In this document: piece by piece, positions 1 through 32,000 of the stretch | Position numbering within the stretch: position 1 is the stretch's first letter | Layout of the letters: the number at the start of each line of letters is the position of its first letter | From: an uncultured bacterium | GTDB taxonomy: Bacteria > Margulisbacteria > WOR-1 > CAVSGV01 | Reading direction: 5' to 3' | Assembly: GCA_963699255.1 (NCBI GenBank) | Contig: OY969425.1 | Span: 1,620,001-1,652,000 of the forward strand | DNA: 32,000 bases | Notes under the pieces: generated by a model | Database searches by the model: none | Told to the model about the DNA's origin: nothing | Seen by the model: only the letters and a program-made list of their open reading frames with translations | Position numbers and translations under genes: made by a program

Positions 1-202
1 GCTGCTGCATTCGCATCCCATTGACGCAAAAGAACATGATGATTGTTTTGCCTGCAATTGGGATTCGTGCGTACAGGCAGCATCGAACACCCCTGAAATC
101 TTGCTCGCAATCACATTCCTTATGTTTATTTTTCTACTTCCTTCGACTTCTCATCATCAATTTATTGCCCCGTGTTTTTCCTCCCGAGCCCCTCCATTGT
201 CC

Positions 203-233
203 TAGTTGATCGGCCCGAATATTCAATCAACTA
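203..233. promoter_or_regulatory. Inverted repeat TAGTTGAT-N15-ATCAACTA just upstream of the porin-gene RBS; candidate operator or leader hairpin
   Basis: The arms at 203-210 and 226-233 are perfect reverse complements. A GGGAGG RBS lies at 238-243 and the ATG at 249. The regulatory function is inferred only. Confidence 0.25.
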
Positions 234-248
234 ACAAGGGAGGATACT

Positions 249-1315
249 ATGTCCAGGATAATGCTCTTATCGAGCATCTTAATAATATTATATTTTATGG
301 CATGTCCATACGTTCTTGCGGCAACGGATGTCAATTCGAAGTACGCGAACCCGGATATGTCCGTCAATTTTCTGACGCTCTATCAAAGCGGCAACAGGGG
401 TGGCAATTTAACGGATTTTCCGGGCGAGGCGAACGGGTTTTCATTGCAGGAAGCCGAACTGCAGTTCTTTTCGGACGTCGACCCGTATTTTCGCGCGAAT
501 GCTTTACTGTCCGTTAGCCAAAGCTCGCCGACCTCTGAATTCGGGATTGAGCCGGAAGAGGTTTTCGTTGAAACCACAAGCATACCCGATGTTACTTTCA
601 AGATAGGTAAGTTCAAGGCGTCGCTGGACCGGCAGAACCTGATGCACACTCACGCTCTTCCTTTCATTGACGCGTCGCTTATAGACCAAAGGATGGTAGG
701 CGACAGCCTGAACGAAGTCGGCGTTTCTGCGGCGGTCCTTATGCCCGTCAACTGGTTCAGCGAGGTGACGGTGCAGGCGCTCCAGGGACAGAACGAGATA
801 CTCTTCAACAGCACGAACAGGAACAGCCTGCCCAGCCTTCTTCACCTCAGAAATCTGTGGGACCTATCGGATGAGCTGACCATGGACTGGGGATTGACAG
901 GCCTTTACGGTGCAAACAGCTATGACAAGTACACGCATGTTTACGGTTCTGATGTTACTTTCAAGTGGCAGCCGCTCGAGGGCGGAAAATACAGGGCTCT
1001 CAACTTTACGCTGGAGTATTTGTCAGGCGATATATCCGGGGATCCTGACGGCGACTTCCTCAATGGAGCGTCGACATGGCTTCAGTACAAGTTCGCGGAG
1101 GAGTGGTGGGCGCAGACAAGATACGATTACGTCAACCAGCAGGGAGACATCCCGGCGCAGAGCAAGGAGAGCTACCTGATAGTTACTCCCCTTCGGAATT
1201 CTCCGGGTTCAGGCTTCAGTACGACCATCTGGACGATGGAATAAAACCCCCGGAAGACAAGATGTCTGTGCAGATGAACATCACGATCGGTGCGCATCCG
1301 GCGCATTCATATTAA
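249..1315 (+). CDS. Putative outer-membrane beta-barrel porin linked to the metal-uptake genes; reading frame broken near 1175-1190
   Basis: The N-terminus is signal-peptide-like (MSRIMLLSSILIILYFMACPYVLAA). The sequence is Gly/Tyr/Asp-rich with an alternating pattern typical of barrels. The main ORF 249-1244 ends in nonsense-looking sequence. ORF 1076-1315, in another frame, continues with SEFSGFRLQYDHL...VQMNITIGAHPAHSY and ends in an aromatic residue, as an OMP C-terminus does. Confidence 0.55.
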
Positions 1316-1331
1316 AAAGGAGGAATTTATC

Positions 1332-2252
1332 ATGGTAAATATTATTAAATGTTCTGTAGCCGCTCTTTGTCTCTTTGCGGTGATGGCATCCACATCACAG
1401 GCAGAAACAAAGCTTAACGTGGTCACCACTACGCCCGACCTGGCCGTTATCGTTTCCGAGGTCGGAGGAAACTATGTTTCCGTTCAATCTCTCGCAAAAG
1501 GCACGCAGGATCCCCACTTTCTGGAGGCAAAGCCTTCTTTCATGGTAAAGGTGAACCGCGCGGACTTGGTCGTTTCGACCGGCCTTGAGCTTGAGATAGG
1601 CTGGCTGCCTCCCATACTGCAGGGGGCGAGGAACCCGAAAGTCATGCCGGGAAGCGCCGGTTATTTTGAGGCCGGCCCGTTCATAACGCCGATCGAAGTG
1701 CCGACGGCCAAGGTCACAAGGGCTGAAGGCGATATACATCCTTTTGGAAATCCGCATTTCATGCTTGATCCGATACGCGCGGGGCAGGTAGCTGTAGCTA
1801 TCGCTTCCCGTCTCGGCGAACTGGATGCGGACCATGCGGCTGTCTATAAGGAGAACGCTGAAAAACTAAAAGCTCGACTGGATAAAAAAACAAAGGGCTG
1901 GCAGGCAAGGATCAAGAAAGCTGGAGTGAACAAGATCATCACTTATCACAAGACGCTTAATTATTTCTGTGACCGGTTCGGCATAGATAATCCGATCAAC
2001 CTTGAGCCGAAGCCGGGGATCCCGCCTACGGCGCAGCACATACTGGATGTCATAAATGTCGCGAAGGAACAGAAAATTAAATTGATCCTGGTCGAGAATT
2101 TCTATGACGCTTCATTTGCCGACAGGGTGGTCCGTGAGGTGCCCGGTTCCAGGGCCGTGAGCGTACCCGTGGAAGTAGGCGGAAGCCCCTCGATAAAAAC
2201 TCTGGATGACCTTTATGAATATCTGGTTTCTGTCATTGAAGGAGGCAAATAA
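1332..2252 (+). CDS. Metal ABC transporter substrate-binding protein (ZnuA/TroA/MntC cluster-9 family)
   Basis: An internal ATG at 1332 follows AAAGGAGG at 1316-1323. A signal peptide (MVNIIKCSVAALCLFAVMASTSQA) is present. DPHF and FGNPHFMLDP metal-site motifs are present. Metal specificity cannot be determined from the sequence. Confidence 0.85.
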   Translation: MVNIIKCSVAALCLFAVMASTSQAETKLNVVTTTPDLAVIVSEVGGNYVSVQSLAKGTQDPHFLEAKPSFMVKVNRADLVVSTGLELEIGWLPPILQGARNPKVMPGSAGYFEAGPFITPIEVPTAKVTRAEGDIHPFGNPHFMLDPIRAGQVAVAIASRLGELDADHAAVYKENAEKLKARLDKKTKGWQARIKKAGVNKIITYHKTLNYFCDRFGIDNPINLEPKPGIPPTAQHILDVINVAKEQKIKLILVENFYDASFADRVVREVPGSRAVSVPVEVGGSPSIKTLDDLYEYLVSVIEGGK

Positions 2253-2254
2253 TA

Positions 2255-3079
2255 ATGAAAGAAGCAGCACTTTTCCTTCTAGCCCCTTTTGTGATGTCGC
2301 TGATCCTGGCCGGGATCCACTGTTATCTGGGACTGCACGTACTTGAGAGGGGGATCATTTTTGTGGACCTGAGTCTTGCCCAGGTGGCGGCTTTCGGAAT
2401 TGCGCTGGGATTGCTGCTCGGCTTCCAGGTGCATTCATCGCCCGTTTACTTTTTGGCGCTCTTAATGACGTTCATCGCCTCCGGGGTATTTGCGCTCTCC
2501 CGGAGGCACGAGAGCGTATTCCCTCAAGAGGCGGTCATCGGTATCGTGTTCGCGCTGTCATCGGCCGCGGTTGTGGTGGCGGCGGAGAAGATGGCTCACG
2601 GCATGGAATACGTTAAGGACCTGCTGGCGGGGCAGATACTCTGGGTGACCTGGGGCGATGTTGCAAGGACAGCGTTCATCTATGCCATCGTCGGCGCCAT
2701 ACATTATATATATAGAAAACAATTCATTGACGCATCTTTCAATAAGGATGCTGAAGGGACGATGGTGTGGGATCTTCTGTTCTATGTCCTTTTCGGCATC
2801 GTGATAACATCGTCTGTGAGCATTGCGGGAGTTCTTCAGGTTTTTTCATATCTGATAGTGCCGTCCCTTATAAGCACTTATTTTTTCAAGACGATCAGAG
2901 AAAGATTGATGTTCGGGTGGGCTTTCGGCTTTGTAATGAGCTTTTTTGCTATGGCAGTTAGCTACAAATGGGATCTGCCGACAGGGCCGTTCATAGTTGT
3001 TTGCTTTGCGTCTGTGCCCGTCCTTCTTCTTATCTATACGTCTTTCAAATCGCTCATCGGATCGGTGAGTAAAATATGA
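2255..3079 (+). CDS. Metal ABC transporter permease (ZnuB/TroC family)
   Basis: 274 aa and polytopic. The N-terminus LAPFVMSLILAGIHCYLGLHVLERGIIFVDLSLAQVAA is typical of the family. It starts 2 nt after the binding-protein gene. Confidence 0.85.
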   Translation: MKEAALFLLAPFVMSLILAGIHCYLGLHVLERGIIFVDLSLAQVAAFGIALGLLLGFQVHSSPVYFLALLMTFIASGVFALSRRHESVFPQEAVIGIVFALSSAAVVVAAEKMAHGMEYVKDLLAGQILWVTWGDVARTAFIYAIVGAIHYIYRKQFIDASFNKDAEGTMVWDLLFYVLFGIVITSSVSIAGVLQVFSYLIVPSLISTYFFKTIRERLMFGWAFGFVMSFFAMAVSYKWDLPTGPFIVVCFASVPVLLLIYTSFKSLIGSVSKI

Positions 3080-3174
3080 GTTGAGGTAAATATTGATATA
3101 ATTTAAGCGTGATAGTGGCGGGAGTTCGGCTTCGCAGAGGCAAGCTCTGCTCTTATCTCACTCCAAGCCATATA

Positions 3175-3236
3175 AAACCCCCTCTCATTCTCCCCCTTAG
3201 TAAGGGGGAGATGTCCCAAAGGGACAGAAGGGGTTT
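3175..3236 (+). repeat. Nested palindromic element with two adjacent perfect hairpins enclosed by a 7-bp outer stem
   Basis: 3189-3211 (TCTCCCCCTTA-G-TAAGGGGGAGA) is a perfect 23-nt palindrome. 3212-3226 is TGTCCC-AAA-GGGACA. AAACCCC at 3175-3181 pairs with GGGGTTT at 3230-3236. The flanks out to about 3121-3270 are partly complementary. Confidence 0.6.
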
Positions 3237-3353
3237 GAGGTGAGGCGAAAAGAGCGAAGTTCATCTCCGCGAAATATAGATTTTTGCCTCATAATTAAGT
3301 GCATAAATTTTAATCACCACAACCATTTTCTTAATGAATTTATATCCTCCGGA

Positions 3354-3361
3354 TGTATAAT
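3354..3361 (+). promoter_or_regulatory. Candidate extended -10 promoter element (TGTATAAT) for kdpF
   Basis: TG-N-TATAAT lies 30 nt upstream of the kdpF ATG at 3391. A purine-rich RBS (AGAGAGG) lies at 3378-3384. I found no good -35. A second TGATATAAT occurs at 3094-3102. Confidence 0.25.
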
Positions 3362-3390
3362 AAAATTCAATTTTATAAGAGAGGCACATA

Positions 3391-3474
3391 ATGGAACTTT
3401 ATATTTCGGGAATAATTGCGGTCGCGATGCTGGCATATCTGATATATGCCATGTTCAATCCCGAGAAATTCTAA
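3391..3474 (+). CDS. kdpF: Potassium-transporting ATPase subunit F (KdpF), 27 aa
   Basis: I translated it by hand as MELYISGIIAVAMLAYLIYAMFNPEKF. It is a single TM helix with the KdpF-type YLxYAxxxPExF ending. It sits directly upstream of kdpA and is too short for the ORF track. Confidence 0.8.
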   Translation: MELYISGIIAVAMLAYLIYAMFNPEKF

Positions 3475-3480
3475 GGTGGA

Positions 3481-5173
3481 ATGATCATGACAGCCGAGAT
3501 TCTTCAAATAGCTATCTATATTATTGCGCTCATAGTGCTTACGCCGATCCTCGGTACCTACATGGCGAAAGTATTCGTGGGCGAGAGAACGTTCATGACG
3601 CCGCTGGTCAGACCGATCGAAAAAACGATCTATAGCGTATGCGGTGTTGATGAGAACGAAGGGATGGACTGGAAGATCTTATACGTGGGCGGTCATCCTC
3701 TTTCATATAGTCGGATTTATTTTTCTTTTTATCATGCAGATATTTCAGGCCTGGCTTCCGCTTAATCCCAACCATATGCCGAATGTCCCTTGGGATCTCG
3801 CCCTCAATACGACGGTCAGTTTTGTAACAAATACCAACTGGCAGGCATACGGAGGCGAAACCACTTTAAGTTATTTATCTCAGATGCTCGGGCTTACGGT
3901 CCAGAATTTCCTGAGCGCCGCGAAAGGCATGGCGGTTTTCCTGGCTTTCGCCAGAGGACTGACGAATAAGGGAATCTCGACGCTGGGCAACTTCTGGGTC
4001 GACCTTGTCCGTTCATTATTATATGTGCTTCTTCCGCTTTCGATCATGCTTTCGATATTTCTTGCCGGGCAGGGTGTCGTGCAGACTTTTTCACCGAATG
4101 TCACGGCCATGACGATCCAGGGCGAAAAGCAGGTCCTTCCGCTCGGTCCCGCGGCTTCACAGGTCGCGATAAAACAGCTCGGCACGAACGGCGGGGGTTA
4201 TTACAATGCGAACAGCGCACATCCTTATGAGAATCCCACTCCTTTATCCAATTTTTTTGAAATGCTCGCGATATTATTGATCCCGGCTGCCCTGGTATAT
4301 ACATACGGCATAATGATAAAAAATAGGAAACACGCCTGGCTGATATTTTGTGTAATGCTCGGCATATGGGCTTTCGGCCTTGGAATTTCAATGTGGTCGG
4401 AATACGGCACCGCAACCGTTAAGACGATCACCGCACTTGAAGGGCAGGAGACAAGGTTCGGAGTGACCAACAGCCTTATCTGGGCAACGGCTACTACGTC
4501 CGCATCGAACGGTTCGGTGAACGCAATGCATTCATCGCTTTCCCCCATAGCAGGCGGGATAGCGATATTCAATATGATGCTTGGGGAGATAATATTCGGC
4601 GGCGTGGGTTCCGGCCTGTATGGGATGATCCTTTTCGTGATCCTTACGGTATTCCTTGCCGGGCTGATGGTGGGGAGAACTCCCGAATACCTGGGAAAGA
4701 AGATAGAGCAAAGGGAGGTTAAGATGGTGATCGCGGGGATACTTCTGCCGTCGATCATTCTTCTTATCGGAGCGGGAGTATCCTGCGTTCTGCCGCAGGC
4801 GCTTTCGAGTTTGTCAGCTAAAGGGCCTCACGGCTTCAGCGAGATCCTGTATGCTTTCACATCCGCCTCGGAAAACAACGGCAGCGCTTTCGCGGGACTG
4901 AACGCGAACACGGTATATTTCAACATATTTTTGAGCATCGCGATGCTGATAGGAAGGTTCGGGGTCATGATCCCCGTAATGATGATCGCCGGGAGCATGG
5001 CGGCAAAGAAGATCGCGCCTTTTTCAAGCGGCACTTTTTCGACCGACGATACCTTATTCGCGGTCCTGCTTGTGGGAGTTATCATCATTGTGGGGGTACT
5101 TACATTTTTCCCTGCATTATCTTTAGGCCCACTCATTGAGCACCTGCTGATGATCAAAGGACGGGTATTTTAA
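3481..5173 (+). CDS. kdpA: Potassium-transporting ATPase subunit A (KdpA), interrupted by an apparent 1-nt frameshift near 3676
   Basis: The N-terminal 65 aa lie in ORF 3481-3765 (...[12 protein letters not shown]). The rest lies in ORF 3644-5173 ([10 protein letters not shown]...). [44 protein letters not shown] and [11 protein letters not shown] closely match canonical KdpA. Confidence 0.9.
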
Positions 5174-7263
5174 TGACAAAAGAACAAGCGATAGACCAGA
5201 AGAAACTGATGTCACAGGCCCTCATCGATTCTTTCATTAAACTTAATCCGAAAGAAGAGATGAGGAATCCGGTCATGTTCATGACGCTGGTCGGCGCGGT
5301 GATGACATCAGCATATTTTATCAGCTTCCTTTTCAATGGGATCTTCGCCTCATTCGATCTGTGGATAAGCATCTGGCTGTGGTTCACCGTGTTGTTCGCT
5401 AATTTCGCGGAAGCGATCGCCGAGGGAAGAGGGAAAGCGCAGGCGGAATCTTTAAAGAGATCAAGGTCCGAGGTATTCGCCAGGCTTCTCAAGGATAACA
5501 AAGAAACAAAGGTCCCGGCGGGGACACTGAAGAAAGGCGACATCGTTGTTTGCGAGGCTGATGACATCATTCCCGCTGACGGAGAGGTGATAGAAGGGAT
5601 CGCAAGCGTGAATGAAGCCGCGATCACAGGTGAATCGGCTCCAGTCATCAGAGAAAGCGGCGGAGACAGAAGCGCCGTGACGGGCGGAACAAAAGTGATA
5701 AGCGACAGGATAGTCGTGATGATATCGGCAAATCCCGGGGGCAATTTCATAGACAGGATGATAGCTCTTATCGAAGGGGCAAAACGCCACAAGACCCCGA
5801 ACGAGATCGCGTTAAGCATTGTGCTGTCCGGCCTTTCGATAATATTCCTTCTTGCTGTTGTAACGCTTAAGTTATTTGCCGATTACAGCGGAGCGGCCGC
5901 GGGCCAGGACCTGTCAAATATCGTTACGATCCCCGTTCTGATCGCGCTTTTGGTCTGCCTCATCCCCACGACCATCGGAGGACTTCTCAGTTCGATCGGG
6001 ATAGCCGGAATGGACAGGCTGATCAGAAGGCATGTGATAGCAAAAAGCGGAAGAGCCGTTGAGGCGGCCGGCGACATCGATGTGCTTTTGCTGGACAAGA
6101 CCGGAACGATCACGCTGGGCAACCGCATGGCCCATGAGTTCATCCCGTCAAAAGACACGGACGAAGTTAACCTCGCGGAAGTCGCTCAGCTGTCGTCATT
6201 ATCTGATGAGACCCCCGAAGGCAGGTCTATCGTGGTCCTTGCAAAGGACAAATACGGCTTGCGCGGGTCGAATTTCCGCGAAAATGAGGTCAAGTTCGTA
6301 CCTTTCTCGGCGAACACCAAGATGAGCGGCATCGATTTTATTGATAAGGACGGAAAGGTGACCCGTTCAATACGGAAAGGCGCGGTCGACGCGATAAAAT
6401 CATACGCGGAGTCGTTCAAAAGGAAATTCCCGGTAGAGCTTGAGGGAGTGGTGAAAAACATCAGCAACAGCGGCGGGACCCCGTTGGCCGTTGCGGATGA
6501 TTTCCGCGTTTACGGGATAATCCATCTTAAGGATATAGTAAAAGGCGGAATAAAGGAGCGCTTCAGGGAGCTGAGAAAAATGGGGATTAAGACCGTAATG
6601 ATAACCGGGGATAATCCTCTTACTGCCGCGGCGATTGCCGCCGAAGCCGGCGTTGATGACTTTATCGCGCAGGCAACGCCCGAATCCAAGCTAGAGCGCA
6701 TCAGAAGCGAGCAGTCGAACGGACATCTTGTGGCAATGACGGGGGATGGCACGAACGATGCCCCCGCTCTCGCGCAGGCTGATGTTGGAGTAACGATGAA
6801 CACGGGAACGCAGGCGGCAAGGGAGGCCGGGAACATGGTGGACCTGGAAAGCAATCCCACAAAACTCATAGAGATCGTAGAAATAGGCAAACAGCTTCTC
6901 ATGACCAGAGGTGCGCTGACAACCTTCAGCATAGCGAATGATGTCGCGAAATATTTCGCCATAATCCCGGCGATATTCGGGTCGCTTTATGCCGAAGCGG
7001 GCAGTCCCGGTCCGCTTTCGATATTGAACATAATGAGGCTCCACTCTCCGCAAAGCGCGATAATGAGCGCCGTCATATTCAATGCGCTGATAATAATCGC
7101 TCTGATACCGCTGGCTTTAAAGGGCGTCACTTACAGGAGCGAAAGCGCGTCAAAGCTTCTTAGAAGAAACCTTTTGATATATGGCTTAGGCGGACTGATA
7201 GCTCCTTTTGTCGGGATAAAGATATTGGATGTCATGCTGGTGGCGTCGGGAATAATGCGTTGA
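5173..7263 (+). CDS. kdpB: Potassium-transporting P-type ATPase subunit B (KdpB)
   Basis: 696 aa. It has the DKTGT phosphorylation motif, MITGDN, and the [10 protein letters not shown] hinge. Its start overlaps the kdpA stop. Confidence 0.97.
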
Positions 7264-7276
7264 ATAAGGATAGACA

Positions 7277-7852
7277 ATGAAAACATTAAGAACTTGTTTG
7301 ATGATATTTGCCACGACCGTTATATTAACGGGACTGATATATCCAGCCTTTATAACGATAATATCTCAAACCGCTTTCAAAGAAAAAGCTCAAGGAAGCA
7401 TTGTAAATGCCAATGGTAAAATGATCGGCTCATATCTGATCGCGCAAAAATTCGATAAGGACGGATATTTTTGGCCACGCCCATCGGCGGTCAGTTATGA
7501 TCCAATGCCTTCAGGAGGAAGCAATCTATCCGCGACAAGCAAGACTTTACAGGATACGATAAAAAAAAGAAAAAGGATATTGCTTTCGTCTGACAGAACA
7601 AAGAAAGAAATGCAGATACCGTCCGACATGATATATGCTTCCGGCTCCGGCCTTGACCCGCACATAAGCCCGGCTTCCGCCGTTTTTCAGGCGGACCGCG
7701 TCGCAAAAGCGAGGCGTATGGAAAAGGCAAATCTCATTGAGCTGATAATTAAGGCGACTGAAAAAAGAGACTTTTTGATCTTTGGCGAACCCAGGGTGAA
7801 CGTATTGAAGCTGAATCTGCTTTTGGATTCCACGGGGAAAAGAGTAAAATGA
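7277..7852 (+). CDS. kdpC: Potassium-transporting ATPase subunit C (KdpC)
   Basis: 191 aa with an N-terminal TM helix. GGSNLSATS, ASGSGLDPHISPASA and RVAKAR motifs are typical of KdpC. Confidence 0.9.
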   Translation: MKTLRTCLMIFATTVILTGLIYPAFITIISQTAFKEKAQGSIVNANGKMIGSYLIAQKFDKDGYFWPRPSAVSYDPMPSGGSNLSATSKTLQDTIKKRKRILLSSDRTKKEMQIPSDMIYASGSGLDPHISPASAVFQADRVAKARRMEKANLIELIIKATEKRDFLIFGEPRVNVLKLNLLLDSTGKRVK

Positions 7853-7861
7853 AAGGGAAGT

Positions 7862-9853
7862 ATGGAAAAAGATATATTTAAACGATTGACTCCTGAGGAA
7901 GCTTTAAAATTAGCAAGCGAGCCTAAAAAGAAGGGCAAACTCAAGATATTCATCGGCTATGCGCCCGGCGTTGGGAAGACCTGGACGATGCTCAATGAGG
8001 GGAATCGCCGGCTTCAGAGAGGCGAGGATATCGTCATCGGATACGTTGAATCCCATGGAAGGGCGGAGACCGACAAGCAGATCGGCACGCTTCCGGTCAT
8101 TCCCAGAAAGAAAGTAGAATATGCCGGCAAGGTGATGGAAGAAATGGATGCCGACGCGATCATCAAGAGGCATCCGACCACGGCGCTCGTTGATGAAATG
8201 GCCCATACAAATGTTCTTGGATCAAAATACGCAAAACGATATGAAGATATCAATAGGATACTGGAAGCCGGAATAAACGTCATAACCACCCTCAACGTCC
8301 AGCACTTTGAAAGCCTGAACGACACCATCCAGCAGATAACGGGAGTTGTGGTAAGGGAGACCATCCCTGACATGATCGTTGAAAGCGCTGATGAAGTGGT
8401 CGCCGTTGATATCACGGTGGAAGCTCTCCTTAACAGGTTAAAAAGAGGGGACGTTTATAAAAAAGAAAATATCGACAATGCGCTCAGGAACTTTTTCAGG
8501 GAGGGCAACCTGAATGCCTTAAGGGAGATATCCCTGAGGCAGACGGCTCAGGAGGTGGATGAAGAGCTGGAAGAATACATGAAAGCGCACGGGATCGACG
8601 AGACCTGGCAGACGACCGAGCGCATAATGGTATGCATAAGCCCAAGTCCTAACGCGAAGAAACTTATCAGAAGAGGGGCTTTGATAGCAAGGCGTTACCG
8701 TGCTGAATGGTTCGTTGTTGCAGTGGAAAGCACAAGCTTGCTCGCCGCCAAATGGAGCCGTGAAGAAAAGGCGGAGCTGGAAACGAATTTCAAATTAGCC
8801 GGCCAGCTCGGGGCCAAGGCAGTTACCATGTCCGGCAGGAGCATTTCCGATGTGCTGTCGGGATTTGCTAAAGAAAAACACATCACCCAGATAGTCATTG
8901 GCCATTCCGAAAAAAGCATATTCCAATCATACTTTACCGGAACCACCACCAGCAAGCTACTGGGGCACACAAAGAACATCGCGATACATGTTATCCCAAC
9001 CACAAGGGATGTGCCCCCGTCCGCGAACAAGCTTGGCTGGGTCGATACCGCCATATCCGCCGAAATCACGATAAACGATTATTGGAAGATATTGTGGGTG
9101 ACCATCATAATAACCGTATTGAGCCTGATCATTTTGCCTTATGTCGGATACCAGGCGGTGGGATTCGTGTATTTATTGGCGGTGCTTATTTTAAGTTTAT
9201 TCATATCTCTTGTTCCGATAATCATTTTTGCGCTGCTCAGCGCGTTCGTCTGGGACTTCTTTTTCATTCCGCCCTTCGGGACCATCGCGATACTTAAAAA
9301 AGAGGACATAATAATGAGCATCGCGTTCATTATCACATCTATTATCACGGGATATCTTACGAGTAAAATAAGAAGAGATGAAAAGCTGCTTTCCATAAGA
9401 GAGGCAAGGATGGATACGATGTACAGGATCGTATCCGTTATCGCGGCCGCCAGGGACAGGCATTCGTGCATAAAGGACGTTGAAAAAGAAATAGAGACCA
9501 TACTTCCCGGAAAATGCAAAATATTCGTTAAGGAGGATGATATCGAGTTCGAGGGGTTATTGCGCAAAAGCATCGTTAACGATGAAAAAGAATTGTCAGT
9601 GGCCATGTGGGCTTATGAAAAGGGGAGGGCGGCCGGGTGGACATCGGATACTCTGTCGTTCGCAAAAGCGCTATATCTGCCGCTGAGAGGGCCTTCTGAG
9701 ACCGTCGGGGTTTTCTCCTACACGCCCGGAGGAGAAAAAGCGCTTTCTCAAGACGACATGAACATGCTTTTCGCGATATTGAATCAGCTTTCGATATTCC
9801 TTGAAAGGGAGCTTTTCAGGGAGCAGGCCGTTGGAGTTAAAAAGACCGGTTAG
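7862..9853 (+). CDS. kdpD: KdpD-like sensor (KdpD N-terminal domain, Usp, four-TM block, GAF-like region) lacking the histidine-kinase core
   Basis: A Walker-like GYAPGVGKTWTM motif and the TTLNVQHFESLND block are present. A hydrophobic region spans about aa 405-500. The protein ends at 663 aa (...LERELFREQAVGVKKTG) with no H-box or HATPase motifs. The convergent pyrF stop lies 3 nt downstream. Confidence 0.85.
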   Translation: MEKDIFKRLTPEEALKLASEPKKKGKLKIFIGYAPGVGKTWTMLNEGNRRLQRGEDIVIGYVESHGRAETDKQIGTLPVIPRKKVEYAGKVMEEMDADAIIKRHPTTALVDEMAHTNVLGSKYAKRYEDINRILEAGINVITTLNVQHFESLNDTIQQITGVVVRETIPDMIVESADEVVAVDITVEALLNRLKRGDVYKKENIDNALRNFFREGNLNALREISLRQTAQEVDEELEEYMKAHGIDETWQTTERIMVCISPSPNAKKLIRRGALIARRYRAEWFVVAVESTSLLAAKWSREEKAELETNFKLAGQLGAKAVTMSGRSISDVLSGFAKEKHITQIVIGHSEKSIFQSYFTGTTTSKLLGHTKNIAIHVIPTTRDVPPSANKLGWVDTAISAEITINDYWKILWVTIIITVLSLIILPYVGYQAVGFVYLLAVLILSLFISLVPIIIFALLSAFVWDFFFIPPFGTIAILKKEDIIMSIAFIITSIITGYLTSKIRRDEKLLSIREARMDTMYRIVSVIAAARDRHSCIKDVEKEIETILPGKCKIFVKEDDIEFEGLLRKSIVNDEKELSVAMWAYEKGRAAGWTSDTLSFAKALYLPLRGPSETVGVFSYTPGGEKALSQDDMNMLFAILNQLSIFLERELFREQAVGVKKTG

Positions 9854-9856
9854 ACG

Positions 9857-10669
9857 TCAACCCACGAATCTGTAAGTGTTTATCTCTTCCTTCAGTTTTC
9901 TCGCAGCCTGTCTCGCGGCGCCGGCAAAATCTTCTCCGGAAGACGCGAATATTATGTTCCTGGACGAATTGATTATCGCGCGTTCACCTTTTTTATTTAC
10001 GCCGTAGCGGACGGATAGGGGAAGGTCCCCCTGCTGGGCGCCTATGCCGGGGATCAGTATCGGCATTTCTCCCGCTATCTTCCTTATCTCTTTCAGCTCC
10101 TCCGGGTTCGTGGCGCCGACAACGAGACCGCAGTTGCCCGAGACATCCCATTCCTTTACGTGCTTTGCGACCAGCTTATACAACGGCTCCTCCTTGCCCA
10201 GCACCTGGAAGTCTTTATGCCCGACGTTCGAAGTAAGGCAGAGAATGAATATTCCCTTGTCCTTGTATTCAAGAAAAGGCTCGACGCTGTCATAACCCAT
10301 GTATGGATTGATGGTCGTCGCGTCCGCTTTATATATCTCAAAAACGGCTTTCGCGTAGGCCGAGGCGGTATGGCCCACATCGCCTCTTTTCGCGTCAAGT
10401 ATTATCGGTATGTCGTCGGACGCGTATTCGATCGTTTTTATCAGCGCCTGCATCCCGTATATGCCGTACATTTCGTAGAACGCTATGTTCGGTTTGTACG
10501 CGCAGACCAGGTCTTTGGTCGCGTCGATGATCGCCTTGTTGAAATCGAAGATGGGGTCTCCTTTGTTGAGGAGCGAAGCGGGGATCCTTTTCAGGTCTAT
10601 GTCCAGTCCGATGCAGAGAAGGGAATTGTTCTTCTTGACTGCGGCGTCGAGTTTTTCAGTGAATTTCAT
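9857..10669 (-). CDS. pyrF: Orotidine 5'-phosphate decarboxylase
   Basis: 270 aa with the LCIGLDIDL and ILDAKRGDVGHTA motifs. Confidence 0.9.
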   Translation of the reverse strand: MKFTEKLDAAVKKNNSLLCIGLDIDLKRIPASLLNKGDPIFDFNKAIIDATKDLVCAYKPNIAFYEMYGIYGMQALIKTIEYASDDIPIILDAKRGDVGHTASAYAKAVFEIYKADATTINPYMGYDSVEPFLEYKDKGIFILCLTSNVGHKDFQVLGKEEPLYKLVAKHVKEWDVSGNCGLVVGATNPEELKEIRKIAGEMPILIPGIGAQQGDLPLSVRYGVNKKGERAIINSSRNIIFASSGEDFAGAARQAARKLKEEINTYRFVG

Positions 10670-11190
10670 AACCCAAGCATGCTCTTAGTGAAGAGAGTTT
10701 TATACCGGTAGCCTGCCGCCTCTATGTTCTCCCTTGCGCCTTCCTCCCTGTCCAGTACGCCGATTATCATGACCACCTCAATGCCCGAGCGCTTCAGCTC
10801 GCTAGCCGCCGCTATGGCGGCCCCCGCGGTGGTCAGTATATCTTCAATAAGCACGATCTTATCTCCCTTGAACGCTTCCCCCTCGATCATCTTGGATGTG
10901 CCGTATCCTTTTTCTCCCTTGCGCACAATGATAAAAGGCTTTTTCACTTCCAGCGAAAGGGCGGTAGCAAGAGCGACAGCGCCAAGTTCCGGGCCGGCGA
11001 GGCGGTTGAACGAATCAGGCGGAGGAAGCATACCCGCAAGTTCCTTGGTTAGCGGTCCCAGGACTTCAGGTTTTGTCTCGAAAAGGTATTTGTCGAAGTA
11101 ATATTTACTTTTCCTTCCGGAACGAAGGGTGAAGTCGCCGGTCAAAAGGGCGACCTTTTTTATTAACGCGCCCAGCTCTTCTTTTGTCAT
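10666..11190 (-). CDS. pyrE: Orotate phosphoribosyltransferase
   Basis: 174 aa with FTLRSGRKSKYYFD and the PRPP-binding loop VLIEDILTTAGA. It overlaps pyrF by 4 nt. Confidence 0.9.
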   Translation of the reverse strand: MTKEELGALIKKVALLTGDFTLRSGRKSKYYFDKYLFETKPEVLGPLTKELAGMLPPPDSFNRLAGPELGAVALATALSLEVKKPFIIVRKGEKGYGTSKMIEGEAFKGDKIVLIEDILTTAGAAIAAASELKRSGIEVVMIIGVLDREEGARENIEAAGYRYKTLFTKSMLGL

Positions 11191-12593
11191 TGGCCTTTGT
11201 TGTGCTTTTCTTTCATCGCGTCGCCTATGGTGACGGTCTTTTTCTCATGCACCGGTATCGTTTCGGTAGGTTCTTTGGGTTCCTCCTGAGAGGGCCCTTT
11301 ATTCGCGTCCTTTATGGACAGCCCTATTTTCTGCTCTTCAGGTATAACTTTCAGGACCTTTACGTCCACGACTTGTCCGACCGCGATCACGTCCTCCGGC
11401 CTGGTTATCGGCTTGTCCGATATCTCGGAAATGTGTATCAGGCCTTCGAGATTACCTTCAAGCTCGGCGAAAGCCCCGAATTTCACGAACCTCGCGATCT
11501 TCGCCTTTGTTATCTGGCCTGGTTTGTAAAGCTCCGCCGCGCTTACCCACGGATCCGGCTGCAGCTCTTTCAACCCGAGAGCGACTTTCTTGTTCTCCCT
11601 GTCGACCCCAAGCACGAATACATCCAGTTCCTGTCCGACCTTCAGTAGATCGGAAGGGTGGTTAACTCTTTTCCATGAAAGTTCCGTCAGGTGGATAAGC
11701 CCCTCGACCCCGCCCACATCCACGAACGCGCCGAAATTCTTTATGCTTGTTACCGTTCCGTGGCGAACCTGGCCGACCTCGAGCTCATCGAATATTTTGC
11801 TCGTCTCTGGCCGCGGCTTTTCCGCCGCGGCTATTTTATGGGACATTATTATTTTTCCCTGCCGGCGGTTTATTTCGATTATTTTTATCGGGATGGTCTT
11901 GCCGACAAAACTCTCTATCTGTTCATCAGCTTCCTTTGCCACCTGTGAGGCGGGAATAAAACCCCTGATCCCGTAATAATCAACGACGAGCCCGCCTTTA
12001 ACGGCGGAAGTGACCTTTGCTTCTACCGCTTTCCTGCTCTTGTACGCCTCATACGCCGTGCGCCATTTTTTTTCATAGTCGGCCTTTTTCCTTGAAAGGA
12101 TTATGCATCCTTCCTTGTCCTCGAGTTTTTCGATCAGGACATCGATCTTGTCGCCGACTTTTACGATGTCATTGATGTTGCTGAACGATCTGTCTGATAA
12201 TTCGGCGGGAGGTATAAAACCGTCAGATTTATAATTGATGTCCACAAGCACGCCGGAAGGATCCACTTTTACGACAGTTCCCTTAACGATGTCCCCCGGT
12301 CTGTAACTTTTGAACGTGGCTTCATAGCCCGCTTCTTCCGCCTGGCCTTCCTGAGGGACCTGCGCGAGGGGTTTTATCGCGGCCGGTTTTGCCGCAGGCC
12401 TGGGTTCTATGCTTATCGGGGTGGCCTTGAAACCTGATGCTTTTTCCTCTTCCTGCCTGCCGGTAGGCAAGGTTTTCGGGGCTGATTCGCTCTTTTTGTT
12501 CTCTGCCAGGGTCTCCCTTATCAACGCGTCTATGTCTTCTGTCGCTTTTTCCTTGAAACCTCCTAAAGATGTACCTTGAAACTCTTCTGCCAT
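11187..12593 (-). CDS. rpsA: 30S ribosomal protein S1 (four S1 domains, with a roughly 100-aa low-complexity N-terminal extension)
   Basis: S1 motifs recur: GDIVKGTVVKV, FIPASQV, GQVRHGTVTSIKNFGAFVDV and GAFAELEGNLEGLIHISE. A GGAGG RBS is present (the reverse complement of the plus-strand bases at about 12600-12604). Confidence 0.9.
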   Translation of the reverse strand: MAEEFQGTSLGGFKEKATEDIDALIRETLAENKKSESAPKTLPTGRQEEEKASGFKATPISIEPRPAAKPAAIKPLAQVPQEGQAEEAGYEATFKSYRPGDIVKGTVVKVDPSGVLVDINYKSDGFIPPAELSDRSFSNINDIVKVGDKIDVLIEKLEDKEGCIILSRKKADYEKKWRTAYEAYKSRKAVEAKVTSAVKGGLVVDYYGIRGFIPASQVAKEADEQIESFVGKTIPIKIIEINRRQGKIIMSHKIAAAEKPRPETSKIFDELEVGQVRHGTVTSIKNFGAFVDVGGVEGLIHLTELSWKRVNHPSDLLKVGQELDVFVLGVDRENKKVALGLKELQPDPWVSAAELYKPGQITKAKIARFVKFGAFAELEGNLEGLIHISEISDKPITRPEDVIAVGQVVDVKVLKVIPEEQKIGLSIKDANKGPSQEEPKEPTETIPVHEKKTVTIGDAMKEKHNKGQ

Positions 12594-12686
12594 ATGAATT
12601 CCTCCAGTGTGCCCGTTTTTAGTTGTTCAACTGCCGCATCAGGGCGTTTTTGTGGCAATTTTGCGTAACGAACCGCGCAATGGGGA

Positions 12687-12715
12687 ATATTAGCATAGTT
12701 TTTTAGAGTTGGCAA
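12687..12715 (-). promoter_or_regulatory. Candidate sigma70-type promoter for rpsA (TTGCCA-17 nt-TAATAT)
   Basis: On the minus strand the -35 is at 12715-12710 and the -10 at 12692-12687, with an exact 17-nt spacer. It lies about 90 nt upstream of the rpsA ATG. This is a sequence match only. Confidence 0.4.
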
Positions 12716-12721
12716 GATTGA

Positions 12722-12830
12722 TGAGGTTAGGTAGTTAGATATGGGAAGTGGGTTAGGAAGTGGGAGATTGGAAGTGCTCACACCTCAAACTTCAAACTTC
12801 TTGACCCAACTCTCATTTCCAATTTTATTT
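12722..12830. repeat. Dyad low-complexity element: a G/A/T arm carrying 3 copies of GGAAGTG, then a C/T/A arm carrying tandem AAACTTC
   Basis: GGAAGTG occurs at 12744, 12756 and 12770. AAACTTC occurs at 12787 and 12794. C is almost absent left of about 12777 and G almost absent right of it. The element lies just downstream of pcm. Confidence 0.5.
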
Positions 12831-13478
12831 TTCTCTCCATCCGTATTTCCCGACCAGTGGGACGAACACGCAGCCTATCGACCCTTCAACTTCCAGCTTG
12901 CCGCCGCGCTTTGTAACAATGGTGAGGGTTTGAGAGAAGGCATCGCCGACAGGTATTACAAGTCTCCCGCCTTCGGATAGCTGGTCCGTGAGGGGCTTCG
13001 GGATCGAAGGAGCTCCCGCTGTTACCAATATTCCGTCGAAGGGCGCTTTTTCCGGCGATCCAAGCGTGCCGTCGCCGGAAGTCACGGTTATATTCTTGTA
13101 GCCGAGCTCTTCAAGAATTTTTTTTGACCTTTCTGCGAGTGAAGGGACCACTTCGATCGAATAAACTTCCTTTGCGATCTCAGCGAGGATGGCGGTCTGA
13201 TATCCTGAGCCGGTGCCTATCTCCAGGACTTTTTCCCCGCCTGAAAGGCCCAGCTTTTCGGTCATGATCGCGACCATGTACGGCTGGGAAATGGTCTGGC
13301 CGTCGCCGATGGGGAGCGCGCAGTCGTCGTAAGCCGAGGTTTCCATGCTTTTTGGGAGGAATTTATGGCGGGGGACCTTTCTCATAGCGTCCAGGACCAG
13401 CCTGTCGGATATCCCGCGGGAAATAAGCTGATCCTTCACCATTTCTTCCCGTATCTTCTTGAGAGATTGTTCGTCCAC
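12825..13478 (-). CDS. pcm: Protein-L-isoaspartate O-methyltransferase
   Basis: 217 aa with a GTG start. QTISQPYMVAIMTE and the LEIGTGSGYQTA SAM-binding motif are present. Confidence 0.92.
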   Translation of the reverse strand: MDEQSLKKIREEMVKDQLISRGISDRLVLDAMRKVPRHKFLPKSMETSAYDDCALPIGDGQTISQPYMVAIMTEKLGLSGGEKVLEIGTGSGYQTAILAEIAKEVYSIEVVPSLAERSKKILEELGYKNITVTSGDGTLGSPEKAPFDGILVTAGAPSIPKPLTDQLSEGGRLVIPVGDAFSQTLTIVTKRGGKLEVEGSIGCVFVPLVGKYGWREK

Positions 13479-13508
13479 GGTTTATTATTCTACTCCCGAA
13501 TAAATCTC

Positions 13509-13536
13509 TTGACAAATATGCCTGTTAACATAAGAT
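13509..13536 (+). promoter_or_regulatory. Candidate promoter TTGACA-16 nt-TAAGAT, placing a transcription start at or next to the speB ATG (leaderless)
   Basis: TTGACA lies at 13509-13514 and TAAGAT at 13531-13536. The ATG at 13545 is 8 nt after the -10. No Shine-Dalgarno sequence is present. Confidence 0.4.
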
Positions 13537-13544
13537 TTATTTGT

Positions 13545-14369
13545 ATGGCGACATTCCTTGATATTGGAAAACCTTATACCGATTACAAGACGGCGAAGTT
13601 CATTATTGTGCCTGTTCCGTATGAGGAAACCGTTTCTTACGGCAAAGGAACAGGGAAGGGACCGGATGCGATCCTCAAGGCCTCACTTCATATTGAAGAT
13701 TATGATATCGACCTGGGCAGCGAGCCTTACAGGGCCGGGATACATGTGGCAAGGCCTATCAAGGCCGTTAAGGCCATTAAGGCGGAGGTCAGAAAGATCC
13801 TTGATGACAAAAAAATTCCCGTTTTGCTTGGCGGGGAGCACTCGATAACCCCTTTTGCCGTTGCCGCGTGCAGAGAAAAGCACAACAACCTGAGCATTCT
13901 TCAGTTCGATGCTCACGCCGACCTGAGGGATAAATACCACGGTTCCAAACAGAGCCACGCATGTGCGATGAGGAGGGTTCTGGAGATATGCCCCGCGGTC
14001 CAGGTCGGCATCAGGTCTATGTCAGTTTCAGAAGCCAAATTCGCCAGGGGATCGGGCCAGATAAGCAGGATACATCTTGCCCAGAAACTTGAGCTTGCGG
14101 AGATCGTTGTGGAACAGCTCTCCAAGGAAGTTTATATCACCTTCGATGTGGATGCGCTCGATCCGGGTATTATGCCTTCCACCGGAACTCCTGAGCCGGG
14201 AGGGTTCGATTATTATGAAGTGCTGGACCTGTTCGAAGCTGTGGCGCGGGAAAAGAACATAGTCGGATTTGATTTTGTAGAACTTGCCCCGATAAAAAAC
14301 CTGAATGCTCCCGATTTCACTATCGCGAAGCTTATTTATAAGCTGATGGGTTACTTAACCTCGAAATAA
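13545..14369 (+). CDS. speB: Agmatinase / arginase-family ureohydrolase
   Basis: GGEHSIT, FDAHADLRD and FDVDALDP manganese-site motifs are present. I chose the start MATFLDIGKPY at 13545. The upstream part of ORF 13365-14369 overlaps pcm and the promoter. Confidence 0.85.
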   Translation: MATFLDIGKPYTDYKTAKFIIVPVPYEETVSYGKGTGKGPDAILKASLHIEDYDIDLGSEPYRAGIHVARPIKAVKAIKAEVRKILDDKKIPVLLGGEHSITPFAVAACREKHNNLSILQFDAHADLRDKYHGSKQSHACAMRRVLEICPAVQVGIRSMSVSEAKFARGSGQISRIHLAQKLELAEIVVEQLSKEVYITFDVDALDPGIMPSTGTPEPGGFDYYEVLDLFEAVAREKNIVGFDFVELAPIKNLNAPDFTIAKLIYKLMGYLTSK

Positions 14370-15777
14370 CTTTTTCTTTTCCCAGCACTTCCACGACATC
14401 ATAGATCCCTGGAGATTCAGCGCGTCCTGAAAGAAGCACCCTGGCAGGATGGATGATCTCGCCAAGCTTAACATTTAATTCTGCCGCCAGTTCTTTGAAA
14501 GCTTTTTCTATGTTCTCTCTTGTAAAAGGAGATGTTTTTGAGAGCCTCTCCATCAGCTTCGCGGCCATTTCTTTTGCCCCGGGTCTGTCCAGATACTTGG
14601 ACTTTGCTTCAGGATCGATCTTGAAATTATCCCTGAAGAAATATTCGGAAAGGGGAACTATCTCAAGGATCGTTTTGAGCCGGTCATGCAGGCACCTGAT
14701 GACCTTTTCAGCATAAGCCTTATCCGTTCCCGGGTAAGCCTGTTCTACGAACGGCATCGCAAGCGAAATGATCCTGTCGATATTCGAATCCTTGATATAG
14801 CGGGCGTTAAGCCAGTTAAGCTTGGTGAAATCGAATATTGCGCTCGTCTTCTGGACCTTTTCGACCGAGAACTTCTCGATGAGCTCGTCCCTTGAAAAGA
14901 TCTCCTGGTCCTTATATCCCCAGCCGAGCCTCGCGATATAATTGATCATCGCTTCCGGAAGGTAGCCCAGTTCCTTGTATTCGATCACGGATGTCGCGCC
15001 GTGGCGCTTTGACAGCCTGGCCTTGTCCTGTCCCATTATCATGGGGATGTGGGCGAACTTCGGCGGCGTTAATCCGAACGCCTGATAAAGAAGTATCTGC
15101 CTGGGAGTGTTGGACAGGTGATCATCGCCCCTTATGACGTGGGTTATCATCATCAGATGATCATCGACCACCGCCGCGAAATTATACGTCGGGAAACCGT
15201 CGGACTTGATCAGCACGAAATCGTCAAGAAGCTCGTTCTCGAAAGATACCTCGCCCCTGATCATGTCCTGGACGGTAGTGGTGCCCGTCATCGGGATCCT
15301 GAACCTTAAGACTTTTGGTTTGCCCGCTTTGAGATTCTTTTCGGTCTCATCTTTTCCCATTTTCCTGCATTTCCCCCCATACTTGGGGGCTTCTTTCCGC
15401 TGGGCCGCAAGACGCCTCTGCTCATCAAGTTCTTCGGGAGTGCAGAAGCAGTAATAAGCTTTGCCTTCCTTTATGAGTTTTTCAGCCCATTCATTGTATG
15501 TGTTCAATCTCTGAGTCTGGAAATAAGGGCCGAAATCCCCTCCGACGTCGGGCCCTTCATCCCAGTCTATCCCGAGCCATTCCAGGCCGTCCAGGATCGC
15601 CTTCACGGCTTCTTCGGTAGACCTTGTCCTGTCGGTGTCTTCTATCCTGAGAATGAAAACGCCTTTGTTCCTCCTGGCAAAGAGCCAGTTATATAAAGCC
15701 GTCCTGGCGCCGCCGATGTGAAGATATCCCGTGGGGGACGGAGCGAAACGGACCCTTACCAATTCTTGATTTACCAT
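14332..15777 (-). CDS. gltX: Glutamate--tRNA ligase
   Basis: The HIGH motif (PSPTGYLHIGGART) and the KMSKS-type motif (RLSKRHG) are present. The start is taken at MVNQELVRVRF (15777). The 3' end overlaps the speB 3' end by 38 nt. Confidence 0.95.
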   Translation of the reverse strand: MVNQELVRVRFAPSPTGYLHIGGARTALYNWLFARRNKGVFILRIEDTDRTRSTEEAVKAILDGLEWLGIDWDEGPDVGGDFGPYFQTQRLNTYNEWAEKLIKEGKAYYCFCTPEELDEQRRLAAQRKEAPKYGGKCRKMGKDETEKNLKAGKPKVLRFRIPMTGTTTVQDMIRGEVSFENELLDDFVLIKSDGFPTYNFAAVVDDHLMMITHVIRGDDHLSNTPRQILLYQAFGLTPPKFAHIPMIMGQDKARLSKRHGATSVIEYKELGYLPEAMINYIARLGWGYKDQEIFSRDELIEKFSVEKVQKTSAIFDFTKLNWLNARYIKDSNIDRIISLAMPFVEQAYPGTDKAYAEKVIRCLHDRLKTILEIVPLSEYFFRDNFKIDPEAKSKYLDRPGAKEMAAKLMERLSKTSPFTRENIEKAFKELAAELNVKLGEIIHPARVLLSGRAESPGIYDVVEVLGKEKVISRLSNPSAYK

Positions 15778-15823
15778 GGGTATGAGTATACAATAACAAA
15801 AATCAATTACCAATTACAAATTT

Positions 15824-15908
15824 CAAATGACAAATAAATCATTAAATGACAAATCAATAAATTTTAACCTATTTGGATTTTTCAGATTCATTTGGGTTTT
15901 GTCATTTG
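15824..15908. repeat. Inverted repeat CAAATGACAAA / TTTGTCATTTG within an A-rich arm and T-rich arm dyad
   Basis: 15824-15834 is the perfect reverse complement of 15898-15908. A second AAATGACAAAT copy lies at 15844-15854. The left arm contains the annotated ATG at 15827. Confidence 0.55.
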
Positions 15909-18304
15909 GATTTTGGATTTTAACATTGATTGCTCCTTCTTTCGGATCAACTATCCAGGAAGAATTCATGAAGAGCAGCAACTTTGTGCGCCAGGCTGGA
16001 ATGGGCGGCGCGGCAACGGCGGTCTGCGACGACCTGAGCTCCGTCTACTATAACCCGGCAGGACTGGCAAAAGCCGGGCCGCTCGGGTTTTCGTTCGGGA
16101 CCATCGATACCAACAAGGAGCTGCTGGATGAGTACCGTTATTATTGCTACAACCTGGGCACTCTGGCTTATCTCGGATACGACAAGATACTTCCCACGGG
16201 AGAAAAGGTCAAGGCGGATACTTTCGGGATGGGCGTGCAGACCGGGATGGGGATAAGTTACGGCCTGACTTACAAGAACATTTTTATCGATACCAATGCC
16301 AAGGAAGAAAGGGGCTACAGCGCGGACCTCGGCCTCTTGTTGAAAGTGTCCCCGCAGGTCTCGATCGGCGTGCTGGGTCAGGACGCGCTGTCGGATAAGG
16401 TACTGGAGATACCTTCGAGCACGCGAATAGGTGCCGCTTACAGGCCTTTTGAAGACCGGCTGATAATCGCCGCTGACTCTGAGCTCGGAAGGGCCGGACC
16501 CGGAGATTTCACTCATTACGGAGTGGAGTGGAAGGTCGCCGACGGCCTTAAACTCAGGGCCGGCATCGACAGCGGCAATACCACTTTTGGATTGAGCCTT
16601 GATCTTCCTTTCATGAGGATCCATTACGCCGGCATGCTGGATAAGGATGCTGAAAGCGGTACGGTGCAGATGGTGGGCGGAGAGATAAGCTTTTTTGAAA
16701 GTCCGAAAAGACCTATGTCAGTGATAAGGCCGAAGGAATATGCTTTGATAGAGATCGGCGGGAACATCGTCGGAGGAGTGGGGGATTTCAGCTTTTTGGG
16801 CGGCGGCCGTATCGGGGCTGACTCGATCATTGAACACATAAAACAGGCGACAAAAGACCCTTACATTGACGGGCTGATCCTGAGAATAAAAGGATTTGAC
16901 GGGGGAATGGGTTCCCTGGCGATCGTGCAGGAGATCAGGAGCGAACTTTTAAAATCAAAAGAAAAAGGCAAAAAGATCGTTGCGTATCTGGAGGAGGGCA
17001 CGCTCGGGGACGAATATTATCTGGCGTCCGTCGCGGATAAGGTCGTAGCTCCGTCCGCGGGGACCGTCGGCGGGATAGGGAAATCGATAAACATCGTCAA
17101 GGTAAAAGGATTGCTTGAAAAACTGGGCATAGAATCGCAGCTCCTTTCAAAGGGAAAATACAAGACAACATTCAATATGTTCTCATCCGATATCACAAAA
17201 GAGCAGAGATTGATGATACAGGATATTCTTTCCGATCTGTACCGGCAGATGGTCACCGATATCGAGAGCTCCAGAAAAGGGAAGATATCCATGGAAAAGC
17301 TGAAAGCGATATCCGACGGCAGCATATTCTCCGCCGGCAAGGCAAAGGAGCTCGGGCTTATCGATGAGGTCGGATACTTCAAGGACGCGATGAGCGCCGG
17401 AGCGGACCTTTATGGATCAAAGGATGAAATAAGCGTTATTGAGCAAAAAGACCTGTTCGTAGATGATGCCGATGGATATTTGTTCGCGTTCCCGAACAAG
17501 ATAGCCGTGATAGAGATCGACGGCGATATCGTCACGGGAGGATCCGGCCAGAACATTTTATTCGGCGGCCATACCACGGGAGCCGATGTCATTTGCGATC
17601 AGATACGTAAGGCCGCGGATGACTGGCAGGTGAAGGCGATGATCGTGAGGATAAACAGCGGCGGTGGCTCCGCGGTCGCGTCGGGCCAGATATATTCGGA
17701 GCTGGTAAGAGCAAAGAAAAAAGACAAGGTGATCGTTGCTTCCATGGGGGACATGGCGGCTTCGGGAGGATATTACATAGCTTCAGCATGCAACAAGATA
17801 GTGGCCGACCCGGGGACAATAACCGGGAGCATAGGAGTGATAGACGAAAGCGTTCTCAATTATTCGGGGCTTCTGAAAAAGCTCGGGATCACGGCCGAAA
17901 GCGTAAAAGAAGGAAAGCATGCCGACATGTTCTCGGGGCTTCGAAAACTCTCCACCGAAGAGGTAAACTCCGTGAACGCATACATTGAAGAGACTTACCA
18001 GGAATTCATTAAGGCCGTGGCCGACGGAAGGGGGATGACTACGGGCGAGGTCGCGTCGCTTGCGGAAGGAAAGGTTTACACCGGCAGTCAGGCCCTTGAC
18101 GTTAAGCTTGTGGATAAGATGGGCAACTTTACCGATTCCGTTAAGCTCGCTGCGGACATCGCGAAGCTGTCGGGAGAGCCGCAGCTTGTCTATTACAGAC
18201 AGCAGAACATGTTCCTGCAGTTAGGAGGCGGAGCGGTAAAGATGCTGGGGCTGGGGAACGGCATATTTCCCGATCAGGGCGGGCTTGTGGAGTATAAGCT
18301 TTAA
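15827..18304 (+). CDS. sppA: Fusion protein: N-terminal outer-membrane beta-barrel-like domain plus tandem signal peptide peptidase SppA (S49) domains
   Basis: About aa 48-290 carry the GMGGAATAVCDDLSSVYYNPAGLA motif seen in PorV/FadL-like barrels and end in VQMVGGEISF. About aa 300-825 hold two S49 repeats, with GDMAASGGYYIAS in the second. The start is uncertain: 15827 has no RBS, while ATG 15968 has AGGAAG upstream but would leave no signal peptide. Confidence 0.8.
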   Translation: MTNKSLNDKSINFNLFGFFRFIWVLSFGFWILTLIAPSFGSTIQEEFMKSSNFVRQAGMGGAATAVCDDLSSVYYNPAGLAKAGPLGFSFGTIDTNKELLDEYRYYCYNLGTLAYLGYDKILPTGEKVKADTFGMGVQTGMGISYGLTYKNIFIDTNAKEERGYSADLGLLLKVSPQVSIGVLGQDALSDKVLEIPSSTRIGAAYRPFEDRLIIAADSELGRAGPGDFTHYGVEWKVADGLKLRAGIDSGNTTFGLSLDLPFMRIHYAGMLDKDAESGTVQMVGGEISFFESPKRPMSVIRPKEYALIEIGGNIVGGVGDFSFLGGGRIGADSIIEHIKQATKDPYIDGLILRIKGFDGGMGSLAIVQEIRSELLKSKEKGKKIVAYLEEGTLGDEYYLASVADKVVAPSAGTVGGIGKSINIVKVKGLLEKLGIESQLLSKGKYKTTFNMFSSDITKEQRLMIQDILSDLYRQMVTDIESSRKGKISMEKLKAISDGSIFSAGKAKELGLIDEVGYFKDAMSAGADLYGSKDEISVIEQKDLFVDDADGYLFAFPNKIAVIEIDGDIVTGGSGQNILFGGHTTGADVICDQIRKAADDWQVKAMIVRINSGGGSAVASGQIYSELVRAKKKDKVIVASMGDMAASGGYYIASACNKIVADPGTITGSIGVIDESVLNYSGLLKKLGITAESVKEGKHADMFSGLRKLSTEEVNSVNAYIEETYQEFIKAVADGRGMTTGEVASLAEGKVYTGSQALDVKLVDKMGNFTDSVKLAADIAKLSGEPQLVYYRQQNMFLQLGGGAVKMLGLGNGIFPDQGGLVEYKL

Positions 18305-18494
18305 GTTCAGGAATTTGGGGAATTTGGAATACAGGAACTCAGTTTAGGAATACGGGAATAAGGGGGGAAAGGAAAAGAAAAAATCAAAAACGTGTTATTC
18401 CTATCTCCCTTTTTCCATTTTCCCTAAACTATATCCCCATATCCCTTTATTCCTATTCTCCTTAATTGTGTTCCTTAATTCCCTGATTCCTCAG
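18305..18494. repeat. Imperfect dyad of about 190 bp: a GGAAT-repeat purine-rich arm followed by an ATTCC-repeat pyrimidine-rich arm; possible bidirectional terminator
   Basis: By hand count, the left arm 18305-18390 has 5 GGAAT and only 7 C. The right arm 18391-18494 has 4 ATTCC and only 6 G. It lies between the convergent sppA-fusion and ftsL genes and overlaps the last codons of ftsL. Confidence 0.55.
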
Positions 18495-18753
18495 TAGAAA
18501 TGATTATGTAATTTATCTTCTCCGGATAGATCATGTTCAGCTTGCCTTTTGCCGCTTTCTCGATCCTCGGGAGCGCCTCTTCTTTTGCCACAAGATAATT
18601 CAGGTATCTATTCTCGGGCCTTATGCTATCAAGCTTCCGTTTTAGCTCATCGATCTCGTAGCCGGTTTTGATGCTGTTCGTGTATATCGTAAGATGTACC
18701 GCGGAAAGCAGGACAAAGACCGTCAATATTATAAAAGCTCTGAGTATTTTCAT
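18475..18753 (-). CDS. ftsL: Cell division protein FtsL-like (single TM helix plus coiled coil)
   Basis: 92 aa with an N-terminal TM helix (AFIILTVFVLLSAVHLTIY), then a coiled-coil segment and the RIEKAAKGKLNM motif. It lies immediately downstream of rsmH with overlapping stop and start codons. Confidence 0.6.
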   Translation of the reverse strand: MKILRAFIILTVFVLLSAVHLTIYTNSIKTGYEIDELKRKLDSIRPENRYLNYLVAKEEALPRIEKAAKGKLNMIYPEKINYIIISTEESGN

Positions 18754-19691
18754 ATCCGTTCCGCCGCCCTCAGCTTCGCGCTTCTCGCTCTCGGATTCGA
18801 TCCTACCTCTTCAGGACCCGGGATAACAGGCTTCCTTGTGATCACAGCCAGCTTCCTTTTGTGATCACAGGTGCACTGCGGTTGTCTCGGAGGACAGATG
18901 CAATCCACGGACTCTCTCTTGAAGATGTTCTTGACCATGCGGTCTTCAAGAGAATGATATGATATCACGACTATCCTCCCGCCGGGAGCGAGAAGGTCGA
19001 TTGCGTCCTCCAGCGCGGTACGCAGGCTGTCGAGCTCCCCGTTCACCGCTATCCTGAAAGCCTGGAAAACCCTGGCAATGGATTTCGTGGCGAACTGGGG
19101 CGATGTCTTCGGGATGGAGCGCCTTATGATATCCGCGAGCCCAAGCGTTCCTTTGACGGGTCGGTTCCTGATGATAGCCGAAGCGATCCGTTTGAAAAAC
19201 CTTTCTTCGCCAAGGTCCCGGATGATACCCTCAAGTTCTTCTTTATCAAGGCTGTTCACCAGATCCTCTGCGGTACGGCCTTTTGACCTGTCCATCCTCA
19301 TGTCAAGGGGAGCGTCCGTCCGGAAGCTGAATCCGCGGCCTGAAGAATCGATCTGGTATGAGGATACGCCCAGGTCGAATAATATTCCGTTGATACCCGA
19401 TACCCGATGCCCGATACCTGACGCGCGATCATTGATTATCGATCTTATATTTGAGAAGTTGTCATGAATAAAAATGACGCGGCTGCCGAATTCCTTCAGG
19501 TTTTCCTTCGCCGCTTCAAAGGCTTCAGCATCCTGGTCGATCCCGATGAGGGCTATCTTGTCCGAAGCTTCGAGTATCGCTTTCGCGTGTCCGCCTCCGC
19601 CGAGCGTCGCGTCGACAATGACAGTATTCGGGCGGATATTGAGATATTCGATAACCTCTTTGAGCATTACCGGAATGTGTTTATAGATCAT
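18750..19691 (-). CDS. rsmH: 16S rRNA (cytosine1402-N4)-methyltransferase RsmH/MraW
   Basis: 313 aa with HIPVML, DATLGGGGHA, DLGVSSYQID and SYHSLEDR motifs. Confidence 0.95.
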   Translation of the reverse strand: MIYKHIPVMLKEVIEYLNIRPNTVIVDATLGGGGHAKAILEASDKIALIGIDQDAEAFEAAKENLKEFGSRVIFIHDNFSNIRSIINDRASGIGHRVSGINGILFDLGVSSYQIDSSGRGFSFRTDAPLDMRMDRSKGRTAEDLVNSLDKEELEGIIRDLGEERFFKRIASAIIRNRPVKGTLGLADIIRRSIPKTSPQFATKSIARVFQAFRIAVNGELDSLRTALEDAIDLLAPGGRIVVISYHSLEDRMVKNIFKRESVDCICPPRQPQCTCDHKRKLAVITRKPVIPGPEEVGSNPRARSAKLRAAERI

Positions 19692-19748
19692 GGTTATTTG
19701 GTGAAGGGAAAGGTGTTTTTATGAAAGTTGGTGTGGGATCGTGTCTTT

Positions 19749-19776
19749 CTCATCTCACATCTCCCGTCTCGCATCT
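19749..19776. repeat. Four tandem heptamers (CTCATCT CACATCT CCCGTCT CGCATCT) in the rsmH upstream region
   Basis: Read directly from the sequence. On the minus strand the units are AGATGNG-like. They sit between the small ORF stop (19778) and the rsmH start (19691). Confidence 0.5.
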
Positions 19777-19777
19777 C

Positions 19778-19924
19778 TTATTTCTTCTTCAGGCTGTTGT
19801 CAATGGAAGTTAATTTCTGATGGATCATGTAAAGCAGGACGGGCGCCGAGAACCACATGATGATAACGGAAAAGAAAAGCACCATCAATATAAGCCCGAA
19901 AAATCCGGTGAATACGGTGTTCAT
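19778..19924 (-). CDS. Possible small membrane protein (48 aa)
   Basis: I translated it by hand as MNTVFTGFFGLILMVLFFSVIIMWFSAPVLLYMIHQKLTSIDNSLKKK. GAGG lies 3 nt before the ATG. I recognise no homology, and it is too short for the ORF track. Confidence 0.25.
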   Translation of the reverse strand: MNTVFTGFFGLILMVLFFSVIIMWFSAPVLLYMIHQKLTSIDNSLKKK

Positions 19925-19981
19925 TAGCCTCATAAGGTATGGATTATAACACCACAATCCATTATAATAAAGCTTCGTATT

Positions 19982-21175
19982 ATGTTCTCATTTCAAACAA
20001 AACTATCGATGCTTCGGGCCGTTTTGACGAAAAGATCGCCATTCTACATCCAGTTCTATATCTCAAAGGCGTGCAACCTGGAATGCAAGATGTGCAACAT
20101 AGTGGAGGCGAACGCCGACCTGAAACCTTTCAAGACGGAAAACATCGAGGCGATCGCGGACAACCTGGTGAGGATCGGCGCCGGGGTGGTCCTTCTTACC
20201 GGAGGAGAGCCGTTCCTTCGGCCCGATATCGATGAGATCGTGCGGATATTCAAAAAAAAGAACCTGGACGTGAGGATGCAGACGGCGGGGCTTATGTCCA
20301 AGAAAGACAAGATCGCGAAATGCGTCGAGAACGGCGCGAGGGACATAAACGTCAGCATAGACTCGCTCGATGAAGAGATGTCGGATTACATAAACGGAGT
20401 AAAGGGTTCGTGGCGCGACGCCATGAAGGCCGTCTCATTTATCTCCCGCACTTTCCCGCGGAAAGACTCCATCTGCGCGCTTGGGTGCGTTCTGTCGCGA
20501 TACAATGTGGATGAGATCGACGCGCTCCTCGACTTCGCGACAAGGATCGGCTGGTGGTTGTCCCTTGTTCCCGTGCACATCACGGAGCCGTCAAATCCCC
20601 TGAATTTCCGCGGATATGACGAATATTTCAAGTTCCGCGAAAAAGACTTTACGAAGGTCAAAGAGCTTATCGACCGGCTGAAGAAAAAGAAAAAGCATGG
20701 AGCCATGCTTTTTGATTCCGATGATTACCTTGATTCGATCTACCACTTCATCAGGACCGGGCACCCCAGCTGGAGGCACAGGGGCGTGTGCGACACGCCG
20801 AACCTTTATTTTGCCATATTGCCTGACGGCAGGTTCGCCCCGTGCTGCGACTTCCGGATGAACGAGGTCGTATACGTCTATGACAGGAGCTTTCCCGACA
20901 TTTACAGGACCGCGAAATTCAGGGATGAAGTGAAGTCCATCGCGAAGAAATGCCCCGGATGCAATTTCGGCAGCTTTCCGGAGATGACGCTCTCAGCCAG
21001 GTCGCTGCCGACGATATTCGAAAGGCTTATGCTCCAGTTCAGGGCGCAGTCCAGAGGGATAAGGCCCATTGAAGAGAGCGAATTGTTCAGGTTGATCGAT
21101 GAAGTAAAAAGCGGCTACGATATTTATAGAACTGGAAGAACATACCCGCACAGGGAAGAAAAGGTGAAGGGCTGA
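19982..21175 (+). CDS. Radical SAM enzyme with a partial SPASM/twitch-like C-terminal cysteine motif
   Basis: A CX3CX2C motif (ACNLECKMC) lies near the N-terminus, and GGEPFL is present. The C-terminal CDTPNLYFAILPDGRFAPC fits Cx12Gx4C and is followed by CPGC. The start could instead be M10 at 20009. Confidence 0.85.
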   Translation: MFSFQTKLSMLRAVLTKRSPFYIQFYISKACNLECKMCNIVEANADLKPFKTENIEAIADNLVRIGAGVVLLTGGEPFLRPDIDEIVRIFKKKNLDVRMQTAGLMSKKDKIAKCVENGARDINVSIDSLDEEMSDYINGVKGSWRDAMKAVSFISRTFPRKDSICALGCVLSRYNVDEIDALLDFATRIGWWLSLVPVHITEPSNPLNFRGYDEYFKFREKDFTKVKELIDRLKKKKKHGAMLFDSDDYLDSIYHFIRTGHPSWRHRGVCDTPNLYFAILPDGRFAPCCDFRMNEVVYVYDRSFPDIYRTAKFRDEVKSIAKKCPGCNFGSFPEMTLSARSLPTIFERLMLQFRAQSRGIRPIEESELFRLIDEVKSGYDIYRTGRTYPHREEKVKG

Positions 21176-21176
21176 A

Positions 21177-23576
21177 ATGTCAAATTTATCCCTGATGATG
21201 AAGCAGGTGAAGAGATACAAGACCGTCGGTTTCGGGACGGGAGGAGGGATACTGAAGCACTCGCTTTATCCATTAAAGCTCTTTAAACAGGTCCTTCCGT
21301 CGAGCGGAGTGATACTCGACCTCGGCTGCGGAGAGGGCATGCTCACAAACCTCCTGTCCGCCGCTCTTCCCGCGGCAAAGATCCACGGCGTGGACCTGGA
21401 CCGGGAGAGGATAGAGAAAGCGGAAAAAGTCGCCGGCCCCACGGCGGACTTCGCGGCAAAGGACATATTGGACTGCGATTTCAGGGGGGCTTCGGCCGCG
21501 ATATTCAACGACGTCCTTCATCATCATCCGAAAGACCACCAGGTCAAGCTTCTTGAAGCGGCCAATAAGTTCCTCGATGACGACGGCCTTCTTGTCCTGA
21601 AAGAAGTGGACATCAGGGACAGGGCCGACGTCGCCTGGACCACTTTCTGGGACAAGAAACTCTATCCGAATGACACCCTTAACTTCAGGGGGAAAAGCGA
21701 ATGGGAAAAGGTGCTTCGCGAGACCGGGTTCAGGGTCATCGGCATTCACAGGGTCAGGCATCCATGGCCGGCATCCAGGACCGTTATCGTCGCCACGAAG
21801 CGCCCAAAACTTGAAAGGATCGAATTCAAAAAGATCGATAACGCGAAAGACCTGACAAAGGTCCTTGTCACCGGGGCGACGGGATTCATCGGCGAGCATC
21901 TGGTGCGCGAGCTGTTAACTAATGGGATGGGCGGCAGGGACGTGCAGATATCGCTCATAGTGCGCGACCCCTGCGGACTTCCGGAAGAAATAAGAAGCAA
22001 CTCCAGGGTGAAGCTGATCGTGGCCGACCTGAAAGACCTCGCGTCAAAGCGCGGAGAACTTTACGGCCATGAATATGTTTATCATCTTGCCTCAAAGGTA
22101 GCTTTCTTTGCCGGCAGGGATATCATGGATGACAACGTTCTTCCGACAAAGAACCTCCTTGAAGCTGTTTCAGGGCCAAAGCTCAAAAGGTTCGTTTACG
22201 CCAGCACCATGGGAGCCCTTGACAGGTCGAAGACCGATGACTGCTCGAGCCCGCTCGACGAGAACTCCCCCGCGCATCCCGTATCTTTCTACGGCAGGAG
22301 CAAGCTCGAAGGGGAGAGGCTTGTAAAAAGCTCAAAGCTTCCCTATACGATAGTCAGGATACCATGGTGCTACGGCCCGGGGATGTCAAAGACGCATCAC
22401 GTGAGGGTGCTCTTTGAAAAACTCATGAAAGGCGGGTTGGTTTTCCGCGTCAACTGGCCGGGGAAAGTGAGCATCATCGAGGCCGGTGAACTCGCGAAGA
22501 TATTCACCGCCGCTGCGGCGGACCCGAAGGCCCTGAACGGGACTTTCTTTGCTTCCGACGGGGAGCCGATCTCTTTTGGAGAGCTCTTCCGTGAGATGGG
22601 ACGCGTCGCGGGCAGGAAGACGGGGAAGATCAATATTCCAGGGACCTTAATATCGATCGCGAAAATATTCAGACTGTTCGCGCCGTTCCAGATTAAATCC
22701 CTTTATATGGACGTGCTGGCGGTCTCGAACTCAAAGCTTGAAGGCATCGGCATCAAAGTTAAAAAAAGAGGAGCGGATTTCCTTCTTCCGCTTGCCAGAT
22801 ACATCAACGAGCAGAAATTCCCGTCAAGATGGCGGTCAAAGGCGCTCATTACTGGCGCCGCGAGCGGGATCGGGTTATCGCTTGCCAAAAAATTCTTCTC
22901 TCTCGGGTACGGCCTCATGCTTGTCGACAGGAACAAGGACCAGCTTGATAATATCGCAGGTGAGCTTAAGGCCGACAGGAGGGTCGCAGACCTGTCCGAC
23001 CGGACTGCCCTGAAAGAACTGTGCGGCGAACTTGTGTCAAAATTAAATGACATCGAGATCGTCGTCAATAATGCCGGTGTCGGAGCCAGGGGGAATTTTG
23101 ATGAAATGGAGTGGAGCGCGATAGAGAGGCTGATATCCGTCAATTGCGTCGCGCCCGCTATGATCAGCCGCGCGTTCATTCCCGTTTTCAGGAAAGCGGG
23201 GAGGGGAACGGTGATCAATGTCGCGTCGTCGTCGGCGTTCCAGCCTCTTCCGTTCATGGCCGCGTATTCCGCTTCAAAAGCGTTCATGCTGAATTTTTCA
23301 CAGGCGGTCTCGGCCGAAAGCCCGGTCGAGATAATTACCGTCTCTCCTTCAGGCACAGCAACGAACTTTCAATCATCATCGGGAGTGAAAAGAGACAAAA
23401 ATGAAAAGCTTCTTGATCCCGATGATGTGGCGGCTCAAATGATTTCAAAGATTGGCAAAGGCAGTAAATACTATATAATAGGCAGTTCGGGTAAGTTCAT
23501 GAGCTTTGTTTCACGCTTATTGCCCGCAGCTGTCCAACTTAAGCTGTGGAAGCGCCTCATGGGCAAAATGAGATAA
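21177..23576 (+). CDS. Triple-domain fusion: class I SAM methyltransferase, extended SDR (NAD-dependent epimerase/dehydratase) and classical SDR
   Basis: The methyltransferase domain has ILDLGCGEGM. The extended SDR has VLVTGATGFIGEH and YGRSK (YxxxK). The classical SDR has ALITGAASGIGLS, NNAG and YSASK. All 799 aa lie in one uninterrupted frame. Confidence 0.8.
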   Translation: MSNLSLMMKQVKRYKTVGFGTGGGILKHSLYPLKLFKQVLPSSGVILDLGCGEGMLTNLLSAALPAAKIHGVDLDRERIEKAEKVAGPTADFAAKDILDCDFRGASAAIFNDVLHHHPKDHQVKLLEAANKFLDDDGLLVLKEVDIRDRADVAWTTFWDKKLYPNDTLNFRGKSEWEKVLRETGFRVIGIHRVRHPWPASRTVIVATKRPKLERIEFKKIDNAKDLTKVLVTGATGFIGEHLVRELLTNGMGGRDVQISLIVRDPCGLPEEIRSNSRVKLIVADLKDLASKRGELYGHEYVYHLASKVAFFAGRDIMDDNVLPTKNLLEAVSGPKLKRFVYASTMGALDRSKTDDCSSPLDENSPAHPVSFYGRSKLEGERLVKSSKLPYTIVRIPWCYGPGMSKTHHVRVLFEKLMKGGLVFRVNWPGKVSIIEAGELAKIFTAAAADPKALNGTFFASDGEPISFGELFREMGRVAGRKTGKINIPGTLISIAKIFRLFAPFQIKSLYMDVLAVSNSKLEGIGIKVKKRGADFLLPLARYINEQKFPSRWRSKALITGAASGIGLSLAKKFFSLGYGLMLVDRNKDQLDNIAGELKADRRVADLSDRTALKELCGELVSKLNDIEIVVNNAGVGARGNFDEMEWSAIERLISVNCVAPAMISRAFIPVFRKAGRGTVINVASSSAFQPLPFMAAYSASKAFMLNFSQAVSAESPVEIITVSPSGTATNFQSSSGVKRDKNEKLLDPDDVAAQMISKIGKGSKYYIIGSSGKFMSFVSRLLPAAVQLKLWKRLMGKMR

Positions 23577-23592
23577 GTTATCGAGGTAAAAT

Positions 23593-24543
23593 ATGGCGAT
23601 TAAAGAAACGCTGGACATAGTTATCCCCGTGTATAATGAAGAGGCCTGCATAAACAGGCTCATGGAGAGGCTTTTGTCCCTCAGGCAAAAAGCGGGGCCC
23701 CTGGAGATAAGCTTCATCTTCGTCAATGACGGCTCCACGGACAGCAGCGCGAAAATGCTCTTCGGCTATGCCGAAAAGCACGACTTCGTGAGGGTCATAA
23801 ATTTCAGCCGCAACTTCGGGCACCAGATGGCGGTAACGGCCGGGATAGACCATGCCGATGCGGATCACGTGGCTATCATCGACTCCGACCTCCAGGATCC
23901 TCCCGAGCTGATACTCGACATGCATAAGAAAGCGAAAGAAGGATTTGACATCGTATACGGGCAGAGGATCGCCAGGCCCGGCGACTCGTTCTTTAAAAGG
24001 GCGACCGCGCATTTTTTCTACAGGCTCATCAATGTAATGTGCGACATTGACATACCGTTCGATACGGGCGATTTTCGCCTTATCAGCAGGCGCGTGGCGG
24101 ACGAGCTGAAAAAAATGAGAGAAAAACACCGCTTCATCAGGGGGATGGTGCCGTGGCTCGGGTTCCGCAGCACGCCGCTGCCTTACAACAGGGAGAAAAG
24201 GTTCGGCGGCGAGACCAAATATCCGTTAAGAAAAATGGTCAGGTTCGCCCTTGATTCCATTTTCTCCTTCTCCAATGTTCCTTTGAAGATCGCCAACTAC
24301 CTGGGGATGGCGATCATATGTATCAGCGTTCTTGTCGGGCTGTTCCTGCTGTATTTAAGGCTCTTCACACGGTTTACCGTCCCCGGCATCACTTCTGTCC
24401 TTCTCGCGCTCATGTTCATCGGCGGGATACAGATAGTCATGACGGGGATAATAGGCGAATACATAGGCAGGATATTCGAGGAGTCAAAAGGCAGGCCCCT
24501 TTATGTCGTGTGGGAGACAAAGAACATCAGCAAAGGCCGCTAG
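23593..24543 (+). CDS. GT2 polyprenyl-phosphate glycosyltransferase (GtrB/ArnC/DPM1-like)
   Basis: IVIPVYNEE, VNDGSTDSS and DSDLQDPPELI motifs are present. Two C-terminal TM helices end in GEYIGRIFEE, which is the family architecture. Confidence 0.88.
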   Translation: MAIKETLDIVIPVYNEEACINRLMERLLSLRQKAGPLEISFIFVNDGSTDSSAKMLFGYAEKHDFVRVINFSRNFGHQMAVTAGIDHADADHVAIIDSDLQDPPELILDMHKKAKEGFDIVYGQRIARPGDSFFKRATAHFFYRLINVMCDIDIPFDTGDFRLISRRVADELKKMREKHRFIRGMVPWLGFRSTPLPYNREKRFGGETKYPLRKMVRFALDSIFSFSNVPLKIANYLGMAIICISVLVGLFLLYLRLFTRFTVPGITSVLLALMFIGGIQIVMTGIIGEYIGRIFEESKGRPLYVVWETKNISKGR

Positions 24544-25350
24544 ATGATGGACCAGGAAAAAACACTCACCAAAGAAGAGATATTCCATGACGGATGGGCG
24601 AACTCGATCGACGTCGACCGGCTTATGGTGGACGAGTCCTTCGAGGCCTGCACTGCCCCGGAGAACAGGCTCATAATGAAAAAGCTCGGCGACGTAAGGG
24701 GGAAGAATATCCTGGAGCTGGGATGCGGCGCGGGCGAGGCGGCGGTCTATTTCGCGAAAAAGGGCGCGCGTGTCACCGCCACCGACATATCGAACGGAAT
24801 GCTGGAAGTGGTCAAGAAGCTGGCGCGCAAGCACGGCGTGGAGGTGGAGACCCGGCAGAGCTATTCGCATACCATGCCGTTCGCCGACGGCACTTTTGAC
24901 ATAGTTTACGCGGCGAATCTTTTGCATCACGTGGACATAGAGAGCACTTTGAAGGAAGCGCGCAGGGTGCTTAAAAATGGAGGAGTTTTTGTGTCCTGGG
25001 ATCCCCTGGAGCACAATCCTTTGATCAAGCTTTACAGGAGGATTGCCACAAAGGTCAGGACCGAAGATGAACACCCCATTAAAACAAGCGACATTAAGAC
25101 CTTTAAGAGAATATTTTCAACGGTCGAGACCGACGCGACCTGGTTCTTTCCTCTGCTGATATTCGTGAAATTCTTCCTGGTCGACAGGATAAGCCCGAAC
25201 TCCGAAAGATACTGGAAGAAGATCATCGTTGAACATGAAAAACTCCAACGCGCGTACAATTTCCTGGAGAAGATGGATAAGGTCTTGTTCTCCGTTTTTC
25301 CTTTCATGAAGCGTTTCTGCTGGAACATCGTCGTGTTCGGGACAAAATAA
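24544..25350 (+). CDS. Class I SAM-dependent methyltransferase
   Basis: ILELGCGAGEAAVYFAKKGARVTATDIS (motif I) and the FDIVYAANLLHH...LKNGGVF segment are present. The start abuts the GT2 stop. Confidence 0.75.
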   Translation: MMDQEKTLTKEEIFHDGWANSIDVDRLMVDESFEACTAPENRLIMKKLGDVRGKNILELGCGAGEAAVYFAKKGARVTATDISNGMLEVVKKLARKHGVEVETRQSYSHTMPFADGTFDIVYAANLLHHVDIESTLKEARRVLKNGGVFVSWDPLEHNPLIKLYRRIATKVRTEDEHPIKTSDIKTFKRIFSTVETDATWFFPLLIFVKFFLVDRISPNSERYWKKIIVEHEKLQRAYNFLEKMDKVLFSVFPFMKRFCWNIVVFGTK

Positions 25351-25352
25351 CC

Positions 25353-27125
25353 ATGAAAAACTATTTTAGATTATTGAAATACGTTAAGCCCTACACAGGA
25401 CTGCTGTTGCTGGGATTCCTATGCTCTACCGCGCTTTCTTCAATAAGTGTAATGGTAATACCTATTGTTGGGAAACTCTCGGAAGCTATCGGAGTGAAGA
25501 ATTTCGCGCAATTGAACATGTTTATAGCCGCGGCGATAGGGCTTTATTTTTTAAGGGGGATTTTTTCTTTCGGGCAGGCCTATTTTATCTCTCATGCCGA
25601 TCAAGGCATAACAAAAGATCTCAGGCTTCAAGTATTTGAGCATCTCCAAAACCTCTCCTTGGATTTTTATTCAAAGACCAGGACCGGCGAAATAATAACG
25701 ATAATGATGAATGACATCAATATGATGCAGAATGTCATCATTGATTCCTTTACTTCCATTATCCCAAATATCATGACGATAGTAGGAGTGGCCGGATACC
25801 TTCTTTTTCTGGACTGGCGGTTAACGCTTGTTTCAATATTCATGCTTCCGGTCATCACCATCGTTTCAACTGGTTTCAGCAATCAGGCACGAGCTGTGGC
25901 AACGCAGACCCAGGAAAAAATATCCGACATAACTTCCGTTCTGCATGAAGTGGTGACCGGGGCAAAGATCGTGAAATCTTTTACCATGGAAAAGGAAGAA
26001 ATCAAAAAGTTTGAACATGTGTCAGAACATATGAAGCAATTCGCACTGAATGCGAGCATTTTAAGGGCTGCTCAAGCCCCGTTATTCAATTTCCTGCAGG
26101 CTATCGCCGCTGTGATAGTGATATGGGTCGGCGGGTTTGAGATCGTTTCAGGCAGGATTACCGCCACCAATTTAATTGCGTTCTTTTCTGGTGTACTTAT
26201 GCTTGGTGATCCCATCGGTGGCTTAAGCGGGCTGAATGTCACCATCCAAATAGCTTTGGTTTCCGCTAAAAGGGTTTTTAATGTTCTTGACACAAGGCCA
26301 ACCGTAAGCGAGGCAACAGATGCAAAAGATGTCAGCATTTTAAACGGAGAGGTTGTTTTTAATGACGTATCCTTTAAGTATGAGTCAAACAACGATCTTG
26401 TCCTTAGGAACATAAACATGAGTTGCAGGGCGGGTGAGGTCATCGCCATAGTGGGACATTCGGGTGCGGGAAAGAGTACTCTGGTCAGCCTGATCCCGCG
26501 GTTTTATGATCCTTTAAAAGGGGAAGTCATTATAGATGGCCATAATGTCAAAGAATATAAGATTATGTCTTTCAGGAAATTCATCGGGATAGTTCCCCAG
26601 GAAACGCTGCTTTTTTCCGGCACGATTAAGGATAACATAGCTTATGGAAGGATGAGTGCGACTGATAAAGAGGTAGAGGAAGTGGCAAAGATGGCGAATG
26701 CTCATGATTTTATCATGTCATTTCCTGAACAATACAACACTATCATCGGGGAGAAAGGCATCAGATTGTCCGGCGGGGAGCGTCAGCGCATAGCGATAGC
26801 AAGGGCTTTTTTAAGGGATCCGAAGATATTGATACTTGATGAAGCCACGTCATCGCTTGATTCAGAATCTGAAAATCTTGTGCAGCAGGCCTTGGAAAAA
26901 TTGATGAAGGGCAGGACCACATTTGTCATCGCTCACAGGTTGTCTACCGTTAAATTCGCGAACAGGATCATAGTAATTGATAAGGGTGCAATCGTTGAAG
27001 AAGGGACGCATGAGGAATTGATCAATAAAGAAGGTGGCACTTATAAAAAACTTCACGATATGCAATTGGGAAAATCGGAACCGGGAAACATAGTGGACAA
27101 CTTGGGCAAAGTTTACGCAAATTAA
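25353..27125 (+). CDS. ABC exporter with fused permease and ATPase (MsbA/PglK-type half transporter)
   Basis: 590 aa with an N-terminal six-TM-type domain. Walker A (GHSGAGKST), the signature motif (LSGGERQRIAIARA) and Walker B (ILILDEATSSLD) are present. Confidence 0.92.
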   Translation: MKNYFRLLKYVKPYTGLLLLGFLCSTALSSISVMVIPIVGKLSEAIGVKNFAQLNMFIAAAIGLYFLRGIFSFGQAYFISHADQGITKDLRLQVFEHLQNLSLDFYSKTRTGEIITIMMNDINMMQNVIIDSFTSIIPNIMTIVGVAGYLLFLDWRLTLVSIFMLPVITIVSTGFSNQARAVATQTQEKISDITSVLHEVVTGAKIVKSFTMEKEEIKKFEHVSEHMKQFALNASILRAAQAPLFNFLQAIAAVIVIWVGGFEIVSGRITATNLIAFFSGVLMLGDPIGGLSGLNVTIQIALVSAKRVFNVLDTRPTVSEATDAKDVSILNGEVVFNDVSFKYESNNDLVLRNINMSCRAGEVIAIVGHSGAGKSTLVSLIPRFYDPLKGEVIIDGHNVKEYKIMSFRKFIGIVPQETLLFSGTIKDNIAYGRMSATDKEVEEVAKMANAHDFIMSFPEQYNTIIGEKGIRLSGGERQRIAIARAFLRDPKILILDEATSSLDSESENLVQQALEKLMKGRTTFVIAHRLSTVKFANRIIVIDKGAIVEEGTHEELINKEGGTYKKLHDMQLGKSEPGNIVDNLGKVYAN

Positions 27126-27138
27126 GATATAAAAGAGG

Positions 27139-28512
27139 TTGGTTAGATTGAGCAGAAAAATCATTTTTACGGGAGAAAGAATAATCCCGGATCAAGTTGA
27201 CGATGATCTGTATAATGAGCATATTTCGCGCTATCTTTTTGCCAAAAGATATTTAAAAGGGAAAGTTGTTTTAGATGCTGGCTGCGGGGTGGGTTATGGA
27301 GCATATGAAGCCCGAAAAGCCGCAAAAAAGATATATGGGATTGACATATCAAAGGAATCTATCGAATATGCGAAGCGAAAATATTCTTCTACAAATATTT
27401 GTTTTGAAGTTGGAGATGTTAAAAAGCTAAGATTCAAAGACAATTTCTTTGATGTGATCCTTTCCTTTGAGGTAATAGAGCATCTCTCAAGGCAGGATAT
27501 TTACCTTGAGGAAATGAGGAGGGTTCTGAAGAAAAAAGGCTTGTTCTTTGTGTCTACCCCGAACAAAATCTATTATTCTAAAGAAGGGCGACCAAAAAAC
27601 CCTTTTCATACAAAGGAGTTTAATTTAAAGGAATTCAGCGGAATATTATCCAAACAGTTTAAATATGTATCAATATACAACCAGAACCACAATGCCGTAA
27701 TATCGATCTCCCCACAAAAACAGGGCACTTCCACGGCTGACATTGAAATTTGTGACGCGTCAAAAATCTCGCCGATAATGGATAATTATTTTATCGCGGT
27801 TTGTTCAAATGCCCCTATCGGCAAAAAAACGCGAAAAGACTTTATTTATTTGCCCCATAAGGGGAACATTATTTATGAAAGGACAAAATGGGCAAGGAGC
27901 CTTGATGAAAAACTTAAAAGAGGTGCTAAGTATATAGAAAAACTGCAGAAGGGGTTTGATGAAAAAGCCGCATGGGCAAACAATTTAAACAAAGAATTGA
28001 CGATAACGAAGAAAAATGCGGCAAGGTTACGCAAAGAATTTGATGAGAAAGCCGTATGGGCGAACAGTTTAAACAAAGAATTGACGATAATGAAGAAAAA
28101 TGCGGCAAGGTTACGCAAAGAATTTGATGAGAAAGTCGCATGGGCAAACAGTATAAACAAGGAGCTTGCTGAATCGAAGGGATACGCGGAGGGGTTAAGG
28201 ATAGGGCTTGATAATAAATCTCTGCTTGTGGAGAGCCTGAGGAAGGAATTAGACAGGATAGAAGAATTGAACGCAGAACTTGATTGTGAGCAATGCAGGA
28301 TTAAAAAGTCCCTATTTTATAAAGTGCATCTTTCATTTTTGTTTGTGTCAAATAATATCCATCGGCTTTTGGCCAGAAATAGGATTGTAAATTCTGCTGC
28401 TTCGACCGTTTTTCTTTTTGTTTATTTTGTCTTTAAAAATATTTTCATTCCATTTAGGTTGAATAAAGCAAAAAGCATCGCCAAAAAGGTGTTCTTGGAT
28501 GACGCCCGATAA
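27139..28512 (+). CDS. SAM methyltransferase with a long repeat-containing coiled coil and a hydrophobic C-terminus (WbdD-like architecture)
   Basis: FTGERIIP and VLDAGCGVGYGA methyltransferase motifs are present. A coiled coil spans about aa 240-400. The hydrophobic tail is FLFVSNN...VFLFVYFVFKNIFIPF. The ORF-track start is TTG 27139, but TTG 27148 has better RBS spacing. Confidence 0.75.
   Translation: MVRLSRKIIFTGERIIPDQVDDDLYNEHISRYLFAKRYLKGKVVLDAGCGVGYGAYEARKAAKKIYGIDISKESIEYAKRKYSSTNICFEVGDVKKLRFKDNFFDVILSFEVIEHLSRQDIYLEEMRRVLKKKGLFFVSTPNKIYYSKEGRPKNPFHTKEFNLKEFSGILSKQFKYVSIYNQNHNAVISISPQKQGTSTADIEICDASKISPIMDNYFIAVCSNAPIGKKTRKDFIYLPHKGNIIYERTKWARSLDEKLKRGAKYIEKLQKGFDEKAAWANNLNKELTITKKNAARLRKEFDEKAVWANSLNKELTIMKKNAARLRKEFDEKVAWANSINKELAESKGYAEGLRIGLDNKSLLVESLRKELDRIEELNAELDCEQCRIKKSLFYKVHLSFLFVSNNIHRLLARNRIVNSAASTVFLFVYFVFKNIFIPFRLNKAKSIAKKVFLDDAR
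27955..28167 (+). repeat. Tandem 84-bp (28-aa) repeat, about 2.5 copies, inside the methyltransferase coiled coil
   Basis: Copies start at 27955, 28039 and 28123. Copies 1 and 2 differ at 5 of 84 positions by my alignment. The encoded unit is FDEKAAWANNLNKELTITKKNAARLRKE. A degenerate copy precedes them. Confidence 0.9.
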
Positions 28513-29698
28513 AAGATTAAACATATTGTTCGTAACTGCAATGCTTCCGAGCAAAATGCACGGTGGCGGTGTTGTTATGCTTAATCTGATAAAGGAATTG
28601 TCAAAGTACAACGACATTTCACTGATCTCTTTTATTGATTTTGAAAAAGAAAGAGAATATATAAAGAACATAAAGCCATATGTTAAGAAAATCAGGATAT
28701 TTGAGAGGTGGTCGCAGAAAAAGCTTTTGGACAGGGGGGCGGATCTTGTTCCAGACGGCATCAGGACCGACTTCTATTGTCCGGAATTGGCGGAAGAAGT
28801 CAGCATTGAATTAAAAAGGAAAAAATATGATATTCTTCAGTTCGAATATTTACAAATGGCGATATACAAAGGCCTGTGTAGGATACCGAAAAGAATGAAA
28901 GTATTGATAACTGACCATGAAACAATTTGCGAGGCGTTCAGGCAAAGGATCAAGCTTTTTCCCCTCGGCATGTTCTGGAGCGATGTTAAAGAGTATTTGA
29001 GGTTTTTCCACTATGAAACCTCAGTATTAAAGCATTTCTCAAAGGTTTTTGTTTTTACCGAACAGGACGCGCTGAACCTGCTTAAATATTCCCCTGATAT
29101 AAATATTGCTATCCATCCTCTGGGGGTTGATTTTGATTATTTCTCAAGGGAGCTTGCGAAGGAGAAATTTCCTTCCCTTATATTTCTTGGCAATTATGAG
29201 CATTTCCCCAACCGGGAAGCTGTGGTTAATTTTAGCAAAAATCTATTCCCCAAGATCAAGGAAAAGTATCATGACATTAAATTTTATATTGTCGGTCATA
29301 TGCCTAGGAAAGAAATTTTGAAGCTTGCGGAAAACGATAAAAATATAATTGTGACCAATACGGTGGAAGATGTAAGGCCGTTCATACAGAGAGCGAGTAT
29401 ATTTGTGGCCCCGATCAAAAGCGGGACAGGCATGAGGTTAAAGGTTCTTGAGGCAATGGCCTCAAAAAAAGCAATTGTTTCCACGCGTCTTGGGTGCATG
29501 GGGATAAAGGCGGAGGACAAGAAGCATCTGCTGATAGCGAAAAATGATAATGAATTTATCGAAAACATTCTTTTATTACTTGAAAATGTACAGTTAAGAA
29601 AAGAACTGGGGCGTAATGCTTTTGAACTGGCAAAAAGTTATGACTGGAAAAATATAGCTCAGCAAAGGCAGAATGTATATTTAAAGCTTATGAAGTAA
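28499..29698 (+). CDS. Glycosyltransferase family 4 (GT-B fold)
   Basis: The N-terminus ILFVTAMLPSKMHGGG and the C-terminal SGTGMRLKVLEAMASKKAIVST (EX7E-type) are present. It overlaps the upstream gene by 14 nt. Confidence 0.85.
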   Translation: MTPDKRLNILFVTAMLPSKMHGGGVVMLNLIKELSKYNDISLISFIDFEKEREYIKNIKPYVKKIRIFERWSQKKLLDRGADLVPDGIRTDFYCPELAEEVSIELKRKKYDILQFEYLQMAIYKGLCRIPKRMKVLITDHETICEAFRQRIKLFPLGMFWSDVKEYLRFFHYETSVLKHFSKVFVFTEQDALNLLKYSPDINIAIHPLGVDFDYFSRELAKEKFPSLIFLGNYEHFPNREAVVNFSKNLFPKIKEKYHDIKFYIVGHMPRKEILKLAENDKNIIVTNTVEDVRPFIQRASIFVAPIKSGTGMRLKVLEAMASKKAIVSTRLGCMGIKAEDKKHLLIAKNDNEFIENILLLLENVQLRKELGRNAFELAKSYDWKNIAQQRQNVYLKLMK

Positions 29699-29707
29699 GG
29701 AGACGCT

Positions 29708-31081
29708 ATGGAAACGCTGCCGATATCTATTGTAGTATTAAACTGGGACGGAAAGCATTTATTAGAAGCTAATCTTCCTTCAGTAATTAAAGCCGCAAGT
29801 TACTATCCAAATACCAGAGAAATTATTGTGGTTGACAATGGCAGTACGGATGACAGTGTTGCGTTTCTAAAATCCGCTTATCCGCAAATTAAGGTTCTCG
29901 AATTGCATAAAAATCTGAGATTCACAGGGGGGAACAACGCGGGAGTAGAATATGCAAGCGGTGATATTGTTATTTTATTGAACAATGACATGAGGGTTTC
30001 GGAAAACTTTATCCTGCCCCTCGTGGAAGGGTTCAAATATAATGACAATGTTTTTGCCGTCTCATCCCAAATATTTTTTCTGGATAAGGACAAGAGAAGG
30101 GAAGAGTCCGGATTGACAAAGGCCTGGTTCAGGAAGGGGTGGCTGTTGACCGGCCATGTCGTTGAACAGAAAATAATTGACAAGATGAACAATTATGAAT
30201 TCACTTTCTGGGCCGGCGGGGGATCAACCGCCTTCGACAGGAAAAAATTTCTTGGGATAAAACTGGATACTCTTTACGACCCGTTTTATTTGGAGGACAT
30301 AGACATTTCTTATCAGGCATGGAAAAGAGGATATGTTATCTTATTCTCGAAGGGCAGCGAAACATACCATATGCACAGGGCTACAAATCGTGTTAAGTTC
30401 GGGGATGATTATATTGACGCAATAAGGAAAAGAAACACTTTTCTGTTCATCTGGAAGAACATTACCGCTCCCGATCTGATCCGGCAGCATTTATTCCGTT
30501 TGCCCCACATTATATCCAGTTCCATTAAAGAAGGGGGGATTGGCGAGCTATTTATTTTTTTTAAAGCTTTGATGAAATTACCTGAATGCATGAAGAAAAG
30601 ATATGAAAGTAAAAAGTATTATAAGCTAAGTGATGAGGATATTTTTAATGTATTTTCTGCGGATGGCAAACCCAAAAACACCAATTCTATTGATTTTTCT
30701 TTAGGTGATTTTAATGAAAACATTGGCGGTGACTGGCATAACAGAGAACTAAATTATCGATGGGTAGGGAAAAAATCGGTTTGTTATCTTTTTTCTGAAG
30801 ATAGAATGAAAAAGCTGATAGTGAAGGGTTATTGTGGGATACCGGAGCCGATTTTTAAAGGGAGAGAATTTATTTTGTCAATATTCATTAACAACAAACT
30901 GATGGTAAGAGAACCATTGCAAAATGGAGAGATCAATATTGAGTGTGATATCCATCAAATTAAAAAGCAGATGAATGAAATTGTTTTTAGTATGAATAAT
31001 ACTTTTAATTCAAAAAAAGCAGGCATTGGTGAAGATGAGAGAGATTTAGGCGTTATTATAAATAAGGTCGAAATGATTTAG
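29708..31081 (+). CDS. Glycosyltransferase family 2 with an extra C-terminal domain of about 150 aa and unknown function
   Basis: IVVLNWDG, VVDNGSTDDS and ILLNNDM are GT-A motifs. The C-terminal region (GGDWHNRELNYRWVGKKS...) resembles the GW..E...RW accessory domains seen on some glycan enzymes. Confidence 0.85.
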   Translation: METLPISIVVLNWDGKHLLEANLPSVIKAASYYPNTREIIVVDNGSTDDSVAFLKSAYPQIKVLELHKNLRFTGGNNAGVEYASGDIVILLNNDMRVSENFILPLVEGFKYNDNVFAVSSQIFFLDKDKRREESGLTKAWFRKGWLLTGHVVEQKIIDKMNNYEFTFWAGGGSTAFDRKKFLGIKLDTLYDPFYLEDIDISYQAWKRGYVILFSKGSETYHMHRATNRVKFGDDYIDAIRKRNTFLFIWKNITAPDLIRQHLFRLPHIISSSIKEGGIGELFIFFKALMKLPECMKKRYESKKYYKLSDEDIFNVFSADGKPKNTNSIDFSLGDFNENIGGDWHNRELNYRWVGKKSVCYLFSEDRMKKLIVKGYCGIPEPIFKGREFILSIFINNKLMVREPLQNGEINIECDIHQIKKQMNEIVFSMNNTFNSKKAGIGEDERDLGVIINKVEMI

Positions 31082-31261
31082 ATGTAAGACTTTTGTTATG
31101 ATGTCGGCTTATAATGAGCAGAATGCTTCAAGTGCAGTATAATTGAAAGTCTGTTTTTTCGGGGCAAGACCAGATTACGAGAAGATTAAATTAATAATTG
31201 TTAGAAGCAAAAATATAGGTGGTGTTTGGGATGGATTTGCGTTTGGTTCAAAGGTTTAAAT

Positions 31262-32000
31262 ATGAATTTTGAAGACTTTAAATATATTATTGTGGGTAGC
31301 GGTTTTTGGGGCAGTGTAATTGCAGAAAGAATTGCATCGGTTTTGAATGAACATGTTGTGATTCTTGAAAGGCGAAACCATGTAGGCGGGAATTCGTTTT
31401 CAAAAATACATAAAGAAACAGGGATTGAATACCATTGTTATGGGACGCATGTATTTCACACTTCTAATAAGAAGGTGTGGAACTATATAAGAACTTTTTC
31501 TGATTTTACTAATTATCAGCATAAAGTTTTTATTCAACACAAAAATCGCATATACAGTATGCCCATTAACTTGGCGACAATTAATGATTATTACGGGCTT
31601 AATTTAATGCCGTCTGAGATAAAAGCTTTTTTAAAAAAAGAGATAAATCGATCTGGCCATGTTTCATCTCCGTCAAATTTAGAAGACAAGGCAATATCAT
31701 TAATTGGTAAGCCCCTTTACGATTCCTTTATTCGAGGATATACATTTAAGCAATGGGGAACCGACCCTAAAAAATTACCCCCCGAAATATTTACTCGCCT
31801 CCCTGTTAGAGATAATTACAATATGAATTATTTTAATGATCCTTATCAAGGATTGCCTGAGTACGGTTACGCCAAATTATTTCAAAATATCCTGCTCAAT
31901 AAAAACATTCACGTCATGCTCAATACCGATTATTATAATGTCAAACACAAAATACCGAAAAGATGCAAGGTTATTTTTACTGGCGCAATAGATAAGCTTT
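31262..32000 (+). CDS. glf: UDP-galactopyranose mutase, 5' partial (runs off the window)
   Basis: I translated it by hand. It has IIVGSGFWGSV (FAD GxGxxG), ERRNHVGGN, YGTHVFHT, GYTFKQWG and RLPVRDNYNMNYFNDPYQGLP, which closely parallel E. coli Glf. It has no stop before 32000, so it is absent from the ORF track. Confidence 0.92.
   Translation, partial: MNFEDFKYIIVGSGFWGSVIAERIASVLNEHVVILERRNHVGGNSFSKIHKETGIEYHCYGTHVFHTSNKKVWNYIRTFSDFTNYQHKVFIQHKNRIYSMPINLATINDYYGLNLMPSEIKAFLKKEINRSGHVSSPSNLEDKAISLIGKPLYDSFIRGYTFKQWGTDPKKLPPEIFTRLPVRDNYNMNYFNDPYQGLPEYGYAKLFQNILLNKNIHVMLNTDYYNVKHKIPKRCKVIFTGAIDKL

Follow-up and report, generated by a model that had tools for sequence, protein, structure and literature searches.

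A conserved radical SAM/GtrB-type gene cassette and a low-GC O-antigen-type module in a probable mosaic glycan locus of an uncultured Margulisbacteria bacterium

Introduction

Wzk of Helicobacter pylori and PglK of Campylobacter jejuni are MsbA-like flippases for undecaprenyl-diphosphate-linked glycans, and we know of no Wzk-type system that operates with a coiled-coil terminator. The lipid-linked sugar donors of extracytoplasmic glycosylation are, to our knowledge, so far limited to simple hexoses, aminoarabinose and pentofuranoses. The Gtr-type systems compared here are GtrA/GtrB/GtrC of Shigella and Salmonella phages, CsbB/GtcA/YfhO, ArnC/ArnEF/ArnT and the pentofuranose systems (PMC11127046). 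The Citrobacter O2 system provides a precedent for an auxiliary SDR epimerase that diversifies a lipid-linked donor, and Kelly et al. (2024) knew of no other epimerases in side-chain systems (PMC11127046). For O-polysaccharide systems of the ruler type, the comparators are WbdD of Escherichia coli O8/O9a and Klebsiella O3/O5, ORF6 of Klebsiella O7 and WbbB of Klebsiella O12; an extended coiled-coil terminator is described as the marker of this ABC-transporter-dependent assembly strategy (PMC11231755). The O-chain that Wzk exports is completed in the cytoplasm, and neither Wzm/Wzt nor Wzx takes part (PMC13533946).

The locus described here occupies the end of the window, that is, the whole 32 kb stretch of DNA that was analysed. 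A first-pass annotation had read it as a single nine-gene pathway with new assembly logic. Our analysis favours, at a probability of about 0.58, a mosaic of three joined blocks, in which a four-gene cassette (Block A, 19982-25350) is a donor arm, a single ABC transporter gene forms Block B, and the remaining genes (Block C, 27139 to the window end) are an acquired O-antigen-type module. The cassette and Block C recur separately elsewhere; therefore, both halves map onto known paradigms, namely three-component glycosylation of the Gtr type and ABC-transporter-dependent synthesis that uses a coiled-coil terminator.

Organisation of the locus

The ORF listing places nine genes on the plus strand between 19982 and 32000, eight of them complete and one cut by the end of the window (Table 1). 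The shared strand agrees with the first-pass annotation, and every domain that it had named was recovered with Pfam and NCBIfam. The junctions from 21175 to 29708, for which it had given a range from a 14-nt overlap to a 16-nt gap, measure +1, +16, 0, +2, +13, -14 and +9 nt. Nine co-directional genes with such junctions are above chance expectation, and no promoter or terminator signals delimiting a transcription unit were found above shuffled expectation. With genes so closely spaced and no terminator detected between them, a single transcript and functional coupling of all nine would be compatible with the data. Elsewhere in the window, the ORF at 249-1244 (331 aa) is without a Pfam match.

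Table 1. Features of the glycan locus (positions in the window)
Feature	Position	Strand	Size	Match or source
Radical SAM protein, SPASM/twitch-type C-terminal domain (cassette gene 1)	19982..21175	+	397 aa	
Triple fusion (cassette gene 2)	21177..23576	+	799 aa	Pfam Methyltransf_23 + Epimerase + adh_short
Fusion part: class I methyltransferase	~21288-21740	+		
Fusion part: extended SDR	~21858-22652	+		
Fusion part: classical SDR	~22842-23573	+		
GtrB-type polyprenyl-phosphate glycosyltransferase, GT2 (cassette gene 3)	23593..24543	+	316 aa	
Class I methyltransferase (cassette gene 4)	24544..25350	+	268 aa	Pfam Methyltransf_11 2.4e-26
MsbA/Sav1866-like type IV ABC half-transporter	25353..27125	+	590 aa	Pfam ABC_membrane + ABC_tran
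Methyltransferase with ~140-residue coiled coil and C-terminal hydrophobic anchor	27139..28512 (TTG start)	+	457 aa	
In-frame tandem repeat, 2.5 copies, 92% matches	27955..28160	+	84-nt unit	Tandem Repeats Finder, score 363
GT4-type (GT-B) glycosyltransferase	28499..29698	+	399 aa	Pfam Glyco_trans_1_4 1.1e-25
GT2 glycosyltransferase	29708..31081	+	457 aa	Pfam Glycos_transf_2 8.3e-21, residues 7-136 only
Gap upstream of glf	after 31081, to glf start at 31262		180 nt	ORF listing
Glf, UDP-galactopyranose mutase, cut by window end	31262..32000	+	246 of 383 aa	

Pfam and NCBIfam searches of all large ORFs bore out the reported absence from the 32 kb of Wzx, Wzy, Wzm/Wzt, a phosphoglycosyltransferase and a GT-C transferase. 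The families GtrA, SMR and MATE are likewise absent from the window's ORFs (Pfam), and a ligase is also missing. Because GT-C, GtrA, Wzm/Wzt, ligase and initiating transferase are missing there, neither pathway is complete in the window. Little weight attaches to the lack of wzm/wzt, of a GT-C and of an initiating transferase, since the window stops inside glf; for the initiating transferase this holds all the more because genes of the WecA type are frequently encoded at other genome sites.

Base composition divides the run of genes. GC3 is 0.66-0.72 in the first four genes, 0.49 in the ABC gene and 0.32-0.45 in the last four, with a sharp break at 25350/25353 and another at ~27130; housekeeping genes range from 0.56 to 0.66. 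These breaks argue against one integrated nine-gene pathway of non-canonical logic, in which the cassette sugar would be built into, or would prime, a galactofuranose (Galf) polymer and the MsbA-like ABC protein would be the sole exporter, with no need of Wzm/Wzt, Wzx/Wzy or GT-C. Such a pathway would fit the shared strand, the close junctions and the lack of terminator signals, as well as the ABC gene being wedged between the blocks (gaps of 2 and 13 nt) and following the cassette in a close relative (L101) too, and it has a parallel in H. pylori O-antigen export by the single ABC flippase Wzk (PMC13533946). It is nevertheless unlikely: in more than ten other loci the cassette is unaccompanied by ABC, GT4, GT2 or Glf genes, homologues of Block C are found with Wzm/Wzt where there is no cassette, parts missing from the window may lie immediately downstream of its cut glf gene, and the contig of L101 stops inside the ABC gene, before any Block C genes could follow.

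The GC3 steps and the separate recurrence of both halves thus leave a single nine-gene pathway with new assembly logic unsupported. Conservation of the gene block, which the first-pass annotation had proposed as a check, is strong for the cassette of radical SAM, fusion, GtrB-like and methyltransferase genes and does not extend to all nine. Its suggestions of a surface glycan that is methylated and contains galactofuranose, and of a lipid-linked donor, are both reasonable, given the GtrB-type synthase, four methyltransferase domains, Glf and glycosyltransferases of polymer type.

Proteins of the cassette

The radical SAM protein matches Pfam Radical_SAM (1.9e-25, 90.4 bits) and narrowly SPASM (22.1 bits against a cut-off of 21.5), while no NCBIfam family was reached at its cut-off. 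Its CxxxCxxC motif (C31/C35/C38) is invariant in 11 cassette homologues, as are C169, C270, C288, C289, C324 and C327. This combination of cluster motif and auxiliary-cluster cysteines, which is shared with BlsE, DesII, AbmM, viperin and MoaA, assigns the protein on sequence grounds to the radical SAM/SPASM-twitch enzymes. The best PDB fold match of its AF2 model (pLDDT 93.6) is the cytosylglucuronate decarboxylase BlsE (E 1.7e-14; TM 0.62 on the query, 0.74 on the target). By sequence, BlsE is among the two best matches (E ~1e-10) with AbmM marginally ahead, and MoaA, viperin and DesII are found among the matches as well. However, identity to BlsE is only 17%, the cassette family is distinct, and the peptide-modifying enzymes SuiB, PqqE and SkfB have fold matches at similar scores, almost as high, which counts against a sugar substrate. 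The family is small, with 108 cluster representatives at E<=1e-30 among 1.84 billion.

The fusion protein was aligned with 13 homologues (35-61% identity). The SAM motif LDxGCGEG of its methyltransferase part is invariant among them, as are TGxxGFxG and S343/Y372/K376 of the extended SDR and GAxxGIG/NxAG and S684/Y697/K701 of the classical SDR, the latter being followed by a conserved amphipathic C-terminal tail. Among solved structures, the extended SDR is closest to UDP-glucose/UDP-GlcA 4-epimerases and TDP-glucose 4,6-dehydratase (E ~1e-12), whereas the classical SDR is closest to reductases of lipids, steroids and acyl-ACP, contrary to a sugar reading. In three loci (L033, L034 and L036) the fusion is split into a methyltransferase-extended SDR gene and a classical SDR gene.

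The GT2 protein of the cassette is a full-length homologue of Synechocystis GtrB (PDB accession no. 5EKP; E 2.7e-85, residues 7-308 of 316), and it also matches ArnC (E 3e-41) and Glycos_transf_2 (PF00535, 2.8e-33). NCBIfam matches are PgfS/ArnC-like, that to PgfS (258 bits) lying under the cut-off of 500. Two C-terminal hydrophobic helices (237-255, mean hydropathy 2.67; 269-287, 2.38) are predicted to be transmembrane and, together with the full-length homology, point to a GtrB-type enzyme.

The stand-alone methyltransferase possesses a conserved hydrophobic C-terminal region of ~90 residues. In an alignment of 11 homologues the SAM motif, N-x-x-L-H-H and the C-terminal W200, PNxERYWK and CWNxV are conserved, and the C-terminal segments exceed the transmembrane threshold in seven homologues. 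The catalytic motifs of the cassette proteins are all invariant across the aligned homologues.

Recurrence and neighbours of the cassette

Wherever the flank was long enough (L017, L019, L021, L023, L026, L030, L032, L033, L034, L036, L101 and L102), homologues of the four genes (40-92% identity) were found together, in at least six different gene orders. The hosts include Elusimicrobiota (GCA_041660925), Opitutus (GCA_039917075) and metagenome lineages; the fusion alone also occurs in a Thermodesulfobacteriota record. By its GltX, the window is closest to Margulisiibacteriota/Saganbacteria. In 11 of these 12 loci, polytopic membrane proteins with 7-12 predicted helices are encoded at most two genes from the cassette. 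PMT_2 (GT-C) proteins adjoin it in the L017/L023 lineage and in L102, with a weaker PMT_2 match in L019 and near-threshold YfhO matches in L026 and L032. GtrA lies between the GT2 and methyltransferase genes in L028 (4.3e-11) and is weakly matched in L036. Most of the neighbouring membrane proteins have no assigned family and no detectable homology to each other; by analogy with the two PMT_2 lineages, they may be GT-C transferases.

The cassette thus resembles Gtr systems in its GtrB-family GT2 with a two-helix anchor, in its PMT_2, YfhO-like and occasional GtrA neighbours in other genomes, and in being an add-on in differing glycan clusters (in L102 it lies with PMT_2 within a cluster that also encodes Wzx and Wzy_C-domain proteins; another example is L017). 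Unlike Gtr systems, its synthase is tied to a radical SAM/SPASM protein, three methyltransferase-type domains over two proteins and two SDR domains, and in the window an ABC half-transporter, and neither GtrA nor GT-C, accompanies it. The cassette is rare, and probably makes a chemically tailored lipid-linked sugar. No description of it, and no paper on a radical SAM enzyme coupled to a Gtr-type system, was found in the searched literature.

An end-product glycolipid or modified isoprenoid or other lipid is a much less probable product; here the SDRs, methyltransferases and radical SAM protein would act on the lipid and the GT2 would add a head-group sugar, with no GT-C being fed. This would suit the solved structures to which the classical SDR is closest (17-beta-HSD11/13, ketoacyl-ACP reductases and the like), weak matches of the methyltransferases to CMAS, phthiotriol and fatty-acid O-methyltransferase models, the membrane-associating tails of the methyltransferase and fusion, a tetraether-lipid synthase among the weak radical SAM matches, the window's lack of GT-C and an MprF-like lipid-modifying gene near the cassette in L030. 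On the other hand, the GT2 belongs over its full length to the GtrB family, the known acceptors of which are polyprenyl phosphates. The extended SDR is closest to nucleotide-sugar enzymes, the substrate of the enzyme that best matches the radical SAM fold is a nucleoside-linked sugar, and the cassette is flanked elsewhere by PMT_2 GT-C genes, GtrA and glycan clusters.

For a cassette that tailors a lipid-linked sugar, we infer the following substrates, order of steps and acceptor. Block A would be a portable unit whose product is a tailored sugar linked to polyprenyl phosphate. A hexose would be modified by the radical SAM protein, the two SDR domains and the methyltransferase domains, probably in part at the nucleotide-sugar stage; given the conserved hydrophobic or amphipathic tails of the stand-alone methyltransferase and of the fusion, some tailoring may also occur at the membrane. 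Undecaprenyl phosphate is the predicted carrier onto which the GtrB-type GT2 loads the sugar. Once flipped, the sugar would be added to a surface glycan outside the cytoplasm by a GT-C, such as those encoded beside the cassette in other genomes.

More tentatively, the cassette may be an undescribed pathway to a new, heavily modified undecaprenyl-phosphate sugar, a donor for periplasmic glycosylation across phyla, with the MsbA-type ABC protein replacing a GtrA-type flippase or the Wzm/Wzt of a ruler pathway in this lineage. The radical SAM enzyme, two SDR activities and two or three methyltransferase activities would create that sugar, with C- or O-methylation, epimerisation, deoxygenation or decarboxylation as possible modifications. 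Such a replacement in combination with the cassette has not been reported before. Should the proposed function of the cassette hold, radical SAM chemistry would join the lipid-linked sugar donors of extracytoplasmic glycosylation; glycoengineering would gain a compact unit of four genes that can be transferred, and the cassette would be a bioinformatic marker for uncharacterised sugars in uncultured phyla such as Margulisiibacteriota, Elusimicrobiota and Verrucomicrobiota.

The MsbA-like ABC gene

The ABC protein scores 538.5 bits with the MsbA_lipidA model (TIGR02203, cut-off 602) and 436.7 bits with NF008381 (cut-off 867). It is thus under the MsbA equivalog cut-off yet close to it, so that membership is possible. 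Its PDB matches include Sav1866 (414 bits) and MsbA (382 bits). The gene directly follows the cassette in L101 (70% amino acid identity) and is absent from all other cassette loci. As a single-polypeptide type IV half-transporter encoded among glycan genes it resembles Wzk and PglK; unlike PglK, it reaches only 219.9 bits with the PglK model (NF050066, cut-off 1000) and scores higher with that of MsbA.

The protein might be a housekeeping lipid A-core flippase MsbA, placed here by chance or by loose clustering of envelope genes and specific to neither block. MsbA_lipidA is its best NCBIfam model, MsbA structures are among its best half-transporter matches, synteny is kept in the sister genome L101, and its GC3 is nearer to that of the genome than the GC3 of Block C is. 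We regard this as rather doubtful, given that the protein falls below the curated MsbA cut-off and is matched better by Sav1866, that its GC3 of 0.49 is well under the housekeeping range, and that the short gaps to both neighbours suggest co-expression. The gene also holds the position before the methyltransferase that wzm/wzt hold in the Terriglobia locus L003. In the mosaic reading, one of two roles is the most plausible: the protein could flip a completed lipid-linked chain in the manner of Wzk/PglK, at the Wzm/Wzt gene position of L003, or it could flip the lipid-linked sugar made by the cassette. If it serves a terminator/ruler-type pathway, export solutions beyond Wzm/Wzt are wider than currently described. 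If neither this nor the proposed working of the cassette is true, the locus is an ordinary O-antigen-like island beside a conserved modification cassette.

The low-GC module

The other cassette loci lack Block C genes, save for generic matches of 28-36%. In Terriglobia, the GT2/GT4/methyltransferase set of Block C is found adjoining canonical Wzm and Wzt (Wzt_C), with no cassette present. The gene order in L003 is Wzm, Wzt (with Wzt_C), methyltransferase (35%), GT2 (44%, full-length) and GT4, with an epimerase/dehydratase gene and RmlD (sugar-precursor genes) between methyltransferase and GT2; Wzt_C is also found beside Block C homologues in L004, L005 and L014. We infer that Block C was acquired horizontally. 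In the mosaic reading its GT4 and GT2 would act in the cytoplasm to polymerise a chain that contains galactofuranose and is borne by a lipid carrier, and the membrane-anchored methyltransferase, on its coiled-coil stalk, would cap that chain and set its length.

The Glf fragment (246 aa) matches GLF (PF03275, 8.8e-30), NAD_binding_8 (PF13450, 3.3e-14) and TIGR00031 (1.9e-59), and is 100% identical over the part present to the full-length product P0119 (383 aa). A GLF domain with an N-terminal FAD-binding fold identifies it as a UDP-galactopyranose mutase. The GT4 protein scores 181 bits with TIGR03087 (cut-off 317), and its homologues (~31% identity) adjoin GT2 homologues in 12 Terriglobia/Acidobacteriota loci. 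The GT2 protein possesses a C-terminal domain of ~140 residues without a family assignment; its closest genome relatives are from Terriglobia (43-55% identity), with a full-length match only in L003.

Methyltransferase domains (Pfam) span residues 40-173 of the Block C methyltransferase. The heptad register is continuous over 245-390, a hydrophobic segment lies at 421-439, and a poor single-sequence AF2 model (pLDDT 42) has long helices at 248-344 and 351-380. Over 340 aa that take in the start of the coiled coil, the protein shares 35% identity with its counterpart beside Wzm/Wzt in L003. Judged by architecture, it is a candidate chain terminator and molecular ruler resembling WbdD: like the terminators of ruler-type systems, it joins an N-terminal methyltransferase through an extended coiled coil to a membrane anchor at the C-terminus, is encoded next to GT4 and GT2 polymerase candidates, and has homologues that, with those of the GT4 and GT2, lie beside Wzm and Wzt. 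Unlike WbdD, it carries no kinase domain (Pfam), and no WbdD chain is present among the 56 PDB sequences that match it at E<=0.001. The window also departs from ruler-type systems in having, in place of wzm/wzt, an MsbA-type half-transporter that lacks a carbohydrate-binding domain. A further difference is a recent 28-residue tandem duplication in the coiled coil: each unit of the 84-nt repeat encodes 28 aa, equal to four coiled-coil heptads, and the heptad register is kept across the copies.

Gene content of the nine-gene run

The stretch from 19982 to 32000 comprises eight complete genes and a ninth cut by the window end, all in the same orientation. The junctions along the run are +1, +16, 0, +2, +13, -14 and +9 nt, followed by 180 nt to glf. 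The first-pass annotation had described nine same-strand genes with these junctions and the ORF table returned identical values, while every domain that it had named was matched in Pfam and NCBIfam searches. Scans of the window for consensus promoters and for terminators gave signals at shuffled expectation, and an Rfam search of the window returned no RNA family; transcription of the nine genes as one unit is therefore no more than plausible. Among the window ORFs (32 kb ending inside glf), no match was found to the Wzx, Wzy, Wzm/Wzt, phosphoglycosyltransferase or GT-C families, and a ligase is likewise absent from the gene content of these 32 kb.

Genes of the run as given in the ORF table
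Product	Position	Strand
Radical SAM/SPASM enzyme	19982-21175	+
Methyltransferase + extended SDR + classical SDR fusion, 799 aa	21177-23576	+
GT2 (GtrB-like)	23593-24543	+
Methyltransferase (stand-alone)	24544-25350	+
ABC half-transporter	25353-27125	+
Methyltransferase, long C-terminal extension	27139-28512	+
GT4	28499-29698	+
Second GT2	29708-31081	+
Glf, cut by window end	31262->32000	+

The 20 kb upstream of the run are of housekeeping character (Znu, KdpABC and a KdpD-like protein, PyrF, S1, PCMT, an arginase-family protein, GltX, SppA and RsmH). The nearest named relatives of GltX belong to Margulisiibacteriota/Saganbacteria (63-70% identity). A phage or plasmid origin was dropped, as no sign of either was seen and the upstream context is housekeeping. 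The KdpD-like protein (7862-9853) possesses KdpD sensor, Usp and DUF4118 domains and a weak GAF match, with no histidine-kinase or ATPase domain detected in it. The SppA (peptidase S49) homologue (15827-18304) is 825 aa long, with approximately 300 N-terminal residues lying outside its strongest Pfam match. A hydrophobic ORF of 51 codons (19778-19933, - strand) separates rsmH from the radical SAM gene, and gene calling also picked it up in the Logan contig L002 and in L101, a close relative of the window.

Mosaic composition

In the upstream housekeeping genes GC3 is 0.56-0.66. The first four genes in the run have 0.66-0.72, the value drops to 0.49 at the ABC gene, and it is 0.32-0.45 in the four genes after that, with the stepwise change located at 25350-27140. 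This pattern suggests at least two acquisition events. Elsewhere, the first four genes (hereafter, the cassette) occur without those for the ABC protein, GT4, second GT2, coiled-coil methyltransferase and Glf, the exception being the ABC gene in L101. The latter contig shares approximately 80% nucleotide identity and housekeeping synteny with the window, and its ABC gene again follows the cassette, at which point the contig ends. Synteny between the two is alike from S1 to the ABC gene, apart from a transposase insertion. The inserted element (L101, 7232-7663) separates ftsL from rsmH; it is a Y1 transposase of the IS200/IS605 type and is missing from the window. The run is thus a mosaic both by composition and by evolution. 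The nine co-directional genes and their domains are confirmed, and the earlier proposal of one operon with a new export logic finds partial support only.

Conservation and spread of the cassette

Approximately 100 full-length relatives of the fusion protein were identified among 90%-identity clusters, and genomic context was examined for 15 loci carrying them. Homologues of the radical SAM enzyme, the fusion, the GtrB-like GT2 and the methyltransferase are clustered in every locus with enough flank, in at least six distinct arrangements. That they are kept together despite shuffling, and even where the fusion is split, argues strongly that they form a single functional unit.

Arrangements of the cassette genes (L numbers denote the loci compared)
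Gene order	Loci
radical SAM - fusion - GT2 - methyltransferase	window, L017, L023, L101, L102
fusion - radical SAM - methyltransferase - GT2	L021, L032
radical SAM - methyltransferase - GT2 - fusion	L026
fusion - GT2 - radical SAM - methyltransferase	L030
GT2 - radical SAM - methyltransferase - split fusion	L033, L034, L036
divergent	L019

Named hosts include one Elusimicrobiota MAG and one Opitutus MAG, with further matches to the fusion in Verrucomicrobiota and Thermodesulfobacteriota records. The radical SAM family is small, having 108 representatives (E<=1e-30) among 1.84 billion. Being conserved, rare and cross-phylum, the cassette is the most interesting element of the run. It appears to be uncharacterised so far: word searches of the literature found no paper that describes it or that reports a Gtr-type system with a radical SAM enzyme. 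Its radical SAM, fusion and methyltransferase proteins matched no NCBIfam model at cut-off. Membership of the hopanoid (Hpn), mycofactocin, SynChlorMet or Arn pathways was dropped, with no NCBIfam model near its cut-off.

Proteins of the cassette

The cassette GT2 is a full-length homologue of GtrB (5EKP, E 2.7e-85; ArnC, 3e-41) and possesses two C-terminal helices, as is typical of that family. All catalytic signatures of the fusion are kept in 13 sequences with identity down to 35%, namely the SAM-binding motif, TGxxGFxG and S/Y/K of the extended SDR, and GxxxGIG, NxAG and S/Y/K of the classical SDR. The closest solved relatives of the extended SDR are UDP-glucose/UDP-GlcA 4-epimerases and TDP-glucose 4,6-dehydratase, and those of the classical SDR are generic keto-reductases. 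The radical SAM enzyme carries a CxxxCxxC motif, and six other cysteines in it are invariant. The AF2 model built for it from an alignment is of high confidence (pLDDT 93.6), with the cytosylglucuronate decarboxylase BlsE as best PDB fold match; other fold matches include MoaA, viperin, DesII, AbmM and peptide-modifying SPASM enzymes. The stand-alone methyltransferase has a conserved hydrophobic C-terminal region and the fusion has an amphipathic tail, also conserved, at its end, features which suggest that both proteins work at the membrane surface. An N-x-x-L-H-H motif is invariant after the SAM-binding region in the methyltransferase domain of the fusion (21177-21740) and in the stand-alone methyltransferase, in the forms NDVLHH and NLLHHV; the two might share it for catalysis or for binding a metal.

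Cassette neighbours and the Gtr-type pattern

Gtr-type systems have three components: a GtrB-like enzyme for the synthesis of a polyprenyl-phosphate sugar, a small flippase for its translocation, and a GT-C enzyme by which the sugar is attached to an extracytoplasmic glycan. Cassette neighbourhoods in other genomes show this pattern. At least one polytopic membrane protein (390-1000 aa, 7-12 predicted helices) lies within two genes of the cassette in 11 of the 12 loci with enough flank. In two lineages (L017/L023 and L102) clear PMT_2 (GT-C) proteins are immediate neighbours of the cassette, a weak PMT_2 match was seen in L019, and YfhO matches near threshold in L026 and L032; the remaining membrane proteins matched no family in Pfam or NCBIfam. 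Almost no homology was found among these proteins by all-against-all BLAST, and most would be GT-C enzymes by analogy. A GtrA-family protein is encoded between the GT2 and methyltransferase genes of L028. The cassette and PMT_2 gene of L102 lie inside a cluster that also contains Wzx and Wzy_C-domain genes, and the cassette of L017 lies amid glycosyltransferases and nucleotide-sugar genes.

We read the cassette as the donor arm of a Gtr-type system, best filed under Gtr-type lipid-linked donor synthesis as a new variant; which sugar is made and how its tailoring steps follow one another are matters that we infer. It has been described that an auxiliary SDR epimerase altering the donor sugar can accompany Gtr-type systems, and the authors of that study state that they are aware of no further case (Kelly et al. 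2024, PMC11127046). Compared with Gtr-type systems, the tailoring set of the cassette is unusually rich.

Three tandem membrane proteins of approximately 800-970 aa, with no Pfam family, precede the cassette in Opitutus (L021, 1394-9932) and in L032 (1669-9938); these may be several transferases with a common donor. In L030 (661-4381), an MprF-like lysyl-phosphatidylglycerol synthase and an MFS transporter are encoded several kb upstream of the cassette.

ABC protein and downstream genes

The last four genes belong to a known pathway type, here with Glf as precursor supplier; homologues of the methyltransferase, GT4 and second GT2 in Terriglobia lie with Wzm/Wzt (Wzt_C). For the second GT2, the closest relatives among genomes come from Terriglobia, and the gene order in the Terriglobia locus L003 is Wzm, Wzt with Wzt_C, methyltransferase, two sugar-precursor genes, GT2 homologue (full-length, 44%) and GT4 homologue. 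Its methyltransferase shares 35% identity with that of the window over 340 residues, a span that takes in the beginning of the repeat-bearing coiled coil. In L004, L005 and L014 too, the GT2/GT4 pair has Wzt with Wzt_C beside it.

The methyltransferase of the window (457 aa) consists of an N-terminal class I domain, an uninterrupted heptad register across residues 245-390 and a hydrophobic segment at 421-439. It shares this architecture with WbdD-type chain terminators, with no match to WbdD at the sequence level; its single-sequence AF2 model (pLDDT 42) was too poor for fold comparison. The coiled coil of WbdD-type terminators acts as a molecular ruler and has been described as the marker of ABC-transporter-dependent O-polysaccharide assembly (PMC11231755; PMC3482155). 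An in-frame 84-nt tandem repeat (27955-28160; 2.5 copies, 92% matches) lies in the coiled coil of the window protein, one unit being 28 residues or four heptads, so that a change in copy number would resize the putative ruler with its register intact.

The ABC protein is a generic type IV half-transporter (Sav1866, 414 bits; MsbA, 382 bits), scoring 538.5 bits against the cut-off of 602 for the MsbA equivalog model and falling far under that for PglK. Its gene occupies the position of wzm/wzt in L003, directly before the terminator methyltransferase, and also that of the GT-C gene after the cassette in L017 and L102. It may have one of three roles: exporter of a completed chain, for which Wzk is a precedent (PMC13533946), flippase of the cassette donor, or housekeeping MsbA. 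That an MsbA-type protein could serve a ruler-type pathway as exporter is a testable idea.

The second GT2 also possesses a C-terminal domain of approximately 140 residues (about 315-457) that has no Pfam match and is common to the L003 homologue only; it might serve in carbohydrate binding or in docking.

What the first reader, a model, noticed from the sequence alone, without database searches (positions are those of the whole stretch)
21177..23576. Single 799-aa polypeptide fusing a methyltransferase, an extended SDR and a classical SDR
**Seen in the sequence.**
- One uninterrupted frame carries three complete catalytic signatures.
- The three signatures are GCGEG (methyltransferase); TGATGFIG with YGRSK (extended SDR); and TGAASGIG with NNAG and YSASK (classical SDR).
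- The start codon lies 1 nt after the radical SAM stop.

**Established knowledge.** Extended SDRs act as NDP-sugar dehydratases, epimerases or decarboxylases, as in the ArnA C-terminal domain. Classical SDRs act as ketoreductases.

**Inference.** The protein is a channelled three-step nucleotide-sugar tailoring enzyme. I do not recognise this domain order as a described family.
Basis: partly seen in the sequence, partly recalled or inferred. Interest (0 to 1): 0.6.

Follow-up and report, generated by a model that had tools for sequence, protein, structure and literature searches.

The report
Three-enzyme fusion in sugar-lipid cassette
This is a real single gene that joins a methyltransferase and two different dehydrogenase/reductase enzymes, and it always travels with a radical SAM enzyme, a second methyltransferase and a lipid-carrier sugar transferase, so it probably helps build an as yet unknown modified sugar for the cell surface.

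Summary
Window 21177-23576 (+) is one uninterrupted 799-aa frame. It carries a class I SAM methyltransferase (aa ~1-214), an extended SDR (aa ~228-548) and a classical SDR (aa ~549-799), each with its full catalytic motifs. It starts 1 nt after the radical SAM stop.

It is not a lost-stop artefact. About 95 clusters at 90% identity share the same three-domain order at 37-83% identity, in Verrucomicrobiota, Elusimicrobiota, Thermodesulfobacteriota and others.

The AlphaFold model is confident as one body (pLDDT 92, pTM 0.92).

In all 8 loci examined the fusion sits in a four-gene cassette, in shuffled gene order:
- a twitch/SPASM radical SAM enzyme;
- the fusion itself;
- a GtrB-type polyprenyl-phosphate hexosyltransferase (E 2.7e-85 to Synechocystis GtrB);
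- a ~268-aa methyltransferase.

The cassette usually lies beside polytopic GT-C-like membrane proteins.

A candidate-phyla-radiation (CPR) relative fuses the GT2 to the second methyltransferase. Relatives of the N-terminal methyltransferase domain are fused to GT2, GT4 and YdjC enzymes.

The best reading is a tailoring enzyme for a lipid-carrier-borne surface sugar in a Gtr/Arn-like periplasmic glycosylation route. The product, the substrate stage (UDP- or undecaprenyl-phosphate-linked) and the radical SAM step remain inferred.

The family is uncharacterised and rare: 3 of 146 genomes in the phylum. Other readers of this scan noted the operon on this same window.

The parts
19982..21175 (+). 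Radical SAM enzyme (397 aa) of the twitch/SPASM class; the first gene of the cassette and its most conserved member.
   Evidence: - Pfam: Radical_SAM E 1.9e-25; SPASM weak.
- Invariant residues: CX3CX2C (C31, C35, C38), the GGE motif, and C-terminal C270, C288, C289, C324, C327.
- 70-74% identical to the orthologues in L005, L006 and the CPR locus L008.
- The fold is nearest PqqE, BlsE, SuiB, SkfB, MoaA, AbmM and DesII. No close characterised relative was found.
21177..23576 (+). The fusion gene, 799 aa plus stop (P0001).
21177..21818 (+). N-terminal class I SAM-dependent methyltransferase domain (aa 1-214).
   Evidence: - Invariant D48, G50-C-G-E-G54, D73, N111-D112, H115 and K142-E-V144 across 32 homologues.
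- Methyltransf_23 E 1.8e-15.
- In other proteins the same domain family is fused to GT2, GT4, YdjC or the extended SDR alone.
21858..22820 (+). Extended SDR domain (aa 228-548).
   Evidence: - Motifs: TGATGFIG; invariant R263 at the end of beta-2; S343/T344, Y372 and K376.
- Fold Z 27-28 over aa 225-548 to UDP-GlcNAc 4-epimerase, EvdS6 and UDP-GlcA 4-epimerase.
- Profile search: best hit MoeE5, 93.6 bits.
- NCBIfam: best hit HpnA, 78.8 bits, far below its cut-off.
22821..23573 (+). Classical SDR domain (aa 549-799) with a basic C-terminal helical tail.
   Evidence: - Motifs: TGAASGIG; invariant D584 at the end of beta-2; NNAG; N656, S684, Y697 and K701.
- adh_short E 1.8e-42.
- Fold nearest 17beta-HSD11/13, DHRS7B and HetN.
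- The tail aa 770-799 has net charge +7.
23593..24543 (+). GtrB-type polyprenyl-phosphate hexosyltransferase (GT2, 316 aa) with a C-terminal transmembrane hairpin.
   Evidence: - 289.5 bits, E 2.7e-85, to Synechocystis GtrB (5EKP); 144 bits to ArnC structures.
- PgfS 258 bits and ArnC 160 bits, both below their NCBIfam cut-offs.
- Hydrophobic segments at aa 237-287.
24544..25350 (+). Second class I methyltransferase (268 aa); a cassette member.
   Evidence: - Methyltransf_11 E 2.4e-26.
- Orthologues at 40-67% identity in every locus examined.
- Fused to the C-terminus of the GtrB-like GT2 in the CPR locus L008.
- Best solved match is a D-glucose O-methyltransferase, 6UV6, at 51.9 bits, which is weak.
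25353..27125 (+). MsbA/PglK-like ABC exporter (590 aa), 2 nt downstream. A possible flippase for the lipid-linked product; whether it belongs to the cassette is uncertain.
   Evidence: - ABC_membrane plus ABC_tran domains; MsbA model 538 bits, below its cut-off of 602.
- G+C falls from 0.53 to 0.43 here.
- In other loci this position is held by unrelated polytopic membrane proteins.

Best explanation
**What it is.** The gene encodes one soluble polypeptide with three active enzymes:
- a SAM-dependent sugar methyltransferase;
- an extended SDR that, from its invariant Arg after beta-2, most likely uses NADPH as a ketoreductase;
- a classical SDR that, from its invariant Asp after beta-2, most likely uses NAD(H).

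**Where it works.** It is the tailoring component of a mobile four-gene cassette: twitch-type radical SAM enzyme, this fusion, a GtrB-type polyprenyl-phosphate hexosyltransferase, and a second methyltransferase.

**Proposed route.**
1. A common UDP-hexose is the starting sugar, and the GT2 loads the sugar onto undecaprenyl phosphate.
2. The sugar is oxidised to a keto intermediate by one SDR.
3. The intermediate is altered by the radical SAM enzyme. Possible reactions include diol dehydration (deoxygenation), decarboxylation or epimerisation.
4. It is reduced again by the other SDR.
5. It is methylated once or twice.
6. The lipid-linked modified sugar is flipped. GT-C-type membrane transferases attach it to a surface glycan outside the cytoplasm, as in the Gtr, Arn and pentofuranose three-component systems.

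**Shown.**
- The fusion is real and conserved, and the catalytic motifs are intact.
- The cassette is conserved.
- The partner GT2 belongs to the GtrB family.
- GT-C-like neighbours are present.

**Inferred.**
- The cofactor assignments.
- The order of steps.
- The radical SAM chemistry and the identity of the product.
- Whether tailoring happens on the UDP-sugar or, as I slightly favour (about 55:45), on the undecaprenyl-phosphate-linked sugar.
For: **The fusion is real**
- About 95 clusters keep the full architecture at 37-83% identity. Invariant catalytic residues occur in all three domains, and the linkers are conserved.
- The model has pLDDT 92.2 and pTM 0.92.

**The cassette is conserved**
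- Orthologous radical SAM, GT2 and ~268-aa methyltransferase genes flank the fusion in all 8 loci examined: the window, L001, L003, L005, L006, L097, L098 and L099. Gene order is shuffled.
- The GT2 scores 289 bits (E 2.7e-85) to GtrB 5EKP and has a transmembrane hairpin.

**Neighbours fit periplasmic glycosylation**
- Recognised families: PMT_2 (L005, L097), GT87 (L097), GtrA (L006).
- Unnamed polytopic proteins with 7-12 hydrophobic segments.
- The same genome has a GT2 joined to a polytopic membrane domain 1.4 kb past the window end, and 7-8 PMT_2 genes elsewhere.

**Fusion links between components**
- GT2::MT268 is a single 584-aa protein in a Shapirobacteria MAG, where the radical SAM enzyme is 71% identical to the window's.
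- Relatives of the methyltransferase domain are fused to GT2, GT4, YdjC or the extended SDR alone.

**Sugar chemistry**
- The extended SDR is nearest to UDP-sugar 4-epimerases and decarboxylases.

**Precedent**
- SDRs are known to act on lipid-linked sugars: DprE1/DprE2 and ORF13 acting on undP-Ribf (PMC11127046).
Against: - No product, substrate or cofactor has been measured for any member of the family.
- All domain-level matches to characterised enzymes are distant: 20-30% identity, and far below every NCBIfam cut-off.
- The window itself has no GT-C gene inside the cassette. An MsbA-like ABC exporter and a low-GC O-antigen-like block follow instead.
- One two-domain relative (L007) has no GT2 within 10 kb.
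- The classical SDR is closest to SDRs that act on lipids, and the extended SDR's best NCBIfam hits include lipid-acting families (HpnA, OleD, SdmB, thioester reductase). A non-sugar lipid substrate is therefore not excluded.
- The cofactor rules are statistical, not proof.
Confidence: 0.6

Rival explanations
1. The fusion is a channelled three-step enzyme that acts only on a soluble nucleotide sugar: oxidation or epimerisation, then methylation, then ketoreduction. The finished NDP-sugar is then simply the donor for the GtrB-like GT2.
For: - The extended-SDR fold, including its C-terminal substrate subdomain, matches UDP-sugar enzymes at Z 27-28 and by profile.
- The protein has no hydrophobic segment.
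- A pTM of 0.92 suggests a fixed three-domain body.
- ArnA sets the precedent for a fused NDP-sugar tailoring enzyme upstream of an ArnC-type GT2 (established knowledge).
Against: - The dehydratase/decarboxylase acid/base residues are absent (S-T-M-G).
- An Arg, not an Asp, follows beta-2, which is unlike epimerases that keep NAD+ bound.
- The second methyltransferase is tethered to the membrane GT2 in L008.
- Self-contained cassettes (L001, L098) carry no nucleotidyltransferase.
- The classical SDR resembles SDRs with lipid substrates.
- Channelling cannot be judged without the model's geometry or kinetic data.
Confidence: 0.28
2. The tandem extended SDR plus classical SDR performs a four-electron reduction of an activated carboxyl group to an alcohol. 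This would resemble the R1-R2 domains of glycine betaine reductase ATRR or the PRK07201-type fatty acyl-CoA reductases. The methyltransferase would supply activation by making a methyl ester, for example on a uronic acid.
For: - The top AlphaFold/Swiss-Prot match spanning both SDR domains (aa 219-768) is ATRR, E 2.6e-26.
- Thioester-reductase and PRK07201 models give weak hits.
- The methyltransferase domain's best NCBIfam hits include the carboxyl O-methyltransferases Tam and BioC, but weakly, at 33-40 bits.
Against: - The TM-score to ATRR is only 0.33/0.21 with rmsd 17 A, so only the domain order is shared.
- PRK07201 scores 100 bits against a cut-off of 549, and only 24 bits on the extended-SDR part.
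- No adenylation, carrier or CoA-ligase gene is conserved in the cassette.
Confidence: 0.07
3. The cassette modifies a non-carbohydrate membrane lipid, such as the polyprenyl carrier itself or a hopanoid- or isoprenoid-like lipid. The GT2 would only glycosylate the finished lipid.
For: - HpnA is the best NCBIfam hit for the extended SDR; OleD and SdmB also appear.
- The classical SDR is nearest to 17beta-HSD11/13, DHRS7B and HetN.
- Protein-language-model neighbours of the radical SAM enzyme include DUF3463 (HpnH-type) clusters.
Against: - All these scores lie far below the family cut-offs.
- The GT2 is of GtrB type, a family whose known acceptors are polyprenyl phosphates.
- Neighbours are glycan genes and GT-C enzymes, not terpenoid or lipid synthesis genes.
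- Relatives of the methyltransferase domain are fused to glycosyltransferases.
Confidence: 0.04
4. Assembly or sequencing artefact: three adjacent genes were read as one because stop codons were lost.
For: One relative (P0253) has methyltransferase plus extended SDR as one gene and a separate short adh_short gene downstream. The extended-SDR/classical-SDR border can therefore be a gene border in nature.
Against: - The same uninterrupted three-domain frame is found in about 95 independent clusters from many samples and phyla, with conserved linkers.
- Seventeen representatives of 790-821 aa are listed among the 50%-identity clusters.
- The one-chain model is confident.
- The genome is a single 1.77-Mb contig.
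Confidence: 0.01

Closest known systems
Arn pathway of E. coli/Salmonella: ArnA (fused formyltransferase plus extended-SDR UDP-GlcA decarboxylase), ArnC (GT2), ArnT (GT-C)
   Same: - A fused tailoring enzyme containing an extended SDR works next to a polyprenyl-phosphate GT2.
- Its product is used outside the cytoplasm by a GT-C enzyme.
- The window's GT2 matches ArnC structures at 144 bits.
   Different: - Different fusion partners: no formyltransferase here; instead a methyltransferase and a classical SDR.
- ArnA's Ser-Glu/Arg decarboxylase residues are not present (S-T-M-G).
- The cassette adds a radical SAM enzyme and lacks an aminotransferase.
- The GT2 is nearer to GtrB (289 bits) than to ArnC.
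Three-component periplasmic glycosylation: GtrA/GtrB/GtrC, and the pentofuranose systems of Kelly et al. 2024 (PMC11127046); also mycobacterial DprE1/DprE2
   Same: - A GtrB-type synthase makes a lipid-linked monosaccharide.
- GT-C-like or GtrA genes lie beside the cassette in other genomes.
- Redox enzymes that remodel the sugar while it sits on the lipid carrier have precedent: ORF13 (an SDR) and DprE2.
   Different: - Those systems have no radical SAM enzyme, no methyltransferases and no fused SDR pair.
- The sugar made here is unknown.
- In the window the adjacent membrane protein is an MsbA-like ABC exporter, not GtrA or GT-C.
UDP-glucuronic acid / UDP-hexose 4-epimerases (MoeE5 6KV9, BcUGAepi 6ZL6, TM0509 4ZRM)
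   Same: They are the best solved relatives of the extended-SDR domain by profile (86-94 bits) and by fold (Z about 27-28). They share TGxxGxxG and the Ser/Thr-Tyr-Lys triad.
   Different: - Only about 22-24% identity.
- An invariant Arg replaces the Asp after beta-2, which predicts NADPH rather than bound NAD+.
- The motif ASTMGA(L/V)DR replaces SSSxVYG.
- The domain here is embedded between two other enzymes.
Tandem extended-SDR plus classical-SDR reductases: ATRR R1-R2 and PRK07201-type fatty acyl-CoA reductases
   Same: The same order of an extended SDR followed by a classical SDR in one chain.
   Different: - Scores are far below the family cut-off (100 against 549 bits).
- There is no carrier or adenylation partner.
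- There is no N-terminal methyltransferase.
- The gene context is different.
Sugar-modifying twitch radical SAM enzymes (BlsE, AbmM, DesII; from my own knowledge also BtrN and AprD4 with its reductase AprD3)
   Same: - The cassette's radical SAM enzyme has one probable auxiliary cluster.
- Among solved structures it superposes best on BlsE (TM 0.59/0.71).
- AprD4/AprD3 is a precedent for a radical SAM dehydration followed by reduction by a dehydrogenase.
   Different: - Sequence identity is only 14-18%.
- PqqE, SuiB, SkfB and MoaA score equally well, so the match shows the class only, not the reaction.

Membership tests
Class I SAM-dependent methyltransferase (N-terminal domain) | Motif I (D/E-x-G-x-G-x-G), an acidic residue at the end of beta-2, and a Rossmann-like seven-strand fold | tested here: met
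   - D48-L-G-C-G-E-G54 and D73 are invariant in 32 homologues.
- Methyltransf_23/25/31/12/11 all score above their cut-offs.
- The model shows an alternating strand/helix pattern at pLDDT above 90.
Extended SDR | TGxxGxxG, a Ser/Thr-Tyr-Lys triad, and a C-terminal substrate-binding subdomain of about 100 aa | tested here: met
   - T232-G-A-T-G-F-I-G239, S343/T344, Y372 and K376 are invariant.
- Whole-domain structural matches cover aa 225-548 at Z 27-28.
NDP-sugar 4,6-dehydratase (RmlB/GMD type) | An Asp/Glu acid-base pair directly after the catalytic Thr (T-D-E or T-S-E) | tested here: not met
   The sequence is A-S343-T344-M345-G346-A, conserved as ASTMGA(L/V)DR, with no acidic residue. dTDP-glucose dehydratase model: 31.9 bits against a cut-off of 365.
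UDP-GlcA decarboxylase (ArnA C-terminal domain / UXS) | A Ser/Thr-Glu dyad (T-S-E-V-Y-G) and a catalytic Arg. The motif is recalled from established knowledge. | tested here: not met
   No Glu follows the catalytic Ser/Thr. EvdS6 decarboxylase matches only at fold level, Z 27.8 and 20% identity.
UDP-hexose / UDP-GlcA 4-epimerase | Tightly bound NAD+ with an Asp at the end of beta-2; SSSxVYG around the catalytic Ser; UDP-binding Arg residues | tested here: inconclusive
   - These are the best solved relatives (MoeE5 93.6 bits).
- However, the residue at the end of beta-2 is an invariant Arg (R263) and the Ser motif differs.
- GalE model: 51 bits against a cut-off of 262.
- Cofactor retention cannot be tested here.
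Classical SDR | TGxxxGxG, NNAG, and the Asn-Ser-Tyr-Lys tetrad | tested here: met
   T559-G-A-A-S-G-I-G566, N631-N-A-G634, N656, S684, Y697 and K701 are invariant or nearly so. adh_short scores 145 bits.
PRK07201 two-domain SDR (fatty acyl-CoA reductase type) | A whole-protein score above the NCBIfam cut-off of 549 bits | tested here: not met
   100.5 bits for the whole protein, and only 24 bits on the extended-SDR part.
HpnA (hopanoid-associated sugar epimerase) | A score above the TIGR03466 cut-off of 367.65 bits, and a hopanoid gene context | tested here: not met
   78.8 bits. No hopanoid genes were seen in any of the loci read.
GtrB-type polyprenyl-phosphate glycosyltransferase (the neighbouring GT2, 23593-24543) | A GT-A catalytic domain followed by a C-terminal transmembrane hairpin, with close similarity to characterised GtrB | tested here: met
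   - E 2.7e-85 over aa 7-308 to 5EKP.
- Hydrophobic segments at aa 237-287.
- The sugar specificity was not tested. The PgfS and ArnC equivalog cut-offs are not reached.
Three-component periplasmic glycosylation system (lipid-sugar synthase, flippase, GT-C) | A GtrB-like synthase encoded together with a flippase and a GT-C transferase | tested here: inconclusive
   - Met in relatives: PMT_2, GT87 or GtrA beside the cassette in L005, L006 and L097.
- In the window the adjacent gene is an ABC exporter. The nearest GT-C-like domain lies about 1.4 kb past the window end, and 7-8 PMT_2 genes lie elsewhere.

The most novel reading that the evidence does not exclude
The cassette may define an undescribed way of making a surface sugar. 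In this reading a hexose already attached to undecaprenyl phosphate is remodelled at the membrane by four activities: a radical SAM enzyme, an NAD-type oxidising SDR, an NADPH-type reducing SDR, and two methyltransferases. The product would be a new deoxy, epimerised or branched methylated sugar. That would make it the first radical SAM step known on a polyprenyl-phosphate-linked monosaccharide. The three-domain fusion would serve as its redox-and-methylation module.
Probability: 0.25. Interest if true: 0.75.

Novelty: new variant of a known kind. Interest (0 to 1): 0.55.

Why it matters
- Surface glycans decide how bacteria meet phages, hosts and antibodies, and unusual sugars are the main source of their diversity.
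- This cassette is small and self-contained, and it has spread across very distant phyla: Margulisiibacteriota, CPR, Elusimicrobiota, Verrucomicrobiota and Thermodesulfobacteriota.
- It combines a radical SAM enzyme with a lipid-carrier glycosyltransferase. I could find no description of that pairing.
- Four genes can be expressed together and the lipid-linked product read by mass spectrometry. The prediction is therefore directly testable.
- A positive result could add a new sugar and new enzymes to the glycoengineering toolbox.
- The finding also gives a function-level handle on roughly a hundred database entries now named only 'SDR family oxidoreductase'.

Tried and rejected
- **Read coverage across the junctions.** Only one public run holds 5% of the sampled words.
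- **Scan of genome contigs with the full-length alignment.** It was swamped by generic classical-SDR matches.
- **Literature.** Six full-text searches were run: five on combinations of radical SAM, GtrB, polyprenyl or undecaprenyl phosphate, methyltransferase, SDR and trifunctional, plus a PDB-code search for 8WM2. None found a paper on this architecture or cassette. The 8WM2 search returned only unrelated hits; the fold-search table later named that entry as AbmM.
- **Looking for the split-off N-terminal methyltransferase in the two-domain loci.** The domain HMM finds no orthologue in L007 or L008. The methyltransferase domain is therefore an addition specific to the three-domain clade, not a simple fission product there.
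- **Radical SAM function from structure.** The model matches the whole twitch/SPASM class about equally, so no reaction can be assigned.
- **HpnH/hopanoid lead from language-model neighbours.** Rejected: no DUF3463 Pfam match and no hopanoid context.
- **Promoter and terminator scan of 19500-27300.** Counts are no higher than in shuffled sequence.
- **Amphipathic-helix test of the C-terminal tail.** The tail is basic (+7) but is not the strongest amphipathic segment, so I make no membrane-binding claim from it.


Full report
**1. The observation**

Window 21177-23576 (+) is a single ORF of 799 codons plus stop.
- LGCGEG, aa 49-54;
- TGATGFIG, aa 232-239;
- YGRSK, aa 372-376;
- TGAASGIG, aa 559-566;
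- NNAG, aa 631-634;
- YSASK, aa 697-701.

Pfam finds three non-overlapping domains:
- class I methyltransferase models at aa 38-188;
- Epimerase/NAD_binding_10/3Beta_HSD at aa 228-490;
- adh_short at aa 556-735, E 1.8e-42.

The upstream radical SAM ORF ends at 21175. One base separates its TGA from the ATG at 21177, and a purine-rich stretch lies just upstream.

The downstream gaps are 16, 0 and 2 nt, so the genes form a tight operon.

ORFs on the opposite strand have no family match, and no Rfam family is present.

**2. Is the fusion real?**

Raw reads could not be consulted.
- A search of 5.8 billion proteins returned about 95 clusters with the same three-domain architecture at 37-83% identity. 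Where named, they come from Verrucomicrobiota/Opitutus, Elusimicrobiota and Thermodesulfobacteriota. A further set of about 570-aa relatives has only the two SDR domains.
- In an alignment of 32 full-length members, all catalytic residues of all three domains are invariant, and the linkers are conserved too.
- AlphaFold2 folds the chain as one confident body: pLDDT 92.2, pTM 0.92.
- A profile of the methyltransferase domain was run against 1.84 billion representatives. It finds 117 proteins at E <= 1e-30, of which 17 listed representatives are 790-821 aa long.

The architecture is therefore real and recurrent, but rare. Within the window's own phylum only 3 of 146 genomes have it, and the other two copies are only 35-40% identical.

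The neighbouring housekeeping gene gltX has its named best relatives in Margulisiibacteriota/Saganbacteria at 63-70% identity. This agrees with notes by other agents of this scan. It also shows that the cassette is an accessory element, probably acquired by horizontal transfer.

**3. The unit is a four-gene cassette**

I read the flanks of seven other three-domain loci: L001 (Elusimicrobiota), L003 (Opitutus), L005, L006, L097, L098 and L099 (Thermodesulfobacteriota).

Every one carries orthologues of the window's radical SAM enzyme (39-74% identity), its GT2 (44-63%) and its 268-aa methyltransferase (40-67%). Gene order differs between loci.

The GT2 is a GtrB-type polyprenyl-phosphate hexosyltransferase.
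- It scores 289.5 bits, E 2.7e-85, against the Synechocystis GtrB structure.
- It scores 144 bits against ArnC.
- It has the C-terminal transmembrane hairpin.

Next to the cassette lie one or more of the following:
- PMT_2 (L005, L097);
- GT87 (L097);
- GtrA (L006);
- unnamed polytopic proteins with 7-12 hydrophobic segments.

This is the make-up of a three-component periplasmic glycosylation system.

In the window the next gene is an MsbA/PglK-like ABC exporter, and G+C drops there. Past the window end lie Glf, a 736-aa protein with an N-terminal GT2 domain joined to a polytopic membrane domain, and a GT2 plus DUF2304 pair. The genome holds 7-8 PMT_2 genes and one GtrA gene elsewhere.

**4. 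Fusion evidence that ties the parts together**

- In a Shapirobacteria (CPR) MAG, L008, the gene order is radical SAM, two-domain SDR, a methyltransferase, then one 584-aa protein.
  - In that protein, aa 3-309 are the GtrB-like GT2 with its hairpin.
  - Its aa 318-584 are the orthologue of the window's 268-aa methyltransferase, at 53% identity.
  - The radical SAM enzyme there is 71% identical to the window's.
- The N-terminal methyltransferase domain family also occurs in these forms:
  - MT plus extended SDR;
  - extended SDR plus MT;
  - GT2 plus MT;
  - GT2 plus MT plus MT;
  - GT2 plus MT plus YdjC;
  - MT plus GT4;
  - a stand-alone protein of about 200 aa.
- In one relative the classical SDR is a separate gene after an MT plus extended-SDR gene.

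These fusions and fissions show that the domains work in one pathway, and that the methyltransferase domain belongs to glycan chemistry.

**5. What each domain looks like**

*Extended SDR*
- By profile the best solved relatives are MoeE5, TM0509 GalE and the Bacillus cereus UDP-GlcA 4-epimerase, at 86-94 bits.
- By fold the best matches are a UDP-GlcNAc 4-epimerase, the EvdS6 decarboxylase and a UDP-GlcA 4-epimerase, at Z 27-28 over the whole domain.
- The motif after the catalytic Ser/Thr is S-T-M-G, without the acid/base residues of 4,6-dehydratases or of ArnA/UXS decarboxylases.
- The residue ending beta-2 is an invariant Arg in a VRDP-like motif, as in the NADPH-dependent DFR/CCR-type reductases. 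Those reductases also match the N-terminal half.
- NCBIfam gives only sub-threshold hits: HpnA 78.8 bits, LegB, thioester reductase, OleD and SdmB.
- From the established cofactor rules for SDRs, I infer an NADPH-dependent ketoreductase acting on a phosphate-linked sugar.

*Classical SDR*
- It has the full Asn-Ser-Tyr-Lys tetrad and an invariant Asp after beta-2, which predicts NAD(H).
- It resembles 17beta-HSD11/13, DHRS7B and HetN, which are SDRs with lipophilic substrates.

*Methyltransferases*
- Both the N-terminal domain and the 268-aa protein are generic class I enzymes.
- The best solved match of the 268-aa protein is a glucose O-methyltransferase, and that match is weak.

*Radical SAM enzyme*
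- It has CX3CX2C plus five invariant C-terminal cysteines.
- Its fold belongs to the twitch/SPASM class. Among solved structures BlsE superposes best, but PqqE, SuiB, SkfB, MoaA, AbmM and DesII are close behind.

**6. Mechanism proposed**

The GT2 loads a common hexose onto undecaprenyl phosphate. The fusion supplies an oxidation (classical SDR, NAD+), a reduction (extended SDR, NADPH) and one methylation. The radical SAM enzyme performs the chemically hard step on the activated intermediate. The second methyltransferase adds a further methyl group. The lipid-linked product is then flipped and used by GT-C transferases.

Whether the tailoring comes before or after transfer to the lipid is open.

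For tailoring on the UDP-sugar:
- the extended-SDR fold resembles UDP-sugar enzymes;
- the protein is soluble.

For tailoring on the lipid-linked sugar:
- the methyltransferase is tethered to the GT2 in L008;
- self-contained cassettes carry no nucleotide-sugar genes (L001, L098);
- the classical SDR is of a lipid-substrate type;
- DprE1/DprE2 and ORF13 on undP-Ribf are precedents (PMC11127046).

I lean slightly to the lipid-linked stage.

**7. Rivals**

- *ATRR/FAR-like four-electron reduction.* ATRR is the top two-domain structural hit, but it shares only the domain order (TM 0.33). The PRK07201 family cut-off is missed by a wide margin.
- *A non-sugar lipid substrate.* This rests only on sub-threshold HpnA-type hits and does not fit the glycan context.
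- *An assembly artefact.* This is excluded by conservation.

**8. Novelty**

Every database copy carries only a generic name, such as 'SDR family NAD(P)-dependent oxidoreductase' or, wrongly, 'entA'. No curated family reaches its cut-off. Six full-text searches found nothing on the architecture or the cassette.

I therefore class it as a new variant of a known kind: Gtr/Arn-type lipid-carrier glycosylation with a new tailoring set.

Noticed in passing
L008:12564-14318 (Candidatus Shapirobacteria UBA1435 contig DCTR01000034.1): A single 584-aa protein joins a GtrB-like GT2, including its transmembrane hairpin, to the orthologue of the window's 268-aa methyltransferase. This places a methyltransferase directly on a lipid-sugar synthase.
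   Followed up: partly
window 19982-21175 compared with L005, L006 and L008: The radical SAM enzyme is 70-74% identical between Margulisiibacteriota, an unnamed MAG and a CPR bacterium. In the same loci the fusion or two-domain SDR is only 34-61% identical. The radical SAM enzyme is thus by far the most constrained part of the cassette.
   Followed up: partly
window 25353-32000: G+C falls from about 0.53 to 0.37-0.44 starting at the MsbA-like ABC exporter. The block continues with a 457-aa methyltransferase that has a weak coiled-coil-type match (Crescentin rod, aa 297-386) and a C-terminal hydrophobic segment, then GT4 and GT2 genes. It looks like a separately acquired O-antigen-type block. 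Another agent has already reported the 457-aa gene.
   Followed up: no
L094:1411-3621 and L094:9859-10949 (G000:C1, just past the window end): Two features lie just past the window end. The first is a 736-aa protein with an N-terminal GT2 domain and about 10 hydrophobic segments. The second is a 232-aa GT2 followed by a DUF2304 protein; from memory, this pairing resembles mycobacterial PpgS with Rv3632. A second radical SAM gene (499 aa), a methyltransferase, an FAD oxidase and Glf lie between them.
   Followed up: partly
G000, whole genome: A 1.77-Mb genome carries 7-8 PMT_2-type GT-C genes, three of them clustered near C1:1396000-1402000. That is many acceptors for lipid-linked sugars in so small a genome.
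   Followed up: no
window 14332-15813 (-): The gltX ORF as listed starts at a TTG and is 493 aa long, whereas its close homologues are 476-481 aa. The true start is probably about 12-17 codons downstream.
   Followed up: no
window 15827-18304 (+): The SppA-type S49 protease (825 aa) has a weak PorV/PorQ-family match at aa 48-105 ahead of the two protease repeats.
   Followed up: no
L003:1394-9932 (Opitutus MAG): Three tandem paralogues of about 940 aa lie directly upstream of the fusion. They are 31-35% identical to one another and have no Pfam match. The one checked (944 aa) has about 8 N-terminal hydrophobic segments ahead of a long non-hydrophobic part. They are candidate GT-C-like transferases that would use the cassette's product.
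   Followed up: no
L110:593-2828: A relative has the methyltransferase plus extended SDR as one 544-aa gene, followed after 128 nt by a short (157 aa) separate adh_short gene. The arrangement is seen in two samples. It is either a natural split or a decaying copy.
   Followed up: no

Follow-up and report, generated by a model that had tools for sequence, protein, structure and literature searches.

The locus and its genes

The window, which is the whole 32-kb stretch of DNA that was analysed, carries near its end a gene for a methyltransferase joined to a long predicted coiled coil. This gene lies between a gene for an ABC exporter and two glycosyltransferase genes. The features discussed below are as follows.

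24544-25350: second, stand-alone methyltransferase near the methyltransferase-coiled-coil gene (Pfam)
25353..27125, + strand: MsbA-type ABC exporter (TIGR02203, orthologues, synteny)
27148..28512, + strand: methyltransferase-coiled-coil gene, 454 aa from TTG 27148; the program-called ORF runs from TTG 27139
27148..27852, + strand: class I SAM-dependent methyltransferase domain, N-terminal, about aa 1-235 (Pfam, AlphaFold2, invariant columns)
27853..28314, + strand: predicted coiled-coil spacer, 22 uninterrupted heptads, about 154 aa (heptad register, shuffle test, AlphaFold2)
27868..28287, + strand: five in-register 28-aa units, aa 244-383 of the 457-aa ORF, at 27868-27951, 27952-28035, 28036-28119, 28120-28203 and 28204-28287 (register printout, unit HMM)
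27955..28160, + strand: near-identical 84-bp tandem repeat, 2.5 copies (Tandem Repeats Finder)
28288..28509, + strand: putative C-terminal membrane-association region (C-terminus alignment, Kyte-Doolittle, AlphaFold2)
28499..29698, + strand: GT4-type glycosyltransferase, candidate polymerase module (Pfam Glycos_transf_1 / Glyco_trans_1_4)
29708..31081, + strand: GT2 glycosyltransferase, candidate second polymerase module (Pfam)
31262..32000, + strand: glf (UDP-galactopyranose mutase), 5' part, cut by the window end (TIGR00031)

The ORF that starts at TTG 27139 encodes 457 aa. TTG 27148 is the likely start codon, and TTG 27139 is less so, because the sequence AAAGAGG (27132-27138) stands 9 nt ahead of TTG 27148 and the resulting 454-aa product is identical to a database protein (P0001; NCBI/ENA). 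The first 14 nt of the GT4 gene lie within the methyltransferase gene. The glf match covers model positions 2-249 of 378 in TIGR00031 (E 1.9e-59), and the presence of this gene suggests that the polymer contains galactofuranose. A tri-domain protein containing a methyltransferase is also encoded near the methyltransferase-coil gene (Pfam). Nothing further came from scans of the window for Rfam families, tRNAs, and promoters or terminators.

The methyltransferase domain and the C-terminal tail

The first-pass annotation described an N-terminal SAM methyltransferase followed by a long heptad-like region and a hydrophobic tail, and this outline agrees with the analysis. The Pfam models Methyltransf_31, 11 and 25 match at aa 40-173 with E values of 1e-25 to 1e-22, and AlphaFold2 gives a pLDDT above 90 across most of the domain. 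On an alignment of 120 homologues, the domain bears invariant residues specific to the family. The invariant columns include the GER..P...DL.NEH..RY.FA region, and further invariants are E108/E111/H112 (FE.IEH), STPN, and N151/P152/H154. PDB sequence and fold searches with the methyltransferase returned generic small-molecule and sugar methyltransferases only. The coil begins about 5 residues past the end of the domain, and no Pfam or NCBIfam match was found for a kinase domain of the O9a type between the methyltransferase and the coil.

An alignment of C-termini places a basic amphipathic stretch in the tail, KKSLFYKVHLSFLF, as the counterpart of the family's SRWVKLGRKVGLGP. The hydrophobic stretch ASTVFLFVYFVFKNIFIPF is 19 residues long (28399-28455), with a Kyte-Doolittle mean of 1.69. 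Two tail helices, 417-432 and 440-448, are modelled by AlphaFold2 at low pLDDT. The tail segment probably does not span the membrane, because in an orthologue the same segment sits between the coil and a cytoplasmic-type GT4.

A predicted coiled-coil rod built from 28-residue units

The 154-residue spacer keeps one heptad register throughout (a = IALIFALAFALAFALALVLNQL, d = RLGLKLTLKLMLKISLKLILIK) and contains no proline. Hydrophobic residues occupy 33 of the 44 a and d positions, a count above that of every shuffle (21.0 +/- 1.6, with a maximum of 30 in 20,000). AlphaFold2 models residues 241-410, about 170 residues, as a single helix. The coiled-coil propensity and the structure model are thus both in line with the earlier reading. 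Since the model is of a monomer, oligomerisation of the rod into a coiled coil is something that we infer. At 0.15 nm per residue, the predicted length of the spacer is about 23 nm.

The five 28-aa units lie in register within this rod, and the fifth and last is degenerate. A unit HMM recognises four units in the window protein and 1-10 in homologues. Each unit copies a family module, E-[LF]-[ED]-x-x-x-x-W-A-x-x-L-[ND]-x-E-L, and the consensus over 192 units is dominated by W8 (97%), A9 (95%), L12 (97%), and L26 (97%). The strong conservation of W-A-x-x-L in each unit suggests that the rod does more than inert spacing.

Tandem Repeats Finder reports the DNA repeat with a period of 84, 2.5 copies, 92% matches, and a score of 363. 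Between copies 1 and 2 there are 5 mismatches in 84 nt, 2 of them synonymous and 3 non-synonymous. The third copy is similar in part, differing from the other two at 25-26 of 84 nt (identity 0.68-0.69 in the unit register). The longest exact match under an 84-nt shift is 44 nt, at 28008-28051. The copy number and the five mismatches had been read correctly in the first-pass annotation; the array itself ends at 28160 rather than at 28167 and is part of the longer series of five units. DNA identity is 0.94 between units W1 and W2, as against 0.67 for the orthologous pair W0-O0. To judge from its sequence, the 84-bp repeat arose recently, when one 28-aa unit was duplicated in frame.

Family, gene neighbourhood, and variation in rod length

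The family comprises about 2,190 clusters at 50% identity. Its members are mainly Acidobacteriota, and it also occurs in an anammox genome, in Brevibacillus, and in Margulisiibacteriota. Directly upstream of the homologue, and on the same strand, 65 of 76 genome loci carry a full-length Wzt with its Wzt_C carbohydrate-binding module (CBM); the records of L002 and L003 list Wzt_C (PF14524). A two-module GT2-GT4 enzyme lies downstream of the homologue in 56 of 67 loci. Some family members are a single polypeptide, MTase-coil-GT2-GT4, in which the start of GT2 varies from residue 427 to 848. The GT4 and GT2 proteins of the window are 28% and 48% identical, respectively, to the GT4 and GT2 modules of the L003 GT2-GT4 enzyme that follows its homologue. 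By comparison, the gene linkage and the fused forms favour the capping methyltransferase on a coiled-coil spacer that had been proposed earlier. The window GT2 also has a C-terminal domain of 157 aa that recurs in L006 and L008 and has no Pfam match and no PDB sequence match. It was considered as a relocated cap-binding module and dropped on these null matches and a pLDDT of 33 in a single-sequence AlphaFold model.

The protein collection holds only two close relatives, P0002 and P0003. P0003 breaks off at residue 255, just where the coil region begins, and P0002 alone is usable for a comparison of repeat number. P0002, the closest orthologue (L001), is an in-frame MTase-coil-GT4 fusion; its catalytic domain is 82% identical, and its coil is exactly 56 aa, or two units, shorter than that of the window protein. 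A JGI metagenome scan for close relatives returned distant methyltransferases only (<=49% identity over the core), and the best match in a GTDB genome scan was 41%. The contig of a relative with a 93%-identical GltX stops where the glycan block of the window starts.

Rod length across the family ranges from 98 to 367 aa. Coil lengths taken modulo 7 fall within four of the seven classes (0, 1, 4, 5) in 101 of 104 cases. Recent internal duplications of the coil were found in 36 of about 116 relatives, and duplications of 46 or 53 aa are common among them. Strict quantisation of rod length in steps of 28 or 7 aa was considered for the whole family and was rejected on the length classes and the 46- and 53-aa duplications. 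The 46- and 53-aa duplications in some relatives also mean that 28 aa is not a universal step. The rod had been called possibly adjustable in the first-pass annotation, and this view is borne out by the shorter orthologue, the near-identical units, and the duplications in relatives. The design of a capping enzyme on a helical rod is already known; the new point appears to be that the rod gains and loses whole units. The near-identical copies here, together with an orthologue two units shorter, look like a length change caught in the act.

Comparison with known chain terminators

To our knowledge, demonstrations of coiled-coil polysaccharide rulers are confined to a few enterobacterial systems. 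Capping at a given length has reportedly been shown by experiment for E. coli O9a WbdD and Klebsiella O12 WbbB. According to two papers (PMC5082667, PMC11231755), the coil of WbdD sets chain length, with insertions lengthening and truncations shortening the modal length. An extended coiled coil is described as a "characteristic marker" of terminator proteins, and in all examples of terminated O-polysaccharides the CBM of the transporter binds the terminal moiety (PMC11231755). The functional class of coiled-coil terminators in ABC-transporter-dependent glycan assembly includes WbdD, WbbB, ORF6-O7, and ORF7-O4; the window protein likewise has a candidate terminating domain, joined to one end of its extended predicted coil. 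No Wzm/Wzt or CBM-bearing transporter was seen within the 32-kb window, which ends inside glf; the cap-reading step of known systems is therefore missing from the window.

[quoted passage not shown] The O9 locus of E. coli HS reads wzm-wzt-wbdD-wbdA, and homologues of the family likewise lie in the order wzt-terminator-polymerase. The window protein is kinase-free, as is O8 WbdD, which has been termed a "methyltransferase-only homologue" (PMC3482155), whereas O9a WbdD is a methyltransferase-kinase. A BLASTP comparison with E. coli HS WbdD gave 25% identity over 95 aa (E 3e-5), and hhalign aligned 93 columns of the 120-sequence family profile with WbdD at a probability of 94.8%. WbdD was absent from the best 60 PDB sequence matches and the best 50 fold matches. 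The window protein is thus no homologue of WbdD beyond the generic SAM-binding core. The coil of WbdD is non-repetitive and has prolines, in contrast to the 28-aa units with conserved W-A-x-x-L seen here. The hydrophobic tail of WbdD is also less pronounced, and the wbdD gene adjoins wzm and wzt, unlike the methyltransferase-coil gene in the region visible here.

K. pneumoniae O12 WbbB and O7 ORF6 are single polypeptides with the terminator and two polymerising GT modules at opposite ends of the coil. This layout is matched by the MTase-coil-GT2-GT4 members of the family, and the closest orthologue has the form MTase-coil-GT4. In the window, by contrast, the three activities are encoded by separate, translationally coupled genes. 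The terminator of WbbB is a beta-Kdo transferase, and that of the window would be a methyltransferase. ORF6(O7) differs in that it also comprises a kinase and a CBM-like domain and that both of its GT modules are GT2 (PMC11231755).

A proposed mechanism of capping and length control

The gene probably encodes the chain-terminating methyltransferase of a polysaccharide assembly complex at the cytoplasmic face, with the rod as its length ruler. This reading draws on the domain architecture, the unbroken heptads, the gene linkage across the family, the fused forms, and the whole-unit difference from the orthologue, and it is well supported by comparison rather than by experiment. The polymer probably resembles an O-antigen, contains galactofuranose, and is built on a polyprenol carrier. 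The amphipathic and hydrophobic C-terminus would anchor the protein at the membrane's inner face, beside the polymerising GT4 and GT2, and the methyltransferase would be held about 23 nm out in the cytoplasm by the 154-residue coiled coil, a putative oligomer. Chains that reach the catalytic domain would be O-methylated at the non-reducing end, the putative methyl acceptor, and shorter ones would not. Such a methyl cap would halt extension, and the modal length would be set in this way. Unequal recombination or slippage between the 84-bp copies would add or remove about 4.2 nm and leave the helix phase unchanged.

A broader proposal joins two parts. The 28-residue W-A-x-x-L unit would be a dedicated, recombination-prone length quantum, and strains of this and many other phyla would gain or lose 84-bp units and so shift the modal length of their capped surface glycan by about 4 nm at a time, a contingency-type change acting on a molecular ruler. 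In addition, export of the capped polymer in this Margulisiibacteriota lineage would do without a CBM-bearing Wzt and might go through the adjacent MsbA-type ABC. We regard the two parts taken together as doubtful.

Alternative readings and the upstream ABC exporter

A window without a CBM-bearing Wzt would also suit an enzyme that methylates its glycan internally or at every repeat and is neither terminator nor ruler. Its coil would only oligomerise the enzyme and scaffold the glycosyltransferases, and the differences in length would be neutral drift. The second methyltransferase (24544-25350) and the tri-domain methyltransferase protein fit such an account, since with other methyltransferases nearby methylation in the region need not be confined to a cap; repetitive coils also expand and contract readily, and relatives show offsets of 46 and 53 aa. 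This account nevertheless seems unlikely in view of the tight linkage, across phyla, to a Wzt with a cap-reading module (65 of 76 loci). The fusions place the methyltransferase at the end of the rod opposite the glycosyltransferases, and modification of residues during their addition is disfavoured because this geometry is poor for it. Selection on an intact rod may also be argued, because coil lengths keep to a heptad or half-heptad lattice (101 of 104) and the coil of the orthologue is exactly two units shorter. That the substrate is a lipid, a protein, or a small molecule, and that the location among glycan genes is incidental, is very improbable. The nearest solved structures and curated families are indeed small-molecule, lipid, and quinone methyltransferases (UbiG, TleD, RebM, phosphoethanolamine N-methyltransferase), but these matches span only the generic class I core, and linkage to Wzt and GT2-GT4 as well as covalent fusion to glycosyltransferases would be hard to explain without a glycan.

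For the route of export, the first-pass annotation had proposed an unusual pairing of the ruler with a PglK/MsbA-type exporter, so that the upstream ABC would flip the finished, capped, lipid-linked polymer in place of Wzm/Wzt. Its gene stops 22 nt short of the methyltransferase gene, within a dense array of genes on one strand, the same adjacency is found in the orthologous contig L001, and the GC3 of the ABC gene, 0.49, is closer to that of the low-GC block (0.40-0.45) than to that of the backbone (0.60-0.72). The lack of Wzm/Wzt in the 32 kb points the same way, but a transporter could sit just past the window, which ends inside glf. The adjacencies in the window and in L001 are not independent evidence either, because they share one ancestral arrangement. 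The protein is a fused TMD-NBD exporter (Pfam ABC_membrane and ABC_tran) that shares its class with PglK / Wzk-type flippases and groups with MsbA. Its best-scoring family is TIGR02203 (MsbA), with 538.5 bits over positions 2-570 of 572, below the cutoff of 602, and NF050066 (PglK) stands at rank 23 with 219.9 bits against a cutoff of 1000. Orthologues at 48-78% identity, tracking GltX, occur throughout Margulisiibacteriota and in Saganbacteria. One relative (L167) carries the ABC after rsmH in the syntenic position; the genes downstream are DUF6580/TonB genes, and no methyltransferase is among them. In another (L169) the order is lpxB-ABC-lpxB-related-GT4-GT9, with LPS-type neighbours (core heptosyltransferase-type genes), and in a third (L168) the ABC precedes a different glycan gene set. 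We judge the ABC to be the housekeeping lipid A-core flippase of the lineage, with nothing to tie it specifically to the capped polymer; the special pairing is not supported, and a role of this ABC as the polymer flippase is quite improbable.

Implications

The probable terminator and ruler described here belongs to a large, uncharacterised family that crosses phyla, in which a recognisable 28-residue unit makes up the putative ruler, whose length varies almost four-fold. The family would offer naturally occurring length variants with which the ruler model could be tested outside Enterobacteria, and the number of units may be a simple handle for engineering glycan length. Genes annotated as "class I SAM-dependent methyltransferase" that have the MTase-coil architecture may be annotated as probable glycan chain terminators, and an MsbA gene beside such a locus should not be read as the polymer exporter.

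Domain architecture of the methyltransferase-coil protein

The methyltransferase-coil gene is preceded by an ABC exporter gene and followed by two glycosyltransferase genes and a truncated glf.

Forward-strand features from 19982 to the end of the window
19982-25350, +, four tightly packed genes in the rsmH-msbA interval: a radical SAM/SPASM protein, a 799-aa methyltransferase-epimerase-SDR tri-domain protein, a PgfS/ArnC-like polyprenyl-phosphate GT2 and a 268-aa methyltransferase
25353-27125, +, ABC exporter, full-length MsbA equivalog match
27139-28512, +, methyltransferase-coil ORF as given in the ORF list
28499-29698, +, GT4, overlapping the methyltransferase-coil gene by 14 nt
29708-31081, +, GT2, downstream of GT4
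31262-32000, +, 5' two-thirds of glf (UDP-galactopyranose mutase; TIGR00031, E 1.9e-59), running off the window end

The likely start codon is the TTG at 27148, 9 nt downstream of AAAGAGG, which yields the 454-aa protein deposited at NCBI/ENA (P0001). The first-pass annotation had described an N-terminal SAM methyltransferase and a hydrophobic tail, and both were found. Pfam places a class I SAM methyltransferase domain at aa 40-173 (E ~1e-25), and the tail carries a hydrophobic stretch of 19 residues (Kyte-Doolittle mean 1.69) in addition to a basic amphipathic one. An AlphaFold2 model built on a 120-sequence alignment shows a confident methyltransferase domain and a single continuous helix at residues 241-410, with a pLDDT above 90 at residues 250-330 that drops to ~55 near residue 400.

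In the closest orthologue, P0002 (contig L001), a 14-nt difference between L001 ~1275-1430 and window 28456-28520 removes the stop codon, and the methyltransferase-coil protein is fused in frame to GT4 in a polypeptide of 791 aa. The two loci are 82% identical in the methyltransferase domain, 78% in GT4 and 80.5% in GT2. Because this fusion sets the tail between two cytoplasmic-type domains, we infer that the tail is an interfacial anchor and not a membrane-spanning helix.

The coiled coil and its repeat unit

The 154 residues after the methyltransferase domain hold one heptad register over 22 heptads without a single proline. The residues at heptad position a are IALIFALAFALAFALALVLNQL, and those at position d are RLGLKLTLKLMLKISLKLILIK. 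Hydrophobic residues occupy 33 of these 44 positions, compared with 21.0 +/- 1.6 (maximum 30) when the same residues were permuted in 20,000 rounds. A register so far above the shuffles, together with the AlphaFold2 helix, bears out the heptad-like sequence first noted.

Tandem Repeats Finder reports an array at 27955-28160 with a period of 84 bp (2.5 copies, 92% matches, score 363). Between copies 1 and 2 there are 5 mismatches over 84 positions (2 synonymous, 3 non-synonymous), and the longest identical run at a shift of 84 nt measures 44 nt. The period, copy number and mismatches first noted for this repeat stand, and each copy would lengthen the rod by ~4.2 nm at 0.15 nm for each of 28 residues, in line with the first estimate. 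The extent of the repeat had been drawn too narrowly: the array is the youngest layer in a set of five in-register 28-aa units that occupies aa 244-383.

The protein belongs to a family of 2,190 members at E <= 1e-30, in a scan that covered all 1.84 billion cluster representatives. The N-terminal 240 residues are highly conserved among 120 homologues and carry family-specific invariant residues. Their C-terminal part is a coil of highly variable length, closed by a short, basic and amphipathic helix (consensus SRWVKLGRKVGLGP). The 28-aa unit reappears across the family, with 1 to 10 detectable units per homologue and the consensus E-L-E-x-x-N-x-W-A-x-x-L-N-x-E-L-E-E-R-R-A-R-I-x-E-L-Q-x; among the 192 units detected, W8, A9, L12 and L26 are each conserved in 95-97%. 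Between the end of the catalytic domain and the terminal helix lie 98 to 367 residues, depending on the homologue. Coil lengths fall within four of the seven classes modulo 7 in 101 of 104 cases, which fits a rod whose hydrophobic seam must keep phase.

Plasticity of coil length

Repeat number differs between relatives. The coil of P0002 is shorter by exactly 56 residues, equal to two units or eight heptads, and its last unit resembles a chimaera of two window units, with the head of one and the tail of the other. Such a hybrid would be the product expected of in-register unequal recombination. At the DNA level, identity is 94% between units 1 and 2 of the window and 67% for the flanking orthologous unit pair; the window duplication is therefore younger than the divergence of the two genomes. 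Internal 28-aa windows that match another copy at 50% identity or more occur in 36 of ~116 family proteins, with offsets of 28, 56 or 84 residues in 14 of them and of 46, 53 or 35 residues in the other 22. These observations together indicate that coil length is evolutionarily plastic. The suggestion of a coil adjusted through 28-aa units is supported for the window and its orthologue, but the 28-residue quantum is not family-wide. By analogy with the WbdD and WbbB experiments, polymer length would track coil length.

In many acidobacterial members, e.g. P0054, P0083, P0091 and P0112, the near-identical duplications inside the coil measure 46 or 53 residues (4 modulo 7) and not a multiple of 28, so coil expansion employs more than one repeat length.

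Gene neighbourhood and the ABC exporter

Homologue neighbourhoods were compared at 80 loci from GTDB species representatives, where the homologue usually sits in a conserved set of genes. The source taxa are mostly Acidobacteriota (Bryobacteraceae, Solibacteraceae, Terriglobia), joined by an anammox MAG and the cultured Brevibacillus migulae. At 65 of the 76 loci with enough sequence, the gene directly upstream on the same strand encodes a full-length Wzt, and the Wzt of loci L002 and L003 carries the Wzt_C domain (PF14524). Downstream of the homologue, 56 of 67 loci encode a two-module GT2-GT4 enzyme of ~780 aa. Some family members are single MTase-coil-GT2-GT4 polypeptides, in which GT2 starts between residues 427 and 848. 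The window GT2 and GT4 are 48% and 28% identical to the modules of the acidobacterial GT2-GT4 enzyme; the methyltransferase and the two glycosyltransferases therefore form the same module, rearranged.

At L007, L010-L012, L014, L015 and L024, whose named members are Candidatus Versatilivorator or Versatilivoraceae, an ORF of ~1050-1120 aa that is not Wzt precedes the methyltransferase-coil gene, on the opposite strand at L010. The one such ORF examined, of 1049 aa at L011, has no Pfam match. The domain formed by the C-terminal 157 aa of the window GT2 (30608-31078) turns up again in L006 and L008, ~5 kb further downstream than the homologous methyltransferase, and has a weak counterpart in the last part of the 1049-aa L011 protein. 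Pfam and PDB sequence searches with this domain gave no matches, and its single-sequence AlphaFold model is unusable (pLDDT 33).

The first-pass annotation had seen an unusual pairing of the ruler with a PglK/MsbA-type exporter. MsbA is the top-scoring family for this protein at 538 bits, under the cutoff of 602, and PglK, with a cutoff of 1000, reaches 220. The GltX relatives of the window genome place it in Candidatus Margulisiibacteriota, and ABC orthologues with 48-78% identity occur throughout Margulisiibacteriota and Saganbacteria. The relative L167 shares the window order PCMT-arginase-GltX-S49 peptidase-...-RsmH-ABC; downstream of its ABC gene lie DUF6580, TonB and TonB-dependent receptor genes and no methyltransferase. 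In L168 the ABC gene is upstream of a different glycan gene set, and in L169 its neighbours are lpxB on one side and an lpxB-related gene on the other, with GT4 and GT9 genes beyond the latter. From these scores, orthologues and contexts, we conclude that the exporter is the MsbA of the lineage and that the adjoining region is a variable glycan locus. The unusual partnership is most likely a gene-neighbourhood artefact. No exporter for the capped polymer is visible within the window, which stops inside glf.

Composition partly supports the variable-locus reading. The backbone and the genes that precede the ABC gene (19982-25350) have a GC3 of 0.60-0.72, with a sharp step at ~25350; msbA is intermediate and uniform at 0.49, and the genes for the methyltransferase, GT4 and GT2 lie at 0.40-0.45. 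The low-GC block from the methyltransferase to glf was probably acquired horizontally, and its polymer probably contains galactofuranose. Since rsmH and msbA adjoin directly in L167, the genes at 19982-25350 represent a second inserted glycan-modification block.

Other differences among relatives were seen. Downstream of GT2 in L001, a polytopic membrane protein gene replaces glf. In L165, a close relative with a GltX 93% identical, an IS200-type Y1 transposase (1744-2184) lies between the S49 peptidase gene and rsmH. This contig stops ~750 bp past rsmH, after one more partial gene, where the window glycan block starts; the region therefore varies among strains or breaks assemblies. Elsewhere in the window, a 663-aa KdpD homologue (7862-9853, +) has KdpD N-terminal, Usp and DUF4118 domains and no HisKA/HATPase histidine-kinase match at E <= 1e-5.

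Relation to known chain terminators

In terminated O-polysaccharide systems, the transporter CBM binds the terminal moiety, and an extended coiled coil is described as a characteristic marker of the terminator (PMC11231755). In E. coli O9 and Klebsiella O12, this coil is reported to work as a molecular ruler (PMC11231755; PMC5082667). The order wzm-wzt-wbdD-wbdA of the E. coli HS O9 locus matches the order at the family homologue loci, and the MTase-coil-GT2-GT4 polypeptides share the layout of WbbB and ORF6(O7). In contrast, BLASTP aligns only 95 residues of the SAM-binding core of E. coli HS WbdD with the window protein, at 25% identity, and the profile comparison between WbdD and the family spans 93 columns. 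The window protein has no kinase domain, and its proline-free coil of 28-aa units differs from the WbdD coil, which is non-repetitive and contains prolines. Judged by sequence, it is no WbdD homologue in the usual sense. It would nonetheless fit, functionally and architecturally, among the coiled-coil chain terminators of ABC-transporter-dependent glycan assembly. The end of the WbdD coil (L170 17966-20092, residues ~590-606), ...IHRSRSWRMTKGYRYLG, recalls the family ...ASRWVKLGRKVGLGP, the (A)SRWVKLGRKVGLGP basic amphipathic motif. The resemblance may reflect a shared membrane or partner-binding element, or chance, and is too weak to build on.

Parts of the family-level picture may already be in print, in the earlier bioinformatic survey of terminators and transporter CBMs by Mann, Kimber and Whitfield (Glycobiology 2019), as it is cited in PMC11231755. 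On balance we favor, with fair confidence, a chain-terminating methyltransferase on a coiled-coil spacer, partnered with the adjacent GT4 and GT2. What goes beyond the routine is a putative ruler made from a recognisable repeat unit, with direct evidence of recent gain or loss of whole units.
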